Shown one piece after another: positions 1 through 64,000 of a stretch of 64,000 nucleotides of DNA. The translations under genes were made by a program, and so were the position numbers. Positions within the stretch are counted from its first letter, which is position 1. Each line of letters opens with the position of its first letter. The stretch lies in assembly GCF_058153355.1 (NCBI RefSeq), contig NZ_CM177019.1. One strand, written 5' to 3'. The notes beneath the pieces are model-generated. The model searched no databases and had not been told where the DNA came from. It worked only from the letters and a program-made list of their open reading frames with translations.

Positions 1-24
1 TTCGATGCGTCACGGCATAATCCG

Positions 25-85
<61 letters not shown>

Positions 86-160
86 CATGCCTGCAATCTG
101 GGAAACCGGGGTAGAAAAAAACTTGCAGGCCATAACAGTATCTACCAAAAGTAGCGAACC

Positions 161-197
161 GTAGGTCGGATAAGGCGCTCGCGCCGCATCCGACAAA
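161..197. repeat. REP-type extragenic palindrome
   Basis: gtaggtcggataaggcgctcgcgccgcatccgacaa, a GC-rich imperfect palindrome of the E. coli REP type just downstream of znuB. Confidence 0.6.
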
Positions 198-213
198 TGT
201 GTTCAGCGACAGA

Positions 214-999
214 TTAGCTGGCTTGCTTTTTCATCATACTGATAATAAATAACAGTGCCGCACATAGCACTACCGACGGACCCGCCGGCGTATCGTAAAA
301 TGCGGAAAAGGTTAAACCGCCAGTTACTGCCACCATTCCCACCAAAACAGCGACACCGGCCATCTGTTCCGGCGTGCGGGCAAAGCGACGCGCTGTAGCT
401 GCAGGAATAATCAGCAGCGAAGTAATAATCAACGCGCCGACAAATTTCATCGCTACACCAATCGTCAATGCTGTCACCAGCATCAACAACAATTTCACGC
501 GCTGTAATTTCACACCATCAACAAACGCCAGATCCGGGCTAATCGTCATTGACAGCAAATTGCGCCATTGCCAGAACAGAATCGCCACCACGATGACCAC
601 GCCAATCGCAATAGAGATGAGATCTTCTGGCGTCACTGCCAGCAAATCACCGAACAGGTAAGCCATCAAATCAACACGAATGTTAGACATCAGACTAACG
701 ACCACCAGGCCCAGCGACAGGGCACTGTGCGCCATAATCCCTAATAACGTGTCGATCGCCAGCTGTGGGCGCTTCTCCAGCCATACCAGACCGCCCGCCA
801 GCAGCAGCGTAACCGCAATCACCGCATAGAATGGATTAACGTCCAGCAACAAACCAAACGCGACGCCAAGTAACGAGGCATGAGCCAGTGTATCACCGAA
901 ATAAGACATACGACGCCAGACCACAAACGAACCCAGCGGACCCGCGGCACAGGCGAGCATGATCCCGGCTAACCAACCAGGAAATAATAATTCAATCAT
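214..999 (-). CDS. znuB: zinc ABC transporter permease ZnuB
   Basis: 261-aa polytopic membrane ORF; sequence and synteny (znuC upstream, divergent znuA) match E. coli ZnuB. Confidence 0.97.
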
Positions 1000-1751
1000 G
1001 AGCGATCATTTCCCCGACGCAAAACAATTCGTCCCTGTAAATCGTGACGATGATTATGATGATGGCGATAGATACCCAGTTGTTCAGCACCACGAGGACC
1101 AAACATAGAAATAAACTCCGGATGCAGGGAAACAACTTCCGGTGTGCCGGAACAACAAATGTGGTGATTCAGGCAAAGCACTTCATCGGTTTTTGCCATT
1201 ACCAGATGCAGATCGTGAGAGACCATTAAAACGCCACAATCCAGTTCGCGACGCAACTGGTCAATAAGGTCATATAACGCCACCTGACCATTCACATCCA
1301 CGCCCTGAGTGGGTTCATCCAGCACTAATAATTGCGGTCGATTTAACAATGCTCGCGCTAACAATACACGCTGTGTTTCGCCACCCGAGAGCTTTTGCAT
1401 CGGTGCGTTAATCAGATGCCCGGCCTGGACACGTTTCAGTGCAGGCAAAATATCTTCTTTATGTGTGCCAGGGCGTAAGCGTAAAAATCGATTTACGGTC
1501 AGTGGCAATGTGGTGTCGAGATACAGCTTCTGCGGTACGTAGCCGATGCGCAGTTTTCCGTTGCGCTTGATAACCCCTTCATCGGGTGTTACCAGTCCGA
1601 GCACTACCCGTACCAGTGTCGACTTACCTGCGCCATTTGGCCCAAGTAAAGTTAAAATTTTTCCAGGTTTAAGTTCCAGCGACACATCAGAGAGGACGCG
1701 GCGTTGGCCGAAAGAAACCGAGACATTTTCCAGGGAAACCAGACTTGTCAT
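996..1751 (-). CDS. znuC: zinc ABC transporter ATPase ZnuC
   Basis: 251 aa; Walker [10 protein letters not shown], signature LSGGE, Walker B LLVLDEP; 4-nt overlap with znuB. Confidence 0.97.
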
Positions 1752-1777
1752 GTTAATTTTAGTCTTGCAGTAGTCAT

Positions 1778-1800
1778 GAAATGTTATAATATCACACTTC
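1778..1800. promoter_or_regulatory. Zur operator in the znuA/znuCB divergent promoter region
   Basis: gaaatgttataatatcacacttc, an AT-rich near-palindrome matching the known Zur box between znuC and znuA. Confidence 0.7.
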
Positions 1801-1829
1801 TCATATTCATTACGATGATTGGTCGCATT

Positions 1830-2762
1830 ATGTTACATAAAAAAACGCTTCTTTTCGCAGCATTATCCGCCGCTCTCTGGGGGGGGGCAACACAGGCCGC
1901 AGATGCTGCCGTTGTCGCTTCGCTTAAACCCGTTGGGTTCATCGCTTCTGCCATTGCTGATGGGGTAACAGAAACGGAGGTTTTACTACCTGACGGCGCT
2001 TCAGAACATGATTATTCACTGCGTCCATCAGATGTAAAACGCTTACAGAACGCGGACTTAGTCGTTTGGGTTGGCCCGGAGATGGAAGCGTTCATGCAAA
2101 AACCGGTAAGTAAATTACCTGAAGCGAAACAGGTAACGATTGCGCAGCTAGAGAATGTGAAACCGCTGCTGATGAAAAGTATTCACGGCGATGATGATGA
2201 TCACGACCACGCGGAAAAAAGTGACGAAGATCACCATCACGGCGATTTCAACATGCATCTTTGGCTTTCCCCAGAGATAGCGCGGGCTACAGCGGTTGCA
2301 ATCCATGGAAAATTAGTGGAATTTATGCCGCAAAGTCGAGCCAAACTTGACGCCAACCTGAAGGATTTTGAGGCACAATTAGCCTCAACCGAAAAGCAGG
2401 TTGGTAACGAGCTCGCGCCGCTCAAGGGGAAAGGTTATTTCGTTTTTCACGATGCTTACGGCTATTTCGAAAAACAGTTCGGACTGACACCGCTTGGTCA
2501 TTTTACCGTTAACCCTGAGATTCAACCTGGCGCGCAGAGTTTACATGAAATAAGAACACAGTTGGTTGAGCAAAAAGCAACCTGCGTTTTTGCTGAGCCA
2601 CAGTTCAGGCCAGCGGTCGTTGAGAGCGTCGCTCGAGGGACATCCGTTCGTATGGGAACGTTGGATCCCCTGGGGACGAATATCAAACTGGGTAAAACAA
2701 GCTATTCAGAATTCCTGAATCAATTAGCCAACCAGTATGCGAGCTGCCTGAAAGGAGATTAA
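1830..2762 (+). CDS. znuA: periplasmic zinc-binding protein ZnuA
   Basis: Starts at [19 protein letters not shown] (signal peptide) and contains the His/Asp-rich loop [19 protein letters not shown]. The track ORF begins upstream at 1704; the internal ATG at 1830 gives the 310-aa K-12 length. Confidence 0.95.
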
Positions 2763-2777
2763 TGAGGAAGTGATTAC

Positions 2778-4100
2778 GTGCAACAGATAGCCCGCTCTGT
2801 CGCCCTGGCGTTTAATAATTTACCGCGACCACACCGCGTTATGTTGGGGTCGCTCACCGTTCTTACTCTGGCCGTCGCTGTCTGGCGGCCCTATGTTTAT
2901 CACCGCGATGCCACGCCAATTGTCAAAACCATTGAGCTGGAACAGAACGAAATTCGTTCGCTCTTACCTGAAGCCAGTGAGCCGATTGATCAAGCTGCAC
3001 AAGAAGATGAAGCCATTCCCCAGGATGAACTGGATGACAAAATCGCCGGTGAAGCGGGCGTGCATGAATATGTTGTTTCCACTGGCGATACGCTAAGCAG
3101 CATTCTCAATCAGTATGGTATTGATATGGGTGATATCACCCAACTGGCTGCTGCCGACAAAGAATTGCGTAACCTGAAAATCGGTCAACAACTTTCCTGG
3201 ACATTAACCGCGGACGGCGAATTGCAGCGCCTTACCTGGGAAGTATCTCGTCGGGAAACCCGAACCTATGACCGCACTGCCGCTAACGGTTTTAAAATGA
3301 CCAGCGAAATGCAGCAAGGGGAATGGGTTAACAATCTGCTGAAAGGTACCGTCGGAGGAAGTTTTGTTGCCAGCGCCAGAAACGCCGGTTTAAGCAGCGC
3401 CGAAGTGAGCGCTGTGATTAAAGCTATGCAGTGGCAAATGGACTTCCGCAAACTGAAAAAAGGCGATGAATTTGCGGTGTTAATGTCACGAGAAATGCTT
3501 GATGGCAAACGTGAGCAAAGTCAGCTGCTGGGCGTACGTTTGCGTTCAGAAGGTAAAGATTATTACGCAATCCGCGCTGAAGATGGCAAATTCTACGACC
3601 GTAACGGCACTGGTCTGGCGAAAGGATTCTTGCGATTCCCGACGGCGAAACAATTCCGTATCTCTTCTAACTTTAACCCGCGTCGTACTAACCCGGTGAC
3701 TGGTCGCGTTGCACCGCACAGAGGTGTTGATTTCGCCATGCCACAGGGTACGCCAGTACTTTCAGTGGGTGACGGTGAAGTGGTGGTTGCCAAACGCAGT
3801 GGCGCAGCAGGTTATTATGTGGCTATTCGTCATGGTCGTAGCTACACCACGCGTTATATGCACTTGCGTAAGATTCTGGTGAAACCAGGACAGAAGGTGA
3901 AACGTGGCGACCGTATCGCGCTTTCCGGTAATACCGGACGTTCAACCGGGCCGCATCTGCACTATGAAGTATGGATAAACCAGCAGGCCGTAAACCCGCT
4001 GACGGCAAAACTGCCGCGTACCGAAGGGCTGACCGGCTCCGATCGTCGCGAATTCCTGGCGCAGGCCAAAGAGATTGTGCCGCAGCTACGGTTTGATTAA
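2778..4100 (+). CDS. mepM: murein DD-endopeptidase MepM (YebA), LysM + M23 peptidase
   Basis: 440 aa, GTG start; M23 motifs HRGVDFA and HLHYEV; synteny after znuA. Confidence 0.95.
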
Positions 4101-4115
4101 TTAACATCCATTCGC

Positions 4116-4147
4116 AGCCGGTACGCAGTCAGTACCGGCTTTTTTTA
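4116..4147 (+). terminator. rho-independent terminator after mepM
   Basis: gccggtac-gcagtca-gtaccggc hairpin followed by a T-run. Confidence 0.8.
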
Positions 4148-4219
4148 TTTGGTGCGGGGCAAGTTGCGCCGCTACACTATCACCAGATTGATTTTTGCCT
4201 TATCCGAAACTGGAAAAGC

Positions 4220-5191
4220 ATGGAAACGAAAAAAAATAATAGCGAATACATTCCTGAGTTTGATAAATCCTTTCGCCATCCTCGCTACTGGGGAGCATGG
4301 CTGGGCGTAGCAGCGATGGCGGGTATCGCTTTAACACCGCCAAAGTTCCGCGATCCCATTCTGGCACGGCTGGGACGTTTTGCCGGACGACTGGGAAAAA
4401 GCTCACGCCGTCGTGCGTTAATCAATCTGTCGCTCTGCTTTCCAGAACGTAGTGAAGCCGAGCGCGAAGCGATTGTTGATGAGATGTTTGCCACCGCGCC
4501 GCAAGCGATGGCAATGATGGCTGAGTTGGCAATACGCGGGCCGGAGAAAATTCAGCCGCGCGTTGACTGGCAAGGGCTGGAGATCATCGAAGAGATGCGG
4601 CGTAATAACGAGAAAGTGATTTTTCTGGTGCCGCACGGCTGGGCCGTCGATATCCCGGCCATGCTGATGGCCTCGCAAGGGCAGAAAATGGCAGCGATGT
4701 TCCATAATCAGGGCAACCCGGTTTTTGATTATGTCTGGAACACGGTGCGTCGTCGCTTTGGCGGTCGTCTGCATGCGAGAAATGATGGTATTAAACCATT
4801 CATCCAGTCGATACGTCAGGGCTACTGGGGATATTATTTACCCGATCAGGATCATGGCCCCGAGCACAGCGAATTTGTTGATTTCTTTGCCACCTATAAA
4901 GCGACGTTGCCCGCGATTGGTCGTTTGATGAAAGTGTGTCGTGCGCGCGTTGTACCGCTGTTTCCGATTTATGATGGCAAGACGCATCGTCTGACGATTC
5001 AGGTGCGCCCACCGATGGATGATCTGTTAGAGGCGGATGACCATACGATTGCGCGGCGGATGAATGAAGAAGTCGAGATTTTTGTTGGTCCGCGACCAGA
5101 ACAATACACCTGGATATTAAAATTGCTGAAAACTCGCAAACCGGGCGAAATCCAACCGTATAAGCGCAAGGATCTTTATCCCATCAAATAA
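4220..5191 (+). CDS. lpxM: lipid A myristoyltransferase LpxM (MsbB)
   Basis: 323 aa, sequence matches E. coli LpxM, synteny. Confidence 0.95.
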
Positions 5192-5281
5192 AAAAAGCCT
5201 CTCGCGAGGAGAGGCTTCCGCCGTGTGATAAGTTCAAGTTTGCTTCAGAAGATTCGAAATCTGTTGAACTATCATTGAACT

Positions 5282-5317
5282 GTAGGCCGGATGAGGCGTT
5301 TTCGCCGCATCCGGCAA
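5282..5317. repeat. REP element
   Basis: gtaggccggatgaggcgttttcgccgcatccggcaa between the convergent lpxM and pykA. Confidence 0.65.
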
Positions 5318-5322
5318 CGTAC

Positions 5323-6765
5323 TTACTCTACCGTTAAAATACGCGTGGTATTAGTAGAACCCACGGTACTCATCACGTCGCCTTGGGTGACAATCACTAG
5401 GTCACCAGACATCAAGTAACCTTTATCACGCAGCAGATTAACCGCTTCGCTGGCAGCTGCTACGCCGTCATTAGCGCTATCAAAGTGCACCGGCGTAACG
5501 CCACGATAGAGAGCAGTCAGATTCAGCGTACGTTCATGGCGCGACATAGCGAAAATCGGCAGACCGGAGCTGATACGGGAGGTCATCAGAGCGGTACGAC
5601 CCGATTCGGTCATAGTGATGATCGCCGTAACGCCTTTCAGGTGGTTAGCCGCGTACATTGCTGACATGGCGATAGCTTCTTCCACATTGTCGAACTGAAC
5701 GTCCAGACGGTGTTTAGAAACGTTGATGCTCGGGATTTTTTCCGCACCCAGGCAAACACGCGCCATGGCTGCAACGGTTTCTGAAGGATACTGACCAGCA
5801 GCAGTTTCTGCAGACAGCATCACAGCGTCAGTACCATCCAGAACGGCGTTTGCTACGTCCATGACTTCTGCACGGGTCGGCATTGGATTAGTAATCATTG
5901 ACTCCATCATCTGGGTCGCAGTGATTACCGCGCGGTTTAACTGACGTGCACGACGGATCAACGCTTTCTGAATGCCGACCAGTTCAGGGTCGCCAATTTC
6001 CACACCGAGGTCGCCACGTGCAACCATTACCACATCAGAGGCGAGGATAATGTCATCCATTGCATCCTGGCTGCAAACGGCTTCCGCACGTTCAACTTTG
6101 GCGACAATTTTTGCATCACAACCTGCGTCGCGAGCCAGGCGGCGTGCATAGTTCAGATCTTCGCCGCAGCGCGGGAAGGAAACAGCCAGATAATCTACGC
6201 CAATCAACGCCGCAGTCTTAATGTCTGCTTTGTCTTTTTCGGTCAGCGCTTCAGCCGACAAACCACCGCCGAGTTTGTTGATACCTTTATTGTTGGAGAG
6301 CGGACCGCCGACGGTCACTTCGGTGAACACTTTCATGCCCTGAACTTCCAGTACTTTTAACTGAACGCGACCATCGTCCAGCAGCAGGATGTCACTAGGC
6401 ACGACGTCAGCAGGCAGGCCTTTGTAGTCGATACCGACTTTTTCTTTATCGCCTTCACCTTTACCCAGGTTGGCGTCGAGCAGGAATTTATCCCCAATAT
6501 TGAGGAAAACTTTGCCTTCTTTAAAGGTGGATACACGGATTTTGGGCCCCTGGAGGTCACCCAGAATAGCCACATGACGCCCCAGTTTTGCGGCAATCTC
6601 ACGAACTTTATCCGCGCGCATTTTGTGATCTTCAGGAGAGCCGTGAGAAAAGTTCATCCGTACAACGTTTGCACCCGCAGCGATAACTTTCTCAAGGTTA
6701 TTATCGCGATCTGTTGCTGGGCCTAACGTGGTAACGATTTTTGTTCTGCGAAGCCTTCTGGACAT
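5323..6765 (-). CDS. pykA: pyruvate kinase II
   Basis: Start taken at [19 protein letters not shown] (480 aa). The track ORF has 8 extra N-terminal codons. Confidence 0.95.
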
Positions 6766-6892
6766 GTAATACTCCGTTGACTGAAACAACCAGGTGTTGC
6801 TTGAACATGAAATCCGAATGAAATAACGCCGTTATGGCGATAAAGTAATCTCATTCGGATGTCGTATAAGATTAGAACAGTGACAGTCGTTT

Positions 6893-7762
6893 TTAGCGAT
6901 CGTCACTTAAATTAAGTAACTGCTTATCAAAACGCGATTCCTTCAGCGCTTCCTTGACCCGCTTCAAGTTATCTCTGAATTTTGCACCGCGTCGCAAAGT
7001 AAAACCTGTTGCCAGCACATCTATCACGGTCAGCTGTGCAAGTCGAGAAACCATGGGCATATAAATGTCAGTATCTTCCGGTACATCGAGGGTAATTGCT
7101 AGCGTTGCTTCTCGGGCAAGCGGGGTACCCGCAGAGGTGAGGGCAATCACCATGGCGTCGTTTTCCCGTGCCAACTGCGCCAACTCGACCAGATTTTTTG
7201 TTCTTCCAGTGTGAGAAATCAGCACCACCACGTCTCCGTCGCTACAATTCATACAACTCATGCGTTGCAGCACGATATCATCGGAGTACACCACCGGAAC
7301 ATTAAAACGAAAGAACTTATTCATCGCATCGTGGGCAACGGCGGCAGAAGAGCCTAATCCAAAAAACGCGATTTTTTTGGCCTGAGTGAGCAAGTCGACG
7401 GCGCGGTTAACGGCAGATTTATCCAGTGAATGACGGACATGATCGAGCGTCGCCATTGCCGACTCAAATATTTTTCCCGTGTATGATTCAACGCTGTCAT
7501 CTTCATTGACGTTGCGATTAACATAGGGGGTGCCATTCGCCAGACTTTGTGCCAGATGCAGTTTAAAATCAGGAAAACCGCGCGTGTCCATACTGCGACA
7601 GAAACGATTCACCGTCGGTTCACTAACATTGGCCTCCAGCGCCAGAGCAGCAATACTCGAATGGATCGCGTTATCGGGCGAAGCCAGAATGACCTCGGCA
7701 ACTTTGCGCTCTGATTTGCTCAAATGTTCCAGCTGAGACTGGATTTTTTCCAGCATATTCAT
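6893..7762 (-). CDS. hexR: RpiR-family regulator HexR (YebK)
   Basis: 289 aa, N-terminal HTH plus SIS domain, divergent from zwf as in E. coli. Confidence 0.9.
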   Translation of the reverse strand: MNMLEKIQSQLEHLSKSERKVAEVILASPDNAIHSSIAALALEANVSEPTVNRFCRSMDTRGFPDFKLHLAQSLANGTPYVNRNVNEDDSVESYTGKIFESAMATLDHVRHSLDKSAVNRAVDLLTQAKKIAFFGLGSSAAVAHDAMNKFFRFNVPVVYSDDIVLQRMSCMNCSDGDVVVLISHTGRTKNLVELAQLARENDAMVIALTSAGTPLAREATLAITLDVPEDTDIYMPMVSRLAQLTVIDVLATGFTLRRGAKFRDNLKRVKEALKESRFDKQLLNLSDDR

Positions 7763-8099
7763 GATGTAAAGAGACTCACGGGTAATGACGATTTCCGCAC
7801 TGAAAGAAATCGAAATGCAGTTTTGACAGATATTACGCCTGTGCGCTGTGTTAATGACAAAAGCAGATAAAAAAGTTGTTATTTTTTTTCATAACATGAT
7901 CAGTGTCAGATTTTTACCCAATGGAAAACGATGATTTTTTTATCAGTTTTGCCGCACTTTGCGCGCTTTTACTGTAATCGCACGGGTGGATAAGCGTTTA
8001 CAGTTTTCGCAAGCTCGTAAAAGCAGTACAGTGCACCGTAAGAAAATTACAAGTATACCCTGGCTTAAGTACCGGGTTAGTTAACTTAAGGAGAATGAC

Positions 8100-9575
8100 A
8101 TGGCGGTAACGCAAACAGCCCAGGCCTGTGACCTGGTCATTTTCGGCGCGAAAGGCGACCTTGCGCGTCGTAAATTGCTGCCTTCCCTGTATCAACTGGA
8201 AAAAGCCAGTCAGCTCAACCCGGACACCCGGATTATCGGCGTAGGGCGTGCTGACTGGGATAAAGCGGCTTATACCAAAGTTGTCCGCGAGGCGCTCGAA
8301 ACTTTCATGAAAGAAACCATTGATGAAGGTTTATGGGATACCCTGAGTGCACGTCTGGATTTTTGTAATCTCGATGTCAATGACACAGCTGCATTCAGCC
8401 GTCTCGGTGCGATGCTGGATCAAAAAAATCGTATCACCATTAACTACTTTGCCATGCCGCCCAGCACTTTTGGTGCAATCTGCAAAGGGCTTGGCGAGGC
8501 AAAACTGAATGCTAAACCGGCACGCGTAGTCATGGAGAAACCGCTGGGGACGTCGCTGGCGACCTCGCAGGAAATCAATGATCAGGTTGGCGAATACTTT
8601 GAGGAGTGCCAGGTTTACCGTATCGACCACTATCTTGGTAAAGAAACGGTGCTGAACCTGTTGGCGCTGCGTTTTGCTAACTCCCTGTTTGTGAATAACT
8701 GGGACAATCGCACCATTGATCATGTTGAGATTACCGTGGCAGAAGAAGTGGGGATCGAAGGGCGCTGGGGCTATTTTGATAAAGCCGGTCAGATGCGCGA
8801 CATGATCCAGAACCACCTGCTGCAAATTCTTTGCATGATTGCGATGTCTCCGCCGTCTGACCTGAGTGCAGACAGCATCCGCGATGAAAAAGTGAAAGTA
8901 CTGAAGTCTCTGCGCCGCATTGACCGCTCCAACGTGCGCGAAAAAACCGTACGCGGGCAATATACTGCGGGCTTCGCCCAGGGCAAAAAAGTGCCGGGAT
9001 ATCTGGAAGAAGAGGGCGCGAACAAGAGCAGCAATACGGAAACCTTCGTGGCGATTCGCGTCGATATTGATAACTGGCGCTGGGCCGGTGTGCCATTCTA
9101 CCTGCGTACTGGTAAACGTCTGCCGACCAAATGTTCTGAAGTTGTGGTCTATTTCAAAACACCTGAACTGAATCTGTTCAAAGAGTCGTGGCAGGATTTG
9201 CCTCAGAATAAACTGACTATCCGTCTACAACCTGATGAAGGCGTGGATATCCAGGTACTGAATAAAGTTCCTGGCCTTGACCACAAACATAACCTGCAAA
9301 TCACCAAGCTGGATTTGAGCTATTCAGAAACCTTTAATCAGACGCATTTAGCAGATGCCTATGAACGTCTGCTGCTGGAAACCATGCGCGGTATTCAGGC
9401 ACTGTTTGTACGTCGTGATGAAGTAGAAGAAGCCTGGAAATGGGTGGACTCCATTACTGAGGCGTGGGCGATGGACAATGATGCGCCGAAACCGTATCAG
9501 GCCGGAACCTGGGGACCGGTTGCCTCGGTGGCGATGATTACTCGTGATGGCCGTTCCTGGAATGAGTTTGAGTAA
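8100..9575 (+). CDS. zwf: glucose-6-phosphate 1-dehydrogenase
   Basis: 491 aa; motifs [11 protein letters not shown] and RIDHYLGKE. Confidence 0.97.
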
Positions 9576-9654
9576 TATCTGCACTCATCCTTTATGGTTA
9601 TTTTACCGGTAACATGATCTTGCACAGATTGTAGAACAATTTTTACACTTTCAG

Positions 9655-9687
9655 GCCTCGTGTGGATTCACCCACGAGGCTTTTTTT
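9655..9687 (+). terminator. zwf terminator
   Basis: gcctcgtgtgg-attca-cccacgaggc followed by ttttttt. Confidence 0.85.
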
Positions 9688-9809
9688 ATTACACTGACTG
9701 AAACGTTTTTGCCCTATGAGCTCCGGTTACAGGCGTTTCAGTCATAAATCCTCTGAATGAAACGCGTTGTGAATCATCCTGCTCTGACAACTCAATTTCA
9801 GGAGCCTTT

Positions 9810-11621
9810 ATGAATCCACAATTGTTACGCGTAACAAATCGAATCATTGAACGTTCGCGCGAGACTCGCTCTGCTTACCTCGCCCGGATAGAACAAGCGA
9901 AAACTTCGACCGTTCATCGTTCGCAGTTGGCATGTGGTAACCTGGCACACGGTTTCGCTGCCTGCCAGCCAGAAGACAAAGCCTCTTTGAAAAGCATGTT
10001 GCGTAACAATATCGCCATCATCACTTCCTATAACGACATGCTCTCCGCACACCAGCCTTATGAACACTATCCAGAAATCATTCGTAAAGCCCTGCATGAA
10101 GCGAATGCGGTTGGTCAGGTTGCGGGCGGTGTTCCGGCGATGTGTGATGGTGTCACCCAGGGGCAGGATGGAATGGAATTGTCGCTGTTAAGCCGCGAAG
10201 TGATTGCGATGTCTGCGGCGGTGGGGCTGTCCCATAACATGTTTGATGGTGCGCTGTTCCTCGGTGTGTGCGACAAGATTGTCCCGGGTCTGACGATGGC
10301 AGCCCTGTCGTTTGGGCATTTGCCTGCGGTGTTTGTGCCGTCAGGTCCGATGGCAAGCGGTTTGCCAAATAAAGAAAAAGTGCGGATTCGCCAGCTTTAT
10401 GCTGAAGGTAAAGTGGACCGCATGGCGCTGCTGGAGTCAGAAGCTGCGTCTTATCATGCTCCAGGGACATGTACTTTCTACGGTACCGCCAATACGAATC
10501 AGATGGTGGTGGAGTTTATGGGGATGCAGTTGCCGGGCTCTTCTTTTGTTCATCCGGATTCTCCGCTGCGCGATGCTTTGACCGCTGCCGCTGCGCGCCA
10601 GGTTACACGCATGACCGGCAATGGTAATGAATGGATGCCGATCGGTAAGATGATCGATGAGAAAGTGGTGGTGAACGGTATCGTTGCACTGCTGGCGACC
10701 GGTGGTTCCACTAACCACACCATGCACCTGGTGGCGATGGCGCGCGCGGCTGGTATTCAGATTAACTGGGATGACTTCTCTGACCTTTCTGATGTTGTAC
10801 CGCTGATGGCACGTCTCTACCCGAACGGTCCGGCCGATATTAACCACTTCCAGGCGGCAGGTGGCGTACCGGTTCTGGTGCGTGAACTGCTCAAAGCAGG
10901 CCTGCTGCATGAAGATGTCAATACGGTGGCAGGCTTTGGTCTGTCTCGTTATACCCTTGAACCATGGCTGAATAATGGTGAACTGGACTGGCGGGAAGGG
11001 GCGGAAAAATCACTCGACAGCAATGTGATCGCTTCCTTCGAACAACCTTTCTCTCATCATGGTGGGACAAAAGTGTTAAGCGGTAACCTGGGCCGCGCGG
11101 TTATGAAAACCTCTGCCGTGCCGGTTGAGAACCAGGTGATTGAAGCGCCTGCGGTTGTTTTTGAAAGCCAGCATGACGTTATGCCGGCCTTTGAAGCGGG
11201 TTTGCTGGACCGCGATTGTGTCGTTGTTGTCCGTCATCAGGGGCCAAAAGCGAACGGAATGCCAGAATTACATAAACTCATGCCGCCACTTGGTGTATTA
11301 TTGGACCGGTGTTTCAAAATTGCGTTAGTTACCGATGGACGACTCTCCGGCGCTTCAGGTAAAGTGCCGTCAGCTATCCACGTAACACCAGAAGCCTACG
11401 ATGGCGGGCTGCTGGCAAAAGTGCGCGACGGGGACATCATTCGTGTGAATGGACAGACAGGCGAACTGACGCTGCTGGTAGACGAAGCGGAACTGGCTGC
11501 TCGCGAACCACACATTCCTGACCTGAGCGCGTCACGCGTGGGAACAGGACGTGAATTATTCAGCGCCTTGCGCGAAAAACTGTCCGGTGCCGAACAGGGC
11601 GCAACCTGTATCACTTTTTAA
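9810..11621 (+). CDS. edd: phosphogluconate dehydratase (Entner-Doudoroff)
   Basis: 603 aa, IlvD/Edd family, followed by eda. Confidence 0.97.
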
Positions 11622-11657
11622 GACGACAAATTTGTAATCAGGCGAGAGAAAACTCTG

Positions 11658-12299
11658 ATGAAAAACTGGAAAACAAGTGCAGAATCAATCCTGACCACCG
11701 GCCCGGTTGTACCGGTTATCGTGGTAAAAAAACTGGAACACGCGGTGCCGATGGCAAAAGCGTTGGTTGCTGGTGGGGTGCGCGTTCTGGAAGTGACTCT
11801 GCGTACCGAGTGTGCAGTTGACGCTATCCGTGCTATTGCCAAAGAAGTGCCTGAAGCGATTGTGGGTGCCGGTACGGTGCTGAATCCACAGCAGCTTGCA
11901 GAAGTCACCGAAGCGGGTGCACAGTTCGCAATTAGCCCGGGTCTGATCGAGCCGCTGCTGAAAGCTGCTACCGAAGGGACTATTCCTCTGATTCCGGGGA
12001 TCAGCACTGTTTCCGAACTGATGCTGGGTATGGACTACGGTTTGAAAGAGTTCAAATTCTTCCCGGCTGAAGCTAACGGCGGCGTGAAAGCCCTGCAGGC
12101 GATCGCGGGTCCGTTCTCCCAGGTCCGTTTCTGCCCGACAGGTGGTATTTCTCCGGCTAACTACCGTGACTACCTGGCGCTGAAAAGCGTGCTCTGCATC
12201 GGTGGTTCCTGGCTGGTTCCGGCAGATGCGCTGGAAGCGGGCGATTACGACCGCATTACTAAGCTGGCGCGTGAAGCTGTAGAAGGCGCTAAGCTATAA
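11658..12299 (+). CDS. eda: KHG/KDPG aldolase
   Basis: 213 aa, matches E. coli Eda. Confidence 0.97.
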
Positions 12300-12305
12300 A
12301 AGTCA

Positions 12306-12334
12306 AAATGCCCGATCGTGAATCGGGCATTTTT
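12306..12334. terminator. bidirectional terminator between eda and purT
   Basis: aatgcccgat-cgtg-atcgggcatt flanked by an A-run and a T-run. Confidence 0.8.
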
Positions 12335-12353
12335 GTAGCGTTTTTCGCCGGGG

Positions 12354-13532
12354 TTAAGCTTGTACTTTTACCTGTGCTGCGGCGTGCTTTGCGCGCTCAA
12401 TCGCTTCATCAACGCTCTCAGCGGTCGCCAGCGCTACACCCAGACGACGGCTGCCATCAATTTCCGGCTTACCAAATAAACGAATCTGCAAACCTGCCCC
12501 TACGGCATTCTGCACATTATCAAACGTGACATTCTGACTGGTCAGTTGTGGCAGGATAACGGCAGAAGCTGCAGGGCCATACTGGCGGATCCCGCCAACC
12601 GGAAGTCCGAGGAAAGCACGCACATGCAGGGCAAATTCCGAGAGATCCTGAGAAATTAACGTCACCATCCCGGTATCATGTGGGCGAGGGGAGACCTCAC
12701 TGAAAATCACCTCATCACCACAGACAAACAGCTCGACACCAAACAGCCCATAACCGCCCAGTGCCAGCACCACTTTACGGGCAATCTCTTGCGCACGTTC
12801 CAAAGCCAGCTGGCTCATTTGCTGTGGTTGCCAGGATTCACGATAGTCGCCATCTTCCTGGCGATGACCTACCGGTGCACAGAAATGGACGCCATCCACC
12901 GCGCTGACGGTTAGCAGGGTAATTTCGAAATCAAACTTAACGACGCCTTCAACAATTACGCGGCCCGCTCCGGCGCGTCCACCTTGCTGAGCGTATTCCC
13001 ACGCATGTGTAAGCTGCTCGGCGGAACGAATAAACGTCTGCCCTTTGCCGGAAGAGCTCATTACCGGTTTAACTATGCAGGGATAGCCAATAGCGGCAAC
13101 TGCTTCGCGGAAAAGACTTTCGCTATCGGCAAAACGATAAGTTGAAGTGGGTAGCTGCAGTTCTTCTGCCGCCAGGCGACGGATACCCTCGCGATTCATC
13201 GTTAATTTCGTTGCGCGAGCGCAGGGGACAACATTCCGTCCTTCCTTTTCAAGCTGGATCAGCATATCGGTGGCAATAGCTTCGATCTCCGGCACGATAT
13301 AATGTGGTTTTTCCAGTTCAACCACACGGCGTAATGCATCACCATCAAGCATATTAATGACATGGGAGCGATGCGCGACATGCATAGCTGGCGCGTCGGT
13401 ATAGCGATCGACGGCAATCACCTCTACGCCGAGACGCTGACACTCGATGGCCACTTCTTTACCCAGTTCACCGGAGCCTAATAACATCACGCGAGTTGCT
13501 GCCGGACGCAGCGCAGTGCCTAATAACGTCAT
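12354..13532 (-). CDS. purT: formate-dependent GAR transformylase
   Basis: 392 aa, ATP-grasp fold, matches E. coli PurT. Confidence 0.97.
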
Positions 13533-13568
13533 AACGAATATCCCCTGATTAATTCCGCGCGCAGTATA

Positions 13569-13584
13569 AACGAAAACGTTTGCG
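13569..13584. promoter_or_regulatory. PurR operator upstream of purT
   Basis: acgaaaacgtttgcgc; read on the purT strand this is gcgcaaacgttttcgt, matching the PurR box core. Confidence 0.6.
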
Positions 13585-13628
13585 CGTGTCTTTATTGTTG
13601 ATGTTGATTTCCCAATCGAGAAGAAATA

Positions 13629-13648
13629 TACTGTATAAAATCACAGTT
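13629..13648. promoter_or_regulatory. LexA (SOS) box upstream of yebG
   Basis: tactgtataaaatcacagtt fits CTGT-N8-ACAG; yebG is a known SOS gene. Confidence 0.75.
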
Positions 13649-13665
13649 ATTATGAGAGGCTGCAA

Positions 13666-13956
13666 ATGGCGGTTGAAGTTAAATACGTAGTCATTCGTGA
13701 GGGCGAAGAGAAAATGTCGTTTACCAGCAAAAAGGAAGCCGATGCTTATGACAAAATGCTTGATACGGCGGATCTGCTTGACACCTGGCTGACAAATTCT
13801 CCAGTGCAAATGGAAGACGAGCAACGTGAAGCCCTTTCGCTATGGCTGGCAGAACAAAAAGATGTGCTGAGCACCATTCTGAAAACCGGCAAATTACCGT
13901 CCCCACAGGTCGTCGGTGCTGAATCCGAAGAGGAAGATGCCTCACACGCGGCCTGA
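13666..13956 (+). CDS. yebG: DNA damage-inducible protein YebG
   Basis: 96 aa, sequence and synteny. Confidence 0.9.
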   Translation: MAVEVKYVVIREGEEKMSFTSKKEADAYDKMLDTADLLDTWLTNSPVQMEDEQREALSLWLAEQKDVLSTILKTGKLPSPQVVGAESEEEDASHAA

Positions 13957-13974
13957 AGCAACTTGCGCTCCTGA

Positions 13975-14379
<405 letters not shown>

Positions 14380-14404
14380 TGGCCTCTGATAATTCGATTG
14401 ACCG

Positions 14405-14490
14405 TCGGCGGATGCGGCGCGAGTGCCTGGTCCGCCCTATAAGGCACTTCAATCGTAGGCCTGGGAAGACGCAACAGCGTCGCATCGGGC
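14405..14490. repeat. REP/BIME-like palindromic units
   Basis: cggatgcggcg... and gtaggcctgg...gcgtcgcatcgggca motifs in the yebF-yebE spacer. Confidence 0.5.
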
Positions 14491-14705
14491 AATCAGCATC
14501 AAACAATGCCACTCAAAACGTCAAATTACGTTCACCTAAAATACCCTTATCACCTGATATACAGTGAACACCTTACCTGGCGCGAATTTCTTTGAATAAC
14601 GGCCTGCCGACCCGCTTATTTGCGCATCTTTTGTCTCGATATACATTTTCTGACATCCTCATCCGCTATGCTACAGGCACTAAAAATGGTTATTGAGGAG
14701 CAAAT

Positions 14706-15365
14706 ATGGCTAACTGGTTAAATCAACTGCAATCCCTGCTTGGGCAAAGCAGTTCTTCTACCTCCTCGTCTGCGGATCAGGGATTGGGCAAACTTTTAGT
14801 GCCTGGCGCATTAGGCGGACTGGCTGGGCTGCTGGTCGCAAATAAATCAGCACGTAAACTTCTTACGAAATATGGCACCAACGCGTTGCTGCTTGGCGGC
14901 GGAGCGGTAGCGGGTACGGTGCTGTGGAATAAATACAAAGATAAAATTCGCGCGGCGCATCAGGACGAACCGCAGTTTGGCGCGCAAAGTACGCCGCTGG
15001 ATGAGCGTACGGCACGTTTGATCCTTGCGCTGGTCTTTGCCGCTAAAAGTGATGGTCATATTGATGCCAGAGAACGTGCGGCAATCGACCAGCAATTGCG
15101 TGAAGCCGGCGTGGAAGAGCAGGGGCGTTTACTCATTGAGCAGGCAATCGAACAACCGCTGGATCCACAACGCCTGGCTACCGGGGTCCGCAATGAAGAA
15201 GAGGCGCTGGAAATCTATTTCCTGAGCTGCGCGGCTATTGATATTGACCATTTTATGGAACGCAGTTACCTGAATGCACTGGGTGACGCGCTGAAAATCC
15301 CCCAGGACGTTCGTGACGGCATTGAACGAGATCTCGAACAGCAAAAACGCACTTTGGCGGAATAA
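14706..15365 (+). CDS. yebE: inner-membrane protein YebE (DUF533)
   Basis: 219 aa, sequence and synteny. Confidence 0.85.
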
Positions 15366-15544
15366 TTCCGCTCTGGATAGCCTGAAGTTGACTATTTCGG
15401 GCTATCCAGAACCGCACAGCCATTTGAGCAGGCTGATTTTCTCTGTCTGCATAACATTCGATATCCGCGCCATTACCTGTCATCATCTAAGCAATGACTA
15501 CCCTGTTTCGCTTGCATCCCCGGTGAGTTTTGCCACCCTTATAA

Positions 15545-18288
<2,744 letters not shown>

Positions 18289-18311
18289 GGCATGCTCCAG
18301 GCCGAAAAAGC

Positions 18312-18968
18312 CTAGCGTAATGGAATGATATCGCCTTGCCAACCCTGTGATGAACGCTGACCGACTAACAATAATGAACCACGATCGGCGCGAACGATGA
18401 GACGACCATGTTCATCCCATAGTGCACTGTTACCACGGGCATTTGCCATCAGCACGGCAATTGAGTACTGATGTGAAAAAAATTGTAAGCGGCGGGTCGA
18501 CGCCAGCAGGTCGGGTTCCCCCAGACATTGCCCTGTCGTAAATAGTGAACAGGTCGGATCCATATCCATACCTTGCGGTTGTTCATCGACCACCGTGATG
18601 GTTCTGGAACGACGGCCCAGACATGCACCATGACTCTGATGGTAGATCCCTGGCGTTTTTCGCCACGGTGCGAACACCGCAATTCCACGAATAAAGCGAT
18701 CGTTATATTCAACGGGAAGGCCGGCAATGATGGTCATTCGCCAGGTCGTTGCAGCATAACAAAGCGGGTCTAACAGCGAGAGATCGGGTGGGGCAGGAAG
18801 GGCACGTCGCGAATAATCACACCCCAGTAAAGAAAGCGATGGAAAAACTAACAGCTGACATTGTAGCCTGGCGGCGGCCCTCACAAACTCCAGATGATGA
18901 GCTACCTGTTCGGTCAGTGAGGTTTTACGAGGCTCATATTGCGCTGCTGCAACTTTCCAGAACGACAT
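18312..18968 (-). CDS. yobB: C-N hydrolase family protein YobB
   Basis: 218 aa, synteny between exoX and holE. Confidence 0.8.
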   Translation of the reverse strand: MSFWKVAAAQYEPRKTSLTEQVAHHLEFVRAAARLQCQLLVFPSLSLLGCDYSRRALPAPPDLSLLDPLCYAATTWRMTIIAGLPVEYNDRFIRGIAVFAPWRKTPGIYHQSHGACLGRRSRTITVVDEQPQGMDMDPTCSLFTTGQCLGEPDLLASTRRLQFFSHQYSIAVLMANARGNSALWDEHGRLIVRADRGSLLLVGQRSSQGWQGDIIPLR

Positions 18969-19069
18969 AATGACTTCCTTTTCAAAATGACTGCAAATTA
19001 TGGGTGCGGTTTAGAAAATACTCATAATTTAGCAGGCGTTATGTAAGAAAGTGTAACTCTGTATAAGTT

Positions 19070-19300
19070 TTATTTAAGTTTGGGCTCGTAAGGTAAACGT
19101 GACAGATTGACCGAAGCCAAACGGTGGGCGATAAGCCGCTCGTGAAACCAGCTGCGCAAATGTTCAGGCTGTTCACGTTCAACCGCTTCAGCGATCACCG
19201 GCATATTGTAGCGTTCTTTAAATGCCACCCCGGCTGCCGCCAAATCGACATTCACTTTATCCATTTCTGTTTGATCCAGTTTAGCCAGATTCTTCAGCAT
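19070..19300 (-). CDS. holE: DNA polymerase III theta subunit
   Basis: Start taken at [34 protein letters not shown], 76 aa. The track ORF is N-terminally extended. Confidence 0.9.
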
Positions 19301-19438
19301 TCTTAATCTCCTCATCATTCGCGGGCAAAAGTTACTAAGAGTGAGCCTAGATGGCAAGCCGGAATTGATGATCCTCGACTCAGACATTAGACAAGGTTAT
19401 GCTCTGTAAAAAAGTTATTACAAAAAGGAATAGATAAT

Positions 19439-19813
19439 ATGACTTCAACTGCACGCTCCCTTCGCTACGCGCTGGCAATCCTGACCACTACGTTGGTGAC
19501 ACCTTCCGTCTGGGCACATGCGCATTTAACGCATCAGTATCCTGCGGCAAACGCGCAAGTGACAGCTGCCCCGCAGGCAATCACTTTAAACTTCTCGGAA
19601 GGCGTTGAAACAGGATTCAGTGGTGCAAAAATCACGGGGCCAAAAAACGAAAATATTAAAACATTACCGGCGAAGCGGAATGAGCAGGACCAAAAGCAAC
19701 TGATTGTTCCACTGGCCGATTCGCTGAAACCCGGAACCTACACCGTTGACTGGCATGTTGTTTCGGTGGACGGGCATAAAACGAAAGGACACTACACCTT
19801 TAGCGTGAAATAA
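19439..19813 (+). CDS. yobA: CopC-family periplasmic copper-binding protein YobA
   Basis: 124 aa, signal peptide, followed by copD-like gene. Confidence 0.85.
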   Translation: MTSTARSLRYALAILTTTLVTPSVWAHAHLTHQYPAANAQVTAAPQAITLNFSEGVETGFSGAKITGPKNENIKTLPAKRNEQDQKQLIVPLADSLKPGTYTVDWHVVSVDGHKTKGHYTFSVK

Positions 19814-19816
19814 ATC

Positions 19817-20689
19817 ATGCTGGCGTTTACCTGGATCGCGCTGCGATTTATCCATTTCACCTCGCTGATGCTGGTTTTTGGCTTCGCAATGTACGGTGCC
19901 TGGCTGGCCCCCTTAACGATTCGTCGCTTGCTGACGAAGCGTTTTCTGCGTTTACAACAGCACGCTGCCGTCTGGAGTTTGATCAGTGCCACTGCAATGC
20001 TCGCCGTTCAGGGCGGGTTGATGGGAACGGGATGGTCAGATGTATTTTCGCCAAACATTTGGCTGGCTGTTTTGCAAACGCAGTTTGGTGGCGTCTGGTT
20101 ATGGCAAACTGTTCTCGCCCTCGTAACGTTGATCGTCGCCCTTATGCAACCGCGTAATATGCCACGTTTGCTGTTTATGCTCACTACCGCGCAATTTATT
20201 CTGCTGGCGGGAGTCGGGCATGCGACGCTGAATGAAGGGGTAACGGCGAAAATCCATCAGACTAATCACGCGATTCACCTGATCTGTGCGGCGGCGTGGT
20301 TTGGAGGATTACTGCCGGTGCTCTGGTGTATGCAACTCATCAAAGGCTGTTGGCGACACCAGGCTATTCAGGCGCTGATGCGTTTTTCCTGGTGCGGGCA
20401 TTTTGCGGTGATCGGCGTACTGGCAAGCGGCGTGCTTAATGCATTGTTGATTACCAGATTTCCCCGCACGCTTACGACTTACTGGGGCCAACTCTTATTG
20501 CTCAAAGCCATCCTGGTGATGATTATGGTGGTCATCGCGCTGGCTAATCGTTATGTTCTTGTACCGCGCATGAGGCAGGATGAAGATCGTGCGGCTCCCT
20601 GGTTTGTGTGGATGACTAAACTCGAATGGGCGATAGGTGCGGTAGTGCTGGTGATCATCAGCCTGCTTGCGACTCTCGAACCTTTTTGA
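19817..20689 (+). CDS. copD: CopD-family inner-membrane protein (YebZ)
   Basis: 290 aa polytopic membrane protein, synteny. Confidence 0.85.
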   Translation: MLAFTWIALRFIHFTSLMLVFGFAMYGAWLAPLTIRRLLTKRFLRLQQHAAVWSLISATAMLAVQGGLMGTGWSDVFSPNIWLAVLQTQFGGVWLWQTVLALVTLIVALMQPRNMPRLLFMLTTAQFILLAGVGHATLNEGVTAKIHQTNHAIHLICAAAWFGGLLPVLWCMQLIKGCWRHQAIQALMRFSWCGHFAVIGVLASGVLNALLITRFPRTLTTYWGQLLLLKAILVMIMVVIALANRYVLVPRMRQDEDRAAPWFVWMTKLEWAIGAVVLVIISLLATLEPF

Positions 20690-20701
20690 TGGATTACGAA
20701 A

Positions 20702-21043
20702 ATGATGAAAAAAAGTATTCTGGCGTTTCTGTTACTCACCAGTTCTGCAGCGGCGCTGGCGGCACCGCAGGTGATTACCGTCAGTCGTTTTGAAGTGGGT
20801 AAAGACAAATGGGCATTTAACCGCGAAGAGGTGATGCTGACATGCCGACCGGGCCATGCGTTGTATGTTATTAATCCGAGTACCCTCGTGCAGTATCCTT
20901 TGAACGATATCGCACAAAAGGAAGTCGCCAGCGGGAAGACCAATGCCCAGCCCATTTCGGTGATTCAGATTGATGATCCTAACAATCCAGGTGAAAAAAT
21001 GAGTCTGGCACCGTTTATAGAGCGAGCTGAAAAACTCTGTTAA
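20702..21043 (+). CDS. yebY: periplasmic protein YebY (DUF2511)
   Basis: 113 aa, signal peptide [20 protein letters not shown], synteny. Confidence 0.8.
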
Positions 21044-21077
21044 TTACCTAAAATAGCCTTTTGATTTCCAATAAAAA

Positions 21078-21113
21078 ACCGCCTCAGTTCTTTCACCAGA
21101 ACAGGCGGTTTTT
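21078..21113 (+). terminator. yebY terminator
   Basis: aaccgcct...aggcggtt hairpin followed by ttttt. Confidence 0.8.
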
Positions 21114-21200
21114 AACATTCAAGCTGATGACCACCACGCTTTTTATTGACCATTTTGCACGCAAACTGGAAAACCTGGCGTCGTCATCTATTCTTAAAGG

Positions 21201-21304
21201 GCAAGGCAACTAAGCCCTGCATTAATGCCAACTTTTAGCGCACGGCTCTCTCCCAAGAGCCATTTCCCTGGACCGAATACAGGAATCGTATTCGGTCTTT
21301 TTTT
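21201..21304 (+). ncRNA. sdsR: SdsR (RyeB) small RNA
   Basis: gcaaggcaactaagccctgcattaatgccaacttttagcgcacggctctctcccaagagccatttccctggaccgaatacaggaatcgtattcggtcttttttt matches remembered enterobacterial SdsR, including the terminal hairpin and U-run. Location next to yebY is as in K-12. Confidence 0.8.
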
Positions 21305-21338
21305 AATTGCATTTGAAATCAATTGGTTGCAAATGTCT

Positions 21339-21358
21339 CCCCGAAATTCCCCGAAATT
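21339..21358. repeat. tandem direct repeat ccccgaaatt x2 (possible integrase arm-type sites)
   Basis: Exact 10-bp tandem duplication between the sdsR 3' end and int. Confidence 0.4.
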
Positions 21359-21371
21359 TACTCGAATTTCT

Positions 21372-21388
21372 GTATTCCGGTCTTTTTT
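21372..21388. repeat. degenerate second copy of the sdsR 3' terminator / att-core-like repeat
   Basis: gtattccggtctttttt here versus gtattcggtcttttttt at 21288..21304, differing by one indel. Confidence 0.5.
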
Positions 21389-21435
21389 GGTTATATCACA
21401 ACCAAAATACATTTAACAATCCATTTACGTTAAAA

Positions 21436-22512
21436 TCAGAGCAGTAAGTACGTTTTTTCTCTCTCATCAAGATACATTTTTGTTGTCTTCTCCGATGTGT
21501 GGCCAAGTAGACGCTGAGCAAATTCTTCTCCACATGTTTCTTTGTACAATCGTCCAGCCAGGCTTCTGACTTCGTGAAAAGTTGGTGGGTTTTCACTGAA
21601 CTGGATACCTGTTAATTTTCTGGCTGCGACAAATTTCTTTGTCAGGCCGTCCGGGTGAATGCTGCCGTCAGGGCTGTTTTTTCTAATCCCGGCACTGATT
21701 AGATAATCCCCCCTACTTACCATGCGGCACTGTTCAACTACTGCACCAAGTCGTAAACCAGCGACAGGAAGGCTGAGTGACAGGGGGATAGCAATCATCA
21801 TTCCTGTCTTAATTTGCCTGATGTGGAGACGATCATCATAAATATCACTGAACCGCATATTCGTTATGTCTTCGCGACGTTGTCCTGTTACAAGGGCTAA
21901 ATCCATAGCTAATGGGAACCATGCCGGAAGTTGATCTGCTGCCTCCCTGATGCAGTTGTATGTCTTTAGTTTCAGTCGTTCTCTTGTAACTACTATTTTC
22001 GGTGCTCTTGTTGGCGTGACTGGATTTTGAGATATACGTCCTTCAACAATGGCCTCGCGAAACATATCAGACAACACAGAACGCATTGATCCTGCCATTG
22101 TGTTTTTCCCTCCTTCAATCCACAAATCAAGAAACTCGGCAATATGGCGAGTGGTTATTTCTGTCAGTAAAATCTCTCCCAATTTTTCTTTTATTGTCTC
22201 CAGTTGATTTGCCCGAATTTTATAAGTATTTCTGGACACTTTTCTCCTTATAAGAATCGTTTTGTAACGTTCAATCCAGTCTGCCATAGTAAATGAGTCG
22301 AACCCTTTAAGCTTTTCAATTAAGGCAGCAGGAGAGTAGTTTTTGTATATATAATGATTTGCTTCAATTGCCTGCGCTACTGCATCTCTTCTTGAAATTT
22401 TACCTAGTGTAAATTCTTCTTTCGTCAGAGGGTTGCGCCAGTAATATGCTTTGTCTCTCCTTCGATATGTTAAGTTTCTAGGCAAATTGGGATCGTATTT
22501 TTTCCGCTGCAT
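21436..22512 (-). CDS. int: lambda-family tyrosine integrase
   Basis: 358 aa. N-terminal arm-binding-like region ([28 protein letters not shown]). C-terminal catalytic pattern ...[11 protein letters not shown]...[15 protein letters not shown]. Confidence 0.92.
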
Positions 22513-22759
22513 GTTTTAACTTCTCCATTAACGGACTGTCTCTCCCTTGTCGCCCATTAGGCTGATGGTGTGTTATATCGGTATCAACCTTATTTGGGTT
22601 GATATAGAAAGCCTCCGGAACCACCCTGTAACTCCTCCCGTGTAGTTCAGGTGCAGGATAAATGTTTCCATTCCTTGCCCATCGTCTCAGCGTTGATATT
22701 GATGGTGGGTTATCCGGATATCTGAGTTTTCCCCACGTTTTGAGTGTCACAAGATTCAT
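22478..22759 (-). CDS. xis: excisionase-like DNA-binding protein
   Basis: Lambda-Xis-like pattern LVTLKTWGKLRYPDNPPSISTLRRWARNGNIYPAPELHGRSYRV. Overlaps the int start. Start taken at MNLVTL. Confidence 0.7.
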   Translation of the reverse strand: MNLVTLKTWGKLRYPDNPPSISTLRRWARNGNIYPAPELHGRSYRVVPEAFYINPNKVDTDITHHQPNGRQGRDSPLMEKLKHAAEKIRSQFA

Positions 22760-22781
22760 TGCCATACCTCTCACGATATGA

Positions 22782-22810
22782 CCGCCAGTAAATATACAGA
22801 ATACTGGCGG
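22782..22810. other. perfect 9-bp-stem hairpin upstream of xis
   Basis: ccgccagta-aatatacagaa-tactggcgg. Confidence 0.4.
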
Positions 22811-22865
22811 GTGTGGTTGATTTTTAATAATCAGCTATGAAGTTCTAATCTGGATATAATGAAAT

Positions 22866-23054
22866 TCACGAGGACTGAAGTTTCTCGCAATTAAAATTTA
22901 TCAGTTTTACTTTCTGCTCTCTGGAAACGCCTGCTTCTTTTTCCCCTGAGAGCATTTTTTCGCATTCTGATTTCGTTAGTTTTGTCTTTGAGTATCTTGT
23001 CCAGCTGGTAGGAGATCCACCTTCCTTTTCAATAGTGGCTGTAATTTTATACAT
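22866..23054 (-). CDS. hypothetical small protein
   Basis: 62 aa starting at MYKITATIEKEGG with a ggagg SD 5 nt upstream; low GC. Confidence 0.55.
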   Translation of the reverse strand: MYKITATIEKEGGSPTSWTRYSKTKLTKSECEKMLSGEKEAGVSREQKVKLINFNCEKLQSS

Positions 23055-23104
23055 GAACACCTCCATTAATATTTTCAAAAACCGTGTCCAAAATGCACTT
23101 GGTT

Positions 23105-24202
23105 TTACACCGGAATATTCTCATCGTATCCTGCTTGTTGCGTTTCGTTTTGTGTTTGTGGATCCGGGAATGCATATTCAACGCCTTCCAGTTCAATCCA
23201 TAGTGCATTACGACCAGCTTTGATTGTCGGCCAGTCCATACCTTTGATTCTTTCCCATGAGCGGGAGGTGAATGTTTTTTCCAGCAAATCAGCTTTTGCG
23301 CGTTTGGCGTCGTTACTGGTGCCCCCATGGTGCTTGTTGAGCAACTCGATAATTTCATCAAGTGCGATTTCTTTTGCACGCTTTTCTTTTAGCCATGTCG
23401 GTGTACCGTCGTTGGCAAATAATTCACTGTTATCCCGTGAGGTATCGATGCCGAGGTGTTCACCTCCCAGGTTAAGAAACTCGATATGAGGAAGAAAGTT
23501 TTTAAATGTTGGGTTTGAAAATACCTGTCCATCAATACGGGTGGAGCGATCTTTTAGTATTCTGGCGGTGCGCCACACCTGACCGGTTTCTATGTTCATT
23601 TGCTTCTCCATCTGGATCAGGATGGAGGGTTCATAACCGGTTTCTGTTTCTGCTTTCATTTTTATACCGGTTTTTGCCAACTGGCGTTTGCCATCATCAC
23701 CTTCGAAAAAGTCATACTCATATCCTGCACGCCCGCACATAATAATGTGCGCCTGACTGTTAACAAATCGATCGGTAAAGCGTCGCCACTCCTGTTTGAG
23801 CCACGCCCAGTCTGAAAATTCCAGTCCTCGTTTACGGTTTCGGCGTCTGGCATACTCGTCGCATAATCCGGTCCAGAAGTGACTGATGGAGTCGATGATC
23901 ATTACGGAACCGCTGCTTTCCGCTTCATTAATGGCTTCAAGCAGATCAACAAACGAGCGGGTTTTTGCCGTAAATAATTCGATGTTTTCCGCATCAAAGC
24001 GGGGTTTAACCCAGTCAGAGCCTGTTTCTGTGTCCAGAAACATTACCGGGCGGTTACCAGCTTCAATTCCCCGTTGCCGCATAAGCATTACCAGACCAAT
24101 AGCCAGTTCGCTTGCTGTGTAGGTTTTGCCGTCGCCAGCAAACCCCATAATTCCTGCTTTTAGATAGGCCTGTGTGTTTATTGCTCGTTGAAAAAGCGCC
24201 AT
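23105..24202 (-). CDS. phage AAA_24 / Sak4-like RecA-fold ATPase (putative recombination protein)
   Basis: 365 aa. Walker A GFAGDGKTYT, FLDTETGSD, Walker-B-like VMIIDSISHFW. Position in the early-left operon. Confidence 0.6.
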   Translation of the reverse strand: MALFQRAINTQAYLKAGIMGFAGDGKTYTASELAIGLVMLMRQRGIEAGNRPVMFLDTETGSDWVKPRFDAENIELFTAKTRSFVDLLEAINEAESSGSVMIIDSISHFWTGLCDEYARRRNRKRGLEFSDWAWLKQEWRRFTDRFVNSQAHIIMCGRAGYEYDFFEGDDGKRQLAKTGIKMKAETETGYEPSILIQMEKQMNIETGQVWRTARILKDRSTRIDGQVFSNPTFKNFLPHIEFLNLGGEHLGIDTSRDNSELFANDGTPTWLKEKRAKEIALDEIIELLNKHHGGTSNDAKRAKADLLEKTFTSRSWERIKGMDWPTIKAGRNALWIELEGVEYAFPDPQTQNETQQAGYDENIPV

Positions 24203-24207
24203 AGATT

Positions 24208-24468
24208 TTAGTCCTCCAAATCAATATCAACCTGGTGGTGGGCAATGGTTTCAGCCATGTACCGGATGTGTTCTGCCATGCGCTCCTGAAACTCAACATC
24301 ATCATCAAATGCGTGGCTGATTGCCTGTTTATTGGCACCGTGGCGTTGCAAATGGTCGATGCAGAGCGATTCAAACAGGTGCTGAGGCAGACCTTTTTCC
24401 AGGTCGTCCGCCAGTTCCGTTTCTTTTTCTTCACGAACGATCTGCTGGTAGTGACGAGCCCATGCCAT
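24208..24468 (-). CDS. hypothetical acidic protein
   Basis: 86-aa ORF tightly coupled upstream of the ATPase gene. Confidence 0.5.
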
Positions 24469-24622
24469 TTCTTCAATACGATCAAAAATCGGGTAAGGCA
24501 GTATGACTTTCCGTGAGACAGATGCTGGCCAACGTGGGATATTTAACGCGGGTTAACATCGTTGTCAGAGCCGCATGGGTGAGCTGTTGCTACACCCCGG
24601 TATTTCCACCACGGAGGCCAGC

Positions 24623-25750
24623 ATGAACAACAATAACACATTGTACGTCGGGTTAGATGTTCACAAAGAATCGATTACTGTCGCTTATGCTATCAATTCA
24701 GAACCTGTTGAACTGATGGGTAAAATTGGCACATCACCTACTGATATTCAGAATCTTTGTAAACGTCTCAGGTCAAAGTCATCGCAGGTCAGTATCGTTT
24801 ATGAAGCGGGGCCCTGTGGTTATGGACTTTATCGTCGGCTGGTGAAATCCGGTTTTGACTGCATGGTCTGCGCCCCCTCACTTATCCCGAAAAAACCGGG
24901 GGAGCGGGTTAAAACCGATCGCCGTGATGCCATCAGACTTGTGCGTTCACTGCGTGCAGGAGATCTTTCTGCTGTCTACGTACCCGGCATTGAAGATGAG
25001 GCATTCCGGGATTTGGCCCGGGCATGGGCATCTGCCCGCGATGATTTACGGCATGCAAGGCAACGTCTGAAATCGTTTCTTCTGGTTCATGGGGTCCATT
25101 ATGTCGGGCGAGCAGATTGGGGCCCTGCACACCGACGCTGGCTCAGCAAATACTCATTCGAAAGTCCCTGGCGACAATTAGCTTTTGACGAACACCGTCG
25201 TACAATAGAAGACCGGCAGGCACAATGTGAACGGCTGGAATCCGCCCTGAAGGAGGCCGTTACCGAATGGAGGCTGTATCCGGTAGTAGAGGCGCTGCAA
25301 GCCATGCGAGGGATTCAGTTTATTACTGCGGTTGGATTAATTTCTGAACTGGGTGATCTGACCCGTTTTGAACATCCACGACAACTGATGTCATGGTTTG
25401 GTATCACGCCATCAGAATATTCATCGGGTGGAAGCAGACATCAGGGCAGCATTACCAAAGCCGGAAACAGCTATGCCAGAAAGCTATTGGTCGAGGCAGC
25501 GTGGAGTTACCGTCATCCGGCACGCATCAGTCCGGCAATACAAAAAAGGCAGGAAAATTTACCCCGCCCCGTCATTGACAGAGCATGGGATGCTCAACTC
25601 AGGCTTTGTAAGAGGTATCGAAAACTTCAGGCCAAAGGAAAGAATGTCAATATTACAATTGTTGCTGTTGCACGTGAGCTGGCGGGTTTTATCTGGGATA
25701 TGGGCCGAATAGCAATGTCTGTCGCACAACAACCACAATGTCACAAATAA
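24623..25750 (+). CDS. IS110-family (DEDD) transposase
   Basis: 375 aa from MNNNNTLYVGLDVHKESI (ggagg SD at 24613). Has the N-terminal RuvC-like LYVGLDVHK motif and the C-terminal Tnp-domain pattern MRGIQFITAVGLISELGDLTRF...GITPSEYSSGG. Confidence 0.9.
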   Translation: MNNNNTLYVGLDVHKESITVAYAINSEPVELMGKIGTSPTDIQNLCKRLRSKSSQVSIVYEAGPCGYGLYRRLVKSGFDCMVCAPSLIPKKPGERVKTDRRDAIRLVRSLRAGDLSAVYVPGIEDEAFRDLARAWASARDDLRHARQRLKSFLLVHGVHYVGRADWGPAHRRWLSKYSFESPWRQLAFDEHRRTIEDRQAQCERLESALKEAVTEWRLYPVVEALQAMRGIQFITAVGLISELGDLTRFEHPRQLMSWFGITPSEYSSGGSRHQGSITKAGNSYARKLLVEAAWSYRHPARISPAIQKRQENLPRPVIDRAWDAQLRLCKRYRKLQAKGKNVNITIVAVARELAGFIWDMGRIAMSVAQQPQCHK

Positions 25751-25767
25751 AAAATGAGAATAACCAG

Positions 25768-25954
25768 TTCCCTGAAGGCGACGTAGCCCGGTACAAGAGT
25801 AACCCACGTTAGCGCTTGGCGACGGCGGAACAAAGCTGATTCGCGACGTAAGAAAGTGGCAGGCTCATATGACGGACCTCTGTAATGCGGTATCCAACCC
25901 GCGAATATCAGCGTGATTCACCGTCGGATTTACTGCTACGTCGCCCTCAGGGAA
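25768..25954 (+). ncRNA. predicted structured non-coding RNA in the IS 3' end (candidate bridge/seek guide RNA)
   Basis: A 20-bp closing stem pairs 25768..25787 with 25935..25954 (one A/C mismatch). Nested stems pair 25820..25825 with 25921..25926 and 25835..25845 with 25900..25912. No credible ORF. Confidence 0.5.
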
Positions 25955-26013
25955 TTAAACCTAAAAAGAAAATCGTCAAAATTAGAGATTCCGGTTTGAC
26001 ACGGAAAGTCATA

Positions 26014-27942
26014 TCAGCGCTCATCACTGGTCACTCCAAAATTTTCAAGCTTGTTGGCAATCATCATTGCGATGTCAGGGATTGCAGGCGCATAGGCTAT
26101 GCACGCAGGATTCGCACATAAACCGTAAACCGCCGCAATCAACACCTGTTTTTTCCAGTTGAGTTCATCTTCGCCAGTTTCATTATTGCTATCATTATGC
26201 TGATCGCTGCCAGCGTTCTCCGGTAACAAATCATCAGCTTTTTCCGTTTTCTTCGGCTCTTCTTCCTGTGCTTCATCTGGTTTTTTTTCGTCAAAAGTTT
26301 CCTGATAAGTTGCGTCTCCCATCACCGCGCCACAGTCAGGGCAGTTATCCTCGCCAGTCTGATTGCAGGGTGTTCCCTCCTCCGGTTCGCTGTTCTGGTG
26401 CTGTTTATCTTCAGTCTGTCGCACTTCATTTTCCGTTTTTTTGACTTCATTTGAGGAGATATGATGACCGGGAATCCATTTCGAATCATTCGGGTCGCTA
26501 ATCCCTTCAACAAATTCTCCGCGAGAGGCAGCCAGTAATTTGTCTGCATCGACAGGATTTTTGGGCGGAATGTTTTTCCGGGCTTCATGGAGTTCTGCCC
26601 GTAGTTCCTGATATTTCTCATCAACAGAATTTACCTGTGACTGAGCATCCAGCGGCTGCGTGTTCTGATGATGTTCAGTTGCATCCGGTTCCATTGTTTC
26701 AGCTGTTGCCTGTTCATCTGCCATTGCGCCAGATGGCTGCGGTTTTTCTTCATCATCCTGTTTTCCTTCTTCTGTTACACGTTGCGGCATCGGGGCAGAG
26801 GAGCGACCGCAGGCAATATCCACGATTTCCGGATCAGGGTTGGCATGATCGGTTTCAGTCAGTACCTTGTTCAGATATTCAGTGACGTGCGTGGGGATGA
26901 CCTCGATACCAATCGGTGCTTCTTTCACTGACGCAACCACGATGGCGCGGGAATAATCCAGCCCGCCAGGCATGGTGATGAATTTGTCGCGGAAAACAGA
27001 AAAGGGCGGTTTATTTTCAGCGATAATTTCCTCAATGCGTTTAGCGTGTGCCGGATGAAGGTTATAAATGTCCACGTCCATTGAACGAGCCAGTACGCCA
27101 GTGGCTACGTCGCGCGCCAGTGACGTCAGATCGTGAACGAAACCTTCGCCGCGATCGGTGAGGTTCCCGCCGCCAGCATTAGCACCGGAAGCCGTGCGCG
27201 TGATGCGTGAAACACGATTTCCTTTCATCCACTCTTTTGTCAGCAGACCGCGATCGGTGTAGTTGGCATCCCGATATGCTTCGAAAAAAGCAGTCATCAG
27301 TCCCAGATTTGAATTGCCAGGATTAGGGAAAACTTTGTCAGTATCACGCACGAGTTTGTGGAGATCGCGAATTTCCAGCGGGGCGAGCAGGCTGGTTTTA
27401 TGCGAAACAGCCAGGGCAGTAACAGCTGGTAGTTCCTCAGCCCGTGCAATGTGTAATGCCTGGAGTTCGTCGCGTGAAACGTGCGTTACCGGTTTTTCGC
27501 TGCCGTGTTGAGCAAGCCAGCGAATGGGCAGCTCCTGACCAGAAATCGGGAGTAGCATATTCTCCTCAATCTCCGTCATGTCTTCGCCATTAACATTGGT
27601 ATTGTCAGTGCTGGCTGGTTTGTCCTGCGCAGAGGGTGAGGGCGCGATAAATACCATTGTGATGCCATCTTCCCCGCCTTTTTCGTAACGGTTGCAGAAT
27701 TCCGTATCAAACACGCCTTCTGGGGGGAGGTCATCAACAACGGGCAAATTGACGCGAACAGGTTTTTTAAAGTCATCTTCATCGTAGCCTGCATCGTCAA
27801 TCGCAACAGCACCACGGGAGATGGCAATGGATAATTTTTTCGCTTCAGCCCAGTAAAAACCGCCTTTAATACCGAGGCGTTTTCTTACTTTGTCATTTTT
27901 TGCTTCGTAATACAGTGGGTAAACTTGTTTATCGGTGCTCAT
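26014..27942 (-). CDS. large hypothetical early protein with acidic, Cys-containing C-terminal region
   Basis: 642-aa ORF. The C-terminal roughly 230 aa are rich in E/D/Q and contain [13 protein letters not shown]. The stop codon lies immediately at the IS boundary. Confidence 0.6.
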
Positions 27943-27965
27943 TGTTTTTTAACCTCAACTCATAT

Positions 27966-28262
27966 TCAGATTGCATAAAAGAAACGAACTGATGATGCGA
28001 TATGATAGAGTTCTTTCAGTCGTTGATAACTGATACCGTATTTCTTGTCAGCCTCTTCAATGCGAGCTGTGAGTAATGCAATTTCTTTAATGGCACATAC
28101 ACAACAATCAAATGTTCCCAGGACGTAACCGCCATCAATAATTACCGTGACGTTTTCTTTTTGGGAAATCTGAATGAAACTATGTAATGTATTCCCACAT
28201 TTAAATTCGGCGAGAGAATCGTTAATAACATCAAGTTCAATTTCACATTCAATAATGCTCAT
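27966..28262 (-). CDS. hypothetical protein
   Basis: 98 aa from MSIIECEIELD with an aaggaaa SD; low GC. Confidence 0.5.
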   Translation of the reverse strand: MSIIECEIELDVINDSLAEFKCGNTLHSFIQISQKENVTVIIDGGYVLGTFDCCVCAIKEIALLTARIEEADKKYGISYQRLKELYHIASSVRFFYAI

Positions 28263-28336
28263 TGCTGTTTCCTTTTTTAAGGTTGAGCGAATCCCTGCCA
28301 TTGCTGGCATAAATTCAGTTTCGAATAGTCAGTTAA

Positions 28337-28624
28337 TTAAAGTTCGTGTGCCATCTGGTCTTTTTCGGCACAAGCTTCACTGCAATATTTCCGTTCCTTT
28401 CTGGCAATCATGTTTCCATGCATATAAATAAGCTCGCCAGTAAAAGCTTTTTCAGGTAAAAACTGTTTATTGCAGAGATGGTAATCACATTGTATTAAAT
28501 CCGGGTCACCTTTTTGCTGGAGAATTTTTCTGATTCTCCACAGCCATTTTTTAATCCCGGTATGACTGATGGTCTGCCTGAGGGCAGGTGTAAAACAATA
28601 ATCAAGCATGGGGTTCATATCCAT
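28337..28624 (-). CDS. hypothetical Cys-rich small protein
   Basis: 95 aa containing CDYHLC ... YCSEAC pairs; low GC. Confidence 0.45.
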   Translation of the reverse strand: MDMNPMLDYCFTPALRQTISHTGIKKWLWRIRKILQQKGDPDLIQCDYHLCNKQFLPEKAFTGELIYMHGNMIARKERKYCSEACAEKDQMAHEL

Positions 28625-28634
28625 AGCTCCATTT

Positions 28635-29189
28635 TTATTTTAAGGAAAGCAACTGCTCTACGGTCATGTTTTTAATTGCGCCCCGGTTTACAAGAGTCCA
28701 GCCCTGTTTTTCCAGATAAAACCGGAAAGTCTCCAGGGTACAGACCAGTGCGCCATCAGGAACAGTTTCGGTGAATCTGATATTGCCGCGTTCGTCGAAG
28801 TGAACTACGAGAGTACGGCCATCTCCCGGAATCATCTTGTCAGCAGGTGGGGTGTTATTCTGGCGCAGTTCGGCCTCCATGCGGTCGAACTCAGCAATGT
28901 AGGCTTCTTTGAATGCAGCGGCTTTTTTGCCAGTGAATCCCATCACCAGGAAAACGAAGCCGTTTTTGGTGATCTGGTACATTGGGCGTTTTTCGCCTTT
29001 GGCGTCAGTGTAGGTGACGTCCTCAAAATTGAGGGCGTTAAATTCAGGTGAGCATTCAGTATTTGCGATGGCACGTAACACATTGTCGTGTCGTTTGTGG
29101 AAGAACTCTGCAACCGCAACAGACGTAGTGACAGCGCGACCGTTTTCTACGGTTACACTAGGGTGAGAAAGGGTAAGGGTAGTAGCCAT
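28635..29189 (-). CDS. Rha-family phage regulatory protein / antirepressor
   Basis: 184 aa from MATTLTLSHPSV (ggagg SD at 29198..29202). Rha-like core RAVTTSVAVAEFFHKRHDNVLRAI...YTDAKGEKRPMYQITKNGFVFLVMGFTG. Confidence 0.7.
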   Translation of the reverse strand: MATTLTLSHPSVTVENGRAVTTSVAVAEFFHKRHDNVLRAIANTECSPEFNALNFEDVTYTDAKGEKRPMYQITKNGFVFLVMGFTGKKAAAFKEAYIAEFDRMEAELRQNNTPPADKMIPGDGRTLVVHFDERGNIRFTETVPDGALVCTLETFRFYLEKQGWTLVNRGAIKNMTVEQLLSLK

Positions 29190-29245
29190 GATGGCAGCCT
29201 CCGCGATGAATTTGATTAACTCACCACCGGAGGTAGCAATCTCAT

Positions 29246-29325
29246 GGGGGGTGAGACGTACAGGGTTGCTACAACCGGTCATCACGGAACCCGGCCAGTC
29301 TTGCGACTGCCCCGCACGCCCCACC
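29246..29325 (-). ncRNA. c4-like antisense RNA, copy B
   Basis: On the minus strand, a 16-bp closing stem whose 4 G-U pairs are valid only on this strand. Inside it are a cagtc-GCAA-gactg hairpin, a ccgg-stem hairpin with loop gttccgtgatga, and a single-stranded tgtagcaa. The architecture is shared with copy A. Confidence 0.6.
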
Positions 29326-29355
29326 ATAATTTGAATGTGGCTGTGCATTACGCAT

Positions 29356-29432
29356 AAAAAAACCGCCTGAGCGCGGTTATGCGCCGTGAATGACTTCGGG
29401 GTAGCAATCCCAGCACCCGTTTTATGAGGTGC
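29356..29432 (-). ncRNA. short leader RNA carrying c4-target-like sites (module B)
   Basis: Lies downstream of the promoter at 29439..29467. Has the hairpin gcacct-cataaaac-gggtgc, sites ttgctac and tcattcacgg, and the terminator aaccgc-gctcag-gcggtt plus a U-run. Confidence 0.45.
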
Positions 29433-29438
29433 AGATGC

Positions 29439-29467
29439 ACTATAATTCCACCCGTTCTGGTTTTCAA
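29439..29467 (-). promoter_or_regulatory. sigma70-type promoter of antirepressor module B
   Basis: TTGAAA - 17 nt - TATAGT on the minus strand. Confidence 0.5.
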
Positions 29468-29650
29468 TAGCTACATTCAACATTTTCTCTTACCTTTCAT
29501 CACCGAAGTGAACTTTGTCGATGCGGTGCCTGGTGCCTCCAGGTGACGTTAACCAGTTAACAATTAACGCCGGAATAAGGGATTTTCCTTACTGTTTTAA
29601 CTGTTCCGCGTGCGCATAGCCGCATTCACCGCATCACAAAATTCACTTTA

Positions 29651-29700
29651 AAAAGAGCGGCAGAGCAAAACTGATGCCGCCAAAAGTTTCATCGCCAACA
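29651..29700 (-). ncRNA. dicF: DicF-like small RNA (shortened variant)
   Basis: The minus strand reads ...cttttggcggcatcagttttgctctgccgctcttttt. It shares TTTGGCGGyATCAGTTTT and the GCTCTGCCGC-U-run 3' end with remembered K-12 DicF but lacks about 11 internal nt. It lies downstream of ydfABC-like genes, as in the Qin prophage. Confidence 0.5.
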
Positions 29701-29937
29701 ACTCAATCTGGAGATGTTGTGGCGTGGTTGTCACTTAAGCGTATGGTCAACCTGACAACCCGGTGTCCTCAACGGGGAAGGAATAACTCCGCCATACTTA
29801 CCGCCGCGTCATTTCGCGTTGTGTGCCTGCTTTTAACCACGTCAGGCGAGGTGGTTCCTGTTATTCCTCAACAACAAGAAATTTGTATAATCTGAATACC
29901 CCAACAATAAGAAGAGTGAGCAAGTGATGTATTAGCG

Positions 29938-30384
29938 ATGTCAGCTCTCAAAGAGACTGCATCAATGTTAAAATTATTCAATGAAGCAAAAACTCAGGCT
30001 GAGGTTGATCGCGCTGTGTCTGAAATAAACTCTAAGTTGTCAGGCATTCAGCTTGAATATTTGTCTCTCATTGATGAGCTGACAATCTCTAAAAGCAATG
30101 AGGCTGCGCTCAAAGCAAAACTCACGGAGATAGAAAAGCTTAAGTTCCAAAGTGAAGACTGCGAACCTCGCCAATTGATTACTGGAACGATTGTGTATGC
30201 CAGACAGTGCAATACTAGCTCTGGCAAGATTACCATGTATTTTTGTCCAGAATGTTTTGCGAAGAGAGCAATATCTATATTGCAACCTTTCCCTATCGAG
30301 GAAGGCGATAAATATACGAAAACTCAATGTCCCTCCTGTAAAAATGAGTATCTCATGGACTACAATTTCAATAATGATTTTTGA
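29938..30384 (+). CDS. hypothetical coiled-coil / zinc-ribbon protein (moron-like accessory gene)
   Basis: 148 aa. The N-terminal half is heptad-like; the C-terminal half has CPECF...CPSCKNEY. It has its own extended -10 (tgtataat at 29885..29892), low GC, and is oriented against the early-left operon. Confidence 0.6.
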   Translation: MSALKETASMLKLFNEAKTQAEVDRAVSEINSKLSGIQLEYLSLIDELTISKSNEAALKAKLTEIEKLKFQSEDCEPRQLITGTIVYARQCNTSSGKITMYFCPECFAKRAISILQPFPIEEGDKYTKTQCPSCKNEYLMDYNFNNDF

Positions 30385-30502
30385 GTCAAGGTATTCAGAT
30401 TTTTAAAGAACATGCCGGATACTCACCCGTGTCCGGCGCACGCACTCCACCTCACCCGTGGAGAACTCCTTAATTACCAACCTTGGCTTCGTTGGTTAGC
30501 CA

Positions 30503-30721
30503 TTAACGCTGGTATGTAATCATTCTGGCAATGCTTAATGCCGCTGCTTTTTCCAGCCTGGTGATATCCTGCTCCTGAGCGGACAGATTTTCGGCCTCCT
30601 TAGCCCGGGCTTCATTGGCCCACTTCAGGTCCTGCGCAGCCTGAATTTTCTGGTGCATCCACTCATAAAGTTCATCATCGGTATAGTCTGGCGCGATGAT
30701 GACGGGGTCACGTTTCTGCAT
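30503..30721 (-). CDS. YdfC-like small protein
   Basis: 72 aa, third gene of a ydfA/B/C-like trio downstream of the PL-like promoter. Confidence 0.55.
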   Translation of the reverse strand: MQKRDPVIIAPDYTDDELYEWMHQKIQAAQDLKWANEARAKEAENLSAQEQDITRLEKAAALSIARMITYQR

Positions 30722-30750
30722 ACCGATTCCTCGCAGTGCTGTTTCGCTTA

Positions 30751-30867
30751 TCAGCCGTTAGATTTTGCCGAACTGGAAAGCGCCTGTTTAAACTCACTGA
30801 AGCTGAGAGCTTCTTCGCCTTCGAAGTATTCTTCGTAAGCCTTTTTCATGATTGTGTCGAAATCCAT
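30751..30867 (-). CDS. YdfB-like small protein (38 aa, below the track cutoff)
   Basis: Manual translation MDFDTIMKKAYEEYFEGEEALSFSEFKQALSSSAKSNG; tightly packed between neighbours. Confidence 0.45.
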   Translation of the reverse strand: MDFDTIMKKAYEEYFEGEEALSFSEFKQALSSSAKSNG

Positions 30868-30868
30868 A

Positions 30869-31024
30869 TCACTCACCTGAGTTTCTTTCCAGCCAGCGAC
30901 GGGCACCATTTTCGGTTTTAAACGTTTTGCTTTTGGTATACGTCATCGCGGTGAACGTGCCGTCCTGGTTGGGAAACACGCCACATACCAGAGATTCGTT
31001 GTTGCCAAGATCGATAGTATCCAT
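30869..31024 (-). CDS. YdfA-like (DUF1391) small protein (51 aa, below the track cutoff)
   Basis: Manual translation MDTIDLGNNESLVCGVFPNQDGTFTAMTYTKSKTFKTENGARRWLERNSGE; gaaatgagg SD. Confidence 0.55.
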   Translation of the reverse strand: MDTIDLGNNESLVCGVFPNQDGTFTAMTYTKSKTFKTENGARRWLERNSGE

Positions 31025-31096
31025 GTTGACCTCATTTCCCCTTAACGCCGGGTGGCGGAACTAAAACCTGTCGCACCGTTGTGCTTTGATGGTTGC

Positions 31097-31137
31097 ATAA
31101 TACAATGAAAAGTAGACATGTCAATACCAAAAGTAGA
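31097..31137 (-). promoter_or_regulatory. PL-like early-left promoter with repeated operator half-sites
   Basis: On the minus strand, TTGACA (31119..31124) - 16 nt - TATTAT (31097..31102). The motif tctactttt occurs twice (complement of 31107..31116 and 31128..31137) and again in the PR region. Confidence 0.5.
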
Positions 31138-31178
31138 GTTAATGGTGGTTGATTCTACAATTAGTTGTTTTTTTAAGG

Positions 31179-31203
31179 CAAAAAAAACCCGGCTGTGCCG
31201 GGG
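31179..31203 (-). terminator. terminator after the repressor gene
   Basis: On the minus strand, cccggc-aca-gccggg followed by tttttttt. Confidence 0.75.
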
Positions 31204-31226
31204 TGGTTGTTATGCGAGAGGTAAAT

Positions 31227-31733
31227 TTATTCTGAAGGTGGGTTGCTTGCGTACTTCTCGTAGAAGTCGTAAAGCTGCTTGAGTCGCATTTCGAAAGCCA
31301 AAAGCATGTTTTTGGCCTCAACTGGAGGAAACTGTCGAAAAGTATTAATCAGGCGTTTTTCATCTTCGCTTAACTCAGTAAATTCATCTGCGCTACTGCC
31401 GATAGATTTTTGCACCCCTAACAAACCTGCAGGGGAAGCAGGAGTCTTCTCTGTTGATGAACCATATTCCAGCCACGCAGGCTCAACACCTAGAAGTTCT
31501 GCTATTCGTTCAAGTTTTTCGTCGCGTGGTTTAGCAGTACCTAACGTATAGCGCCGCGCCATTTCGTAAGTAACACCCGAAGACAAACTTAAGTCTTTGA
31601 TAGATATTTTTTTCCTATCCATTTCAGACTTTAGTCTTGTCGCGAATGCGTGATGTTTATGTGTGTTTTCTACCATGTATAGAAGATTAAAGTAGTTGTC
31701 CTGTTTCGTCATTTCTATTTTACGTAGTTGCAA
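31227..31733 (-). CDS. XRE-family (CI/RacR-like) prophage repressor, no S24 peptidase domain evident
   Basis: 168-aa ORF. HTH segment KKISIKDLSLSSGVTYEMARRYTLGTAKPRDEKLERIAELLGVEPAWL. Divergent from the cro-like gene. Start codon uncertain (M1, M8 or M20). Confidence 0.7.
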   Translation of the reverse strand: MQLRKIEMTKQDNYFNLLYMVENTHKHHAFATRLKSEMDRKKISIKDLSLSSGVTYEMARRYTLGTAKPRDEKLERIAELLGVEPAWLEYGSSTEKTPASPAGLLGVQKSIGSSADEFTELSEDEKRLINTFRQFPPVEAKNMLLAFEMRLKQLYDFYEKYASNPPSE

Positions 31734-31755
31734 ATTCTACTTTGTGTAGTATTAT
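31728..31755 (+). promoter_or_regulatory. PR-like promoter with palindromic operator
   Basis: TTGCAA - 16 nt - TATTAT; the spacer contains ttctactttgtgtagt (ctac...gtag palindrome). Confidence 0.5.
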
Positions 31756-31770
31756 AGTGTTGTTCTTGAA

Positions 31771-32067
31771 ATGGAGTTAACGATGAGTACGACACACAAA
31801 AACATCACAGAAAAGGCGGTTATGGCCATTGGCTCTCCATCTGCTGTAAGCCGCATGTTTGGTTTCAGATCGCCTCAATCCATTTTTAACTGGATTATTC
31901 GAAATAGAGTACCAAGCGAAAGGGTTATTAGGCTTTGTGAATTGGGAGGGTGGGTTGTTACTCCTCATGATCTTCGTCCTGATTTACATCCTACTCCAAT
32001 TAGTGGAATTCCTGAGGATGTTATCAAATCTAAAAAAATAGGGTTGATTCATGAAAATCAGGCATGA
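31771..32067 (+). CDS. Cro-like YdaS-family HTH protein
   Basis: 98 aa. Pattern ...SPSAVSRMFGFRSPQSIFNWI..RVPSERVIRLCELGGWVVTPHDLRPDL typical of the YdaS/Cro family. Confidence 0.7.
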   Translation: MELTMSTTHKNITEKAVMAIGSPSAVSRMFGFRSPQSIFNWIIRNRVPSERVIRLCELGGWVVTPHDLRPDLHPTPISGIPEDVIKSKKIGLIHENQA

Positions 32068-32473
32068 GCACATTGAATCAGTGCTGTTAGCTTTGGCAGC
32101 CGAAAAAGGGCAGGCGTGGGTCGCTAACGCAATTACTGAAGAATATCTGCGCCAGGGGGGCGGCGAATTGCCCCTGGTACAAGGCAAGGACTGGAACAAT
32201 CAGCAGAATATCTATCACCGTTGGTTGAAAGGTGAAACGAAAGCGCAAAGGGAAAAAATTCAGAAACTGATCCCTGCGGTTCTGGCAATTCTTCCTCGCG
32301 AGCTGCGTCACCGACTCTGCATCTTCGATACCCTGGAACGCCGTGCATTACTGGCGGCGCAGGAAGCGTTGAGTACGGCAATTGATGCGCATGATGACGC
32401 AGTCCAGGCCGTTTACCGTAAAGCGCATTTCAGCGGTGGTGGGTCGTCCGACGATTCTGTCGTTGTGCATTGA
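32051..32473 (+). CDS. ydaT: YdaT-like (CII-analogue) protein
   Basis: 140 aa, near-identical to remembered Rac-prophage YdaT (MKI.HEHIESVL.ALAAEKGQAWVANAITEEYLRQGGGELPLV...). Confidence 0.75.
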   Translation: MKIRHEHIESVLLALAAEKGQAWVANAITEEYLRQGGGELPLVQGKDWNNQQNIYHRWLKGETKAQREKIQKLIPAVLAILPRELRHRLCIFDTLERRALLAAQEALSTAIDAHDDAVQAVYRKAHFSGGGSSDDSVVVH

Positions 32474-32563
32474 TGTTTATGCCGAACCTCCTCTGGTTCT
32501 GTTGATTGGGGAATCACAGATTATATCCGGAGGAAGGTTCGGCACCAGACGAGGTTTCTATAT

Positions 32564-33319
32564 ATGAGCATGAAACTAATGGCAAAAGCAATGGAAATTA
32601 AAGTGGGTAATCCATTGCGTAAGCTGGTTCTGATTAAGCTGGCTGATAATGCCAGCGATCAGGGCGAGTGCTGGCCCAGCTACCAGTATATCGCTGACCA
32701 GTGCGAGATTAGCAAGCGTTCTGTGATTAATCATATTGCGGCGCTTTGTGAGTCCGGGCTGGTAAAAAAAATCACCCGGAAAGGTGAAAAAGGTAATACA
32801 AGTAATATCTATCTCCTTCATCTGGATGGTGCAGAAAATTTACCGGGGAATAGTGCAAATAATTCGCTACATTGTGCATCAGATGCATCGGGTAGCGCAG
32901 GAGTTGCATCTGTTGCCAGTGCAGGAGTTGCACCCAGAACCAGTCACTCTTTTGAACCAGTCAATGAACCTGATGTTGGTGGATCTGCTGACGCAGATCC
33001 ACAGGTCAGTCATCGCGCAAAAAACAAAATCGACTGGCAGAGGGTTCTGGACAGCTATCACGAAATCCTGCCTGAAATGCCATCAGTGAAAATTCTGACG
33101 GATACCAGGAAAAAAAATCTGCGGACGTTCTGGCAGAAATTCGGTTTTGACCAGCAGCGATGGGAGTCCTATCTGCGATACGTTGCTGAGAACTGTCGCT
33201 GGATGCTGGAAGATCGTCCCAATGGCAGCGGTGGGTTCTGGAAGCGTAAAAACCTGGATTACCTGATCACCGAACGGTGCTATGTCGCTGTCAAAGAGGC
33301 GCGGGCAAATGACAGATAA
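32564..33319 (+). CDS. replication initiator (O-like, N-terminal wHTH)
   Basis: 251 aa. N-terminal helix-turn-helix KLVLIKLADNASDQGECWPSYQYIADQCEISKRSVINHI. Immediately upstream of the helicase gene. Confidence 0.65.
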   Translation: MSMKLMAKAMEIKVGNPLRKLVLIKLADNASDQGECWPSYQYIADQCEISKRSVINHIAALCESGLVKKITRKGEKGNTSNIYLLHLDGAENLPGNSANNSLHCASDASGSAGVASVASAGVAPRTSHSFEPVNEPDVGGSADADPQVSHRAKNKIDWQRVLDSYHEILPEMPSVKILTDTRKKNLRTFWQKFGFDQQRWESYLRYVAENCRWMLEDRPNGSGGFWKRKNLDYLITERCYVAVKEARANDR

Positions 33320-34712
33320 CACCTTTCCGGTGCCATACCGGGTCGATGCCGAACAGGCAGTGCTGGGGTGCCTGATGGTAAACACCGACACTGAGCGTGC
33401 GGGGCTGGTGTATTCGATGCTGAAACCGGAGTCGTTTTACGTTGCGGCGCACAGGGTTATTTTCCGTGAAATTCGCGGACTTTTCCGTGCCGGAAAGCCT
33501 ACGGACCTGCTCAGCCTTGCGAACGTGATCGAGGCGAAAAAACTGGATGCTGAGACTGGTGGCTTTGCGTACCTTGCTGAAATCAGCAGGAGTGCCACGC
33601 TATCGGCGATGGTTCACTACGCCGGGATTGTGCGGGAAAAATCCATCCTGCGGTACGCGGTGGAAAAATTACATGCGTGCATCGGGATCATGAATCAGCC
33701 GACAGACACGAGTGCGACAGAACGACTTGGCGCAGTTCAACAGGTCATTGGCACGGTGGCAGAGTATGCCAGAACAGGAAAAACAGGCGGTCTGCGCCCG
33801 GTAAGTGATGTGGTTAACGACTGGATTGATGATCTTGAGCGTCGCTTTTCCAGCCCGGAGAACGCAGCGGGTCTGACGCTGGGGATTAGCTCTCTGGATC
33901 GGCTTATGGCCCCCAAACATGTGCTACGTGGTTCGCTGGTAGTGATTGGTGCAAGGCCGAAAATGGGTAAAAGCGCCTCGCTGAACAGGATTGTGACGCA
34001 TTTTGCTCTGAATCATCGTCTGCCCACACTGGTATTCACCCTGGAAATGACAGATCGCAGCCTGGTTGAGCGCATGGTTGCGCAGGAGGCGAGGGTAAAT
34101 TCTGAAATTTTTTATGTCGGTGCCAGTGATGACTCGGATATGGCGCGGGCGATGGCGAAAGCCGCAGAACTGGCAGAATCAAACCTGATGATTGACAGCA
34201 CACCAGGGGTAACGTTGTCCCATGTGATCGCTGAATGCCGGAAGGTTAAGCGTCAGCGTGGTGTCGTCGGCCTTGTGGCGATCGATTACCTGACGCTGAT
34301 GAAGGCGGAAGCCGCTGAGCGTCGTGATATTGCTTTCGGGGATATCACAACGGGCTTAAAAAATCTCGCTAAAGAGCTGGACTGCGTGGTTTTACTTCTG
34401 ACGTAACTTAACCGAAAACTCGAGGACAGGGCAGATAAACGCCCCACACCAAGCGACAGTCGCGACACCGGGCAGATTGAACAGGATTGCGATGTGTGGA
34501 TTGGGTTGTACCGGGATGCTGTCTACAACCAGAACGCAGACTCTCAGCTTATGGAGCTGATTCTCCGTCTGAACAGGGAGGGAGCAACAGGAACAGCATA
34601 CGCCCTGATGGATAACGGTTCAGTGACTGATGTCAGCGCAGAGGATGCTGCCAGACGTCTGAGACTTGGTGGTCCGGCACGTAAACCCTACGCACAGACG
34701 GAGGATTTCTGA
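33309..34712 (+). pseudogene. DnaB-like replicative helicase with a single in-frame TAA
   Basis: N-terminal DnaB motif VDAEQAVLGCLM; Walker A GARPKMGKSA. A TAA stop at 34404..34406 sits where DnaB motif ..LSQLNR.. has Gln (VVLLLT*LNRKLEDRADKRPTPSDSRDTGQIEQDCD). The same frame continues to 34712. Confidence 0.8.
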
Positions 34713-34873
34713 TGCAGTCACTTTGTGATGTTCTGGAAAAAACGCTGCTTCAGTTCGGGCGGGGGGAAACGGCGGAGCAGAAAACACGAAACCAGAAGAA
34801 TCTGGTTCATCTGAGAAAAATGATTGATGCAGCCAGGCTGGCTGAAAAGCTGGAAAAACAAAACCGGAGGTAA
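34712..34873 (+). CDS. hypothetical small protein (53 aa)
   Basis: Manual [56 protein letters not shown]; gagga SD; ATG overlaps the helicase stop. Confidence 0.45.
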
Positions 34874-34878
34874 TTTTA

Positions 34879-36078
34879 ATGGAAACCGTTTTTGACGCAC
34901 TGAAAGCAATGGGAAAAGCCACATCGGTAGAACTTGCTGCGCGACTTGATATCAGTCGTGAAGAAGTGCTGAACGAACTATGGGAACTGAAAAAGGCTGG
35001 TTTTGTTGATAAAAGCGCGTACACCTGGCGTGTGGCTGATAACAACGTTCAGCAGGAACAGCCAGCGCAGGCAGAACTGCCGGAAGAAACCACCACAGCA
35101 ACAGTAGCGAAAATCTCAGAGTGCGATTTAACCGCGACGATTGAACAACGCGGACCACAAACGGCTGATGAACTGGCTACATTGTTTGGTACCACATCAC
35201 GTAAAGTGGCTTCAACGCTGGCAATGGCAATCAGCAAAGGTCGTCTGATTCGTGTAAACCAGAACGGTAAATTTCGTTACTGCATGCCGGGCGATAATTT
35301 ACCAGCAGAGCCGAAAGCTGCATCGGTAGCGGAAACTGATGGTAAGGCCTTTCCTCAGCCCGCAGGTGTTGCATTACCAGTACAGGAGGCTGCAACACAG
35401 GAAGATATTAAAACAGAAACGGTGGCGGACATTGTGCAGTCGCTGCCATCGTTTACTGAAACGCGAGCTGATGATTTGATTTTGCCATCGCTGCATATGG
35501 CAAACAGCGAACTGCGTCGGGCGAAAAATCATGTCCAGAAGTGGGAGCGAGTCTGCGCCGCGCTGCGGGAGCTGAACAAGCCGGGATATTGTTCGACAGA
35601 TTTTCGATTCCTCCAGTCGTATTGTGTCGGAAAAGTGATTACCGGAGGCGCTTATGGCAAGAGTATTTACACAAGAAGAGCGGGAAAAATTAAGGGGCAG
35701 GTTGTTCAACTCGTGCGCCAGAGCGGTCGCGAGACGTTACGGCAACTGGAAGCGAAAACAGGTGCTACAAGATATCTGTTGAGTGTTCTCGCCAGAGAGC
35801 TGGTTGCCAGTGGCGATGTATACAACTCTGATTACGGGTTATTCTCGTCTGAACGAGCTCGTAAGGACTGGCAAAACGCCCGCAAAAAACTCTCAAGGGC
35901 AAAACTGAAGAAAAAAACATCTGTGGTTGATCCGGACCTTATCTGGTCGTTACCAGACGGCGAAATACGCCGCTACGACAGGCGTATGAACATAATTTGC
36001 CGTGAATGCCGGAAAAGCGAAGCTATGCAGCGCATATTGTCGTTTTATCAGGGGAATTTTCAGGAGGCGGCGCAGTGA
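34879..36078 (+). CDS. multi-wHTH phage protein (DUF1627-like)
   Basis: 399 aa with three winged-helix-like segments ([28 protein letters not shown]; [30 protein letters not shown]; [29 protein letters not shown]). Confidence 0.55.
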
Positions 36079-36276
36079 GCAGGATTGACTACCAGGAATT
36101 GGCTGCTGCTAATGCTTTCCTGGCGGATGTGCGGGCGGGGGGCGTTTAACGACCTTTGCGCGGCGTTTGTCAGGCACGCAAAAATTGCAGGACTGGGTGA
36201 TGGCGACACTGTGACGCTTAAGGAAGCGACTGATGCGCTGCTGCATTGTGCGGAACAGCTTCGTACATCTGAATAA
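36075..36276 (+). pseudogene. small gene frameshifted at a G6 run
   Basis: A GTGA-coupled start at 36075 gives [24 protein letters not shown], with the stop at 36147. The +1 frame continues plausibly as AFNDLCAAFVRHAKIAGLGDGDTVTLKEATDALLHCAEQLRTSE. The switch point is gggggg at 36137..36142. Confidence 0.5.
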
Positions 36277-36373
36277 TTAAATTTAGCACTGTAAATAAAA
36301 TTTAATCCTTAACCGGAGGGATTTCTGCACCCTCAGAACATCAGGAGGCCGCCCGAAATGGCGGTAATGAAAA

Positions 36374-36640
36374 ATGACTGAATTAACAAAAGAGCAATTA
36401 ATCGAAGAAGCTAAATTAAAAATAGCGATTGCGAAATGCCATCCCAATTCAGGCGTGGCACGAGTAGAGGGTGAGTTATTCAAAATTGCACTGGCATCGC
36501 TGGAAGCTGAGCCGGTGGCGTGGAAGGCAATCTTCACGCAAATTGACCATGAATATAATACGTTCACCGCTCTGTATTCTGACAAAGCAGAAGCAGAACG
36601 GTGGGTGCGACTGCATAAAGTAGGTGATTTTCGGGCATAA
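36374..36640 (+). CDS. hypothetical protein (possibly the N-terminal part of a split gene)
   Basis: 88-aa ORF. The frame of the next ORF is open from 36628, overlapping this ORF's 3' end at a T4 run. Confidence 0.5.
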   Translation: MTELTKEQLIEEAKLKIAIAKCHPNSGVARVEGELFKIALASLEAEPVAWKAIFTQIDHEYNTFTALYSDKAEAERWVRLHKVGDFRA

Positions 36641-36672
36641 CACCACTTTATGCAGCATCGCCAGCGCTGGTA

Positions 36673-36909
36673 GTGCCTGATAAGTTGCCGCGTGAATACA
36701 TAAGAGGTTGGCCTCTTGCGTATAGTGATTATGCTGAAGGATGGAACGATTGTCGTGCAGCCATGCTTCAGGGATGGCAGCCATGCCATCAAATTACCGC
36801 CTCAATGGCAAAAGCCATTGCGCTTAAACTTGGTGCTGAACTGAATAACGAAGAAGCAGAGATTTTCGCGGATGGGTATAACGCCGCCATGCTTCATGCC
36901 GGAAACTGA
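36673..36909 (+). CDS. hypothetical protein (possibly the C-terminal part of a split gene)
   Basis: 78 aa by GTG start. Upstream in-frame codons read FSGITPLYAASPALV before the annotated start. Confidence 0.45.
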   Translation: MPDKLPREYIRGWPLAYSDYAEGWNDCRAAMLQGWQPCHQITASMAKAIALKLGAELNNEEAEIFADGYNAAMLHAGN

Positions 36910-36930
36910 ACCGTAGCAGGAGGTGAATCG

Positions 36931-37044
36931 ATGAGCTGGCCTGAAGCATTCACAACGGTAGGAATTGCAATGGCGGTGGCGCTGGTTGTGTATTCGATTT
37001 GCCGCTGGGGGGGTAAGGTAAACCAGCCCCGAACGGGCTGGTAA
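36931..37044 (+). CDS. small membrane protein (37 aa)
   Basis: Manual ORF MSWPEAFTTVGIAMAVALVVYSICRWGGKVNQPRTGW with a strong aggagg SD at 36919..36924. Confidence 0.5.
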   Translation: MSWPEAFTTVGIAMAVALVVYSICRWGGKVNQPRTGW

Positions 37045-37045
37045 T

Positions 37046-37333
37046 TTAAAGAGGTAATTTGATGATGGCTGTCAGTGCGCCAACAGCAACGACGAGCATG
37101 CCACCAAATCTGACGGTCAGTTGCAGGCTGAGTTTGTCTATTTTTGCATCAAGGGCTGCAATGTCGTTTTTTAGTTCAGTTCTGACATCATTCAGGTCGC
37201 GCTTTGTGGCGACTTCTGCGGCTTCGTGAGAATCTTTCACTGCGGCAGATATAGCGCGCGCCTGAGCTGCCGGCATTCCTGCGGCTTCCAGGGTTTCGAC
37301 GAACTTCAGTGTATCAAAATAGACCTGAGCCAT
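37046..37333 (-). CDS. DUF1640-like coiled-coil, C-terminally membrane-anchored protein
   Basis: 95 aa; C-terminal hydrophobic segment GGMLVVAVGALTAIIKL. Confidence 0.55.
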   Translation of the reverse strand: MAQVYFDTLKFVETLEAAGMPAAQARAISAAVKDSHEAAEVATKRDLNDVRTELKNDIAALDAKIDKLSLQLTVRFGGMLVVAVGALTAIIKLPL

Positions 37334-37384
37334 GTTAAATCCTTCGTTGTTGGGGAATATTGTTAGTTTAGCCTGTAGTGGCTG

Positions 37385-37414
37385 TTGACGACAACGTTAA
37401 TCCGGGGCTATATT
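37385..37414 (+). promoter_or_regulatory. sigma70-type promoter of antirepressor module A
   Basis: TTGACG - 17/18 nt - cTATATT. Confidence 0.5.
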
Positions 37415-37419
37415 CCTCA

Positions 37420-37497
37420 CGCGCCAGCAAAATCTGGCGTCGGGATTAGCACCCCGGATGTTTACGGAGCGATATGAGACGCGCCCGCGTCTTTTTT
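37420..37497 (+). ncRNA. short leader RNA carrying c4-target-like sites (module A)
   Basis: Hairpin cgccag-caaaat-ctggcg, sites ttagcac (37446..37452) and tacgga (37463..37468), terminator agacgcg-cc-cgcgtct plus a U-run. Collinear with the module B leader. Confidence 0.45.
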
Positions 37498-37530
37498 CAT
37501 ATCGTTTGCATAGTCACATTCGCGATTTAT

Positions 37531-37606
37531 GGCGGGCTGTGTGGGGGAGCCGAAAGGCTCGCCGGTTTCCGTACCCGGTAGTGCTAACCCCGCACAGTTC
37601 GCCACC
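37531..37606 (+). ncRNA. c4-like antisense RNA, copy A
   Basis: 76 nt. A 16-bp closing stem pairs 37531..37546 with 37588..37603. Inside are a gagcc-GAAA-ggctc hairpin, a ccgg-stem hairpin with loop tttccgtac, and a single-stranded agtgctaa. Confidence 0.6.
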
Positions 37607-37628
37607 CGATGATTGGAACATGAATGTA

Positions 37629-37657
37629 TTGACAGTTTCATGTTAGCAGATTACATT
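37629..37657 (+). promoter_or_regulatory. second promoter inside module A
   Basis: TTGACA - 17 nt - TACATT, followed about 60 nt later by a weak hairpin plus a T9 run (37694..37724). Confidence 0.45.
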
Positions 37658-37867
37658 CCTCGACGGTGCTCAAAACACCTTTCAGTAGCGGTTACCGCGC
37701 CCGACAGACATGCGGTTTTTTTTTGTGTCCAGAATTCTTGGTTTATGACTGGGCGTGCGGCTAATACAATACCAGCAATGGGAATACGCCCGCCGACTAC
37801 TGACGGTTTTGAGCGCCCGGTCACCCTCTCAAAAGGGGTAAATCAAAATATTCAGTAGGACATATTC

Positions 37868-38413
37868 ATGAACAGCGTATCTGTTGAAAACCTCCCATCA
37901 CTTACACATCAACATCTTCCTGTTATAACAACAGAACTTCTGGCTGAGCTGTACGGAACAGAGCGCCAGCGTTTGACAAACAATTTCAATAGAAACAAAG
38001 AGCGGTTTATAGAGGGAAAACACTTTTTCCTGATCGAAGGCGATGAATTACGGGAACTGAAGAACAGAAACTCTTTAAGAGTTTCTGTGAAAATCGCCCG
38101 CAATGTTCGCTCACTCATCCTCTGGACAGAACGAGGTGCAGCCCGTCACGCCAAAATGCTCGAAACCGATCAGGCGTGGGAAGTATTCGAAAAACTGGAA
38201 GACAGCTACTTCAACCAGTACGAGAAAGAGCGGGCTACGGGGAAAATGAACATCGATATTCACCTGGCGATCCGTGATGATAAAACTGCCTTCATCCGAA
38301 GTTATGCGCCTGGTCAGCTGGTGACGGTTGAAGAAGCCCTGATGTTGCTTAAATCGCGCGGATGGCTGGTAATGCCGCGAGATGAACTTGCCGGAAAATT
38401 AATGGAGCTTTAA
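37868..38413 (+). CDS. ORF6N/KilA-N-type antirepressor-like protein
   Basis: 181 aa. N-terminal pattern LPVITTELLAELYGTERQRLTNNFNRNKERFIEGKHFFLIEGDELRELK typical of ORF6N domains. Confidence 0.65.
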   Translation: MNSVSVENLPSLTHQHLPVITTELLAELYGTERQRLTNNFNRNKERFIEGKHFFLIEGDELRELKNRNSLRVSVKIARNVRSLILWTERGAARHAKMLETDQAWEVFEKLEDSYFNQYEKERATGKMNIDIHLAIRDDKTAFIRSYAPGQLVTVEEALMLLKSRGWLVMPRDELAGKLMEL

Positions 38414-38436
38414 CTGGTTAAACTTTAACTGGTTAA
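38410..38436 (+). repeat. tandem repeat containing the 12-mer ttaactggttaa twice
   Basis: ttaactggttaa at 38410..38421 and 38425..38436. The same 12-mer occurs on the minus strand at 29549..29560. Confidence 0.6.
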
Positions 38437-38442
38437 ATTAGC

Positions 38443-38468
38443 CCCGATATGGGAATTCCCATATCGGG
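38443..38468. other. perfect 26-bp palindrome
   Basis: cccgatatgggaa|ttcccatatcggg. Confidence 0.6.
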
Positions 38469-38698
38469 AGAACATTACCACCGAGGATAAAATGATTTGC
38501 GGTGAAAGGGAAGTCAAGTAGAATTGCTGCGGGTGCTTGAGGCTATCTGTCTCAGGCATGAACACCAAAAGGCAGATAGAGAAGCCCCAGTTAACATTAC
38601 GCGTCCTGCAAGACGCTTAACATTAATCTGAGGCCCAATCTATGTCTCACAAATGTAGGTTAGCCTCTTACGTGCCGGAAGGCAAGGAGAAGCAGGCT

Positions 38699-38854
38699 AT
38701 GAAGCAGCAAAAGGCGATGTTAGTCGCCCTGATCGTCATCTGTTTAACCGTCATAGTGACGGCACTGGTAACGAGGAAAGACCTCTGTGAGGTACGAATC
38801 CGAACCGGCCAGACGGAGGTCGCTGTCTTCGTAGACTACGAATCCAGGAAGTAA
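38699..38854 (+). CDS. hok: Hok/Gef-family type I toxin (HokD/RelF-like)
   Basis: 51 aa, MKQQKAMLVALIVICLTVIVTALVTRKDLCEVRIRTGQTEVAVFVDYESRK. Nearly identical over its first 44 residues (two substitutions) to remembered HokD; the last 7 residues diverge. aaggaga SD at 38684..38690. Confidence 0.85.
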   Translation: MKQQKAMLVALIVICLTVIVTALVTRKDLCEVRIRTGQTEVAVFVDYESRK

Positions 38855-39076
38855 GAGTGACCAGGCGGGAGAGTAATCTCCCGCCACCTCTGATGTGTCA
38901 GGCATCCTCAACGCACCCGCACTTAACCCGCTTCGGCGGGTTTTTTGTTGCGATTTTCAACGCGTTTGAACTTTCAGAATGCGCAGGAATAGAATCAAAA
39001 ACACTTAAGTAGCGCGCAGGGAGAAGAGGGATGGACCCCTTAAGGGGAAGTGTTAAAAGTTCACGGGCTTTTTGTT

Positions 39077-39244
39077 ATGAACGTTAAAGAATTGATTGTT
39101 GTGCTTTCTTTACCAGGTCACTACGAAGTGATAACGCTCGAAAATGGGGAGTTTATCGTAACGCCATTACCTCCTGATGCAATTCTAATCAGCAAAGAAT
39201 CGCACGCAGATTCTGTAAGCCACTTCTGTATTAAAGAAGACTAA
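39077..39244 (+). CDS. hypothetical small protein
   Basis: ORF MNVKELIVVLSLPGHYEVITLENGEFIVTPLPP...; no good SD, start uncertain. Confidence 0.3.
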   Translation: MNVKELIVVLSLPGHYEVITLENGEFIVTPLPPDAILISKESHADSVSHFCIKED

Positions 39245-39304
39245 ATTATACTGGCAACGCCAGTCTGAACACCTGGTACCTGTCGCACCATTACGAGGGT
39301 AGTA

Positions 39305-39904
39305 GTGGTGCATTTACAGTTAGTCAAACAAACTTCTTCTGGTTTACTTCTCCCGGCGACGCCGGAGAGTTGCGATTTTCTGCATCAAATCAAAACAGGT
39401 GAGTGGATACACGCAGACTTTAAGCGTGTGCGTAACTACGCATTTCACAAGCGTTTTTTCAAACTCCTGCAACTGGGGTTCGATTACTGGACTCCGGTCG
39501 GAGGGGCGATCACGCCTAGCGAACAAAAACTGGTTTCAGGATTCGTTGATTACCTGTGCGAATCAGTTGGTCGGGAACACACACCAGCCCTGAGTGATGC
39601 CGCAGAGCAATATCTGAATACGGTTGCGACACGCAGAACCCGGGATACGGCATTGCTAAAGTCGTTTGAGGCTTTTCGCGAGTGGGTAACCATTCAGGCC
39701 GGATTTTACACCGAACATTTTTATCCGGACGGTAGCCGTGGGTGTCGGGCGAAATCTATCGCGTTTGCGAATATGGACGAAACCGAGTTTCAGCAGGTTT
39801 ATAAATCTGTACTGAATGTGCTGTGGAACTGGATTCTGTTCCGTAAATTTTCCTCTCCGGAACAAGTCGAAAATGTGGCCGCGCAGCTGCTGGAGTTTGC
39901 GTAA
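39305..39904 (+). CDS. DUF1367-family phage protein
   Basis: 199 aa, GTG start; typical Nin-region position upstream of Q. Confidence 0.55.
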   Translation: MVHLQLVKQTSSGLLLPATPESCDFLHQIKTGEWIHADFKRVRNYAFHKRFFKLLQLGFDYWTPVGGAITPSEQKLVSGFVDYLCESVGREHTPALSDAAEQYLNTVATRRTRDTALLKSFEAFREWVTIQAGFYTEHFYPDGSRGCRAKSIAFANMDETEFQQVYKSVLNVLWNWILFRKFSSPEQVENVAAQLLEFA

Positions 39905-40194
39905 TGGTGGATTTACGTAAAGCGGCGCGGGGGCAGATGTGCACCGTCAGAATTCCTGGCTACTGCAATCACGATCCGGAAACGTCTGTGCTGGCGCATT
40001 ACCGACTGGCGGGAACGTGCGGAACAGCGATAAAGCCACACGATATGCAGGCAGCGATTGCCTGTAGCTCGTGCCACGATTTAATCGACGGGCGGGTAAA
40101 AACCAGCGATTACACCAAAGAAGAATTACGCCTGATGCATGCAGAAGGTGTTTTTCGCACACAAGAAATCTGGAGAAAGGAGGGATATTTATGA
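39904..40194 (+). CDS. DUF1364-family Cys-rich protein
   Basis: 96 aa, C..C...C..CH pattern (CTVRIPGYC ... CSSCHDLIDG), ATG overlaps the preceding stop. Confidence 0.55.
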   Translation: MVDLRKAARGQMCTVRIPGYCNHDPETSVLAHYRLAGTCGTAIKPHDMQAAIACSSCHDLIDGRVKTSDYTKEELRLMHAEGVFRTQEIWRKEGYL

Positions 40195-40745
40195 TTTACC
40201 CAACGAATACAGGAAAAAGCGGAGAACACCTTCGTCTCACCACGCTGGAAAGTGTCTGGATTCAGGGAAAACTACGTATGTGGGGGCGCTGGTCGTATAT
40301 TGGTGGCGGTAAGACGGGGAATATGTTTAACCTGATGTTGACCTCTAAAAAGCTGACAAAAACGGCAATTAACGAGGCGCTCCGGAGGATGAAAAAAGCA
40401 GGTCTGAACAAGTCTGAACTTGAGGCTTTTTTGCGGGATATGATTAACGGTAAGCAAAAGAGCTGGCTGGCGCATTGTACTGATGCAGAGGCGTTATGTA
40501 TTGATCGGGTCATAAGTGAGGTGCTGGCAGAGCATCCAGGATTGATTAGCGTCCTTCGGCAACGGTATGAGGGGCGGGGGATGACCAAACGCAAAATGGC
40601 TGAACTGCTGAATGATGCACACCCGAAATGGAGTTTAAGAACCTGTGAAAGACGCATTGAGCATTGGCTAAAGGTGGCAGAATTTATTTTGTACAAACCA
40701 ATGGTTATGGCTTTTGGTATAGAGAAAAAAGTTATTGCTTTTTGA
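40191..40745 (+). CDS. late-gene antiterminator Q-like protein
   Basis: 184 aa from MIYPTNTGKSG (ATGA overlap with the previous gene). Positioned directly upstream of a terminated short leader, the tRNAs and the lysis genes. Confidence 0.6.
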   Translation: MIYPTNTGKSGEHLRLTTLESVWIQGKLRMWGRWSYIGGGKTGNMFNLMLTSKKLTKTAINEALRRMKKAGLNKSELEAFLRDMINGKQKSWLAHCTDAEALCIDRVISEVLAEHPGLISVLRQRYEGRGMTKRKMAELLNDAHPKWSLRTCERRIEHWLKVAEFILYKPMVMAFGIEKKVIAF

Positions 40746-40823
40746 CGTAAAAACTGCTTCAATTCTTGTACGCTTCGCAAAGCTGTACCGCGAGGCGAAT
40801 AGCAGACATGGACATTTGAAAGA

Positions 40824-40847
40824 GCCCGCTTTATGCGGGTTTTTTTA
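40824..40847 (+). terminator. tR'-like terminator downstream of Q
   Basis: cccgc-tttat-gcggg followed by ttttttt. Confidence 0.7.
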
Positions 40848-40934
40848 TACCTGAAAAACGGCACAGGACGTTAAACGTGCTGGTGGTCAGATGAGTTTGC
40901 AGATGTGATGACATATGGTTATTATTCTGCCTCC

Positions 40935-41011
40935 GGCCCTTTAGCTCAGTTGGTCAGAGCGAGCGACTCATAATCGCCAGGTCGCTGGTTCAAGTCCAGC
41001 AAGGGCCACCA
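40935..41011 (+). tRNA. tRNA, anticodon CAU (Ile2/ileX-like; Met not excluded)
   Basis: Cloverleaf ggcccttt agctcagttggtcagagc ... ctCATaa ... ggttcaagtcc ... gggccacca; close to remembered ileX. Confidence 0.85.
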
Positions 41012-41012
41012 A

Positions 41013-41089
41013 CCACCACTAGCTCATCCGGATAGAGCATCAACCTTCTAAGTTGACGGTGCGAGGTTCGAGTCCTCGGTGGTGGGCCA
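41013..41089 (+). tRNA. tRNA-Arg (UCU)
   Basis: Acceptor ccaccac/gtggtgg, anticodon loop ctTCTaa, T-arm cgaggttcgagtcctcg, encoded CCA. Confidence 0.8.
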
Positions 41090-41091
41090 GC

Positions 41092-41167
<76 letters not shown>

Positions 41168-41170
41168 TAT

Positions 41171-41245
<75 letters not shown>

Positions 41246-41858
41246 GCGAGATTTGAGACGAAGGTTGTTATTTGCACTGACACAATATTGTGTGGGAATG
41301 TCTGACTCCTTACCATCTCCTGTTCTGTGATGTTGTTTTGTTGCAGTTCCAGTGCTCTTTTTTCAGCACCAGAATGGTGCATTGTCGGTCAGGTTACGTA
41401 GTGAATCTCTGGCAGGGGACTGATAATGCATCATTCTGGTGTTGTAAATATCTCTTCGGACAACTTACAAAATATTCTAAGCAAACCCCGGGAACACACT
41501 CTTAACTGCCTTGGCTGGCGGTTTTTTGTACAGTGCTCGGTATGTGTGAGCTGGAAATCAGATTTTGCATGGACTGGAATCATGCTGTTATTTAGGGGCG
41601 AAGAACTGGCTTTTTCTTCCGCCTTCTCACCAGTAACGATTAGAAAAATAATGAAATGCCCACCTCCGGGGAGGAGGACCGTAGAAAAAAGGACCCGCCA
41701 GCAAAAACATTGGGGATGAACAGCTTTCGCTACTCAGATTGCTGGCGGGTAAAGTTCCTCATGAATTAAGAATGCTACGCGATCTTTTTTAATGGAAATG
41801 AAAATTATTGTCAATTAGTCGTGCGTGTTTTTTCATACAATATTGGTAAAGGTGATTC

Positions 41859-41891
41859 AGGCCATCAGAGTTTTGCTGATGGCCTTTTTTC
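41859..41891 (+). terminator. strong hairpin + T-run immediately upstream of the holin gene
   Basis: aggccatcag-agtttt-gctgatggcct followed by tttttt. Confidence 0.7.
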
Positions 41892-41926
41892 TTTCCGATA
41901 GCACAGGTCTGTCGGGGGGGCGGGAT

Positions 41927-42142
41927 ATGTATCAGATGGAAAAAATATCAACAGGCATTGCCTACGGCACCTCCGCCGGCAGTGCCGGCTACTGGTTTTT
42001 GCAGTGGTTGGATCAGGTCAGTCCATCACAGTGGGCTGCGATTGGTGTGCTGGGAAGTCTGCTTCTGGGGCTTCTGACTTATCTGACGAATCTGTATTTC
42101 AAAATAAGAGAAGATAAGCGTAAGGCTGCGAGAGGTGAATAA
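41927..42142 (+). CDS. phage-21-type pinholin (dual start MYQM)
   Basis: 71 aa. ...[67 protein letters not shown] matches remembered S21. Confidence 0.85.
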
Positions 42143-42639
42143 TGTCGCCATCATTACGCAAGGCTGTTGCAGTTGCTATTGGTGGCGGGGCTGTTGCTAT
42201 AGCATCTGTGTTAATCACTGGCCCAGGTGGTAACGATGGTCTGGAAGGTGTCAGCTACATACCATACAAAGATATCATTGGTGTATGGACTGTATGTCAC
42301 GGACACACCGGAAAAGACATCATGCCTGGTAAAACGTATACCGAAGCAGAATGCAAAGCTCTCCTGAATAAAGACCTTGCCACTGTCGCCAGACAAATTA
42401 ACCCGTACATCAAAGTCGATATACCGGAAACAACGCGCGGCGCTCTTTACTCGTTCGTTTACAACGTGGGCGCTGGCAATTTCAGAACATCGACGCTTCT
42501 TCGCAAAATAAACCAGGGCGATATCAAAGGCGCATGTGACCAGCTACGTCGCTGGACATATGCTGGCGGTAAGCAATGGAAAGGGCTGATGACCCGTCGT
42601 GAGATTGAGCGTGAAGTCTGTTTGTGGGGGCAGCAATGA
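42142..42639 (+). CDS. SAR endolysin (R21-like lysozyme)
   Basis: 165 aa; N-terminal signal-anchor-release segment [18 protein letters not shown] followed by a lysozyme domain. Confidence 0.88.
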
Positions 42640-43112
42640 GCAGAGTCACCGCGATTATCTCCGCTCTGGTTATCTGCATCATCGTCTGCCTGTCATGGGC
42701 TGTTAATCATTACCGTGATAACGCCATTACCTACAAAGAGCAGCGCGACAAAAACGCAAGAGAACTGAAGCTGGCGAACGCAACCATTACTGACATGCAG
42801 CAGCGCCAGCGTGCTGCTGATGCACTCGATGCTAAATACACGAAGGAGTTAGCTGATGCGAAAGCTGAAAATGATGCTCTTCGGCGCAAGCTTGATAATG
42901 GTGGTCGGGTGCTCGTCAAAGGAAAATGCCCTGTGCCATCCTCAGCCGAAACCTCCAGCGCCTCCGGCATGGGCAATGATGCCACCGTCGAACTCTCTCC
43001 AGTTGCTGGACGAAACGTTCTCGGTATCCGGGACGGAATCATCAGCGACCAGACAGCATTGAGAATGCTTCAGGAGTACATCAGGATCCAATGCCTTGGG
43101 GGGTGGCGGTAA
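42636..43112 (+). CDS. i-spanin Rz
   Basis: Start at [17 protein letters not shown] (ATGA overlap with the endolysin stop); TM helix plus coiled coil. Confidence 0.8.
42856..43062 (+). CDS. o-spanin Rz1 (embedded in Rz, +1 frame)
   Basis: [21 protein letters not shown] lipobox followed by a Pro-rich mature part. Confidence 0.8.
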
Positions 43113-43194
43113 TTTTACTCATTATCCTTCAAATCAGATTCTGTTGTCAGAGGAATGGGGGAAGCTGGATTCGCAAGAGCTTTTTATGGGCAGT

Positions 43195-43773
43195 TTAGCT
43201 AAAAAAAGGCAACACGAAGCTAAAACTACCAACATAAAGTGCTGACCAGCTAGCAGCTGAAATCAGACTCACTGTATACACTTTCACTGGATGAAGTTGC
43301 AACATTCCTGCCACCAAAGGAGCAATATAACGCAGCACGGCGATAAAGCGCGAAGTGAAAAGTATTGACACAGAGTTATTTTGCAACTGAAGGCGAACCC
43401 GTTCTATTGTATTGGAACGACTCGATATTATACATGCAAGTTGAGGGATATGCCCAATTATTATACCAAGATGGTAATTAACGATAGTACCGCACCATGC
43501 GCCACTCATGACCGTGATTCCAGCTTCCCATGGTGAAAGAGTCGTCTTGCTGACTGTAATTATAGTGGCCATCATAATTGATGCTGGTGGCAATATCGCC
43601 GAAATGAGTAAAGTGGATTTTGTGAACGCTATTATAAAAAGAAGCCCCCATAGGCGATATGGATGAAGTACAAAATAGTTCATCAAAGCATTTATCCACT
43701 CCATCAATGTCTTTCCTTCTGTGAATTTTTCTTTGCTATTAACCGTGATACGACTTAATTTAGGCTTAAACAC
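43195..43773 (-). CDS. DedA/VTT-family membrane protein
   Basis: 192-aa ORF (alternative start M24 at 43704). Polytopic, with the DedA-like segment SRFIAVLRYIAPLVAGML. Low GC. Confidence 0.6.
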   Translation of the reverse strand: MFKPKLSRITVNSKEKFTEGKTLMEWINALMNYFVLHPYRLWGLLFIIAFTKSTLLISAILPPASIMMATIITVSKTTLSPWEAGITVMSGAWCGTIVNYHLGIIIGHIPQLACIISSRSNTIERVRLQLQNNSVSILFTSRFIAVLRYIAPLVAGMLQLHPVKVYTVSLISAASWSALYVGSFSFVLPFFS

Positions 43774-43974
43774 CTTACATTTACAAGGTACTCCTGTGGG
43801 GGGCCTGCCACGGAGCGTCGCAGGAGTGAGTGATGAGGAAGAATTAAAGCAACCTATTGTGACAGGCAGCGATAACAGTAAATCACAGGAAGCATAATCA
43901 TGGCAAAACCGGACTGGGAGGTCATCGAAACGGCGTACCAGTGTCGGGTGATGTATAGGGCATCTATTTATTCA

Positions 43975-44523
43975 TCATCTGAAAAAAGAGTTGTCCGGAT
44001 GGGTTTCAATAACGGTTATGCTTGAAAGACGCGAGGGGTTAACCGTGAACTCATTTTCACCAAAATAACGACTGTGGGCATTGGGGCCAGCTAATATAGA
44101 ACAGGCTGGAGCTTCAGCTCTTAACAGCAAACCTGGTGATTTGTATGCATTCAATCCACGACCAAACTTCTCGGCGACTGAAATGTCTGTTGTCCAGCAA
44201 AAGCCAATGAGCCCTTTATCGAACCTGTCTTTATTTTCTCCCCGATAAAGTACAAGGCTGTCGCCATCATATGTTGGCAATAAGAGCGTTAATAGTTTGA
44301 GGAGAATTGAGTCGTCGTTGATCTTTTCACGTATAAAGGCCCCAGACTCAACCCATTGACTATGGAATGAATTTTTCATGGCAATTGATACTGGCTTTGC
44401 GTTATCGATGCTTTTGATAAACTCAACCCATCTGTTCCGACTGTGAATGTAATCAAGAAATTTCCTCTCATCGGACACCTTCGGTTGAGGGCGGTTATAA
44501 GCTGCGAAATCTTCTAACTTCAT
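43975..44523 (-). CDS. putative ADP-ribosyltransferase-fold protein (R-S-E class pattern)
   Basis: 182 aa from MKLEDFAAYN (gaggaa SD). Contains LVLYR94G, GFCWT111T112D and GE156NE158FTV in the order and spacing of C3/Alt-type ARTs. Low GC. The upstream part of the track ORF is antisense to terS and was rejected. Confidence 0.45.
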   Translation of the reverse strand: MKLEDFAAYNRPQPKVSDERKFLDYIHSRNRWVEFIKSIDNAKPVSIAMKNSFHSQWVESGAFIREKINDDSILLKLLTLLLPTYDGDSLVLYRGENKDRFDKGLIGFCWTTDISVAEKFGRGLNAYKSPGLLLRAEAPACSILAGPNAHSRYFGENEFTVNPSRLSSITVIETHPDNSFFR

Positions 44524-44542
44524 AATTTCCTCAGGTATATCA

Positions 44543-45094
44543 ATGGCACTCACCGACAAACAAGAAATGTTCTGTCGCGAGTACCTCATCGATTTAAACG
44601 CCACGCAAGCGGCTATTCGGGCGGGGTACAGCGCAAAGACAGCTAACCGTACCGCATCCGAAAACCTGTCAAAACCTGACATACAATTCAGAATCGCCGA
44701 ACTGAAAGCGCAACGCAATGATCTTGTTGGTATTAATGCAGAATATGTACTTAATCGCCTTATTGAAATCGACCAGATGGATGTGCTCGACATTCTCCTG
44801 CAAAACGGTGAGCTAAAGCCCATTAAAGACTGGCCTAAGGTATGGCGCACAACGCTATCAGGAATGGATGTCGTGGAGATGGTATCCGCAGATAGCGCCG
44901 CACTTCTGAAGAAAATTAAATGGCCTGATAAGGTTAAAAACCTTGAGTTGCTTGGGCGCCATGTTTCTGTTCAGGCGTTTAAAGACAACGTCAAAAATGA
45001 AGTGACTGGCGCTGATGGAGGACCAGTCAGAACAGAAATTACCAAATTAACGCCTGAGCAGGCCGCAGAGGTGTATAGAAAAATGATGGGCTAA
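44543..45094 (+). CDS. terminase small subunit
   Basis: 183 aa; N-terminal [32 protein letters not shown] pattern of the Terminase_2/P27-type terS. Confidence 0.85.
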
Positions 45095-45096
45095 GT

Positions 45097-46716
45097 ATGC
45101 CGTTACCATTCCCCTTCGATTTTAAACATCCTGATTACCAGATGGTTTTTGAATGGCGGATGGAACGCCTACAGCGCATTCGCCAGAATCCTGAAATATT
45201 GCCTGCACTAAAACAGTTTTACCGTACCAACCCGGCTCAGTTCATTATCGACTGGGGCATGACAACGGACCCGCGTAATATTGATTATGGCCTGCCGGTG
45301 ACCATTCCGTTTTTACTCTTCCCTAAGCAGGAGGAGTGGAGCCACTGGATTATGGAACGCTGGAGCAATCGGGAGAATGGTATTACCGAAAAATCCCGTG
45401 AAATGGGGCTCAGTTGGACCGCGATCGGACTGGCCTGCTCGCTTTGTCTCTTCAACAAAGAAATGGTTATCGGTTTCGGCTCCCGTAAAGAGGAATACGT
45501 CGACAGCACCGGTGACCCGAAAGCACTGTTCTGGAAGGCGCGCAAGTTCGTGGAAACACTACCTGTAGAGTTTCGCGGTTCGTGGAGCGAGAAGAAGCAC
45601 GCGCCATATATGCGTGTTGAGTTTCCTGAAACTGGCGCGGTTATCAAAGGTGAGGCTGGCGATAATATCGGTCGTGGTGACCGTACGACCCTTTATTTTG
45701 TGGATGAGGCTGCTTTTCTCCAGCGACCATTACTTATTGATGCCGCGCTTTCTCAGACAACCCGATGTCGTATCGATCTCTCATCGGTTAACGGCATGAA
45801 CAACCCCTTCGCACAGAAGCGGCACAGTGGAAAAATCCCGGTGTTTACGTTTCACTGGCGTAGCGATCCGCGTAAAGACGATGAGTGGTATCACAAGGAG
45901 TGCGAGAAAATTGATAACCCAGTCATCGTTGCCCAGGAACTGGATCTTAATTACCAGGCATCAGCAGAAGGCATCCTGATCCCCTCAGAATGGGTACAGG
46001 CTGCGGTTGATGCACATATCAGACTGGGCATTCAGCCCGGCGGCCAACGGCTTGGTGCAATGGATGTCGCCGACGAAGGGCGGGATAAAAACGCCTGTTC
46101 GCTCCGTTATGGCATCCTGCTGAATGACGTACAGGAGTGGTCAGGTAAGGGGAGTGACATCTATGACTCTGTGGTTAAGGTTTTTGGTCTGTGCGATGAC
46201 TTTGGTGCCGATGAGTTTCGCTTTGATGAGGACGGATTGGGTGCTGGCGTTCGTGGTGATGCGCGCGCTATCAACGAACTGCGTGAAGCGGAGGGCATCT
46301 GTCAAATCACCGCCACTCCATTCCGGGGCAGCGGGAGCGTGTTTCATCCTGAAAATGAAGCTGTTCCCGGTGATAATGGTAAACCGGCTCGTCTGAATAA
46401 GGACTTTTTTGTCAATGCCAAAGCCCAGGGGGGGTGGCATCTTCGCAAATTATTCCGCAATACATTTCGTGCACTACAGGGTATGGAGTATGACCCGGAT
46501 GAGATTATTTCCATCAGCAGCACAATGGAAAATAAAGACCGGCTGTTGATGGAGCTGTCACAACCTACCTGGTCAAAAAATGCCACCGGAAAAATTCTTG
46601 TGGATAAGCAACCTGACGGAACGAAATCTCCAAACCTGGCTGATTCTGTGATGATTGCTTATGCCCCGATGGAAATGCCCATCGTAATTTCTGATGACTT
46701 TATGGAGTGGATCTGA
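45097..46716 (+). CDS. terminase large subunit
   Basis: 539 aa; ATPase Walker-B-like LYFVDEAAF plus a C-terminal nuclease region; follows terS. Confidence 0.88.
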
Positions 46717-47186
46717 TGTGGCCGTTTAAACGAAAAGAACCGTCAGCGCCGGCGGTACCGGACAAACAACCTGAACCACAGCCACCGGAAATTAACGATG
46801 AGGTGATTGCTTCCGTCCGGCAGAAACCACGGAGGGAGTTTGTTCGCTATGAGCCACCACCGGGCGTTATCCCGGCACCGGTTCGCGACGCTGTGCTGGC
46901 AATGGATGCAACACCGTATGACACCCTGAACAGTCATTATCCTGATTTTGTTTATGGTGGTTTCCCGGGCTATCCGTATCTGGCACTTCAGGCGCAGTTA
47001 CCGGAGTACCGGCGTATGGTCAGTGTGCTTGCCGAGGAGATGACCCGTAAGTGGATAAAGGTTAAGGCGGTCGGAGAAGGGGACGACAGCCACGCGTCAC
47101 GCATAGCGCAGCTTACTGACGCACTGGAGCACTATAACGTACAGGACGTTTTCAGACTGGCGATTGAGCACGACGGCTTTTTCGGG
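46707..47186 (+). pseudogene. portal protein, 5' fragment (interrupted by an IS66-family element)
   Basis: The reading frame ...AIEHDGFFG runs into the IS left end at 47187 and resumes after 51093. Confidence 0.8.
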
Positions 47187-47305
47187 GTAAGCGTCTTATC
47201 AGGACCGTCTGGCAAATTCCCGATGCTTTGGACAAAGTATCCACCACTAAATTAATAGTGGGTGATAAAAATGTCAGATATACAAAAAAATGCCTCTCCG
47301 GGAAG

Positions 47306-48731
47306 TAATGCCAGTCAGTTAAGCAACTGACTGGCTCTTTTTCGGGGCTGTGGGGTATTTCCAGGGCCTCTCCTTTACCACTCTCGGGAAGGCCCTTTCC
47401 CTTCTTGTCGGTAATTTCACAAGTTGTCCCATACTTGCAAGATCGCGCATCAGCTCCGGTATACGTCCCGGTGAAGCGCCCTGCAATGTCATCAGCATTC
47501 TCATCACCATTCCGCATGATTCTGAGAAACTCAGTTGATTCGGCCAGTAACCTTTCAGATGTTCCGCCATTTTAATCATCTGATATCTCACCAGATTATA
47601 AGCCAGTAAGACACCCCACAGCTCTTGCTCCACAAGCTCCGGCTTTTTACTTCTCAGCGTCAGCCTGCTCAGTTGCATCGTCTGTTTTATCTCCCTGTAT
47701 CCCAGTTCGATTTCCCAGCGATGACTGTACAGATCCGCCATTTCTCCTCCGGGGAAGCGCATGGCGTCCGTCATCGACGTCAGCAGATGGCAGACTTTTC
47801 CTTTGCGCGTCACGGTCAGCAGGCGGGCTGTCACTTCATTTCCCAGTCCCGGCCACTTTTTTCGTGCCTGCGGGCTGGTTTTCAGCTTCACCAGATGATC
47901 GCCTTTACCCAGTTTTCTGATCTCTTCATATTGCGCTCCCTTTCTGAGAGGTATCATCCAGTGGCGGTGTTCTCCCGCCAGGCTCCAGGCATTTAACAGT
48001 CCCAGTGAGTAATAACCTTTATCCATTAACGTCAGAGTGTTATCGCCGGTTTGTTCTATAAGTTGCTCAGCAAGCTCATTTTCGCTGTTCTTCATCGTGC
48101 CGAAGGCTGCAGCCGTCAGCAGATGGCTGGTCAGTTCCATCTGGCAGACCATTTTGACCTGCGGGTAGAGCGCCGGGTTCCCGGCATGTGTCTGGCGGGG
48201 GAAGGCTGCATCGTTCTCTGGTGTATCCGGTGTGCGCCAGAACACACCATCGATGGCCAGCAGGGTCAGGCCGCACCAGTGCGGATGCGGCGTGGCGTTA
48301 TGCCAGAGCTGCGCTGTTTTCGTGAACACGCGGCGGACAGCCTCACTTCCCAGGCGCTGGCGGGCCTGAATAACGGCACTGGGGGCAACGAAGGGGCGAT
48401 TGCCCGGCAGCATGATGTCCAGGCGATTCACAATCTGGTGAAGAGGTTCTTTACGCTCAAGCGCCATGCCAACAATACACCAGACCATCATTTCGAGGGG
48501 AAGACGGCGCTTGCGTAGCGTTACAGTACCTGATTCGGCAAGGCAACGAGAGATGAGTTCGGGGTCGAGGTAATCCCCCAGAGAAGTCAGTGGGTTACGC
48601 AGAGAATCGTAACGGGATACCAGATCAAGAGCCTGTCCAATGTGCATAAAAAAATCCGGAAACAAGTGAGCGTTTCCGGATTCTTACACAGCCACTGGAT
48701 CGGTCAACTGATCCTTAACTGATCGGCATTA
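47306..48731 (-). mobile_element. IS4 (1426 bp)
   Basis: Terminal inverted repeats taatgcc.. / ..ggcatta. Exact 12-bp target duplication ctctccgggaag at 47294..47305 and 48732..48743. Length equals the canonical IS4 length. Confidence 0.95.
47319..48647 (-). CDS. insG: IS4 transposase InsG
   Basis: 442 aa from [20 protein letters not shown]..., matches remembered K-12 InsG. Confidence 0.95.
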
Positions 48732-49124
48732 CTCTCCGGGAAGGCCTAAAGGGTGCCTGAATTATCCTCCTGAATTCAAACAACGACTCATAGAAGCATC
48801 ATTCCAGCCAGGTGTTTCAATTTCCAGACTGGCCCTGGACAATGGTATTAATGCCAATCTGTTGTTCAAATGGCGTCAGAAATGGCGGCAGGGGAAGATA
48901 AAATTGCCATCATCAGAATCAGGCAGAGAATCTCAGTTAATTCCTGTCACTATTGATGCCCAACTCCCAACTGCTCCGGCTAATGAGCCACTGACCGCAA
49001 GACCGTCAGTAACACCGGAAATACACAGCATCTCCTGTGAGATTACGTTCAGAAACGGCACCCTTCGGTTGAACGGGGCAGTGAATGAAAATCTGCTGTC
49101 CTTGCTTATACAGGAGCTGAGACG

Positions 49125-49472
49125 GTGATATCTCTCCCTGCAGGTTCGCGTATCTGGCTGGTTGCAGGTATCACCGATATGCGAAATGGCTTTAACGGCC
49201 TGGCCTCAAAAGTTCAGAACGTCCTGAAGGATGACCCGTTCTCCGGGCATCTGTTCATCTTCCGCGGACGCCGGGGTGACCAGATAAAAGTGTTGTGGGC
49301 TGACAGTGACGGACTGTGCCTCTTCACCAGACGCCTGGAGCGGGGCCGCTTCGTCTGGCCGGTCACCCGTGACGGCAAGGTGCACCTTACTCCGGCCCAG
49401 TTATCCATGCTTCTTGAGGGCATCGACTGGAAACACCCGAAACGAACGGAACGCGCTGGCATCCGCATATAA
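49125..49472 (+). CDS. IS66-family orfB (TnpB)
   Basis: 115 aa, MISLPAGSRIWLVAGITDMRNGFNGLA... typical IS66 Orf2. Confidence 0.9.
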   Translation: MISLPAGSRIWLVAGITDMRNGFNGLASKVQNVLKDDPFSGHLFIFRGRRGDQIKVLWADSDGLCLFTRRLERGRFVWPVTRDGKVHLTPAQLSMLLEGIDWKHPKRTERAGIRI

Positions 49473-49491
49473 CCCGTTGTAAAGTGAGGAT

Positions 49492-51063
49492 ATGGACACC
49501 TCACTTGCTCATGAGAATGCCCGCCTGCGGGCACTGTTGCAGACGCAACAGGACACCATCCGCCAGATGGCGAAATACAACCGCCTGCTCTCACAGCGGG
49601 TGGCGGCTTATGCTTCCGAAATCAACCGGCTGAAGGCGCTGGTTGCAAAACTGCAGCGCATGCAGTTCGGTAAAAGCTCAGAAAAACTTCGTGCAAAAAC
49701 CGAACGGCAGATACAGGAAGCACAGGAGCGAATCAGCGCTCTTCAGGAAGAAATGGCGGAAACGCTGGGTGAGCAATATGACCCGGTACTGCCATCTCCC
49801 CTGCGCCAGTCTTCAGCCCGTAAACCGTTACCTGCCTCACTTCCCCGTGAAACCCGGGTCATCCGTCCGGAAGAGGAATGCTGCCCGGCCTGTGGTGGCG
49901 AACTCAGTTCTCTGGGATGTGATGTGTCAGAGCAACTGGAGCTTATCAGCAGCGCCTTTAAGGTTATCGAAACACAACGTCCGAAACTGGCCTGTTGCCG
50001 GTGCGACCATATCGTGCAGGCTCCGGTGCCTTCAAAACCCATTGCACGCAGTTATGCCGGAGCGGGGCTTCTGGCCCATGTTGTCGCTGGAAAATATGCA
50101 GACCATCTGCCGTTATACCGCCAGTCAGAAATATACCGTCGTCAGGGCGTGGAGCTGAGCCGTGCCACACTGGGGCGCTGGACAGGTGCTGTTGCTGAAC
50201 TGCTGGAACCGCTGTATGACATCCTGCGCCAGTATGTGCTGATGCCCGGTAAAGTCCATGCCGATGATATCCCCGTTCCGGTCCAGGAGCCGGGCAGCGG
50301 TAAAACAAGGACTGCCCGGCTGTGGGTCTACGTTCGTGATGACCGTAACGCCGGTTCGGAAATGCCTCCGGCGGTCTGGTTCGCGTACAGCCCGGACCGG
50401 AAAGGTATCCATCCACAGAATCATCTGGCCGGTTACAGCGGAGTGCTTCAGGCCGATGCTTACGGTGGTTACCGGGCGTTGTACGAATCCGGCAGAATAA
50501 CGGAAGCCGCATGTATGGCTCATGCCCGGAGAAAAATCCACGATGTGCATGCAAGAGTGCCCACCGACATCACCACGGAAGCCCTGCAGCGTATCGGTGA
50601 ACTGTATGCCATCGAGGCAGAGGTCCGGGGCTGTTCAGCAGAACAGCGTCTGGCGGCAAGAAAAGCCAGAGCCGCGCCACTGATGCAGTCACTGTATGAC
50701 TGGATACAGCAACAGATGAAAACACTGTCGCGTCACTCGGACACGGCAAAAGCGTTCGCATACCTGCTGAAACAGTGGGATGCACTGAACGTGTACTGCA
50801 GTAATGGCTGGGTGGAAATCGACAACAACATCGCAGAGAACGCCTTACGGGGAGTGGCCGTAGGCCGGAAAAACTGGCTCTTCGCGGGTTCTGACAGCGG
50901 TGGTGAACATGCTGCGGTGTTGTACTCGCTGATCGGCACATGCCGTCTGAACAATGTGGAGCCAGAAAAGTGGCTGCGTTACGTCATTGAACATATCCAG
51001 GACTGGCCGGCAAACCGGGTACGCGATCTGTTGCCCTGGAAAGTTGATCTGAGCTCTCAGTAA
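49492..51063 (+). CDS. IS66-family transposase (orfC)
   Basis: 523 aa; N-terminal leucine-zipper-like region, CPACGG zinc motif, DDE-type core. Confidence 0.9.
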
Positions 51064-51101
51064 ATATCAATACGGTTCTGGCGAGCCGCTTACTTTTCGG
51101 G

Positions 51102-52172
51102 CGAGGGCAGATTTATATTGATGTGCGTTCGCCATCGGGTATATCTGCCTGGACTGACCCGGCGGAGCTGGGATCCGGACTGTTTATTTCCGACAAAAAA
51201 ATCCCGAAAGGTTCCCTGCTGGGGCTTCGTGTTATTGAACCCGTCTGGACGTATCCGGGTATATATAGCGCGGATAATCCGCTGAGTGATGATTTTTACC
51301 GTCCGTCCGAATGGTACGTAATGGGAAAAACGGTTCACGCCAGCCGCATGATTGATCTGATCTCCCGTCCGGTTCCGGACATGCTGAAGCCGGCCTACAA
51401 CTTTGGCGGCCTGTCACTGGTTCAGATTGCTGAGCCTTATGTTGATAACTGGCTGCGAACACGCGACAGCGTGGGCGATATGCTGCATTCGTTTTCGCTG
51501 AGCGGGATTAAGACGGATATGACACAGGTATTAAGTGGTAAAAGGGACCCGAATTACGCAAAACGCGCGGAGTTGTTTAACCGTACCCGTGATAACCGCG
51601 GGCTGCTGATGCTGGACAAGACGAACGAAGAGTTTTTCCAGTTCAACACTCCCCTGAGCGGCCTCGACACCCTTCAGGCGCAGGCACAGGAACACATGTT
51701 CTTTGTCAGTGCCATACCGTCCGTAAAATTCGCCGGGCTGAGCCCAACGGGACTGAATGCGTCGAGTGAGGGTGAAATCCGGGTGTTTTACGACACCATT
51801 GCTGCACTTGCCACCCGTCTTCTGAAGAAACCGCTGAAAAAGGTGCTGGATATTATCCAGTTGTCTGAGTTCGGCGATATCGATCCTGATATCACGTTTG
51901 AATTTGAACCCCTGCATGAGCTGACGCGCGAGCAACTGGCGAATATCCGTAAAACTGAGGCGGAAACGGATCAGATTTATGAGAGCACCGGAGCAGTGAC
52001 CAATAACGAAGTACGCGAACGGCTGGCGACTGCGCAGGACAGCCCGTACAGCGGTATTGACCTGAGCGGGGACATCGAAATTGACGACACTGAAATTGAC
52101 AACACCGAAGAAAATCCGCCGCAAGGCCCGAATGCAGACCCTGAGGCGGATTTCACCCAACGCGGGGATTGA
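51102..52172 (+). pseudogene. portal protein, 3' fragment (DUF1073-type)
   Basis: Continues the frame of 46707..47186 after the IS and its duplication. Confidence 0.8.
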
Positions 52173-52902
52173 GGCCTGGTACCGCAGACAACTGGATAAT
52201 GCCGTCAGTGGGATGCACAACAGTGTACTTTACTGGCTGCGGGCTGAGTACCGTAAAACAGACCTCGCGCAGGATGCGTCCCCCGTTAACCTGATGCGTG
52301 GTGCCATGCAGCAACTTGCCCGGCGCTGGCAGAAAAATTTTGACGAAATGGCCCTGCGGCTGGCGAGGCGGTTTGCCGGTGATGTCCTGAAAAACAGCGA
52401 TGCGTCACTGTACACTGCGCTCCGTGATGCCGGGTTTACGGTTCCTTTCCGTATGACAACGGAGATGAATACCGCACTTCAGGCCAGCATCACGGAGAAT
52501 GTGAACCTCATTCGCTCCATCCCGCAGCAACATCTCACCCAGGTGGAAACACTGGTCATGCAGTCTGTTGGCCGGGGACGTGACCTGAAAACGCTGACCG
52601 ATGAACTGGAAAAACGTTACGGCATCACACGACGGCGCGCGGCGCTGATTGCCCGCGACCAGAACAATAAGGCAACGTCGGTAATGCAGGCCGCCAGACA
52701 GCGTTCGGTGGGTATCACTGAAGGTGTCTGGAGGCATTCCCGCGCGGGTAAAACATGGCGTCCGTCGCATGTGAAGGCGAACGGTAAACGGTTTGACCTG
52801 CGAAAGGGGATGTTTCTGGATGGTAAGTGGGTACTGCCGGGCGAAGAAATCAACTGCCGGTGTGGCTGGGAGGCCGTTATTCCCGGACTGGAGAAAAAAT
52901 GA
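52132..52902 (+). CDS. head morphogenesis protein (Mu F / SPP1 gp7 family)
   Basis: C-terminal motif ...[44 protein letters not shown]. Start uncertain (track ORF starts at 52081). Confidence 0.75.
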
Positions 52903-54263
52903 TTATTACCGAAATGCTGGCGTTTGACCGGGCATCGGTAAGGCAGTTCGATAAAGTCGGTCGCCTCCAGATTGAGCGCAGTAATCTCAGCAAGGCGAAC
53001 GTCTGCGGTTATTTCGGGTATGAAATACCGGGGGCGGAAGCGCTGGGACTCGACCCCAAAAAACTTTATCAGCTTTACCGTGACCCCGATGAACTGCGCA
53101 AGGCAGTTTCAACCTTCAACAATATTCCCGTCCTGTGCCGACACAAACCCGATTATCCGGGCGCGCCCGCGCGCGAGTACCGGGTGGGGACGACTCATGC
53201 CAACAGCGAGTTTGACGGTACCTATCTGGTTAACGGCATGTCCATCTGGGACAACTCCGCCATCGCGGGGATAGAAACGGATGAACAACGGGAAATCTCA
53301 TCGTCATATGCCTATGTGGCAGATATGACGCCGGGAACCACCCCCGACGGTGAGCCGTATGACGGCGTTATGCGGAATATCGTGGGAAATCATGTGGCCC
53401 TGGTCGGCGATGGCCGGGTAGGGTCGGACTGTCTTGTTATGGACTCTCTCCCTCAGGAGCTAAAACGCATGAAACTGAGTAAAAAAGAAGTGGCGGTGCT
53501 TACCGCGCTGGGAACCTATCTTGCGCCGCGTCTGGCGCAGGATGCGGCTCCCGGGGATTTGTTACGCCTGATGGCGCAGTATAAGCGTCCGGCAGCTATC
53601 GCCAGCGCGGTAAAAACTGCTTACAGCGAACGGCTGGCACAGGATATGGATATTGAACCGGCGGAGCTGGCGCAACTGATGGAATCAGCAGAAGCCGTAC
53701 CGGAGCTGGTCGGGGATGATGATACCGGGTTAACTGACGAGTCGAAGGCATTTGATACCGACAGCCCGATGGAAAGTGTACTGGCGTTGCTGTCCGGCAA
53801 AGTTCCTGATGATGTGCTGGAAAAAATTAAATCCGCACTGTCTCCGACAACCGACGAAGCCCCCGAAACAAAAGAGGCTGATGTGAAACCCGACGATGTG
53901 AAACCCGACGATGTGAAAGTCGATAAACCTGCGATGGATGCAGCAATCAGGCGGGCAACTGACCAGGCAACGAAACGGGCTGCTGAAAATTTCCGCGCCG
54001 TCCGTGTGGCTGAAGCTGAAGTGCGACCGCTGATTGGCGATGTGGTGGCGATGGACTGCGCCGAAGATGTTTACCGTACCGCGCTGGAACAGACGGGGAT
54101 CGATATCCAGGGTATTCACCCCGGTGCGTACCGCAGCATGGTGAAGTTTGCCGTTGAGCAGAAGCAGACGGCCAAATCCTCTCCCCGTGTGGCGATGGAT
54201 CAGGCCAGCGCATCGACGTTTGCGGCAGATTTCCCCGGTGCAAAACTGAAACGAGGTTACTGA
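52899..54263 (+). CDS. DUF2213-type putative prohead protease/scaffold protein
   Basis: 454 aa from [10 protein letters not shown] (ATGA overlap). The acidic central region contains a DVKPD tandem repeat. Confidence 0.6.
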
Positions 54264-54264
54264 T

Positions 54265-54747
54265 ATGAATACTTTTCAGACACACATGAACCAGTACCCG
54301 GCACCGGGTATTCCGGGGGCGTTTGCCAGTGCTAACCCTCATGCCTCGTATGTGGCGGGAGATGGCGGGCTGATTACCGGCCCTGACGGGCTGGTAATTG
54401 CCCGGTTTGCCTGGGTAACCAAAGGTGTTGCCGCTAATAAGGGGGCCGGCGCACCGGCGGGTTTTGTTCCTCGTGACGGGCAGGCTTCCATTGTGGAATG
54501 GCTGGCCGGGGACTCGAACACCATTTATCCGGGGCGTGAATGCACCCTGATGGTGTCGGGGGATTTCTGGGCGCTGACCACCACTACTGCGACGATCGGG
54601 CAGAAAGTATTTGCCTCACTGGCCACCGGGGAGATAGCCACGGGGGCGGCTGGCACCTCGATGGCGGGGTTTGTCGAAACCTGGTTTTCCGTTGCCAGCG
54701 CTGCGGCGGCAAAAGAAGTCATTAAGATCAGTACCTGGAGCAAATAA
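54265..54747 (+). CDS. head structural/decoration-like protein
   Basis: 160 aa, Gly/Ala-rich, between the scaffold and major capsid genes. Confidence 0.5.
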
Positions 54748-55775
54748 TGAATAAATTTAAACAGCATTATGCGACGGCAAGTCGCGACTACGGGATTATT
54801 CTTCCCGGAGCACAGGCTTATTTGCCGAAGGAGTACGCCGCCGATTACGGACTGGCGATGGACGCGCAGCCTGCGCTGGTCACAGCGGCTAACAGCGGTA
54901 TCCCTGCGTATTTCACCAATTACGTTGAGCCAGAACTGATCCGCGTGCTGGTGACGCCGATGAAAGCCGCTCAGATTCTGGGCGAAACCAAAAAAGGTGA
55001 CTGGACGACACTGTCGGCACAATTCCCGATTGCAGAATCTGACGGGGAGGTGAGTTCCTACGGGGATTACAGCAACAACGGGGTGGTAAGCGCAAACGTC
55101 AACTGGGTACCGCGCCAGAGCTATCACTTCCAGACCTTCACCGTATGGGGCGAACGTGAGCTGGAGATGTACGGCGCAGCCCGTATTGGCTGGGCGGCAG
55201 AGCTGAACGTGGCGTCAGCACTGACGCTGAATAAGTTCCAGAATAAGTCCTATTTCTACGGTATTGCCGGACTGACGAACTACGGTTTGCTGAATGATCC
55301 GTCGTTATCTGCACCAATCACCCCGGATACCGTTGACGGTAAACTGAAGTGGGACGACAAGGACGGACAGGGCGTGTATGACGATATCGTGAAACTCTTT
55401 AAGCAACTGGTGAAACAGACTAACGGTCATATTGAGCGTACCGACAAAATGAAACTGTGCATGTCGCCGCTGGCAGAGGTGAACCTCACCAAAACAAACC
55501 AGTACAGGGTTAACGTGTCCGATCTGCTGGCGAAAAATTTCCCGGCGATGACCATTGAAACGGCGGTGGAATACACCTCTGACGCTGGCGAGCTGGTACA
55601 GCTTATCGCGGAGCGTCTGGGTGAACAGGATACAGGCTATTGCGCTTTCACTGAAAAAATGCGCGCCCATGCGGTAGTGGCAGATACGTCTTCCTGGAAA
55701 CAGAAAAAATCCGCTGGTACCTGGGGGGCGATTATTCGCCAGCCGCTGGCGTATGCACAAATGCTGGGGGTGTGA
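54747..55775 (+). CDS. major capsid protein
   Basis: 342 aa; position and size. Confidence 0.7.
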
Positions 55776-55778
55776 GTT

Positions 55779-56126
55779 ATGGCTGAAATGGTAACAGTGG
55801 GCTGTAAACTGCCGAACGGTCTGGTGCTGGAAGTGGGTCAGAAACGGGTTCAGGTGGCAGGCTGGCGGAATAACGCGGTTAAAATTGTGGGGGGCTATGG
55901 TCTGACGCAGGTCGATAAGGTGTTTTTTGACGCCTGGCTGGCGGAGCACGGACAGCAACCTTATGTGAAAAATGGCGTTATTTTTGCGCAGGATAAGGCG
56001 AACAGTGCAGTCTCGCAGGCTACGGAGCAGAAAGCCGTTAAATCCGGCCTTGAACCGCTGCCGCAGAAAAATCCGGCTCCGGGCGTTAACCGCAATGATG
56101 AAGTGATGGGTAAACCTCAGGAGTAA
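55779..56126 (+). CDS. hypothetical head-associated protein
   Basis: 115-aa ORF in the head module. Confidence 0.5.
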
Positions 56127-56131
56127 ACGCT

Positions 56132-56590
56132 ATGGGTACGGTGATGTTTGACTGTCGGATGTTTGTCAGTCTGTACCCGGAGTTTTCCACGGTGACACCG
56201 GAGCTACTGACGGCGGTGTTTAACCAGGCGACCGCGTTGTACCTGGATAACACGGACGACAGTCCGGTTACCGACCTGAAGGAGCGGGAACAGCTTCTGT
56301 TCCTGCTGGTTGCGCATCTGTGCGCATTGCGGGGGCTGGGAAACGGGAGAAACGGGCAGGCTGGTCTGGTGGGGCGTATCACCAGTGCGTCGGAAGGTTC
56401 TGTATCGGTATCGGTGGATAATAGCGGCAGTAATGATGCGTCGTGGTGGTATCTCCAGACCCCCTGGGGTGCTGACTACTGGCAGGCGACAGCGCCATAC
56501 CGCTCAATGCAGTATCATTCCGGGGGGTCACCTTCGCGATATCCGGGGCATTATTACCGGGGATACGGGAGGGGCGTCGATGGTAAATAA
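56132..56590 (+). CDS. head-tail connector (DUF4054-like)
   Basis: 152 aa; pattern FVSLYPEF...[13 protein letters not shown]. Confidence 0.5.
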
Positions 56591-57164
56591 AGTCACAGGT
56601 GGCAAACAGTTCCGGCAGAAGCTGAAACAGGTTGCCGCGAACCTTTCATTGGGTAAAAAACTCAAAGTGGGTTTTCTTGAGGGAGCAACTTACCCTGACG
56701 GTACGTCAGTGGCTTATATTGCCGCAGTTCAGGAGTTTGGTGGAAGAGCGGTCATACCCGCCCGTGAGCAGACGCTCCACTTTCGCTATAACGAAAAAAC
56801 GGGAGAAACCGGGCACCGCTTTGTCAAAGCCGGTAAAGGGAATTTTGTTCAGGATGTGGTTATTCCTGAGCACACGGTCACCATTCCCCCCCGTCCGTTC
56901 TTCCGTAAGATGATCGAACATAAAAGTCCCGAATGGGGCGAAAAAATGGCGACCTTATTACGGGCGAATGATTTTGATACTGCGACCGCTCTGGTGTGTA
57001 TGGGAGAACATATCAAAGGGCAGTTGCAGATGTCTGTTCGCGACTGGGAAAGTCCGCCCAACGCTGCATCCACTGCCCGGCAAAAGGGTTTTAACAACCC
57101 GCTTATTGAAACCGGACATATGATGGACAGCGTTGATTATTCTGTAGACGGGGGCAAAAAATGA
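56580..57164 (+). CDS. HK97 gp10-family head-tail joining protein
   Basis: 194 aa from [18 protein letters not shown]. The track ORF (56310) is extended upstream in a region overlapping the previous gene. Confidence 0.6.
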
Positions 57165-57526
57165 ACTTTCACGGTATTGTTTCCGGCGCAGTACGTCGGG
57201 TAAATCCCTTTACAGATGCGCTGGTTTATCGTTCCCGCGGGAGTACACAGCAGGCAGATTATTCCCGCGTACCTGAGTATGAAGATCCGGTTTCCGTCAG
57301 GGTGCAAAAGCAGGCTGTTACCCAGGCTGATTTACGTCATCTTGATAATCTTAACCAGCAGGGAGTTTTCGCCACATTGTATACCGATGGTAACTGGTGC
57401 GGGCTTAACCGTGCCCGGCAACAGGGAGGCGATAAATTTGTTATTGGCGATGAAACGTGGCTGGTGATTGAGGTACCGGAAATCTGGCCTGACTGGACGA
57501 GGGTTATTGTATGCCTTCAGGTGTGA
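57161..57526 (+). CDS. tail completion/neck protein (hypothetical)
   Basis: 121 aa, ATGA-coupled. Confidence 0.45.
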   Translation: MNFHGIVSGAVRRVNPFTDALVYRSRGSTQQADYSRVPEYEDPVSVRVQKQAVTQADLRHLDNLNQQGVFATLYTDGNWCGLNRARQQGGDKFVIGDETWLVIEVPEIWPDWTRVIVCLQV

Positions 57527-58056
57527 CCCTCTCCGTTACGGAAAGCGCTCTTTATCAGGCCCTCGGTGATTATCTCCGGGGGCTTTTTTCTGATGCCGGG
57601 ATTGAACGAACGCAGCAGAACCAGGTCCCGATGCCTCAGGGGAATTTCATCACCATGACGGGCATTGATGTTACCGGATTATCCACTGCGGTAGTGGCAT
57701 ATTCTGCGCCAGCGCAGGCTGGTGAGGGCTCTCAGCATATCACCCGTACCACAAAATGGCGTTGCCAGCTTGATTTCTACGGCCCTCACGCGGCAGATAA
57801 CGCGCAGGTGCTGGCAACGCTTTTCCGGTCTGAATTTTCCGTACGGCTTTTCCGGCAGGGCGGTGGGCTGATTTCCCCGCTGTATTGCTCAGAGCCCTTT
57901 AACACCACATTCCCCAACGGTCAGCAACAGTATGAACCGCGCTGGACGCTTGATATTCAGATGCAGATTAACCCTGTGGTCACAACTTCCCTGATGTTTT
58001 TTGACAACGTGATCACCCGGACAACGGAGGCTGATAATGCCAATTCCACTCAGTAA
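57511..58056 (+). CDS. tail terminator-like protein (hypothetical)
   Basis: 181 aa, immediately upstream of the sheath gene. Confidence 0.45.
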
Positions 58057-59521
58057 AGATGTACAGATAAATCCCGGTGTGCTGGCTGTGGCGGGTAATG
58101 CCGTCGATCTTAACGGCCTGCTGTTGACCAGTAATCCGTTACTTCCGGTCGGCACTGTGGTTCCGTTTTCCTCTCCGGATGATGTGGCCGCGTATTTTGG
58201 TGCATTATCCGATGAGTACGCACGCGCTCAGCTTTATTTCCAGGGCTTCAAAAATGCCACCAGGACGCCGGGGCAATTGTTGTTTTCCCGTTTCAGTCCT
58301 GCCCCATCGGCGGCCTGGTTACGTAGCGGTTCGTTTAAGGGCGCGACTGTTGAACAGCTACAAAAACTTTCCGGCACGCTGATGCTGAGTATTAACGGGA
58401 AAAGCGTCAGCATTGAAGTGAATTTTAACGGTGTCGCCAGCTTCGCCGCTGCTGCAACGGCACTACAGACAGCGCTGACCGCAGCAGTGGCTACAGTGGT
58501 ATTCGATACCACACAGAATGCTTTTGTCATTACTGTCGCCGGGGCGAAACCCGAGAGTACCACGATAACGTTCGGCAGTGGATCGGCAGCAGAACTCCTG
58601 AAGATGACCAGTAACACCGGTGCGGTGATATCCCGGGGCGCGCCTGTATCTGATGTCCCTGACACAATGGCAGCCATTAAGGCCGCTTCCCAGCAATGGG
58701 CGGGTTTTTCCACGGTATCTGAGGTCACTGACGAGCAACACCTGGCGTTTTCTGCATGGGCAAACGGGCAGGGCAAGCGTTACTTTTATGTGGCATGGAC
58801 AACCAGCGGCAACGCCAGAGTAAAAGGCAGTACTGAACACATCGCTTACCAGATAATTGCTGTCAATAACTACAGCTCTGTTGTACCTGTTTTCGCGACT
58901 GATGGTAACCGGGCTGCAGCGGTACTGGGGTATGCAGCGTGCCTTGATTTTGTCCGACCAGAGGGGCGTGTATCATTCAAGTTCCGCGAGTATGAGGGGC
59001 TGGCCGCTGATGTTACCAGTGGCAGCGATTATGATGCGCTGATCGCCGCAGGTTACAATTTCTACGGAAAATATGCGGAAAACAGTGTGGTGGAAGATTA
59101 CTGGGCGGATGGCACTATTACCGGTGATTTTAAATGGCTGGACAGTTTCTGCGGGCAAATCTGGCTGAATGCCAGTTTGCAGGGGGCGGTGATCGCGTTA
59201 TTCAAGTCAAACCAGACGATCCCCTACAACAATGAAGGGCGGGCGCTGGTTGCAGCGTCAATGAGTGACGTTATCCAGCAGTACAAACGCTGGGGAGGGA
59301 TCCGTGAAGGGGTGACACTGACGGAGGCGCAGAAGAAACAGATTAACAATGTTGTGGGGGCAGATGTTTCTTCAACGTTGTTTGCCACCGGCTATTACCT
59401 GTATATCGGCGATATGCTTCCCTCTTTGCGGGCAACCCGTAGCAGTCCGTCCTGTACGCTCTGGTACTGTGACGGCGGTAGTATCCAGAAACTTGTTATT
59501 GCATCCACGGAGGTCCAGTAA
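58037..59521 (+). CDS. contractile tail sheath protein (DUF3383-type)
   Basis: 494 aa, followed by a tube-sized gene, a chaperone pair and the tape measure gene. Confidence 0.65.
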
Positions 59522-59968
59522 ATGTCGGGTAACAACAACACCATCACTGCGGCGGATGCCATTATCACGCTGACAGTGAATAATCTGTATCCCTCCGGCG
59601 TACGACTTCAGGGATTTGCAACAGATAACGTTTATGGCACCGATCCACTGGTACTGGCGGAAACTGCCCGCGGTATTGACGGTAAACTGTCCGCGGGATT
59701 TGTGTACAGCAACATTATCCAGACGTTTCATATCATGCCGGATTCCCCCAGCCGGGATATTTTTGATACCTGGTCAACCACATCCCGGGCCAGTCGGGCT
59801 GTATTCCGTTGTAACGCTGTCGTCCTGCTTCCGGCGATTGGCCGTAAATATACCTGCGTGAATGGCGTACTCAAACAATGGAAAGCGCTGCCTGATGCAG
59901 CTCGTACGTTGCAGCCAGGGCAGGCGGTTATTGAGTGGGAAACCATTACTCCGGAGGTTTTTAACTGA
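59522..59968 (+). CDS. tail tube protein (DUF3277-type)
   Basis: 148 aa, directly after the sheath gene. Confidence 0.6.
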   Translation: MSGNNNTITAADAIITLTVNNLYPSGVRLQGFATDNVYGTDPLVLAETARGIDGKLSAGFVYSNIIQTFHIMPDSPSRDIFDTWSTTSRASRAVFRCNAVVLLPAIGRKYTCVNGVLKQWKALPDAARTLQPGQAVIEWETITPEVFN

Positions 59969-60372
59969 TGGCCCGTAAAGAGAAATTTATCACTATTGAA
60001 GGTCAGGGACGGGATAAGGGCAAGGTATTTCATCTTACCGAAATGTCTGCCTCACAGGCGGAATGGTGGGCGATGCGTGCCATTATGGCAATGGGGCGTG
60101 GTGGCGTGGAGTTACCGGATGATGTTCGTAGTCTGGGGATGGCTGCGCTTGCCCTTGAAGGGCTGAAAGCATTATCGAAAATTCCGCCTGATGAGGCGCG
60201 TCCGTTGATGGATGAAATGATGGACTGTGTGCAGTTTGTTCCCGATCCGAAAAAACGCAGTATCCGGAGACCGCTTGTTGAAGAGGATATTGAAGAAATC
60301 ATTACCCGTCTTAATCTGCGTGCGGAGGTCTTTAAGCTGCATGTGGATTTTTTCGCTACCGTCGTCAGCTAG
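59968..60372 (+). CDS. tail assembly chaperone (G-like)
   Basis: 134 aa; slippery T_TTT_TTC at 60348..60354 near the 3' end. Confidence 0.7.
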   Translation: MARKEKFITIEGQGRDKGKVFHLTEMSASQAEWWAMRAIMAMGRGGVELPDDVRSLGMAALALEGLKALSKIPPDEARPLMDEMMDCVQFVPDPKKRSIRRPLVEEDIEEIITRLNLRAEVFKLHVDFFATVVS

Positions 60373-60596
60373 ATATCCCCCCGCGTTATCTCGACCCCGA
60401 CAGACCGTTCGGGGTGGTGGATTACGTTAATGTTCCTCGTACCATTGCGACCGTTATCTCCTCCGGTAAGGCTTCAAAAGCTGAACTGGATTCTGTCCTT
60501 GGTGTGCAGGACTTATGGGATCTGCTGGAAATAATTCATGTGGATGCCCATAACGAACAGGTGATACAGGAGAACAGAAATGGCGCAGGTACTTGA
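60348..60596 (+). CDS. -1 frameshift extension of the tail assembly chaperone (GT-like product)
   Basis: The -1 frame is open from 60336 to the stop at 60594..60596. It ends 17 nt after the tape measure ATG. Confidence 0.6.
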   Translation, partial: FFRYRRQLDIPPRYLDPDRPFGVVDYVNVPRTIATVISSGKASKAELDSVLGVQDLWDLLEIIHVDAHNEQVIQENRNGAGT

Positions 60597-62601
60597 TGAG
60601 CTTGTTCTGTCCCTCGGGATTGATGACAGGGACTTTACTGCCGGGGAACAGGCAGTACATGCTGCCCTTAACCGGCTCACGACGGTGATGGAAGGTGTCG
60701 CTGACACATTCAGTCAGGGACAGAAGAAAACCAGTGAATCACTGGAAAAAACCGGAAAAGATGCTGATAAAACGGCCCGTCGAATGGAAGATGCCGGGAA
60801 ACGGGCGTCCCGTTTTTTTTCAGGGATCCGTAGCGAGATTCTGGCTCTTGCGGGTGTCAGTCTGACGCTGGGGGGGCTGAAGAACCTGGTAACAGGTTTT
60901 GCCCGTGATCTGAACCGTCTGTCCGTGGAATCCGATGCTTTTGGCATGAAGGCCAGAAATCTGGACGGATGGTTACGGGCTGCGCGGGCAAATAATGTTG
61001 ATGAAGGGGAAATGTCTGGGGCATTTTCCCGGCTTGCAAATGCAAAAGCGGCCTTCAGAGCCGGAAGGTCCTTTGATCCTGTGTTACAGGATTTGTTTCA
61101 GGTTGCAGCCAGGGCGGGCATTAGTGTTGATTTAAATACTGACAGCACTGAAGCCATCATGCGCAAGCTGGCGGTTATTTTTCCGCGACTGACAAAGTCC
61201 GAACAAACTGCCTACGGCAACGCGCTGGGCTTCAGTTATGCCGGACAGCAGTTTCTTGGCTCCGGTCATGCGCTGAAAGATGTGGACGAATTTACTTCCC
61301 GTTCGCAGGTTACGCCGGGGCGTATAGCGCTGGCCCGTAAGCTACGAAAAGAGCTTGTTGAGCTCGATCAGACCTGGTCCGGCATCGGGATGACGATTAG
61401 CACCGCGTTGATGCCGTACGCGCTGAAGCTCAGCCACTGGCTGGAGACACTCGGTGACTGGATGCAGCAACATCCGGAGGAAGTGAACAGGTTTATCACC
61501 ACATTTCTGAATGACGTTGAGTCAGTGGCCTCCCTGGCGAATAAGGCTGCCGGAGAACTGGGGGGCTGGCAGAATGTCATTATTACGCTGATCGGGCTGA
61601 AAGTGGCGTCATGGGTGCGGGGGCTGACAAAAGCCCTCAGTGGCCCCGGAGGCCTTCTTTTTGCGATAACGGCGCTTTACCCGGTTGTTGACGGATTACT
61701 GACATCCATTGTTGGCAGGGAAAATAAGGACTGGCTGGATTCACATGGTTTTTTCTGGGCTTCAGACGGGACTTTCTTTTTCAATAAGAAAGAGATGGAG
61801 ACGTATCAGACAAAACTGGATGCCGGAGAAAAGCCTGGCAACATCACCCGGGCGCAATCACCCACAGTATGGCAGCAGGGAATGCTGGATACTCAGGCTT
61901 CTCAGGCAACCGGGAGGGAAGCAGCCTTCGGTGAATCCTGGCTACAGGGTATGCGTGCGACGCAGGAAAAACTCGGTAATGCCATGCAAAACCGCCAGCG
62001 ACCGACGAGGACCGGGGAAGCCCTGTTAGGCTGGCTGCAACCGAAACTGTCTCAACTGGAGGAAAAATATAACCTGCCGCCCGGACTGCTGCGCAGCGTT
62101 GCGATCACCGAATCCCGTGGTAATCAGTTTGCCGTCTCACCTGCTGGTGCGATGGGACTGTTTCAGTTCATGCCGAAGACGGCCAGTGAATTTGGTCTGA
62201 GGGGGAACGATGCCTTTGATCCCGAAAAAGCCGCTGATGCCGCCGCGAGAAAACTTGGTGGCCTGATACGTTTTTTTCATGGCGATCTGGCTAAGGCTCT
62301 GGCGGCATATAACTGGGGAGAGGGAAATGTTCAGCGTAAGGGACTGGCTGCTGCTCCGGAGGAGACCCGCAACTATATTCCGCGGGTGCTGGCGAACCTG
62401 CCTTATCCGGGTGCGGCAATGGCCATACGGTCGCGCCATCCTGCGCCTGTATCGCAGTCCACCGTAACGGAAACCACGCATATCGGGACACTGAATGTCA
62501 CCACAACGTCGGACAATGTGAAGGGTATTACCGATGACGCACGTCGGCGTATCACGAATTCGGCGCTTGTGTCGGTTTATTCCAGCGGGGTAACAGGATG
62601 A
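60580..62601 (+). CDS. tail tape measure protein with C-terminal lytic transglycosylase domain
   Basis: 673 aa. SLT motif ITESRGNQFAVSPAGAMGLFQFMPKTASEFG ... AYNWGEGNV. Confidence 0.8.
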   Translation: MAQVLDELVLSLGIDDRDFTAGEQAVHAALNRLTTVMEGVADTFSQGQKKTSESLEKTGKDADKTARRMEDAGKRASRFFSGIRSEILALAGVSLTLGGLKNLVTGFARDLNRLSVESDAFGMKARNLDGWLRAARANNVDEGEMSGAFSRLANAKAAFRAGRSFDPVLQDLFQVAARAGISVDLNTDSTEAIMRKLAVIFPRLTKSEQTAYGNALGFSYAGQQFLGSGHALKDVDEFTSRSQVTPGRIALARKLRKELVELDQTWSGIGMTISTALMPYALKLSHWLETLGDWMQQHPEEVNRFITTFLNDVESVASLANKAAGELGGWQNVIITLIGLKVASWVRGLTKALSGPGGLLFAITALYPVVDGLLTSIVGRENKDWLDSHGFFWASDGTFFFNKKEMETYQTKLDAGEKPGNITRAQSPTVWQQGMLDTQASQATGREAAFGESWLQGMRATQEKLGNAMQNRQRPTRTGEALLGWLQPKLSQLEEKYNLPPGLLRSVAITESRGNQFAVSPAGAMGLFQFMPKTASEFGLRGNDAFDPEKAADAAARKLGGLIRFFHGDLAKALAAYNWGEGNVQRKGLAAAPEETRNYIPRVLANLPYPGAAMAIRSRHPAPVSQSTVTETTHIGTLNVTTTSDNVKGITDDARRRITNSALVSVYSSGVTG

Positions 62602-63308
62602 GTTTTTCTTTCGATAATATTTCCCTGAATAACTTTTCGCTCAGTGAAAGTAACGTACTGAGTGCAGTTCGTGGCGGCGGTGTCCTGGGACTCATTAACA
62701 GTGTACTGGCACCGTCATTCGGTATTTATTACGCACGGAATGATCCGGCAGGTGCCCATCAGAAGGGTGGCAAACCTTTCTCCCCGGATTCTTTTGTTGT
62801 CGTTGAGGTGGGCGCGGAGGCTTCTGTTTCCACCGTCCCCGTGGAGCAGGGGGCTTATACCACCTTTAATAAAATCCAGAGATCGCCGGAACTGCATGTG
62901 ACTTTCACTGTAGAGGGGTGGACGGCCTTTTCCGGATCCGTCCCGAACCTGACAAATTTTTCCACCACCTCGCGGACGAATGTGCTGGAAACGCTTGAAA
63001 GGATGCGTACCACGGCAGGACTCTACGATATTGAGACGCCGGACAAGACATGGACATCCTGCGACCTTGTGAAATATGACTACCGAATGCGAAGTAATAA
63101 TGGTCCGACCTTACTGACGGTTACTGCGGTATTTCAGACCGTAATGAATACAGGAGAGGTGTCAGTGGGAAGTACGGATAAGTCGTCTCCCACGGACAAC
63201 GATAAAGCAAAAGGGGCCGCATCGGTTAAAACGCAGCCAGTTACGGCGTCGGTGACACAACCGTCAGACGCTGACAGACGAAGCGCCACGAACAGGGGGA
63301 TCACCTGA
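62598..63308 (+). CDS. tail/baseplate-associated protein
   Basis: 236 aa, ATGA-coupled to the tape measure gene. Confidence 0.45.
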
Positions 63309-63610
63309 TGCTGGAAATTGTTTTATCTCCCGTTAAAGCCCAGCAGTTTACGGTGACACTGGGCGCTCAGGTCTGCACCATTCGCCTGAATCAGCGTACT
63401 ACGGGGATGTATATCGATATCATTGTTAATGGTGAACCGTGCCTGTATGGCGTGCTGTGTCTGAATAATAACCGGATTGTCCGGTACGGATACCTGCCGT
63501 TTCAGGGGGACCTGTTTTTTACCGACACGGAGGGGAATAGTGACCCTGACTGGCGGGGGCTCGGATCCCGGTACCGGCTCTACTGGCTGTTACCTGAGGA
63601 ACTGATATGA
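63308..63610 (+). CDS. tail/baseplate-associated protein
   Basis: 100 aa, coupled. Confidence 0.45.
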
Positions 63611-64000
63611 GCTACAGACAACGTAAAATAACGGTGGAGTTCACTCTTTCAGACGGACGAACGTTTGGTAATGGCCAGGGCAATATGCTGACCATTACCG
63701 ACGCAAGCTGTTTTGCCAGTATTGCCGTATATGGAGGGGTGGCTGGTACACAAATCACGCTGTATATCTGGGGAATGTCACCGGCGCATATGACGAATTT
63801 AAGCTGGCGCGGTGTGTGGCGACAGGAGCAGAGTACCGCAAATAAAATGCGGCTGTGGGCCGACGGGCGGCTTATTTTTGAAGGTGATATTACTGATGCA
63901 TACGCCGACTACAACCAGGCACCGGATATTCCGCTCATTCTGACAGGACAGATTCATTTTAATCTGCGTAATCAGCCGGCGGCAGATTTCAGCGCAAAGG
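63607..64000 (+). CDS. tail/baseplate-associated protein (3' end outside the window)
   Basis: ATGA-coupled [26 protein letters not shown]... still open at the window end. Confidence 0.45.

Follow-up and report, generated by a model that had tools for sequence, protein, structure and literature searches.

The question raised by this locus is whether the non-coding 3' end of an IS110-type element lying within a prophage gene encodes an RNA that chooses the insertion site and, if so, which of its nucleotides read the target. Taken together, the observations are very probably best explained by an intact copy of ISSso6 in gam, with a bridge RNA at its 3' end, a target-binding arm within that RNA, a likely donor domain, and a probable promoter at the junction of the joined ends. 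All coordinates refer to the window, that is, the whole 64,000-nt stretch of DNA analysed.

By its sequence, the element is ISSso6, a catalogued insertion sequence of the IS110 family and IS1111 group. Copies in E. coli and Shigella are 100% identical to it over the 1512 nt queried, occupy up to 16 places per genome and are annotated as 'IS110-like element ISSso6 family transposase'. The protein encoded in the window is the same as the ISSso6 protein given in the supplementary material of the two 2024 papers (Durrant et al. 2024; Siddiquee et al., PMC11187229), and Supplementary Table 5 of the former lists 'ISSso6 / Detected Bridge RNA End RE / IS1111'. The gene is the following:

24623..25750, plus strand: gene for the 375-aa transposase (recombinase), which combines a RuvC-like DEDD domain with a Tnp domain that includes the SSG serine motif

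Its start codon is the ATG at 24623, with GGAGG ahead of it, and the stop lies at 25750. Pfam recognizes PF01548 (DEDD_Tnp_IS110, E = 2.4e-11) and PF02371 (Transposase_20, E = 8e-24), and the Tnp domain aligns to the IS621 transposase (8WT6), with 'PSEYSSGG' opposite 'PRRYESGS', which includes S241. An N-terminal DEDD domain followed by a C-terminal Tnp domain with an SG serine is the arrangement of the IS110 family, and this combination of DEDD and serine recombinase is shared with IS621 (Durrant et al. 2024; Hiraizumi et al. 2024). The traits of the IS1111 group, namely subterminal inverted repeats of 7-17 bp and a longer non-coding region 3' of the transposase gene, are also found, with ~125 nt upstream of the ATG against 267 nt downstream of the stop. 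The first-pass annotation had classified the element in just this way, as an IS1111-group member of the IS110 family with a DEDD transposase and the corresponding layout, and the Pfam domains, the ISSso6 matches and the table of Durrant et al. all bear it out; the class is right and ordinary, and it is in the details that this annotation is wrong.

With its 375 aa, the protein exceeds the 330-350 aa typical of IS1111-type transposases, is only ~20-24% identical to those of ISEc11, ISKpn4, ISPa11 and ISPst6 (PMC11187229), and, in the identity matrix of Siddiquee et al., shares ~17-25% with the remaining ISfinder members. In the Durrant alignment it is similar to the IS1533 row and, on this basis, looks closest to the IS1533-like branch. 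The experiments of Siddiquee et al. (PMC11187229) concern those four elements, to which ISSso6 is likened here by sequence. A 95.6%-identical E. coli variant (88% query coverage) was considered as a naturally retargeted copy and rejected, being frameshifted and cut off by another IS.

The boundaries of the element and its insertion site were defined by comparison of the occupied site with an empty one (locus L002):

24498..26017, plus strand: complete ISSso6 copy, 1520 bp
24498..24501, plus strand: left terminal extension GCAG, lying beyond the inverted repeat and missing from the empty site
24502..24515, plus strand: left subterminal inverted repeat TATGACTTTCCGTG, perfect, 14 bp
26000..26013, plus strand: right subterminal inverted repeat CACGGAAAGTCATA, perfect, 14 bp
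26014..26017, plus strand: right terminal extension, TC followed by the AG core as carried by the element (TCAG or TCAA in relatives)
24493..24497, plus strand: left target half GTAAG, as in the empty site, its last two bases being the AG core
26018..26021, plus strand: right target half CGCT, as in the empty site
24208..24497, minus strand: 3' portion of the prophage gene gam, which the element interrupts, recognized by phage Gam matches and intact at the empty locus

The empty site, present in nine E. coli genomes, reads ...CGGGTAAG|CGCTCATC... and is 8 bp shorter than the two presumed flanks joined together. Since the eight extra bases (GCAG on the left, TCAG on the right) are absent from it, the element corresponds to 24498-26017, although the AG shared by target and element leaves 24496-26015 equally possible as ends, a 2-nt ambiguity. 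The 14-bp inverted repeats, which had been taken for the termini, do exist, but with these ends they are subterminal, 4 nt inside each of them. Four of the five bases of the supposed left flank ggcag are accordingly element DNA, and with boundaries 4 nt off per side the junction strings used in the first-pass annotation were off as well. There is no target duplication beyond the common AG core, and insertion at a specific site without duplication is a further trait of the IS110 family. The first seven nucleotides of gam, ATGAGCG, are found at 26018-26024 on the minus strand; ISSso6 has inserted without target duplication at GGGTA-AG^CGCTCAT within the gam gene of a lambdoid prophage. Searches of phages and plasmids did not return the exact empty site, only relatives at 84-88%; it was found in E. 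coli genomes, and as close strains (98.7-98.9% identity) have this prophage without the element, the insertion appears to be recent. Subterminal repeats, a long region 3' of the transposase gene and the lack of target duplication are shared with the IS1111-type ISEc11, ISKpn4, ISPa11 and ISPst6 (PMC11187229), whereas the left terminal extension has 4 nt against 7 nt in ISEc11 (PMC11187229) and the inverted repeats are long (14 bp), unlike those of IS621.

For comparison we used 51-59 Burkholderiaceae relatives at different insertion sites, with 71-81% amino acid identity, which come from one clade (mostly Burkholderiaceae), so that some of the covariation of guides and stems described below is inherited rather than independent. 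All of them carry NCAG as the left extension and have in common the layout AG|NCAG-TATGAC ... GTCATATC(AG/AA)|.

The non-coding tail of ISSso6 folds better than 200 of 200 shuffled versions (z = -4.4), and the alignment of relatives delimits in it the following structure:

25766..25957, plus strand: conserved block of the bridge (seek) RNA, ~190 nt, the adjoining sequence on both sides varying among relatives
25768..25787 with 25935..25954, plus strand: closing stem S1, 20 pairs, six of them changed on both sides, 94% of cells paired
25788..25875, plus strand: target-binding arm, comprising S2', S5, S4, an internal loop of 11x11 nt and the distal hairpin S3
25788-90 and 25792 with 25872-75, plus strand: stem S2', from RNAalifold and a covarying pair
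25797-800 with 25863-66, plus strand: stem S5, from structure counts and RNAalifold
25804-07 with 25856-59, plus strand: stem S4, with a G-C to A-U pair change in the ISSso6 lineage
25819-26 with 25835-44, plus strand: distal hairpin S3, from structure counts and RNAalifold
25887..25902, plus strand: hairpin S6 (GCGG / CCGC) of the 3' domain, invariant and predicted only

Over all stems, 96% of cells are paired and 12 pairs show double changes, a value reached by none of 500 shuffles, while controls in which the stems were slid along the alignment gave 33-42% paired; RNAalifold recovers S1, S2', S5, S4, S3 and S6 independently. The closing stem, already proposed before this analysis, holds up well, with 19 of 20 positions paired in the window copy and compensatory changes in relatives. 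The pair 25792/25872 occurs as C-G (24 sequences) or U-A (22), and it is this true covarying pair, together with RNAalifold, that makes S2' (CCG.U / ACGG, 25788-92 / 25872-75) preferable to GACGG/CCGUC (25871-75 / 25921-25), an alternative compatible with the data that renders the fold of the 3' domain ambiguous. S6 is a prediction because it never varies. As G-U pairs are frequent on the plus strand, the sense strand would be the RNA. We envisage a bridge (seek) RNA of ~190 nt (25766-25957), transcribed in the direction of the recombinase gene and with its ends inferred from the conserved block, in which the 20-bp stem would close two domains, the target-binding arm (25788-25875) and a 3' domain (25876-25934). 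The size of the arm fits the short seekRNAs of 82-96 nt described by Siddiquee et al. (PMC11187229); with respect to IS621, the RNA is at the 3' rather than the 5' end and the order of the guides relative to the transposase gene is reversed. Rfam 15, searched in E-value mode over 24300-26250, gave no matching family, only snoRNA noise on the minus strand (E > 2). A conserved segment of the left end, 24549-24561, shows complementarity in all relatives to 25799-25810, on the 5' side of the target arm, and could conceivably couple folding of the RNA to the transcript encoding it; the G-to-A change of the ISSso6 lineage is compensated within stem S4 and not in the left end.

Two segments of the arm follow the DNA flanking the element, whose positions are counted outwards on the left (LT) and right (RT) of the insertion point:

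25810..25817, plus strand: right-target guide UAGCGCUU, in which 25814..25810 read RT+1..+5, 25815-16 the AG core and 25817 LT-3
25848..25852, plus strand: left-target guide GUAAG, identical to the top strand at LT-5..-1 including the AG core

Over 40 distinct combinations of guide and target, Watson-Crick pairing at RT+1..+5 reaches 93/93/78/82/68%, that is, 165/200 pairs against 64.7 +/- 7.2 when shuffled, and 0/10,000 permutations are as high; the relatives display 29 distinct right-guide 5-mers, and in the window copy seven contiguous pairs link guide and target. The left guide, being the same as the top strand, would pair with the bottom strand, and its identity at LT-3..-5 is 89/92/78% (109/144 against 57.7 +/- 5.3 shuffled; 0/10,000 permutations). 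The mutual information between RNA and flanks is highest exactly where 25814..25810 are set against RT+1..+5 (complementary) and 25850..25848 against LT-3..-5 (identical). The last base of the right end covaries with RNA position 25815, the combination being G/C 30 times, A/U 17 times, G/U 11 times and never A/C. An RNA with conserved stems in the non-coding end and guides that match, and covary with, the target is what characterizes bridge RNAs and seekRNAs, and this covariation supports a structured RNA, encoded by the 3' end of ISSso6, that would choose the insertion site. The first-pass annotation had anticipated such an RNA and suggested covariation of loop nucleotides with the insertion site as the check, which was run on the relatives and came out in its favour.

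In the model that we propose, the 5' strand of the 11x11-nt loop (25810-25817) would pair with the top strand from LT-3 through the AG core to RT+1..+4/5, and the two guides would jointly specify roughly GTAAG^CGY. As in IS621 (Durrant et al. 2024; Hiraizumi et al. 2024), the strands of an internal loop would pair with opposite target strands and overlap at a 2-nt core, AG here being CT on the other strand, as in that element. The order of the guides, with the top-strand match 5' of the bottom-strand match, is the one reported for IS1111-type seekRNAs and becomes the IS621 layout when the opposite strand is read, on which the core is CT.

A different placement of the guides had been put forward, in which four junction strings make up one loop of the innermost 22 nt (25852-25873, gaaagtGGCAGgctcaTATGAC) that acts as a combined target and donor guide. 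All four strings do exist where they had been located, and full coverage of the 22 nt by 5-mers in common with the junction windows is reached by only 1.1% of shuffles of the window copy; however, the strings derive from the wrong boundaries, and in relatives they do not follow ends or flanks, the exact match being confined to the window copy. Thus, GGCAGGCUC is invariant in relatives with unrelated flanks and supplies the 3' strands of S4 and S5 (GUGG at 25856-59 and GCUC at 25863-66), gctcat averages 26% identity to RT2-7, UAUGAC varies whereas TATGAC of the left end is invariant, GAAAGU is independent of right-end variants, and 25869-72 pairs with 25792-95. We regard this stretch as structural, its role as a guide as scarcely credible, and the actual target guides as those of 25810-25817 and 25848-25852. 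Nor is the complementarity between cccacgtt and aacgtggg, which was also pointed out, conserved in relatives.

The conserved 3' region might, on another account, serve as DNA to which the recombinase binds, or as a terminator or 3'-UTR structure, with the protein choosing the target, and the high conservation of the block and the nearby inverted repeats, obvious candidates for protein binding, agree with this. Yet the two loop segments occur in 29 and 17 distinct states that follow the adjoining target, among proteins that are 71-81% identical, the stems keep pairing via compensatory and strand-specific G-U changes, no terminator-like T-run follows the structure on the plus strand, and in related elements the RNA co-purifies with the transposase and is essential (PMC11187229), all of which makes this account very improbable.

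The target rule expected from a guide RNA can be compared with copies elsewhere. In the nine ISSso6 copies on the Shigella plasmid NZ_CP026817.1, GTAAG lies upstream in 9/9 and CGT or CGC downstream in 8/9, so that the GTAAG^CGY predicted from the guides is found at independent plasmid copies and at this gam site. Several of the plasmid copies have entered IS66-family elements 5 bp from the terminus, where the terminal repeats begin with GTAAGCG, which parallels the use of Tn21 inverted repeats by IS4321 and of IS3-family genes by ISEc21. Unlike in IS4321/IS5075 and ISEc21, the ISSso6 target is short (~8 bp), and chance sites such as the gam codons are for that reason used too.

The 3' domain (25876-25934) most likely holds the donor guides, AUAUCAG and UACUG(C), for which the candidates are:

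25905-11, plus strand: candidate donor guide AUAUCAG, identical to the right-terminal 7 nt, core included
25912, plus strand: C, candidate handshake position, adjoining AUAUCAG on its 3' side and matching RT+1
25931..25937, plus strand: candidate second donor guide UACUGCU, complementary to left-end positions 1-6 (GCAGTA) plus a G-U with the core G

UACUGC fits the GCAG left end of ISSso6, while its C mismatches the TCAG and ACAG ends of most relatives, which UACUG fits. Among 59 loci there is little or no variation at positions 2-11 of the left end and -3..-11 of the right end, and with donor ends invariant in the relatives sampled the evidence for these guides consists of matches of 5-7 nt. 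The donor part is probably a multiloop, against a simple internal loop in IS621. Position 25912 equals RT+1 in 88% of loci and the first left-end base never; like a handshake guide, it would read the base with which the right flank begins, and it resembles the handshake guides of IS621 in matching the non-cognate partner. The right guide of ISSso6, moreover, extends its pairing past the core to the cognate base (25817 with LT-3, 77%), and in IS621 such pairing locks the complex and blocks strand exchange. A handshake logic in the ISSso6/IS1533-like clade that is a variant of that of IS621 is a possibility that we hold as doubtful; if the two signals are true, strand exchange in the clade may follow another order, or the RNA may serve to recognize the integrated right junction for excision.

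The ends also carry the two halves of a putative promoter:

25996..26001, plus strand: outward-facing TTGACA, -35 half, present in 36/38 distinct relatives
24499..24504, plus strand: CAGTAT, -10 half, CAnnAT in 38/38 distinct relatives

When the ends are joined in silico, the spacing between TTGACA and CAnnAT is 17 nt and conserved, and nothing comparable was found upstream of the transposase gene in the integrated copy. The predicted circle junction is ...CATATCAG|GCAGTATG..., alternatively written ...GTCATATCAG|GCAGTATGAC..., and we infer an excised circle in which TTGACA from the right end, 17 nt and CAGTAT from the left end would be an active promoter. ISSso6 expression is thus probably driven by a promoter that exists only in the joined ends of the circle, a possibility raised for the outward TTGACA by the first-pass annotation and now favoured by its conservation as a -35 that meets CAnnAT at 17 nt only upon joining. 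A promoter assembled at the circle junction is likewise known for the seekRNA elements ISEc11, ISKpn4, ISPa11 and ISPst6 (PMC11187229). Without a promoter in front of the integrated gene, and with truncated ISSso6-like remnants in many E. coli chromosomes, the window copy might be regarded as a dead relic, intact in RNA and recombinase but immobile, whose match between guide and target is historical; this we find unlikely, as the copy is 100% identical to many others, in up to 16 places per genome, has its ORF and both ends intact and guides matching this very site, and interrupts a prophage whose unoccupied state in close strains points to recent insertion. The 5'-UTR of the window copy contains one further paired element:

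24524..24530, plus strand: 5' strand GCTGGCC of a 5'-UTR helix, pairing with 24616-24622 (GGCCAGC), between the Shine-Dalgarno and the AUG

Compensatory variants of this helix occur in relatives (GCTAGCC/GGCTAGC and GCTGACC/GGTCAGC).

The element and its bridge RNA are already known, and what was achieved at this locus is the correct recognition of a known kind of element. A limited literature search found no published guide positions, AG core, 4-nt extensions or target for ISSso6, and the consequence of this work is mainly one of annotation: the exact ends of ISSso6 (1520 bp, with subterminal repeats and an AG core) and the positions of two target guides. The family alignment supplies ~29 natural retargeting events for the engineering of an IS1111-type recombinase, and the rule GTAAG^CGY explains both why ISSso6 has built up on Shigella virulence plasmids, at IS66-family ends, and why it inserted in gam here.

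In the element, inverted repeats of 14 bp without a mismatch, TATGACTTTCCGTG and CACGGAAAGTCATA, bound 24502-26013. Between them is a single long ORF, whose product matches PF01548 (DEDD_Tnp_IS110) and PF02371 (Transposase_20) in Pfam; its C-terminal domain can be aligned to 8WT6, the solved IS621 recombinase, serine motif included. Thus both the repeats and the IS110-family transposase of the first-pass annotation, made from the sequence alone, are present. The transposase gene (tnp) starts at ATG 24623, preceded by GGAGG and kept in relatives, and encodes 375 aa, with about 125 nt 5' of the start and 267 nt 3' of the stop (the tail). Copies 100% identical by megablast occur on E. coli chromosomes and on plasmids of both E. 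coli and Shigella, annotated as 'IS110-like element ISSso6 family transposase'; the search counted 185 places in 125 E. coli genomes and 44 Shigella plasmids. The protein is the one that the supplementary files of the two 2024 papers print for ISSso6. Since Supplementary Table 5 of Durrant et al. (2024) assigns ISSso6 to the IS1111 group and gives RE as its 'Detected Bridge RNA End', a right-end bridge RNA had already been predicted for it. Many E. coli chromosomes also hold a remnant resembling ISSso6, ~420 bp in two pieces (matches H16-H35, query 895-1512, ~94.8% identity), annotated plainly as 'transposase' and probably an old, decayed copy.

When the two supposed flanks were joined and searched against E. 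coli genomes, the same prophage was found unoccupied in nine of them (98.6-98.9% identity), each match being 8 bp shorter than the query. The empty site (E. coli locus L002) reads ...ATCGGGTAAG^CGCTCATCAC..., where ^ marks the insertion point, and the occupied one ...GGGTAAG-GCAG-(left repeat ... right repeat)-TCAG-CGCTCAT.... Because the two differ by GCAG on the left and TCAG on the right, the element is 24498-26017, 1520 bp; AG is common to target and right end, and there is therefore no target duplication. The inverted repeats are subterminal, and it is this trait that defines the IS1111 group. By the same comparison, the ggcag previously read as left flank is element DNA in all but its first G, while gctcat is genuine right flank. 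A lambda-like gam gene is broken by the insertion within its codon 3; L002 has the gene whole and shows how its protein begins. In the window the gene is seen as follows:

24208-24497, minus strand: interrupted gam, 3' part

The element splits a minus-strand prophage operon, recE-gam-AAA ATPase (24208-24497 and 26018-27942), and its end supplies the stop (TGA 26014-26016) of the 642-aa recE-like ORF upstream of gam. Several of the strains with the unoccupied prophage carry ISSso6 at other places.

For comparison, one genome per species was scanned, which gave 80 loci with proteins 71-81% identical, nearly all from Paraburkholderia, Caballeronia, Cupriavidus and related genera. All share the left-end layout ...AG^NCAG-TATGAC... 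and the right-end layout ...TTGACAC..GTCATATC(AG/AA)^, and their outer flanks are unrelated. The tails aligned well over 25766-25957 and are variable either side of this block; two loci (L058 and L075), with tails ~120 nt longer than in other relatives (388-400 nt), were left out.

For the tail of the window copy the folding energy is -88 kcal/mol, lower than in 200/200 dinucleotide shuffles (z = -4.4), and a search of Rfam 15 gave no family matching the element. RNAalifold and our own model, counted with controls, agree on the following stems, among them the 20-bp closing stem proposed before.

Stems of the tail RNA (all + strand)
25768-87 with 25935-54, +: S1, closing stem
25788-90 and 25792 with 25872-75, +: S2'
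25797-800 with 25863-66, +: S5
25804-07 with 25856-59, +: S4
25819-26 with 25835-44, +: S3, hairpin
25887-90 with 25899-902, +: S6, hairpin

Over all stems together 96% of cells are paired, with changes on both sides in 12 pairs, figures that 0/500 shuffles attained; sliding the 3' partners leaves 33-42% paired. In S4 a G-C pair turns into A-U exactly in the ISSso6 lineage. At 25792/25872, 24 sequences have C-G and 22 have U-A, and at 25826/25835, 21 have A-U and 17 have C-G. Alternation with G-U is frequent among the pairs, and such pairing can form only in an RNA of the + strand. As an alternative, 25871-75 may pair with 25921-25. The left-end segment 24549-24561 (AACGCGGGTTAAC) is complementary at 11/13 positions in the window copy to the 5' strand of the target arm, 25799-25810 (GUAACCCACGUU); both are kept in all relatives, and the one informative change is compensated within the RNA, not in the left end.

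Mutual information between each RNA alignment column and each flank and end position peaks in two short runs, which form the two strands of an 11x11-nt internal loop between S4 and S3. The first five right-flank bases (RT+1 to +5) are complementary to 25814..25810 in 93, 95, 80, 83 and 69% of loci, and left-flank bases LT-3 to -5 are identical to 25850..25848 in 92, 93 and 80%, so that loop nucleotides do co-vary with flanking target, as the first-pass annotation had suggested checking. With duplicate guide/target combinations removed, the right guide forms 165/200 Watson-Crick pairs (64.7 +/- 7.2 with shuffled targets) and the left guide 109/144 identities (57.7 +/- 5.3), values reached by 0/10,000 permutations in each case; the relatives hold 29 distinct right-guide 5-mers. 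In the window copy, UAGCGCUU (25810-17) pairs with top-strand AAGCGCT and GUAAG (25848-52) equals top-strand GTAAG. The guides come in the order reported for IS1111-type seekRNAs (PMC11187229), the one that matches the top strand being 5' of the one that matches the bottom strand; read on the opposite strand, this order is the IS621 arrangement, with the core AG reading CT.

A 22-nt mosaic of junction strings (25852-25873) had been proposed as the guide, and in the window copy alone it is nominally unusual, a 22-nt window being fully covered by junction-shared 5-mers in only 1.1% of shuffles. The coincidence vanishes once relatives are compared: GCUCAU is kept in 33/41 combinations with unrelated RT2-7 (mean identity 26%), GGCAG is unchanged next to left ends of all three kinds (GCAG, TCAG, ACAG), UAUGAC is variable against an invariant left-end TATGAC, and GAAAGU does not track right-end variants. 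The mosaic opens with the left guide's core base (25852) and includes strands of stems at 25856-59 and 25863-66, and its bases 25869-72 pair with 25792-95 in most relatives. Nor is the suggested cccacgtt/aacgtggg pairing conserved. The first reading was right in class and region, an IS1111-group element with an RNA-encoding 3' tail, and mistaken in guide nucleotides and element ends.

Termini hardly vary in the sampled relatives, and for that reason no covariation signal was obtainable by which donor guides could be identified. The best candidates by sequence match are AUAUCAG (25905-11), which repeats the final 7 nt of the right end, core included, and UACUGC (25931-36), complementary to left-end bases 1-6, of which only UACUG fits relatives with TCAG or ACAG ends. 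Two minor signals concern recognition on the donor side. Base 25912, directly 3' of AUAUCAG, is the same as RT+1 in 88% of loci and in none the same as the first left-end base, a pattern similar to the IS621 handshake rule. The right end's last base (G/A) is always pairable with RNA base 25815 (G/C 30, A/U 17, G/U 11, A/C 0). About one-third of the relatives (L010, L011, L014, L015, L025 and others) end in TCAA instead of TCAG, and this final base (26017 in the window) tracks the core-pairing right-guide base 25815, which is U when the end base is A.

No convincing promoter was found 5' of tnp in the integrated copy. Joining the ends places TTGACA (25996-26001) 17 nt from CAGTAT (24499-24504); 36/38 distinct relatives have TTGACA, and all have CAnnAT as the second hexamer, a spacing and conservation that favor the putative junction promoter envisaged before, as known for ISEc11 and ISEc21 (PMC11187229). 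Left-end GCUGGCC (24524-24530) can pair with GGCCAGC (24616-24622), between the Shine-Dalgarno and the AUG of tnp, and compensatory variants in relatives (GCUAGCC/GGCUAGC and GCUGACC/GGUCAGC) suggest a helix that would limit translation.

The guides predict a target GTAAG^CG(C/U-compatible), and as an independent test the whole Shigella dysenteriae plasmid NZ_CP026817.1 was read for ISSso6 ends: GTAAG precedes 9/9 left ends found, and beyond the right ends stands CGT or CGC in eight cases and GCGT in one. Several of these right flanks are ends of IS66-family elements, whose terminal repeats begin GTAAGCG (PMC12888890), and ISSso6 lies 5 bp inside such repeats (GTAAG^CGT...) at record positions 74575, 177225 and 190820 (right flanks in plasmid parts L084 and L086). 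Such IS66-family repeats, here on a Shigella virulence plasmid, appear to be the habitual target of ISSso6. The gam site looks like a chance match to this short target. The plasmid also carries ISEc20, ISEc11 and one unnamed IS110-family element (L083 25719-26975; L084 34497-35693, 44091-45110), so that a single replicon houses several RNA-guided insertion sequences side by side.

On the criteria tested, experimental ones apart, the element belongs to the IS110 family, the IS1111 group and the bridge/seek RNA class. ISSso6 itself and the presence of its right-end bridge RNA are already on record; the present analysis adds the exact ends of ISSso6, its guide positions, its target rule and a set of natural retargeting events.

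What the first reader, a model, noticed from the sequence alone, without database searches (positions are those of the whole stretch)
29190..29470. Antirepressor module B: c4-like antisense RNA whose two single-stranded segments match sites both upstream and over the rha ribosome-binding site
Read on the minus strand, the order is as follows. First, a TTGAAA-17-TATAGT promoter. Second, a roughly 77-nt terminated leader containing ttgctac and tcattcacgg. Third, a roughly 78-nt three-way-junction RNA with single-stranged gtagcaa and loop ccgtgatga. Fourth, a second ttgctac (complement of 29233..29239) and tcatcgcgg (complement of 29201..29209), the latter abutting the ggagg SD of the Rha-family gene. 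The antisense segments are complementary to both site pairs. The closing stem contains four G-U pairs that are only valid on this strand. This is the logic described for the phage P1/P7 immI region, where c4 RNA loops a' and b' pair with sites a1/b1 and a2/b2 to occlude the RBS upstream of ant. Here it sits in a lambdoid-type prophage whose repressor shows no autocleavage domain. That makes an RNA-gated antirepressor a likely induction switch.
Basis: partly seen in the sequence, partly recalled or inferred. Interest (0 to 1): 0.6.

Follow-up and report, generated by a model that had tools for sequence, protein, structure and literature searches.

The report
P1-type c4 antisense switch guarding rha
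This is a genuine but ordinary member of a well-known phage regulatory device, in which a small structured RNA (c4) pairs with the ribosome-binding site of a downstream regulator gene and a short upstream RNA (IsrK type) carries decoy copies of the same sites.

Summary
On the minus strand lie a sigma-70 promoter (TTGAAA-17-TATAGT), a 77-nt terminated leader, a three-way-junction RNA of about 79 nt, and second copies of both target sites next to the rha start. Rfam's curated models score the leader as IsrK (60.2 bits, cut-off 50) and the junction RNA as C4 (72.8 bits, cut-off 45).

Across 37 distinct relatives there are 9 variants of the a' segment and 14 of the b' loop. Each variant matches its own upstream and downstream sites: 0 of 100,000 permutations did as well, for each of the four loop-target sets.

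Site spacing is almost the same as in phage P1 immI and in Salmonella Gifsy-1 isrK. The published Gifsy-1 compensatory mutations fall on two of the seven a1:a' pairs.

The stretch evolves as RNA, not protein. RefSeq's 843-nt "Rha" CDS in the closest relative reads through both RNAs and looks over-extended.

Additions to the finding: a conserved anti-Shine-Dalgarno hairpin, and a repressor related to the Gifsy-1 repressor.

Not shown: RNA processing, repression itself, and whether Rha is an antirepressor. Verdict: a real feature and a new member of a known kind, of low to moderate interest.

The parts
29439..29467 (-). Sigma-70-type promoter, -35 TTGAAA, 17-nt spacer, -10 TATAGT. The transcript probably starts near 29432.
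   Evidence: 10 of 12 consensus positions. Relatives keep a -35/17 nt/-10 arrangement at the same position even where the surrounding sequence is unrelated: TTGACG-17-TATATT in L021 and L023, and TTGACG-17-TATAGT in L090.
29356..29432 (-). IsrK-type terminated leader RNA of about 77 nt. It has a 5' hairpin, a second hairpin that presents a1 in its loop, an unpaired b1, and an intrinsic terminator.
   Evidence: Rfam RF01394 isrK, 60.2 bits against gathering 50. Fold. Helices are 99-100% paired in 34 relatives but hardly vary.
29401..29407 (-). a1 site, UUGCUAC, the exact complement of a'.
   Evidence: In the a1:a' helix, all 7 pairs are 100% paired across 34 sequences and 5 pairs change on both sides.
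29384..29393 (-). b1 site, UCAUUCACGG. It pairs with b' over 9 bp with one bulged U.
   Evidence: -12.8 kcal/mol. In the b1:b' helix, 7 of 9 pairs change on both sides and 91.5% of cells are paired.
29354..29378 (-). Intrinsic terminator of the leader: a G+C-rich stem followed by U7.
   Evidence: Invariant in relatives.
29244..29331 (-). C4 antisense RNA. The mature form is predicted at about 29325..29247 (79 nt) by analogy with the annotated P1 c4 ends. It has a 16-bp closing stem with four G.U pairs, a hairpin with a GCAA loop, and a hairpin carrying b'.
   Evidence: Rfam RF01695, 72.8 bits against gathering 45. Fold -43.1 kcal/mol. G.U pairs listed. Pair counts. P1 ends.
29279..29287 (-). 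b' loop, CCGUGAUGA, within the 12-nt loop 29290..29279.
   Evidence: There are 14 variants among relatives, and each fits its own b1 and b2 best.
29266..29272 (-). a' junction segment, GUAGCAA, unpaired.
   Evidence: There are 9 variants among relatives, and each fits its own a1 and a2 best.
29233..29239 (-). a2 site, UUGCUAC, 7 nt after the predicted 3' end of C4.
29201..29209 (-). b2 site, UCAUCGCGG. The duplex with b' runs on into GGAG of the Shine-Dalgarno.
   Evidence: 11 bp, -16.5 kcal/mol; 2 of 2000 shuffles as good.
29198..29233 (-). Local anti-SD hairpin. CCUCCG (29233..29228) pairs with CGGAGG (29203..29198), and GGUGAGUU pairs with the 5' half of b2.
   Evidence: The SD is fully paired in 16 of 25 unique spacers and partly paired in the rest. 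Mean z is -2.9.
29198..29202 (-). Shine-Dalgarno GGAGG of rha, 8 nt before the ATG at 29189.
   Evidence: Read directly from the sequence. GAGG is invariant in 34 relatives.
28635..29189 (-). rha gene, 184 aa. It has a Rha N-terminal domain and a C-terminal domain that weakly matches 'anti-repressor' PHROGs.
   Evidence: Pfam PF09669 at 110 bits. TIGR02681 at 119 bits. PHROGs. Codon-phase bias begins at this ATG.

Best explanation
Module B is a P1 immI-type RNA switch placed in the early-left operon of a lambdoid E. coli prophage.

Proposed sequence of events:
1. A constitutive promoter makes mostly a 77-nt terminated leader of IsrK type. It displays a1 in a hairpin loop and b1 in an unpaired stretch.
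2. Transcripts that read through the terminator contain the C4 RNA.
3. C4 is cut out as a stable RNA of about 79 nt. In P1 this is done by RNase P; that is my own knowledge of the literature, not tested here.
4. C4's unpaired a' and b' segments pair with a2 and b2 on the rha mRNA. The b':b2 duplex covers GGAG of the Shine-Dalgarno, so 30S subunits cannot bind and Rha is not made.
5. A local anti-SD hairpin adds a second lock on the same ribosome-binding site.
6. The leader's a1/b1 sites compete for C4. When the leader is in excess, C4 is titrated away and rha can be translated.
7. Rha then acts on prophage regulation, possibly as an antirepressor of the Gifsy-type repressor, which has no cleavage domain.

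Shown here: the anatomy, family membership, selection on all four pairings, and the RNA (not coding) nature of the stretch.
Shown in homologues by others: c4 represses (P1), and excess IsrK activates translation and induces the prophage (Gifsy-1).
Inferred: processing, the decoy role at this locus, and what Rha does.
For: - Rfam hits above the curated cut-offs.
- Strand-specific fold with four G.U pairs in the closing stem.
- Own-versus-foreign duplex test. Own a' gives -8.3 and -8.2 kcal/mol against leader and spacer; foreign gives -6.0 and -5.2. Own b' gives -12.7 and -14.3; foreign gives -8.1 and -7.8. 0 of 100,000 permutations reach the observed sum in any of the four sets.
- Tool-based pair count: 98% of cells paired, against about 40% when the partners are slid by 1-3 columns. 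12 of the 16 intermolecular pairs change on both sides.
- Site spacing for P1 / Gifsy-1 / module B: a1 to b1 is 7/9/7 nt, a2 to b2 is 22/23/23 nt, and b2 to ATG is 10/12/11 nt. The P1 sites are those annotated in the P1 record.
- Gifsy-1 experiments (PMC4825925). IsrK supplied in trans raises anrP translation more than 100-fold. The compensatory pairs G28A/C162U and G31A/C159U map exactly onto a1:a'.
- The a1/b1 competitor idea dates from Citron & Schuster 1990, as summarised in PMC2864571 Additional file 1.
- No codon-phase bias across C4 (2279/2091/1842 pairwise differences by phase), against 5886/5340/14498 in rha.
- The repressor is related to the Gifsy-1 repressor.
Against: - Nothing here shows that the RNAs exist, are processed, or repress.
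- The predicted lowest-energy fold of the whole read-through transcript pairs a1/b1 with a'/b' in cis instead of forming the free C4 domain. The order of events is therefore uncertain.
- The anti-SD hairpin alone could keep rha silent, so C4 may be only one of two locks.
- A frame that starts at the AUG inside C4 is open and in phase with rha in 34 of 37 modules. The plain c4 model does not explain this.
- b1 pairs imperfectly.
- Rha is not homologous to P1 Ant or to Gifsy-1 AnrP.
- No LexA-box-like site is near the promoter, so any link to induction is indirect.
Confidence: 0.75

Rival explanations
1. The Gifsy-1 published model applies instead of, or on top of, c4 antisense control. In that model the read-through RNA is locked in an inactive cis structure, with the leader paired to the C4 region. 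Free leader RNA opens it. Ribosomes then start at the AUG inside the C4 closing stem (29327..29325), translate through the spacer, melt the anti-SD hairpin, and deliver translation to rha. Here that would be by reading straight into rha, because the frame is in phase.
For: - PMC4825925 shows that orf45 is translated and is needed for anrP expression.
- orf45 starts at the same AUGGUGGGG motif.
- The full transcript of module B folds with a1:a' and b1:b' paired in cis.
- The frame from that AUG is open and in phase with rha in 34 of 37 modules.
- A strong anti-SD hairpin would need to be opened.
Against: - This model gives no role to a2 or b2, yet both co-vary with a' and b' (0 of 100,000 permutations).
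- There is no Shine-Dalgarno before AUG 29327 (read directly from the sequence).
- There is no codon-phase bias.
- The frame is broken in L051, L090 and L093 and closes after 14 codons in P1 (read directly from the sequence).
- In Gifsy-1 the ORF ends in an ATGA overlap rather than an in-frame fusion, so the arrangement is not conserved.
Confidence: 0.3
2. The stretch is protein-coding, an N-terminal extension of Rha. The closest RefSeq relative is annotated this way (843-nt CDS). In the window the equivalent frame is the 282-aa ORF 28635..29483.
For: - The frame is open for 98 codons upstream of ATG 29189.
- RefSeq annotates it this way.
- The phrog_995 profile extends about 100 residues further upstream.
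Against: - No third-position bias upstream of ATG 29189, against a strong bias downstream of it.
- Two Rfam RNA families, an intrinsic terminator and a promoter all lie inside the supposed CDS.
- Variation is compensatory at the RNA level.
- The Rha domain starts at residue 21 of the short protein.
- GGAGG lies 8 nt before ATG 29189.
Confidence: 0.03
3. C4 acts mainly on transcription, by premature termination or Rho-dependent polarity, as described for P4 CI with seqA/seqC and as a consequence of translational block in P1. On this view direct occlusion of the ribosome-binding site is not the main effect.
For: - PMC4825925 draws the P4 analogy, and reports an 8-fold rise in a transcriptional fusion when IsrK is supplied.
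- Rho-dependent polarity after the translational block is known for P1. This is my own knowledge and was not checked here.
Against: - No terminator-like site lies between C4 and rha.
- b2 sits on the SD in every relative.
- In Gifsy-1 the translational effect (139-fold) far exceeds the transcriptional one (8-fold).
Confidence: 0.15
4. The complementarities are chance matches around an unrelated structured RNA.
For: Taken singly, three of the four matches in this one sequence are only weakly unusual.
Against: - All four together: 0 of 5000 shuffles.
- Three-site covariation across 9 a' variants and 14 b' variants.
- Same geometry as the annotated P1 sites.
Confidence: 0.01

Closest known systems
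Phage P1/P7 immI region: c4 RNA with a1/b1 and a2/b2 sites, followed by icd and ant
   Same: - Same RNA family: P1 c4 scores 68.8 bits and module B scores 72.8 bits on RF01695.
- Identical 5' start, AUUAUGGUGGGGCGUG.
- a' lies in the junction and b' in a hairpin loop.
- Two copies of each target, with b2 on GAGG of the downstream gene's ribosome-binding site.
- Spacings agree within 1-2 nt.
- A promoter of the same type (TTGACC-17-TATAGT) and a terminator-like leader.
   Different: - The regulated gene is a Rha-family protein directly. There is no icd-like upstream ORF and no Ant1/Ant2 homologue.
- The host element is an integrated lambdoid prophage, not a plasmid prophage.
- No C1-type operator is seen at the promoter.
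- There is an extra anti-SD hairpin.
- The leader here passes the IsrK model, while P1's passes only the c4-a1b1 model.
Salmonella Gifsy-1 isrK-orf45(STnc1160)-anrP-isrJ locus (PMC4825925)
   Same: - IsrK and C4 hits in the same order and at the same spacing.
- a1, a', a2 and b1, b', b2 are all present, and b2 abuts GGAGG.
- The repressor is of the same non-cleavable type.
- Experimental proof of a1:a' pairing, of activation by free leader RNA, and of prophage induction by the downstream protein.
   Different: - AnrP is an ORF6N protein, 53% identical to the gene behind module A and not significantly similar to Rha.
- The Gifsy-1 module sits after the Q gene in the nin region, whereas module B sits in the early-left operon.
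- orf45 ends in an ATGA overlap, whereas here the frame is fused to rha.
- The published model does not invoke a2/b2 and does not identify the RNA as c4.
Rfam c4-a1b1 motif (RF03163) from Weinberg et al. 2010
   Same: Two hairpins, with a1 in the second one and b1 just 3' of it. That is the layout seen here.
   Different: Module B does not reach that model's gathering score, whereas module A, P1, Gifsy-1 and L093 do. It is recognised by the overlapping IsrK model instead.
sRNA-Xcc1 (RF02221) elements in the same prophages
   Same: - Same position and logic. One loop is complementary to a site in a terminated leader and to a site abutting the Shine-Dalgarno of an ant or rha gene. This holds for the window copy at 37747..37830 and for L019.
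- In L019 it replaces C4 upstream of a Rha relative.
   Different: - It is a different Rfam family and is not placed in the C4 clan.
- Only one complementary segment was found, not two.
- L090's copy shows no such pair.

Membership tests
C4 antisense RNA (Rfam RF01695; prototype P1/P7 c4) | Covariance-model score at or above the curated gathering score | tested here: met
   72.8 bits against 45, full-length match 1-87 of 87, at 29244..29331 on the minus strand.
C4 antisense RNA (Rfam RF01695; prototype P1/P7 c4) | Three-way junction: a long closing stem, a hairpin with a stable tetraloop, and a hairpin with the b' loop | tested here: met
   - Lowest-energy and centroid folds are identical, at -43.1 kcal/mol.
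- The tetraloop is GCAA, which is GNRA type.
- Helices are 99-100% paired in 34 relatives.
- Two pairs of the tetraloop hairpin change on both sides, and 8 pairs of the closing stem change on one side. The closing stem is therefore compatible with the structure but only weakly tested.
C4 antisense RNA (Rfam RF01695; prototype P1/P7 c4) | Unpaired a' and b' are complementary to a2/b2 between the RNA and the next gene, with b2 on the ribosome-binding site | tested here: met
   b2 abuts or overlaps GAGG in all 34 enterobacterial relatives.
C4 antisense RNA (Rfam RF01695; prototype P1/P7 c4) | A second set of sites, a1/b1, lies upstream of the RNA | tested here: met
C4 antisense RNA (Rfam RF01695; prototype P1/P7 c4) | Excised from a longer transcript to about 77 nt (by RNase P in P1) | not testable with these tools
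   Only compatible features are seen. The stem begins right after AU, as at the annotated P1 5' end. The stem is followed by NCC: ACC in most relatives and CCC here.
C4 antisense RNA (Rfam RF01695; prototype P1/P7 c4) | Represses synthesis of the downstream protein | not testable with these tools
   Inferred from P1 and Gifsy-1. No expression data are available.
P1 immI module (c4-icd-ant) | The downstream genes are icd and ant homologues | tested here: not met
   The downstream gene is a Rha-family protein (PF09669) and has no icd-like ORF before it. This does not affect membership of the RNA family, but module B is not an immI orthologue as a whole.
IsrK (Rfam RF01394) | Covariance-model score at or above gathering, ending in an intrinsic terminator | tested here: met
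   60.2 bits against 50, match 1-77 of 77. Terminator.
IsrK (Rfam RF01394) | Hfq binding, and activation of the downstream mRNA in trans | not testable with these tools
   Known only for Gifsy-1 (PMC4825925).
c4-a1b1 motif (Rfam RF03163) | Covariance-model score at or above gathering | tested here: not met
   No gathering-level hit at module B, although module A, P1, Gifsy-1 and L093 have one. The same region is covered by the IsrK hit.
Rha family regulatory protein (PF09669 / TIGR02681) | N-terminal Rha domain above the curated cut-offs | tested here: met
   110.1 bits against 29.9, and 119 bits against 45.95.
Phage antirepressor (functional class) | Binds and inactivates the prophage repressor | not testable with these tools
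   Only name-level hints. Weaker PHROG matches are to families annotated 'anti-repressor'. There is no significant similarity to AnrP.
Gifsy-type repressor without a self-cleavage domain | HTH repressor lacking an S24 peptidase domain and related to the Gifsy-1 repressor | tested here: met
   Pfam finds only HTH_3 and HTH_26. It is 25% identical over 134 residues to the Gifsy-1 repressor, E 8e-11, including the C-terminal part. There is a weak match to DicA below the cut-off.

The most novel reading that the evidence does not exclude
Module B, together with Gifsy-1 isrK, may be a two-layer switch in which the same ~79 nt serve two roles. Folded and excised, they are the c4 antisense RNA that blocks the rha ribosome-binding site. 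Unfolded, when leader RNA is in excess, they are the start of a translated but non-coding leader frame. Ribosomes on that frame would destroy the antisense RNA in cis and melt the anti-SD hairpin, giving an all-or-none decision.

Alongside this, the a and b segments may form a combinatorial address code (at least 9 a' and 14 b' variants, freely reassorted). Such a code would keep the switches of co-resident prophages private. sRNA-Xcc1 may be a second RNA family built on the same plan.
Probability: 0.2. Interest if true: 0.5.

Novelty: new member of a known kind. Interest (0 to 1): 0.27.

Why it matters
For the field it is routine. The c4 and c4-a1b1 motifs have been catalogued since 2010 with hundreds of members (PMC2864571). 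The 1.1-kb stretch that holds this module and rha has matches in 4629 of 5426 complete E. coli genomes.

Three practical points follow.

1. Public annotation in the closest RefSeq relative, and the phrog_995 profile, swallow both RNAs into an over-long Rha CDS. That hides a regulatory element and gives a wrong protein start.
2. Mapping the Gifsy-1 mutations onto a1:a' links two literatures, P1 c4 and Salmonella IsrK. In the papers I could search they are not connected. The mapping also suggests that the a2/b2 sites deserve testing in Gifsy-1.
3. The natural set of reassorted a and b variants is a ready-made panel of orthogonal RNA pairs. It could be used to test specificity between co-resident prophages, including Stx phages, which carry related modules.

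Tried and rejected
- **Column-locked covariation for a':a2 and b':b2.** Rejected because MAFFT puts a 3-nt indel at a2, and the WIN-type b2 is 2 nt out of register. Replaced by an alignment-free duplex-energy test of own against foreign targets.
- **Fold-based delimitation of a'.** It mis-set one a-type and clipped some spacers. Replaced by fixed structural anchors.
- **Coding hypothesis for the stretch.** Rejected on codon-phase statistics, with rha as the positive control.
- **SOS control.** No LexA-box-like site (CTGT-N8-ACAG, up to 1 mismatch) lies near the promoter.
- **Other targets of C4-B in the window.** The composite a2-b2 pattern occurs only once.
- **Cognate a2 for C4-A.** None found downstream of it, and the number of TTAGCAC sites in the window is at chance level.
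- **Homology of Rha to module A's Ant or to AnrP.** Not significant, so the Gifsy-1 protein precedent cannot simply be transferred.
- **Failed look-ups.** Two paper searches and one supplement search failed on term format, and one accession call failed on range. All were repeated correctly, except that one search was replaced by reading the supplement directly.
- **Dinucleotide shuffle.** The routine I sketched was not used. Those shuffles are mononucleotide shuffles.
Full report
**What is there**

Read on the minus strand, the interval holds the following, in order.
- A sigma-70-type promoter, TTGAAA-17-TATAGT, at 29467..29439. It is one of two promoter-like sites in 900 bases, and the only one on this strand.
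- A leader that ends in the only intrinsic-terminator-like site of the region: stem 29378..29361 followed by U7.
- A three-way-junction RNA.
- A 60-nt spacer.
- The start of a Rha-family gene: GGAGG at 29202..29198 and ATG at 29189.

Rfam's curated models, run on the whole window at gathering thresholds, call the leader IsrK (29356..29432, 60.2 bits, cut-off 50). They call the junction RNA C4 antisense RNA (29244..29331, 72.8 bits, cut-off 45). A second IsrK/c4-a1b1/C4 set lies at 37408..37609 on the plus strand; this is module A.

**Checking the details of the observation**

- The junction RNA folds at -43.1 kcal/mol (z -3.05), and the lowest-energy and centroid structures are identical. The opposite strand reaches only -32.3 kcal/mol (z -1.17).
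- The 16-bp closing stem holds exactly four G.U pairs, which would be C-A mismatches on the other strand.
- The junction segment GUAGCAA (29272..29266) and the loop CCGUGAUGA (29287..29279) are unpaired in the fold.
- TTGCTAC occurs at 29407..29401 (a1) and at 29239..29233 (a2).
- The loop pairs with b2 (29209..29201) over 9 bp with one U.G. The duplex continues into GGAG of the Shine-Dalgarno, giving 11 bp and -16.5 kcal/mol.
- The loop pairs with b1 (29393..29384) over 9 bp with one bulged U, at -12.8 kcal/mol.
- Taken singly, the four matches are matched or beaten by 168, 109, 76 and 2 of 2000 shuffled targets. All four together are matched in 0 of 5000 shuffles.
- The composite a2-N(15-30)-b2 pattern is unique in the window, against 0.00 expected.

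The only qualification is that b1 is an imperfect match.

**Comparative evidence**

Ninety-seven loci that encode relatives of the Rha protein were fetched. Most carry the module at the same distance from the start codon. This gave 37 distinct modules, including one each from Pseudomonas, Arsenophonus and an uncultured bacterium.

Among them a' takes 9 forms and the b' loop takes 14, in many combinations. In each locus the upstream site, the RNA segment and the downstream site change together.

In an alignment-free test, each variant's own leader and own spacer gave much better duplexes than those of other variants:

| Loop and target | Own (kcal/mol) | Foreign (kcal/mol) |
|---|---|---|
| a' with leader | -8.3 | -6.0 |
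| a' with spacer | -8.2 | -5.2 |
| b' with leader | -12.7 | -8.1 |
| b' with spacer | -14.3 | -7.8 |

None of 100,000 permutations of the target assignment reached the observed sum in any of the four sets.

On the 34-sequence alignment A1:
- The a1:a' helix is paired in 100% of cells, and 5 of its 7 pairs change on both sides.
- The b1:b' helix is paired in 91.5% of cells, and 7 of its 9 pairs change on both sides. The unpaired cells are the bulged type found in this window.
- Sliding the partners by 1-3 columns drops pairing to about 40%.

The internal helices of C4 and of the leader are 99-100% paired but vary little, so these close relatives only weakly test them.

Caveat: most loci are E. 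coli or Shigella prophages that share ancestry. The counts of variants, not of sequences, are the meaningful numbers.

**Comparison with the prototypes**

The P1 record annotates a1, b1, c4 (77 nt), a2, b2, icd and ant. P1 c4 scores 68.8 bits on the same model and starts with the same AUUAUGGUGGGGCGUG.

| Spacing (nt) | P1 | Gifsy-1 | Module B |
|---|---|---|---|
| a1 to b1 | 7 | 9 | 7 |
| a2 to b2 | 22 | 23 | 23 |
| b2 to ATG | 10 | 12 | 11 |

(All.)

In Gifsy-1, Rfam finds IsrK at 34316..34240 and C4 at 34214..34131 (69 bits). That is exactly where PMC4825925 places 'orf45' and the stable processed RNA STnc1160.

Numbering from the IsrK start reproduces every nucleotide named in that paper. 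Its compensatory pairs G28A/C162U and G31A/C159U are two of the seven a1:a' pairs. orf45 starts at the AUG in the 5' strand of the C4 closing stem.

That paper shows three things:
- Free IsrK raises anrP translation more than 100-fold.
- This activation depends on G28 and G31.
- AnrP expression induces the prophage.

It compares the system with P4 CI/seqA and does not mention c4. The idea that a1/b1 compete with a2/b2 for c4 goes back to Citron & Schuster 1990, as summarised in Additional file 1 of PMC2864571. That file also records 593 c4 and 87 c4-a1b1 representatives.

**Is the stretch coding?**

RefSeq annotates the closest relative's Rha gene as an 843-nt CDS that begins upstream of the promoter and reads through both RNAs. 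The best PHROG profile likewise extends about 100 residues further upstream.

The frame that starts at the AUG inside C4 is open and in phase with rha in 34 of 37 modules. However, pairwise differences across C4 are spread 2279/2091/1842 over codon phases 1/2/3. In the first 105 codons of rha from the same loci they are 5886/5340/14498.

So the stretch evolves as RNA, and the long CDS is an over-extension. Why the frame stays open is unexplained. It fits the Gifsy-1 idea that ribosomes can enter at that AUG, and I keep that as a rival or additional layer.

**Additional anatomy**

- The spacer folds into a hairpin in which CCUCCG (29233..29228), immediately 3' of a2, pairs with CGGAGG. GGUGAGUU pairs with the 5' half of b2.
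- The Shine-Dalgarno is fully paired in 16 of 25 unique spacers and partly paired in the others (mean z -2.9). The invariant GGUGGUGAG tolerates the different b2 types through G.U pairs.
- The predicted fold of the whole read-through transcript pairs a1/b1 with a'/b' in cis. This matches 'structure A' of PMC4825925.
- The ribosome-binding site therefore appears to be guarded twice. The order of folding, processing and pairing cannot be settled by computation.

**Context**

- The host flank is E. coli at 99.5% identity.
- The element is a lambdoid prophage beside ryeA/sdsR. In order it carries: lambda-type integrase, RalA/RalR region, an IS110 insertion, RecE, YdaE, rha, module B, an HTH repressor, YdaS- and YdaT-like proteins, a DnaB-type helicase, module A with an ORF6N gene, hok/sok, a Q-like antiterminator, four tRNAs and a lysozyme.
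- The repressor has only an HTH domain. It aligns over its length with the Gifsy-1 repressor (E 8e-11). According to PMC4825925, Gifsy repressors are inactivated by antirepressors.
- The experimentally studied AnrP is 53% identical to the ORF6N protein behind module A. It is not significantly similar to Rha.
- No LexA-box-like site lies near module B's promoter.
- That Rha is an antirepressor, or that module B is an induction switch, therefore remains an inference.

**Verdict**

The finding is real and was read correctly. It is a new member of a known kind: P1-type c4 control, in its IsrK/C4 form common in enterobacterial lambdoid prophages. Interest is low to moderate. The value added here is:
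- the three-site covariation across many specificity types;
- the link between the Gifsy-1 and P1 literatures;
- the anti-SD hairpin;
- the annotation error.

Noticed in passing
window 28635..29483 (-); L001 4224..5066: RefSeq annotates the Rha gene of the closest relative as an 843-nt CDS that starts upstream of the promoter and reads through IsrK and C4. The phrog_995 profile carries the same ~100-residue extension. Codon-phase statistics say the true start is ATG 29189.
   Followed up: yes
window 29189..29327 (-), and the same stretch in L002-L087: The frame that starts at the AUG inside the C4 closing stem is open and in phase with rha in 34 of 37 modules, yet it shows no coding signature. 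In Gifsy-1 the same AUG starts the translated 'orf45'. This is unexplained.
   Followed up: partly
L100 (Gifsy-1) 34131..34316 (-): Gifsy-1 'orf45'/STnc1160 is a C4 antisense RNA (69 bits). The published compensatory mutations G28A/C162U and G31A/C159U are a1:a' pairs. a2 and b2 sites, with b2 abutting GGAGG of anrP, are present but play no part in the published model.
   Followed up: yes
window 37747..37830 (+); L019 1367..1456: sRNA-Xcc1 elements follow c4-like logic. A loop (CUACUGA in the window, CUUAACUG in L019) is complementary to a site in an upstream terminated leader and to a site abutting the Shine-Dalgarno of the next gene (ORF6N ant or a rha relative). In L019 the element takes the place of C4. 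Rfam does not place this family in the C4 clan. L090's copy shows no such pair.
   Followed up: partly
window 37525..37650 (+): C4 of module A (a' GUGCUAA) has a cognate a1 at 37446 but no cognate a2 downstream. The site in the a2 position reads AUUGGAAC, an a-type that belongs to another specificity (as in L084). It is followed by a second promoter-like site, a leader and the Xcc1 element. This looks like a recombinant or orphaned unit.
   Followed up: partly
window 29279..29290 (-) versus 37421..37497 (+): The b' loop of C4-B is predicted to pair fairly well with the leader of module A (-13.6 kcal/mol) because both b types share UUCCGU. The a segments are clearly different (-3.6 kcal/mol). 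Cross-talk between the two modules is therefore not fully excluded.
   Followed up: no
window about 29650..29681 (-): A G+C-rich inverted repeat followed by a T-run (GGCGGCA...TGCCGC TCTTTTT) lies upstream of module B's promoter. It may terminate the preceding early-left genes, which would make module B its own transcription unit. The terminator scan did not list it, probably because its loop is 12 nt.
   Followed up: no
window 21163..25750 and 38531..41242: The prophage integrase (21436..22512, -) lies directly next to the ryeA/sdsR sRNA pair. The prophage also carries RalA/RalR, hok/sok, four tRNA genes after the Q-like gene, an IS110-family insertion (24575..25750) and an IS66-family insertion (49492..51063).
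   Followed up: no
window 31227..31733 (-): The repressor ORF as listed starts at a TTG. An ATG eight codons downstream (about 31712) is a more likely start, and would leave a longer divergent control region before the YdaS-like gene at 31771.
   Followed up: no

Follow-up and report, generated by a model that had tools for sequence, protein, structure and literature searches.

Two tandem c4-principle cassettes in a lambdoid prophage, with an sRNA-Xcc1-type RNA as candidate regulator of an ORF6N antirepressor-like gene

The c4 antisense RNA of phages P1 and P7 is a three-way-junction RNA of ~77 nt produced from the transcript that also carries its target. Its recognition elements, a' in the junction and b' in the loop of hairpin 2, are complementary to sites a1 and b1 upstream and to sites a2 and b2 downstream, at the ribosome-binding site before the antirepressor gene. 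The RNA is released by RNase P and represses translation, which is followed by Rho-dependent polarity, and the Ant protein inactivates the prophage repressor; specificity shifted between P1 and P7 by co-variation of RNA and targets. The corresponding Rfam families are C4 (RF01695) and c4-a1b1 (RF03163), and isrK (RF01394) for the isrK RNA of Gifsy-1. Control of icd-ant by c4 RNA in the immI region of P1/P7 was reportedly described by Citron and Schuster in 1990.

In Salmonella, the Gifsy-1 locus has the order isrK-orf45(STnc1160)-anrP-isrJ, with a terminated leader that gives the short IsrK RNA and read-through transcripts that carry both the C4 homologue STnc1160 and the ORF6N-type AnrP (Hershko-Shalev et al. 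2016, PMC4825925). The Gifsy-1 leader RNA was shown experimentally to activate via an upstream ORF, and translation of orf45 is coupled to that of anrP; the role of STnc1160 was left open (PMC4825925), so that repression by a C4-like RNA rests on P1/P7. The phage-plasmid P4, as summarized in PMC4825925, has the elements seqA, seqB and seqC and a processed immunity RNA, CI, that pairs upstream and downstream of its own gene. The sRNA-Xcc1 of Xanthomonas campestris has so far been treated as a bacterial virulence sRNA, carried on an integron or transposon, controlled by HrpG/HrpX and acting in trans on host targets that are predicted (PMC2996969; Chen et al. 2011). A paper on APSE phage places sRNA-Xcc1 upstream of an ORF6N gene and says no more on it, and the sRNA-Xcc1 literature within our search, which did not extend to the founding RNA Biology 2011 paper, yielded no link to c4 or to antirepressor control.

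The 64-kb stretch of DNA analyzed here (the window) contains an E. coli-type lambdoid prophage with three small antisense-RNA cassettes, each with its own specificity (Table 1). Gene-family annotation places module B in the leftward early operon and module A in the nin region, with a cI-like repressor gene and O/DnaB-like replication genes between them. A consensus scan recovered both module A promoters, the module B promoter and both isrK-type terminators. The module A motifs named in the original prediction (gtgctaa, tccgta, ttagcac, tacgga and ttagca at 37643-48) were all found where it had placed them, as were the promoter that it regarded as extra (TTGACA 37629-34, TACATT 37652-57), a T9 run (37716-24) and the module B pairs gtagcaa/ttgctac and ccgtga/tcacgg. 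Its view that A and B are paralogous c4-type cassettes in one prophage agrees with the Rfam search it had proposed, in which module A matched isrK, c4-a1b1 and C4 and module B matched isrK and C4 at the gathering threshold (45 bits for C4), the c4-a1b1 score of leader B being under the cutoff. The isrK/C4 portion of the locus is known biology, and two C4 cassettes that differ in specificity are ordinary for lambdoid prophages.

Where our analysis departs from the original prediction is in the number of systems and the nature of positions 37610-37866, which it had read as an extra promoter plus a terminated element. This stretch holds a complete second cassette around an RF02221 RNA of the sRNA-Xcc1 type, and module A consists of a pair of cassettes in tandem, with a predicted promoter for each. 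The second cassette supplies putative a2 and b2 sites over the ORF6N ribosome-binding site, which brings the c4-like specificities of the prophage to three instead of two, and the ORF6N gene would not lack regulation; the RNA predicted to act at this ribosome-binding site is the sRNA-Xcc1-type RNA, not the C4 RNA of module A (C4-A). From the sequence and by analogy with P1/P7, we consider it likely that module A is a recombinant of two cassettes built on the c4 principle, with C4-A lacking a cis target and cassette 2 complete and probably silencing the ORF6N gene, and that module B adds a canonical C4 cassette as the third.

Table 1. Predicted features of modules A and B in window coordinates
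Feature	Position	Strand	Basis
Promoter P1 of isrK/C4-A cassette, TTGACG-18-TATATT	37385..37414	+	Consensus scan, 10/12 matches; position kept in homologous cassettes
isrK-type leader 1	37421..37499	+	Rfam isrK 74.4 bits, c4-a1b1 49.8 bits; fold; terminator scan
C4-A antisense RNA	37525..37609	+	Rfam C4 79.5 bits; fold z = -5.5; covariation; target search
Relic a2 site GATTGGAAC, canonical a2 position	37611..37619	+	Alignments with homologous cassettes
Promoter P2, TTGACA-17-TACATT	37629..37657	+	Consensus scan
Leader 2, isrK analogue	37664..37724	+	Complement search, fold; start inferred from P2
Second c4-like antisense RNA, sRNA-Xcc1 type	37747..37830	+	Rfam RF02221 75.4 bits vs cutoff 53, full-length model 1-87
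Downstream targets of Xcc1-type RNA: a2 CTCAAAA 37828-34; b2 (T)CAGTAG 37852-58	37828..37860	+	Complement search
ORF6N-domain gene, 181 aa, homologue of Gifsy-1 AnrP-type antirepressor-like proteins	37868..38413	+	Pfam ORF6N 1.2e-21
Module B promoter, TTGAAA-17-TATAGT	29439..29467	-	Consensus scan
isrK-type leader of B	29356..29432	-	Rfam isrK 60.2 bits; fold; terminator scan
C4-B antisense RNA	29244..29331	-	Rfam C4 72.8 bits; fold z = -3.95
C4-B targets: a2 TTGCTAC 29239-33; b2 UCAUCGCGG 29209-01	29198..29239	-	Complement search; duplex energy
Rha/Ant-family gene, 184 aa, predicted module B target	28635..29189	-	Pfam Phage_pRha 8.2e-32; PHROG Rha-like and anti-repressor families

The C4 three-way junction (17-bp outer stem, hairpin 1 and hairpin 2) was 99.6% paired across 25 homologues, and 12 pairs carried changes on both sides. 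None of 500 shuffles reached the observed value on four of five measures (15 of 500 did for further pair types), and controls in which the structure was slid along the alignment were at most 47% paired. Between A and B themselves, five pairs differ by compensatory changes, among them the two hairpin-1 pairs named in the original prediction, and the a'/a1 and b'/b1 pairs co-vary as well. Among C4 cassettes we found 22 combinations of b' and a', each with a matching a1 and all except the composite L024 with a 7-nt a2-type match. The recognition sequences of A and B differ enough that no cross-pairing is predicted. A matrix of duplex energies between short probes and targets separated them poorly, since GC-rich stem flanks pair with many sequences; it was applied solely to two sites, b2 of C4-B and the C4-A complement at 37642-54.

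Module B fits the canonical pattern. Its leader contains a1 TTGCTAC (29407-01), b1 TCACGG (29389-84) and a terminator (29378-61), and C4-B presents b' CCGUGA (29287-82) and a' GUAGCAA (29272-66), with complementarity to its own leader of 7 nt and 6 nt. The b2 site UCAUCGCGG can form 9 bp with C4-B, including one G-U, and overlaps the Shine-Dalgarno sequence GGAGG at 29202-198; its duplex energy of -19.3 kcal/mol was the strongest of the probe/target matrix.

Cassette 1 of module A is intact in its RNA part. Leader 1 carries a1 TTAGCAC (37446-52) in a hairpin loop, b1 TACGGA at 37463-68 and an intrinsic terminator at 37476-93 followed by a T run, and C4-A, with b' UCCGUA (37568-73) in the hairpin-2 loop and a' GUGCUAA (37581-87) in the junction, matches its own a1 over 7 nt and b1 over 6 nt. 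A target search of the 64-kb window found no cognate a2 or b2 in cis: the best b2 match was 4 nt, confirming the reported absence of a C4-A target over the ribosome-binding site, and the canonical a2 position is occupied by a foreign site. This site, GATTGGAAC, fits the a' GUUCCAA of L028-type cassettes (in L028, a1 and a2 are both GATTGGAAC), not that of C4-A. In the intact twin cassettes L359 and L381, a2 GATTAGCAC lies immediately 3' of the C4 tail and b2 TACGGAG covers the Shine-Dalgarno sequence of an ORF6N gene. Judged from these alignments, the C4-A of the window is an orphan from which recombination swapped out the a2 and b2 still kept in L359 and L381, and the loss of these sites together with their gene leaves it with no cis target. 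Regulation of module A had been suggested to be diverged or broken; this holds for C4-A, which lacks the cis sites of L359 and L381, but not for the ORF6N gene, which has the a2 and b2 of its own cassette.

Sequence comparison leaves two readings of C4-A, as either a relic or an RNA acting purely in trans on phages with a matching cassette. The sequence GTTAGCA (37642-48), inside P2, is a 7-nt complement to its a' of uncertain meaning, and the longer site at 37642-54 offers 7+4 bp with a duplex energy of -10.7 kcal/mol. A search of the 64-kb window for trans targets of C4-A gave one notable match, 10 nt at 54337-54328 (minus strand). It runs antisense to late genes, about 0.4 such matches are expected by chance, and it was rejected. 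The composite arrangement, with a C4 unit ahead of an Xcc1-type cassette, also occurs in L001 and L023-L028.

In cassette 2, the -35 and -10 hexamers of P2 are conserved, with variable spacers, in the window, L023, L028, Nil2, L040 and L079. Leader 2 has a1 GCTCAAAA (37668-75) in the loop of a GGUG/CACC hairpin and b1 (T)CAGTAG at 37682-88, and ends in a weak terminator hairpin (5 bp, 13-nt loop) followed by U9 (37716-24). Folded by itself, it is no more stable than shuffled sequences (z = +0.72). The arms of its terminator show limited compensatory variation, with a CCCGAYAG loop motif in only 38 of 85 modules and few arm variants. Positions 37664-37724 gave zero matches to Rfam isrK or c4-a1b1, so we regard this leader as an isrK analogue, not a member.

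The RNA predicted to follow is laid out as an outer stem, a long hairpin 1, a hairpin 2, a junction and a CACCC tail. The UUAUG 5' flank and CACC(C) 3' tail are conserved in both C4 and Xcc1-type RNAs, a sequence hint of possible release from a precursor. Over 37610-37866 the Rfam C4 (RF01695) and isrK models gave no match even at E <= 10, which speaks against a divergent C4; we therefore class the RNA as C4-like in working, not as a member of C4. Its b' CUACUG(A) at 37797-803 lies in the hairpin-2 loop and its a' UUUUGAGC at 37807-14 in the junction, with complementarity to its own leader of 8-9 nt for a' (a1 at 37668-75) and 6-7 nt for b' (b1 at 37683-88). The b2 site overlaps the Shine-Dalgarno sequence AGGA (37857-60) of the ORF6N gene. 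In the 64-kb window, a1/b1 and a2/b2 are the only paired a and b sites for this RNA, and all four lie on one transcript within 200 nt. An open reading frame that spans the RNA in the window runs from 37613 or 37640 to 37858, its TAG stop lying inside b2. Relatives of the ORF6N protein with 52-54% identity are encoded between isrK-C4 and isrJ, as in the Gifsy-1 locus (PMC4825925).

We gathered relatives from viral contigs by hairpin-1 motif or ORF6N homology, which gave 85 distinct modules. In natural variants of the cassette, b', b1 and b2 change together: CUACUG is accompanied by cagtag (window), CUACUUG by caagtag (Nil2), CUUUCGA by tcgaaag (L023), CCUAUG by catagg (L040) and CUCACUGA by tcagtga (L079). 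The hairpin-2 loop is hypervariable, with 34 distinct b' cores in 51 distinct relatives. As an automatic hairpin-2 finder misplaced several loops, we used a fixed-window shared-k-mer test instead; hairpin-2 k-mers of at least 7 nt had complements both upstream and downstream in 28 of 51 cognate pairings and in 13 of 2550 non-cognate ones (29 of 49 and 42 of 2346 with loop-only probes). A shared core of at least 6 nt was absent in 14 of the 51 relatives, partly because the extraction windows were fixed, and in most of the 37 that have one, b2 abuts or overlaps the Shine-Dalgarno sequence. The a' element is far less variable than b', which makes the corresponding co-variation test weaker.

The structure of these RNAs also shows covariation. 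In 50 homologues, with pairs counted on the Rfam-derived structure, 88% of positions were paired and 14 pairs were altered on both sides, values that none of 500 shuffles reached (slid controls: 32-55% paired). The outer helix, at 77% paired, is underestimated owing to a 5' strand out of register in one subfamily, and for the same reason RNAalifold found just 9 pairs on a MAFFT alignment of the 50 RNAs. All 17 diverse loci tested scored above the RF02221 gathering score, and relatives ranged from 54.7 to 80.9 bits. The same complement logic was found in Pasteurellaceae, Desulfovibrio/Mailhella, Legionellales, Chromobacterium, Arsenophonus and Photorhabdus, and the genes downstream were of ORF6N, Bro-N, KilA-N, P22_AR_N and Rha types. 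In the Xanthomonadales copies of RF02221 that we examined, b1 co-varies ~94 nt upstream but no b2 is recognizable, so that the mechanism may not hold family-wide.

By analogy with P1/P7 c4 and Gifsy-1 IsrK, these observations can be assembled into a common scheme. Transcription from the cassette promoter would give a short leader that carries a1 and b1 and ends at the terminator. Read-through would extend the transcript into a three-way-junction RNA of ~80 nt, to be cut from it, and its hairpin-2 loop (b') and junction (a') would pair with the nearby downstream copies b2 and a2. Pairing at b2 would cover the Shine-Dalgarno sequence of the antirepressor-type gene and repress its translation, whereas short leader transcripts would titrate the antisense RNA; the proteins, again by analogy, would act as antirepressors. 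In this scheme cassette 2 is the unit most likely to silence translation of the AnrP-like gene in the lysogen, and module B would exert canonical C4 control of the Rha/Ant-family gene.

Several other readings of cassette 2 bear on this scheme. If module A were one c4-like cassette with diverged or broken control of the ORF6N gene, and the stretch from RNA to gene an accessory promoter and terminator, the missing C4-A b2 and the missing cognate a2 at the canonical place would be expected. We find this very improbable, as the stretch contains a full RF02221 RNA whose loop and junction match sites in the supposed terminated element and at the ribosome-binding site, these matches co-vary in dozens of relatives, and the P2-leader-RNA-gene unit is self-standing, occurring alone in the Stx phages Nil2 and 2851 and in L040 and L079. 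We give just as little credence to the proposal that the Xcc1-type RNA is an Hfq-type trans sRNA against host (even eukaryotic-host) mRNAs, with its place before an ORF6N gene incidental. Published accounts of the family say so (PMC2996969; PMC12189769; Chen et al. 2011 as cited there), but they rest on predicted rather than tested targets, and in the gathered relatives the best complements of most variable loops lie in their own flanks, b2 usually falls on the next gene's Shine-Dalgarno sequence, and the upstream site co-varies even in Xanthomonadales copies. Cassette 2 might also be a purely cis-acting 5' leader in which b':b2 and a':a2 pair intramolecularly to hide the Shine-Dalgarno sequence and b1 and a1 provide the alternative (ON) pairing, leaving no separate trans RNA and hence no immunity specificity between phages. 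The closeness of the four sites on one transcript and the kinetic advantage of intramolecular pairing favor such an arrangement, and in the Gifsy-1 IsrK model the alternative structures that the long transcript can adopt play a central part (PMC4825925). Yet RF02221 members accumulate as discrete RNAs, of ~88 nt in Xanthomonas according to Northern blots and mapping of the ends (PMC2996969), and likewise in Xylella according to RNA-seq (PMC12189769), and the conserved AUG-stem...CACC(C) ends resemble processed C4 RNA. Selection for distinct trans specificities would be expected to yield the 34 b' types, although co-evolution in cis would also permit drift, and on balance we judge a purely cis-acting leader unlikely.

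C4-A may be a maintained trans-acting immunity RNA against L381-type antirepressors of incoming or co-resident phages, or one that acts on 37642-54 in P2, and we hold this reading to be possible though somewhat doubtful. The isrK-C4-A unit is intact, with promoter, terminator, fully paired stems and matched a1/b1, other phages have cassettes with its exact a2 and b2, orphan C4 units stand ahead of Xcc1 cassettes in six distinct composite modules, and the 7+4 bp complement in P2 would offer a site of action. Against this, L024 and the window group carry a leftover a2 that mismatches the resident a', which points to a lack of selection for pairing in cis, and intactness may only reflect recent recombination. 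The match at 37642-48 is without independent support, since L028 differs there and mismatches its own a', and we estimate the chance of one such 7-mer in ~90 nt at roughly 0.01-0.02.

Returning to the c4-like reading of cassette 2, we cautiously lean towards a broader proposal, namely that phages and other mobile elements may have in the sRNA-Xcc1 family a second, widespread lineage of immunity RNAs of the c4/CI kind, rather than a set of host-directed virulence sRNAs. The hypervariable loop of each copy would be directed at two sites, the Shine-Dalgarno region of the antirepressor-type gene next to it and a decoy in the copy's own leader, and prophages would stack and recombine C4- and Xcc1-type cassettes into combinatorial, mutually orthogonal antirepressor control. 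Antirepressors decide the waking of a prophage, or of its neighbors in a polylysogen, and the Shiga-toxin phages Nil2, 2851 and P13374 have the same P2-leader-RNA-antB unit. If the Xcc1-type RNA is a c4-like switch, an often-annotated but functionally opaque family gains a concrete, testable mechanism and target, and published searches for host or plant targets of the Xanthomonas and Xylella RNAs in it would have to be read afresh. The natural loop/target variants, dozens in number, would then be a ready set of orthogonal RNA-target pairs, usable for studying how immunity specificity diversifies and is reshuffled by recombination.

Compared with P1/P7, C4-A and C4-B fit the Rfam c4 model and the Xcc1-type cassette shares its layout point for point. 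All three RNAs have complements to a' and b' upstream. Downstream, C4-B and the Xcc1-type RNA have both sites, with b2 at the first ORF's ribosome-binding site, and C4-A has neither. Co-variation of RNA and targets is shared by C4 and Xcc1-type cassettes, and from it heteroimmunity is predicted. Unlike P1/P7 c4, the Xcc1-type RNA has a long, strongly conserved hairpin 1 (CUAAUACAAYACC...), and its b2 lies on the antirepressor-type gene's own Shine-Dalgarno sequence, not on that of a separate icd-like ORF. The 85 Xcc1-type modules have no consistent upstream ORF: in a search for an orf45/icd-like ORF over the RNA, open frames only slightly exceeded those in shuffles (0.84 against 0.57 per module), 26 of 85 modules had none, and an upstream-ORF search of the window cassette identified no orf45 equivalent. 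With Gifsy-1 the window shares an AnrP homologue and an isrK-C4 unit, but here a whole second cassette sets the unit apart from the gene, a 95-aa ORF on the opposite strand lies upstream in place of antQ, and an Rfam scan of the window found no isrJ, a hok/sok locus lying downstream instead.

The resemblance to P4 CI, drawn from the literature on that system, lies in complementary sites that flank the RNA gene on the same transcript; as described there, P4 differs in using one recognition element and premature transcription termination of its replication genes. In its outer stem, conserved hairpin 1, variable hairpin 2 and CACCC-like tail, the window RNA agrees with the sRNA-Xcc1 founder. Hrp regulators are irrelevant to Escherichia, and the window copy lies in a lambdoid nin region under its own sigma-70-like promoter rather than in an integron or transposon. 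In contrast to the founder, phage-borne members sit in c4-like cassettes before antirepressor-type genes, between flanks complementary to the RNA itself.

Both the C4 and the isrK model of Rfam matched in module A and in module B, and every motif named in the original prediction was found where it had been placed. On the minus strand, the consensus scan also located module B's corresponding promoter and terminator. Three-way junctions were predicted for C4-A (z = -5.5) and C4-B (z = -3.95) relative to shuffles. The C4 structure was scored on 25 distinct homologues taken from Stx phages, viral contigs and the window: 99.6% of cells were paired and 12 pairs were altered on both sides. On four of the five measures, none of 500 shuffles did as well as the real alignment (15 of 500 did for further pair types), and slid-partner controls gave only 36-47% pairing. 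Five pairs have both partners exchanged between A and B and are still paired, among them the two hairpin-1 pairs previously put forward as compensatory. We therefore conclude that the relationship between the two C4 paralogues is real and far beyond chance.

Coordinates of the RNA cassettes and their recognition elements
Feature	Position	Strand	Basis
Promoter P1 (TTGACG-18-TATATT)	37385-37414	+	consensus scan
c4-a1b1, module A	37408-60	+	Rfam at gathering threshold
isrK, module A	37421-97	+	Rfam at gathering threshold
Terminator of leader 1 (module A)	37476-93	+	consensus scan
C4-A	37525-37609	+	Rfam C4, 79.5 bits, gathering threshold
Promoter P2 (TTGACA-17-TACATT)	37629-37657	+	consensus scan
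a1 GCTCAAAA, second cassette	37668-75	+	exact complement, inside predicted P2 transcript
b1 CAGTAG, second cassette	37683-88	+	exact complement, inside predicted P2 transcript
sRNA-Xcc1 (RF02221) RNA	37747-37830	+	Rfam, 75.4 bits (cutoff 53)
b' loop CUACUG, sRNA-Xcc1-type RNA	37797-802	+	hairpin 2
a' junction UUUUGAGC, sRNA-Xcc1-type RNA	37807-14	+	junction
a2 CTCAAAA, second cassette	37828-34	+	exact complement, 3' of RNA
b2 CAGTAG, second cassette	37853-58	+	exact complement, 3' of RNA
isrK, module B	29432-29356	-	Rfam at gathering threshold
C4-B a1	29407-01	-	complementarity
C4-B b1	29389-84	-	complementarity
C4-B	29331-29244	-	Rfam C4, 72.8 bits, gathering threshold
C4-B a2	29239-33	-	complementarity

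A fourth Rfam RNA, of the sRNA-Xcc1 type, lies in the module A interval between the T9 element and the start codon of the ORF6N gene, on a stretch where the C4 and isrK models gave no match even at E <= 10. Its architecture parallels that of C4 (outer stem, two hairpins, junction): hairpin 1 is long and highly conserved (CUAAUACAAUACC...), and hairpin 2, with a variable loop, is followed by a single-stranded junction and a CACCC tail. Exact complements of both the junction element a' and the loop element b' occur twice, upstream of the RNA (a1, b1) and downstream of it (a2, b2), and only at these two places in the 64-kb window does an a-type site precede a b-type site for this RNA. The downstream b2 overlaps the Shine-Dalgarno AGGA (37857-60), eight bases 5' of ATG 37868. 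Folding predictions for leader 2 place a1 in a small hairpin loop closed by GGUG/CACC, just like a1 of isrK-type leaders; leader 2 is not thermodynamically distinctive and has a weak terminator. What had been described as an extra promoter and a T9 element must therefore, given the RF02221 RNA and its two sets of sites, be reassigned, as promoter and terminated leader, to a second cassette that is complete and has an exactly c4-like layout. An 81-codon open frame (37613-37858, +; starts TTG 37613 or ATG 37640) covers P2, leader 2 and this RNA, and ends at a TAG within b2, 10 nt before the ORF6N start; it recalls orf45 or icd and showed no conservation across the relatives.

The same P2-leader-RNA-gene unit stands alone ahead of antB in Stx phages Nil2 and 2851, where the preceding gene, antA, has a separate isrK-C4 cassette. 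The Nil2 loop is CUACUUG and both flanking sites are caagtag; L023-type loci have loop CUUUCGA and sites tcgaaag, and L040 and L079 are further variants in which a', a1 and a2 differ too. Scanning viral contigs with the conserved hairpin-1 core gave 85 distinct modules. The 51 distinct cases compared have 34 different loop cores, and for most cores the downstream site touches or overlaps the Shine-Dalgarno (...agGAG, ...agGA, ...gaGG). When we required the reverse complement of a hairpin-2 k-mer of at least 7 nt in both the 125 nt upstream and the 53 nt downstream, 28 of 51 distinct cognate cases passed, compared with 13 of 2550 non-cognate ones (loop-only variant: 29/49 and 42/2346), with the statistical weight mostly on b', as a' varies little. 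The RNA's own structure is supported too: 88% of cells were paired, an underestimate because one subfamily is aligned out of register, and 14 pairs were altered on both sides; 0/500 shuffles were as good, and slid controls were 32-55% paired. RF02221 scored above gathering in 17/17 diverse loci checked. As the comparative sets were gathered by the hairpin-1 motif or by ORF6N homology, they sample the family's conserved core.

In a scan of one genome per species, the motif was present in many proteobacteria, and paired upstream and Shine-Dalgarno sites were also seen in Pasteurellaceae, Desulfovibrio/Mailhella, Legionellales, Chromobacterium, Arsenophonus, Photorhabdus and Succinivibrio. In the Xanthomonadales, the clade of the founding sRNA-Xcc1, the hairpin-2 loop has a co-varying complement of 7-8 nt ~94 nt upstream (loci L204-L323: Xanthomonas, Rhodanobacter, Dyella, Lysobacter, Luteimonas etc.); the 30 copies examined showed no clear downstream complement, and no exact one close to the start codon downstream. 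CCUCC within their closing strand could pair with a downstream GGAGG Shine-Dalgarno. Genes behind phage-borne copies encode N-terminal ORF6N, Bro-N, KilA-N, P22_AR_N or Rha domains, frequently with P22_AR_C or ORF6C as well, which is the usual antirepressor-type repertoire. In its GenBank entry (L003, AJ413274), the Nil2 ant gene is split into antA and antB, being 'disrupted by a putative bacterial retrotransposon'; what the entry takes for a retrotransposon (L003 2467-2710) is the P2-leader-sRNA-Xcc1 cassette. In viral contig L087, three CRISPR-DR4 repeat matches (2202-2349, -) ~1 kb from an sRNA-Xcc1-type RNA may be a phage-borne mini CRISPR array.

Module B is a canonical C4 cassette. Its b2, UCAUCGCGG (29209-01), is complementary to loop CCGUGAUGA over 9 bp, one of them G-U. 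It overlaps the Rha-family gene's GGAGG and forms the strongest duplex of the probe/target matrix (-19.3 kcal/mol). The module B promoter, isrK leader and C4-B all lie inside an open frame in phase with the Rha gene (28635-29483, -; 282 aa from ATG 29483). The 184-aa Rha-family protein matches positions 101-306 of PHROG phrog_995, a profile of length 307, and database members of this family may therefore have ~100 aa at the N terminus that are in truth the RNA cassette in translation, from a mis-called start.

C4-A departs from this pattern. Canonical isrK-C4 cassettes carry a2 directly 3' of the C4 tail (...CACC..GATTxxxxx) and b2 at the ribosome-binding site, and over 22 (b', a') combinations a1 matched over 7 nt throughout, as did a2 except in composite L024. 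At the canonical a2 position (37611-19), the window has GATTGGAAC, the a2 of cassettes with a' GUUCCAA (L028 type) and not that of C4-A, whose a1 is GATTAGCAC. There is no b2 for C4-A (best match 4 nt), in keeping with the reported lack of a C4-A target over the ribosome-binding site. Viral contigs L359 and L381 have a near-identical isrK-C4-A unit followed by GATTAGCAC and then by TACGGAG on the ORF6N Shine-Dalgarno, and in the L028-like composite the sequence 3' of a2 leads straight into P2. C4-A is thus an orphan, and the foreign a2 together with the intact cassettes of L359 and L381 shows that the window arrangement is a recombination product, a C4-A unit joined to an L028-like composite. 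The suggestion that regulation of A is broken holds for C4-A itself; the ORF6N ribosome-binding site is nevertheless covered by the b2 of the second cassette.

Composites, in which isrK-C4 runs directly into an Xcc1-type cassette, recur (L001/L026, L023-L027, L028) and make up only 6 of the 85 distinct Xcc1-type modules. Both L024 and the window retain an a2 that mismatches the resident a', which argues against selection on cis pairing. GTTAGCA (37642-48) in the P2 spacer is a 7-nt complement of C4-A a' (7+4 bp if bulged); lacking independent comparative support, it is probably fortuitous. C4-A may be a relic, or may confer trans immunity against phages with an L381-type cassette. A 10-nt exact complement of the C4-A a' region, GGTTAGCACT, lies at 54337-54328 (-), antisense to late-region ORFs; chance alone would give ~0.4 such matches over the window. 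Among C4 cassettes (loci L004-L083), a' and b' assort independently (~6 a' and ~15 b' types in 22 combinations; b' UUUCCGUAC, for instance, is found alongside a' ACGCCAA, GUCUCAA and GUGCUAA), which suggests a combinatorial code of specificity and recombination between the two elements.

Escherichia coli copD-yebY-yobA and then an integrase form the left flank of the window (97.8-99.3% identity), next to ryeA/ryeB. SraC/RyeA and SdsR/RyeB (21163-21308, 22870-23048) lie where the chromosomal flank meets the prophage integrase, and a RalA antitoxin sRNA (203.9 bits) ~1.6 kb further in. A cI-like repressor gene (-), an O-like initiator, a DnaB-like helicase and a Ren-like gene separate B from A, which therefore occupy the leftward early operon and the nin region, respectively, of one lambdoid prophage. 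No complete E. coli genome among those searched has the exact sequence of module A; its best match (95.8% identity over 77% of query) was to O157:H7 strains with the same composite. Directly 3' of the ORF6N gene is a hok/sok-type toxin-antitoxin locus (38531-38854, +; sok 107.3 bits; 70-aa ORF 38642-38854), a neighbour also in many related loci (L004, L007, L014, L045, L050, others); in its place the O157:H7 relatives L001 (4354-4609) and L026 (2368-2623) have STnc100 and anti-sRNA AgvB, ~0.5 kb downstream of ORF6N. Four tRNA genes in a row (40935-41242, +) downstream of the Q-region genes resemble those of Stx-type lambdoid phages, with the same set in L028 and L049.

The proposal of two c4-like specificities in one prophage was thus right for A and B and is to be extended by a third specificity. 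The recognition sequences are mutually dissimilar (C4-A GUGCUAA/UCCGUA; C4-B GUAGCAA/CCGUGA; Xcc1-type UUUUGAGC/CUACUG), and three orthogonal controls are therefore predicted. Alongside the observed family matches, covarying structures, site positions and co-variation in relatives, we propose by analogy with P1/P7 c4 that read-through of the leader terminator would give a precursor from which the antisense RNA is released; in phage P1, c4 is reportedly released by RNase P. Pairing of b' and a' with b2 and a2 would block ribosome entry at the antirepressor gene, and RNAs differing in a' and b' would not cross-react. By analogy with Gifsy-1 IsrK (PMC4825925), abundant terminated leader carrying a1/b1 would counteract the silent state, with the leader:antisense RNA ratio setting the switch. 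The RNA may act in cis (intramolecularly) or in trans, both being compatible with the sequence.

Homologues of the ORF6N protein (52-54% identical) come from loci ordered isrK-C4-gene-isrJ, as in the AnrP arrangement of Gifsy-1 (PMC4825925). For the P1/P7 c4 antisense system (Citron & Schuster 1990), summaries are given in PMC7313666 and PMC12197685. That C4/isrK cassettes occur as paralogues with co-varying targets is established and already modelled in Rfam; here the window contributes new members only. The published picture of sRNA-Xcc1 is of a trans-acting sRNA, carried by integrons or transposons and tied to virulence regulators (PMC2996969, PMC12189769); for its Xylella homologues, work from 2025 predicts targets in bacteria and plants (PMC12189769). 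An APSE phage paper placed a copy upstream of an ORF6N gene and proposed no mechanism (PMC7313666), and a 2025 phage-sRNA review covers c4 and IsrK, not the sRNA-Xcc1 family (PMC12197685). No link of sRNA-Xcc1 to c4-type control was found in the open-access papers searched, a set without the founding 2011 paper. The sRNA-Xcc1 family is already known; relative to those papers, its proposed role in a c4-like cassette is the new part.

Follow-up and report, generated by a model that had tools for sequence, protein, structure and literature searches.

Nested insertion of IS4 in an IS66-family element within a prophage portal gene

The portal gene of a prophage in an E. coli/Shigella-type chromosome is split by an IS66-family element, the first gene of which, tnpA (orfA), is itself split by IS4, and both insertions are flanked by exact target duplications, of 8 bp and 12 bp, respectively. 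The window, i.e., the whole 64,000-nucleotide stretch of contig NZ_CM177019.1 (assembly GCF_058153355.1) that was analysed, contains the complete arrangement (Table 1), which very probably arose by two successive ordinary transpositions, of the IS66-family element into the portal gene and then of IS4 into its tnpA. Direct reading and a script reproduced every coordinate that a preliminary description had given for the outer insertion, namely the break of the portal frame at 47186, its resumption at 51102, and the IS66-family element with its 8-bp duplication; the 1426-bp IS4 with a 12-bp duplication inside orfA was found as described there. The split of orfA, placed earlier "after codon 11-12", falls precisely inside codon 12, after nucleotide 35 of the gene, and the element indeed lacks an intact orfA.

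Table 1. Features of the nested insertion and its surroundings (window coordinates)
Feature	Coordinates	Strand	Remarks
Large terminase subunit gene, 539 aa	45097..46716	+	exact protein on record, named 'TerL protein'
Portal gene, 5' fragment (codons 1-157)	46716..47186	+	frame continues into the left end of the IS66-family element, stop at 47255
8-bp target duplication TTTTCGGG	left copy 47179..47186; right copy 51094..51101		abuts both ends of the IS66-family element
IS66-family element	47187..51093	+	3907 bp (2469 bp without IS4); termini GTAAGCG...CGCTTAC
Terminal repeats of the IS66-family element	IRL ~47187-47212; IRR ~51068-51093
tnpA (orfA), 5' fragment	47271..47305	+	codons 1-11 plus 2 bases of codon 12
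12-bp target duplication CTCTCCGGGAAG	left copy 47294..47305; right copy 48732..48743		abuts both ends of IS4
IS4, exactly 1426 bp	47306..48731	-	18-bp terminal inverted repeats at 47306-47323 and 48714-48731
IS4 transposase gene, intact	47319..48665	-	448 aa from TTG; 442 aa from ATG at 48647
tnpA, 3' fragment	48744..49128	+	rest of codon 12 to stop; HTH_Tnp_1 6.5e-11
tnpB, intact, 115 aa	49125..49472	+	Pfam TnpB_IS66 7.1e-40; identical protein on record
tnpC, DDE transposase, intact, 523 aa	49492..51063	+	four IS66 Pfam domains; identical protein encoded in L126
Portal gene, 3' fragment (codons 158-513 and stop)	51102..52172	+
Head-morphogenesis (Mu F-like) gene, downstream of portal	52213..52902	+	Pfam Phage_Mu_F; exact 229-aa protein on record

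The interrupted portal gene

Judged by its sequence and position, the interrupted gene is a phage portal gene. It directly follows terL, which overlaps the portal start and has the same upstream position in loci L004, L127 and L133, and the gene order terS, terL, portal, Mu F-like, DUF2213, decoration protein, major capsid is common to the window, L004 and L133. The terL product itself gave no hit in a Pfam profile search. The IS66-family element splits the portal gene after codon 157, and excision of the element together with one copy of the duplication produces an open reading frame of 1551 nucleotides with no stop, encoding 516 aa from the GTG at 46707 or 513 aa from the ATG at 46716. The preliminary description had the portal begin at 46707, where the frame is indeed open, but the start used by the annotated homologues is the ATG.

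The restored product matches the Phage_portal_3 profile of Pfam (PF06381, formerly DUF1073) over positions 2-357 of 357 (1.5e-84; 284.2 bits, cut-off 33.8), resembles the solved portals 9b41 (gp19, 3.9e-33) and 8fvh (E217, 1.2e-32), and also 7kln and 8hds, and gives a single continuous alignment, spanning residues 1-479, with phage proteins, some of them annotated as portal proteins. Compared with other PF06381 portals, such as gp19 of Pseudomonas phage E217, it covers the full profile and is encoded in the canonical position between terL and the Mu F-like gene; however, its identity to the nearest sequenced phage proteins, those of Klebsiella temperate phages, is only 59%, and the gene is split here. 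An exact-protein look-up returned no record of the restored portal or of the products that truncation would leave, N-terminal ones of 179 and 182 aa and a C-terminal one of 349 aa.

Uninterrupted relatives of this locus are closely similar to the restored sequence. The restored terL-portal-MuF stretch of 3891 bp differs from uninterrupted L127 by 1 mismatch, with no gaps, and 7 complete E. coli chromosomes carry the restored portal junction as unbroken sequence (99.7-99.8% identity). In E. coli FDAARGOS_943, an orthologous prophage at the same attachment site has an empty portal site, on which the two flanks overlap by exactly 8 bp. The 8-mer TTTTCGGG occurs once in each of the uninterrupted portals of L127, L004, L130 and L133, and the chance of an exact 8-mer repeat at the fixed position abutting the ends is 4^-8 (~1.5e-5). 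Short-read assemblies of other samples supplied two contigs, L128 and L129, with 100% identity to the window; these stop exactly at the portal/IS66 boundary or 9 nucleotides short of it, which would be expected of samples carrying the same insertion. The exact portal::IS66 junction was seen in none of the complete E. coli genomes, GTDB species representatives or metagenome contigs, and among the complete genomes, coverage of the nested-insertion region stays below 80% throughout; positions 1-12000 of the window correspond to the E. coli edd-zwf-pyk-lpxM region, with best identity of 98.9%, which places the source in an E. coli/Shigella lineage missing from the set of complete genomes.

The two insertion sequences

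The outer element displays the tnpA-tnpB-tnpC gene order, the tnpA/tnpB overlap (stop and start sharing GTGA), the termini, the 8-bp duplication and the Pfam domains of the IS66 family; in tnpC, these domains are LZ_Tnp_IS66, zf-IS66, DDE_Tnp_IS66 (4.4e-104) and DDE_Tnp_IS66_C. Its ends, examined by script and by direct reading, form imperfect terminal inverted repeats in which 19 of 26 positions match, and both begin with GTAAGCG, a terminus reportedly typical of the family. The three-gene organisation and 8-bp target duplication of IS66 have been described (PMC6778807).

When IS4 and one copy of the 12-bp duplication are excised, a TnpA reading frame of 139 aa results, so that both frames are restored, as had been claimed. 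The restored element has the same length, 2469 bp, as an intact copy on an E. coli F-like plasmid contig (L126, positions 5017-7485). The two align gap-free with 5 mismatches, every one a synonymous change within tnpB, and the TnpA recovered by excision equals the intact one encoded on that contig. The plasmid copy is flanked on both sides by its own 8-bp duplication, CACCGGAC. Overall, the check suggested along with the original claim, i.e., excision in silico followed by alignment to intact homologues, gave gap-free alignments at 99.8-99.97% nucleotide identity.

The closest transposases are named 'ISCro1 family' by the NCBI annotation pipeline, and E. coli copies of the ISCro1 type share 96.7-99% identity with the part of the element comprising tnpB, tnpC and IRR. 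Unlike those copies, in which TnpA has 216 aa, the element in the window has a left end and tnpA of another type, with TnpA of 139 aa. Because similarity breaks at the tnpA/tnpB overlap, the element is a mosaic. The short-tnpA type is rare in complete E. coli genomes, where it was found in 9 genomes at 93-96% identity.

The inner element is, on the evidence of its sequence, IS4 itself. Its length, terminal repeats, duplication and transposase all agree with those of IS4 of Escherichia coli (IS4 family, IS4 subgroup), and nothing of substance differs; canonical IS4 is about 1426 bp long, with 18-bp imperfect terminal inverted repeats. Here 16 of 18 positions agree between the repeats, TAATGCCAGTCAGTTAAG and TAATGCCGATCAGTTAAG, and the IS4 copies of E. 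coli loci L001-L003 share 99.7-99.9% identity with the whole element. The transposase contains the Pfam domains Nterm_IS4 (3.1e-33) and DDE_Tnp_1 (9e-32), and both versions of the protein have exact matches in at least 760-1000 contigs, under the name 'IS4-like element IS4 family transposase'; the element is intact and probably active. Other sampled IS4 copies have target duplications of 11-14 bp, compared to 12 bp here; for IS4, 11-13 bp is expected. The chance of an exact 12-mer repeat at the fixed position abutting the ends is 4^-12 (~6e-8), and CTCTCCGGGAAG has a single occurrence in the intact element of L126.

The IS4 target and recurrent hits on tnpA

The IS4 insertion site is the position of the IS66-family element that best fits the strong target preference of IS4, an A-run, 3 nucleotides and a GC-rich core that is duplicated. 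A target profile built from independent IS4 copies (112 left and 24 right arms) has A at positions -24..-16, is C-rich at -13..-9, and has G at -4 and -1. The left arm of the window site scores 14.2 bits (training median, 10.2), and the site ranks first or second among 2457 positions in the IS66 element and, in the whole window, 46th among 62,497; the right arm fits poorly (score -1.9, no T-run), which makes this a half-site only. Such a target, with the A-run arm alone and within a coding region, differs from the usual intergenic palindrome of A-run, stem-loop and T-run. IS4 chooses its targets by strong arm preferences, for an A-run separated by 3-4 nucleotides from an 11-14-bp GC-rich and often palindromic core, the latter giving rise to the duplication. 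The classical target consensus of IS4 is reportedly AAA-N20-TTT. Strong arm specificity has been reported for elements of the IS4 subgroup (PMC2266710).

At least three further IS4 hits are found at the homologous spot of E. coli IS66-family tnpA genes. There are at least four apparently independent hits: in the window, in the ISCro1 type, in a large-plasmid type of EIEC-type strains (e.g., pCFSAN029787_01), and in a relic in tRNA-Phe islands, where the junction is offset by 1 nucleotide. Junctions between an IS66-family tnpA and IS4 are present in 78 of 5426 complete E. coli genomes, and the composites occupy several different chromosomal and plasmid contexts. About 68 of the junctions, at 91.7% identity, might be taken for many independent events; this was rejected, as both of those inspected (L131 and L132) are the same decayed relic, adjoining the tRNA-Phe integrase. 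The relic was counted as one old event, and the plasmid-borne copies in the 91.7% band were counted apart as the pINV type.

In the ISCro1-type composites at two loci (L001 and L002), the IS66 parts are 100% and 99.7% identical and the inner IS4 copies differ at 6 positions, which is more readily explained by independent IS4 hits than by the composite moving whole; the 1-nucleotide shift of the relic junction also indicates independent hits on a hot spot. The candidate landing site, an A7 run, 3 nucleotides and a GC-rich dozen, lies just before the helix-turn-helix domain. We see the chances as evenly balanced that the 5' part of IS66-family tnpA is a conserved preferred landing site, where IS4 repeatedly and specifically knocks out another family. 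The conserved A7/GC-rich patch may serve a function of its own in IS66 elements, which would also make it resemble the terminator-like targets of IS4.

Order of events and fate of the prophage

In the first of the two proposed transpositions, a 2469-bp IS66-family element with tnpA, tnpB and tnpC would have entered the portal gene after codon 157, duplicating the 8 bp, and in the second, IS4 would have entered codon 12 of tnpA, duplicating the 12 bp. The preliminary description considered this order unambiguous; it is the most parsimonious one and is favoured by the evidence, though short of proof, as a trans-mobilised composite or a recombination event is conceivable.

A pre-formed IS66::IS4 unit of 3.9 kb might have moved into the portal gene in one step, with TnpA, along with TnpB and TnpC, supplied in trans from an intact sister element. 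The composites in several E. coli contexts, the intact ends, tnpB and tnpC of the window element, and the existence of intact sister copies of the same element in other strains are all compatible with such a move, but the IS66::IS4 junction of the window type was found nowhere else in complete E. coli genomes, viral contigs or metagenome contigs, the diverged IS4 copies of L001 and L002 and the shifted relic junction point to separate hits, and the move would rely on a hypothetical trans-mobilisation of a 3.9-kb IS66 derivative. We regard this route as unlikely. A portal::IS66 intermediate without IS4 was also absent from the sets searched for junctions.

Less probable still is the arrival of IS4 by homologous recombination or gene conversion with another copy of this IS66 element that IS4 had interrupted before. 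Recombination is known to act on IS copies, and the absence of matching duplications around one sampled IS4 copy (L034) and around two others (at L037 and L098) indicates IS-mediated rearrangement there; however, self-BLAST detected no second copy of either element in the 64-kb window, and with no other instance of the window junction in the complete E. coli, viral and metagenome contigs, an extra, unobserved copy would be required. Mis-assembly, of which IS elements are a classic cause, through repeats wrongly threaded into the portal gene, was rejected as having practically no chance of being correct, since a mis-join would not create the perfect duplications that directly adjoin the inverted-repeat ends of both the outer and the inner element, and independent assemblies break at the same portal position.

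The two transpositions were originally called recent on account of their undecayed duplications, yet 8-12-bp duplications are a weak clock, because a stretch of 20 bp can be expected to escape mutation for very long periods. That both would be recent is supported on other grounds, by the near-perfect match to uninterrupted copies (1 mismatch over 3891 bp of the portal region, 5 synonymous mismatches over 2469 bp of the IS) and by the lack of secondary lesions in the split genes.

The portal product would be reduced to an N-terminal stub of 157 aa followed by 22 IS-encoded residues. The prophage was said to be unable to make a portal; the gene is split and only the stub is readable, and with the stub alone, neither procapsid formation nor DNA packaging is predicted to be possible. 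The IS66-family element would be left without TnpA, with the antisense IS4 separating tnpB and tnpC from the promoter, and is therefore predicted to be non-autonomous at best; IS679 has been reported to need all three genes for transposition.

The host prophage, lambdoid and myovirus-tailed, adjoins yebY. It also bears an IS110-family insertion and a nonsense codon in the helicase. The same late region is found, at 99.4-99.9% identity, among the IS-riddled cryptic prophages of Shigella and enteroinvasive E. coli, in enteroinvasive-type genomes: in the O121 strain 201805972, its sheath gene contains IS600, IS421, IS1 and IS66, and in FDAARGOS_943, IS600 is in the lysozyme gene. Those prophages differ from the present one, in which the portal gene is affected, and by a nested insertion. 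The case is one of ordinary prophage decay through mobile elements, an already known and well-understood kind of event, with little significance beyond annotation: it indicates that the prophage is cryptic and suggests a relative order of IS activity in the lineage, and typing or dating could make use of the portal::IS66 and IS66::IS4 junctions as lineage-specific markers. The sole point of wider interest is that IS4, guided by its strong target preference, has repeatedly struck the same position of tnpA across different IS66-family elements, a small example of one mobile element inactivating another.

Structure and restoration of the interrupted portal gene

The prophage portal gene is split by an IS66-family element, which is itself split by a copy of IS4. 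Sequence reading (46500-52400) and scripted comparison confirm the element ends and target repeats claimed in the preliminary description. The outer element starts with GTAAGCG and ends with CGCTTAC, its termini form imperfect inverted repeats (19 of 26 positions matching), and it is flanked by TTTTCGGG on both sides; IS4 has 18-bp terminal repeats (16 of 18 positions matching) and is flanked by CTCTCCGGGAAG on both sides. The chance of an exact repeat at positions set by the element ends is about 1.5e-5 for the 8-bp repeat and about 6e-8 for the 12-bp repeat of IS4. The transposase gene of IS4, on the minus strand, is intact and encodes the Nterm_IS4 and DDE_Tnp_1 domains (Pfam); its product exactly matches a protein found on at least 1000 contigs and named 'IS4-like element IS4 family transposase'. 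The nucleotide sequence shares 99.7-99.9% identity with other E. coli copies of IS4, and the element itself is intact.

Coordinates of the features (positions in the window unless another locus is named)
Feature	Position	Length	Remarks
IS110-family element	24498-26015	1518 bp	absent from orthologous prophage of E. coli FDAARGOS_943
IS110-family transposase gene	24575..25750		Pfam DEDD_Tnp_IS110 and Transposase_20
DnaB-type replicative helicase gene	33309-34712		premature stop at 34404-34406
Large terminase gene	45097-46716		immediately before portal gene
8-bp duplication	47179-47186, 51094-51101		flanks of IS66-type element
IS66-type element	47187-51093	3907 bp
IS4 target in tnpA	47284-47310
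12-bp duplication	47294-47305, 48732-48743		flanks of IS4
IS4	47306-48731	1426 bp
IS4 in tnpA, L001/L002 (E. coli loci, ISCro1 type)	about 2975-3000		AAAAAAACGT[CCCCGGCGGCCC]
IS4 in tnpA, L003 (large plasmids of EIEC-type strains, e.g. pCFSAN029787_01)	about 2975-3000		...[CCCCGGCGGCCT]
IS4 in tnpA, L131/L132 (decayed relic in islands beside tRNA-Phe)	about 4595-4620		junction shifted by 1 nt

Scripted excision of both elements, with one repeat copy each, gives a 1551-nt open frame across 47186/51102, and removal of IS4 gives a 139-codon open frame of the first gene of the IS66-type element; restoration of both frames had been claimed. The restored 516-aa protein spans the entire Phage_portal_3 profile (PF06381, formerly DUF1073; 284 bits, E 1.5e-84) and is similar to the solved portal proteins 9b41 and 8fvh (E about 1e-33), and also to 7kln and 8hds. 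Its residues 1-479 align in one piece, through the excision junction, to phage proteins, with 59% identity to those of Klebsiella phages and 45% to annotated portal proteins of Ralstonia phages. The gene order is large terminase, portal, Mu F-like head protein, DUF2213, decoration protein and major capsid. A 917-nt query over the restored junction has an ungapped single match (99.7-99.8%) in seven complete E. coli chromosomes, where the portal is annotated as a 1542-nt DUF1073 gene, and the restored 3891-bp terL-portal-MuF segment differs from a public contig with an uninterrupted portal by one mismatch and no gap. E. coli FDAARGOS_943 has, in the same chromosomal position (copD-yebY, then integrase), an orthologous prophage whose portal is uninterrupted; on this portal the window flanks overlap by exactly 8 bp, a single copy of TTTTCGGG. 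As it stands, the gene would yield only residues 1-157 followed by 22 IS-encoded residues, and loss of the portal would leave the prophage capable of neither procapsid nucleation nor DNA packaging.

The outer element encodes TnpA with an HTH_Tnp_1 domain, TnpB_IS66, and TnpC with leucine zipper (LZ), zinc-finger, DDE_Tnp_IS66 and C-terminal IS66 domains (Pfam). Such a three-gene organization, together with an 8-bp duplication, is what defines the IS66 family (PMC6778807). Another E. coli has an intact copy of the restored 2469-bp element, equal in length and located on a contig of an F-like plasmid (L126:5017-7485); the two differ by five mismatches, all synonymous and all within tnpB. That copy encodes an identical 139-aa TnpA, contains CTCTCCGGGAAG once, and is flanked by its own 8-bp duplication, CACCGGAC. 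Both the portal and the IS66-type element, once restored, align gap-free with intact homologs; failure to do so had been named as the outcome that would count against the nested insertion. The element is also a mosaic, in which 47187-49124 and 49125-51093 differ in affinity, and the breakpoint is the overlap of the tnpA stop with the tnpB start. Elements of the ISCro1 type are 96.7-99% identical to it from the tnpB start through the right end, whereas their left end and tnpA are unrelated in DNA, and their TnpA has 216 rather than 139 residues. With TnpA lost and an antisense IS4 between the promoter and tnpB-tnpC, the IS66-type element is probably non-autonomous; reportedly, Han et al. in 2001 found all three genes to be required.

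Order and age of the insertions

In the simplest scenario, the IS66-type element would have entered the portal gene first, and IS4 would then have entered its tnpA. The preliminary description called this order unambiguous, which is too strong, as two alternatives remain; the order itself is very probably correct. A ready-made IS66::IS4 unit may have been moved by proteins acting in trans, or IS4 may have been gained by recombination with another interrupted copy, but even taken together these routes are unlikely. The exact window-type IS66::IS4 junction has no other instance in complete E. coli genomes, viral contigs or metagenome contigs, and the 64-kb window holds no second copy of either element. 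At two E. coli loci with ISCro1-type elements (L001 and L002), the IS66 parts show 0 differences in 2334 nt and 1 in 365 nt, but the IS4 inserts differ at six positions, which fits independent IS4 hits better than composite movement.

Undecayed duplications had been taken as the sign that both insertions are recent. This argument is weak, since 20 bp may survive very long, but recency stands on other grounds: the split genes are free of secondary lesions and virtually identical to copies without an insertion. In two other samples (SRR8656992 and GCA_043012465.1), a short-read contig with 100% identity to the window terminates exactly at ...TTTTCGGG or 9 nt short of it, as is typical where a repeat breaks an assembly; therefore, the portal::IS66 insertion is probably common to other isolates of the lineage. 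Its exact junction was found in no complete E. coli genome, GTDB representative or metagenome contig. The chromosomal backbone is E. coli-like (best identity 98.9%) and the prophage has its nearest counterparts in enteroinvasive-type E. coli, which fits a Shigella/EIEC-like lineage. On the whole, the nested insertion is confirmed and its interpretation supported, with the two inferences on order and age softened; events of this kind are thoroughly known.

Other lesions of the prophage

Codon 366 of 467 of the helicase gene is TAA in the window and CAA in FDAARGOS_943, the genes being 98.9% identical elsewhere. This nonsense codon is evidently a second, independent disabling lesion, and the prophage is, as far as its sequence tells, decaying and cryptic. 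The IS110-family element interrupts a Gam-like gene within its first codons, as seen against the empty site in FDAARGOS_943 (AAAATCGGGTAAG / CGCTCATCAC); its subterminal inverted repeats are ATGACTTTCCGTG and CACGGAAAGTCAT, and a target duplication is not visible. At 34879-36078, one 399-aa ORF joins DUF1627 and DUF977, which FDAARGOS_943 has in separate genes (253 and 130 aa); either a gene fusion or differing annotation may account for this.

The late region (44.9-64 kb) is 99.4-99.9% identical in E. coli O121 strain 201805972 (3562000-3611900) and in FDAARGOS_943 (820000-869900). Since the portal is intact in these strains and other genes are hit by IS, decay appears to be independent in each lineage: the O121 strain has IS600, IS421, IS1 and an IS66-family element in the sheath (DUF3383) gene, which is intact in the window (58037-59521), and FDAARGOS_943 has IS600 in the lysozyme gene.

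IS4 targets and apparently recurrent insertion in tnpA

A target profile was built from the flanks of at least 120 IS4 ends (exact 30-nt end match) in Enterobacterales species-representative genomes; the ends listed gave 112 distinct left arms and 24 right arms, with several sites per genome and possibly some close relatives of IS4 included. This profile is sharp: among these ends, the left arm is A-rich from -24 to -16 (A in 77-84% at -20 to -18) and C-rich from -13 to -9, with G at -4 (73%) and -1 (85%), and the right side is its mirror image. The typical target is an A-run, a GC-rich stem-loop and a T-run, resembling a bidirectional terminator, and the 11-14-bp duplication spans the loop and inner stem. 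The target in the window, AAAAAAATGC[CTCTCCGGGAAG]GCCTAAAGG, has a very good left arm (14.2 bits; training median 10.2) and a poor right one (-1.9 bits). By two-arm score it is the best in the 2469-bp IS66 element (ranks 1-2 of 2457, in adjacent registers) and ranks 46th among 62,497 positions of the IS4-free window. The top-scoring potential targets in the window (40826-40838, 31190-31202 and 14038-14049) are terminator-like palindromes of the A-run/stem-loop/T-run kind, and all are empty.

BLAST searches found IS4 also inside tnpA of other, divergent IS66-family elements of E. coli, including those on plasmid pCFSAN029787_01, which carries ospD1. In the ISCro1 type, IS4 lies about 100 codons into the gene for the 216-aa TnpA; in a protein alignment, this position corresponds to codon 12 of the 139-aa TnpA, just ahead of the helix-turn-helix. 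All cases share the geometry A7-N3-[duplication]. A tnpA-type IS66::IS4 junction is present in 78 of 5426 complete E. coli genomes, most of them with one inherited relic. With the window included, IS4 has apparently hit the homologous spot in tnpA at least four times independently. Our literature search found no description of recurrent IS4 insertion in IS66-family tnpA, and this recurrence offers a modest, testable and mildly novel lead.
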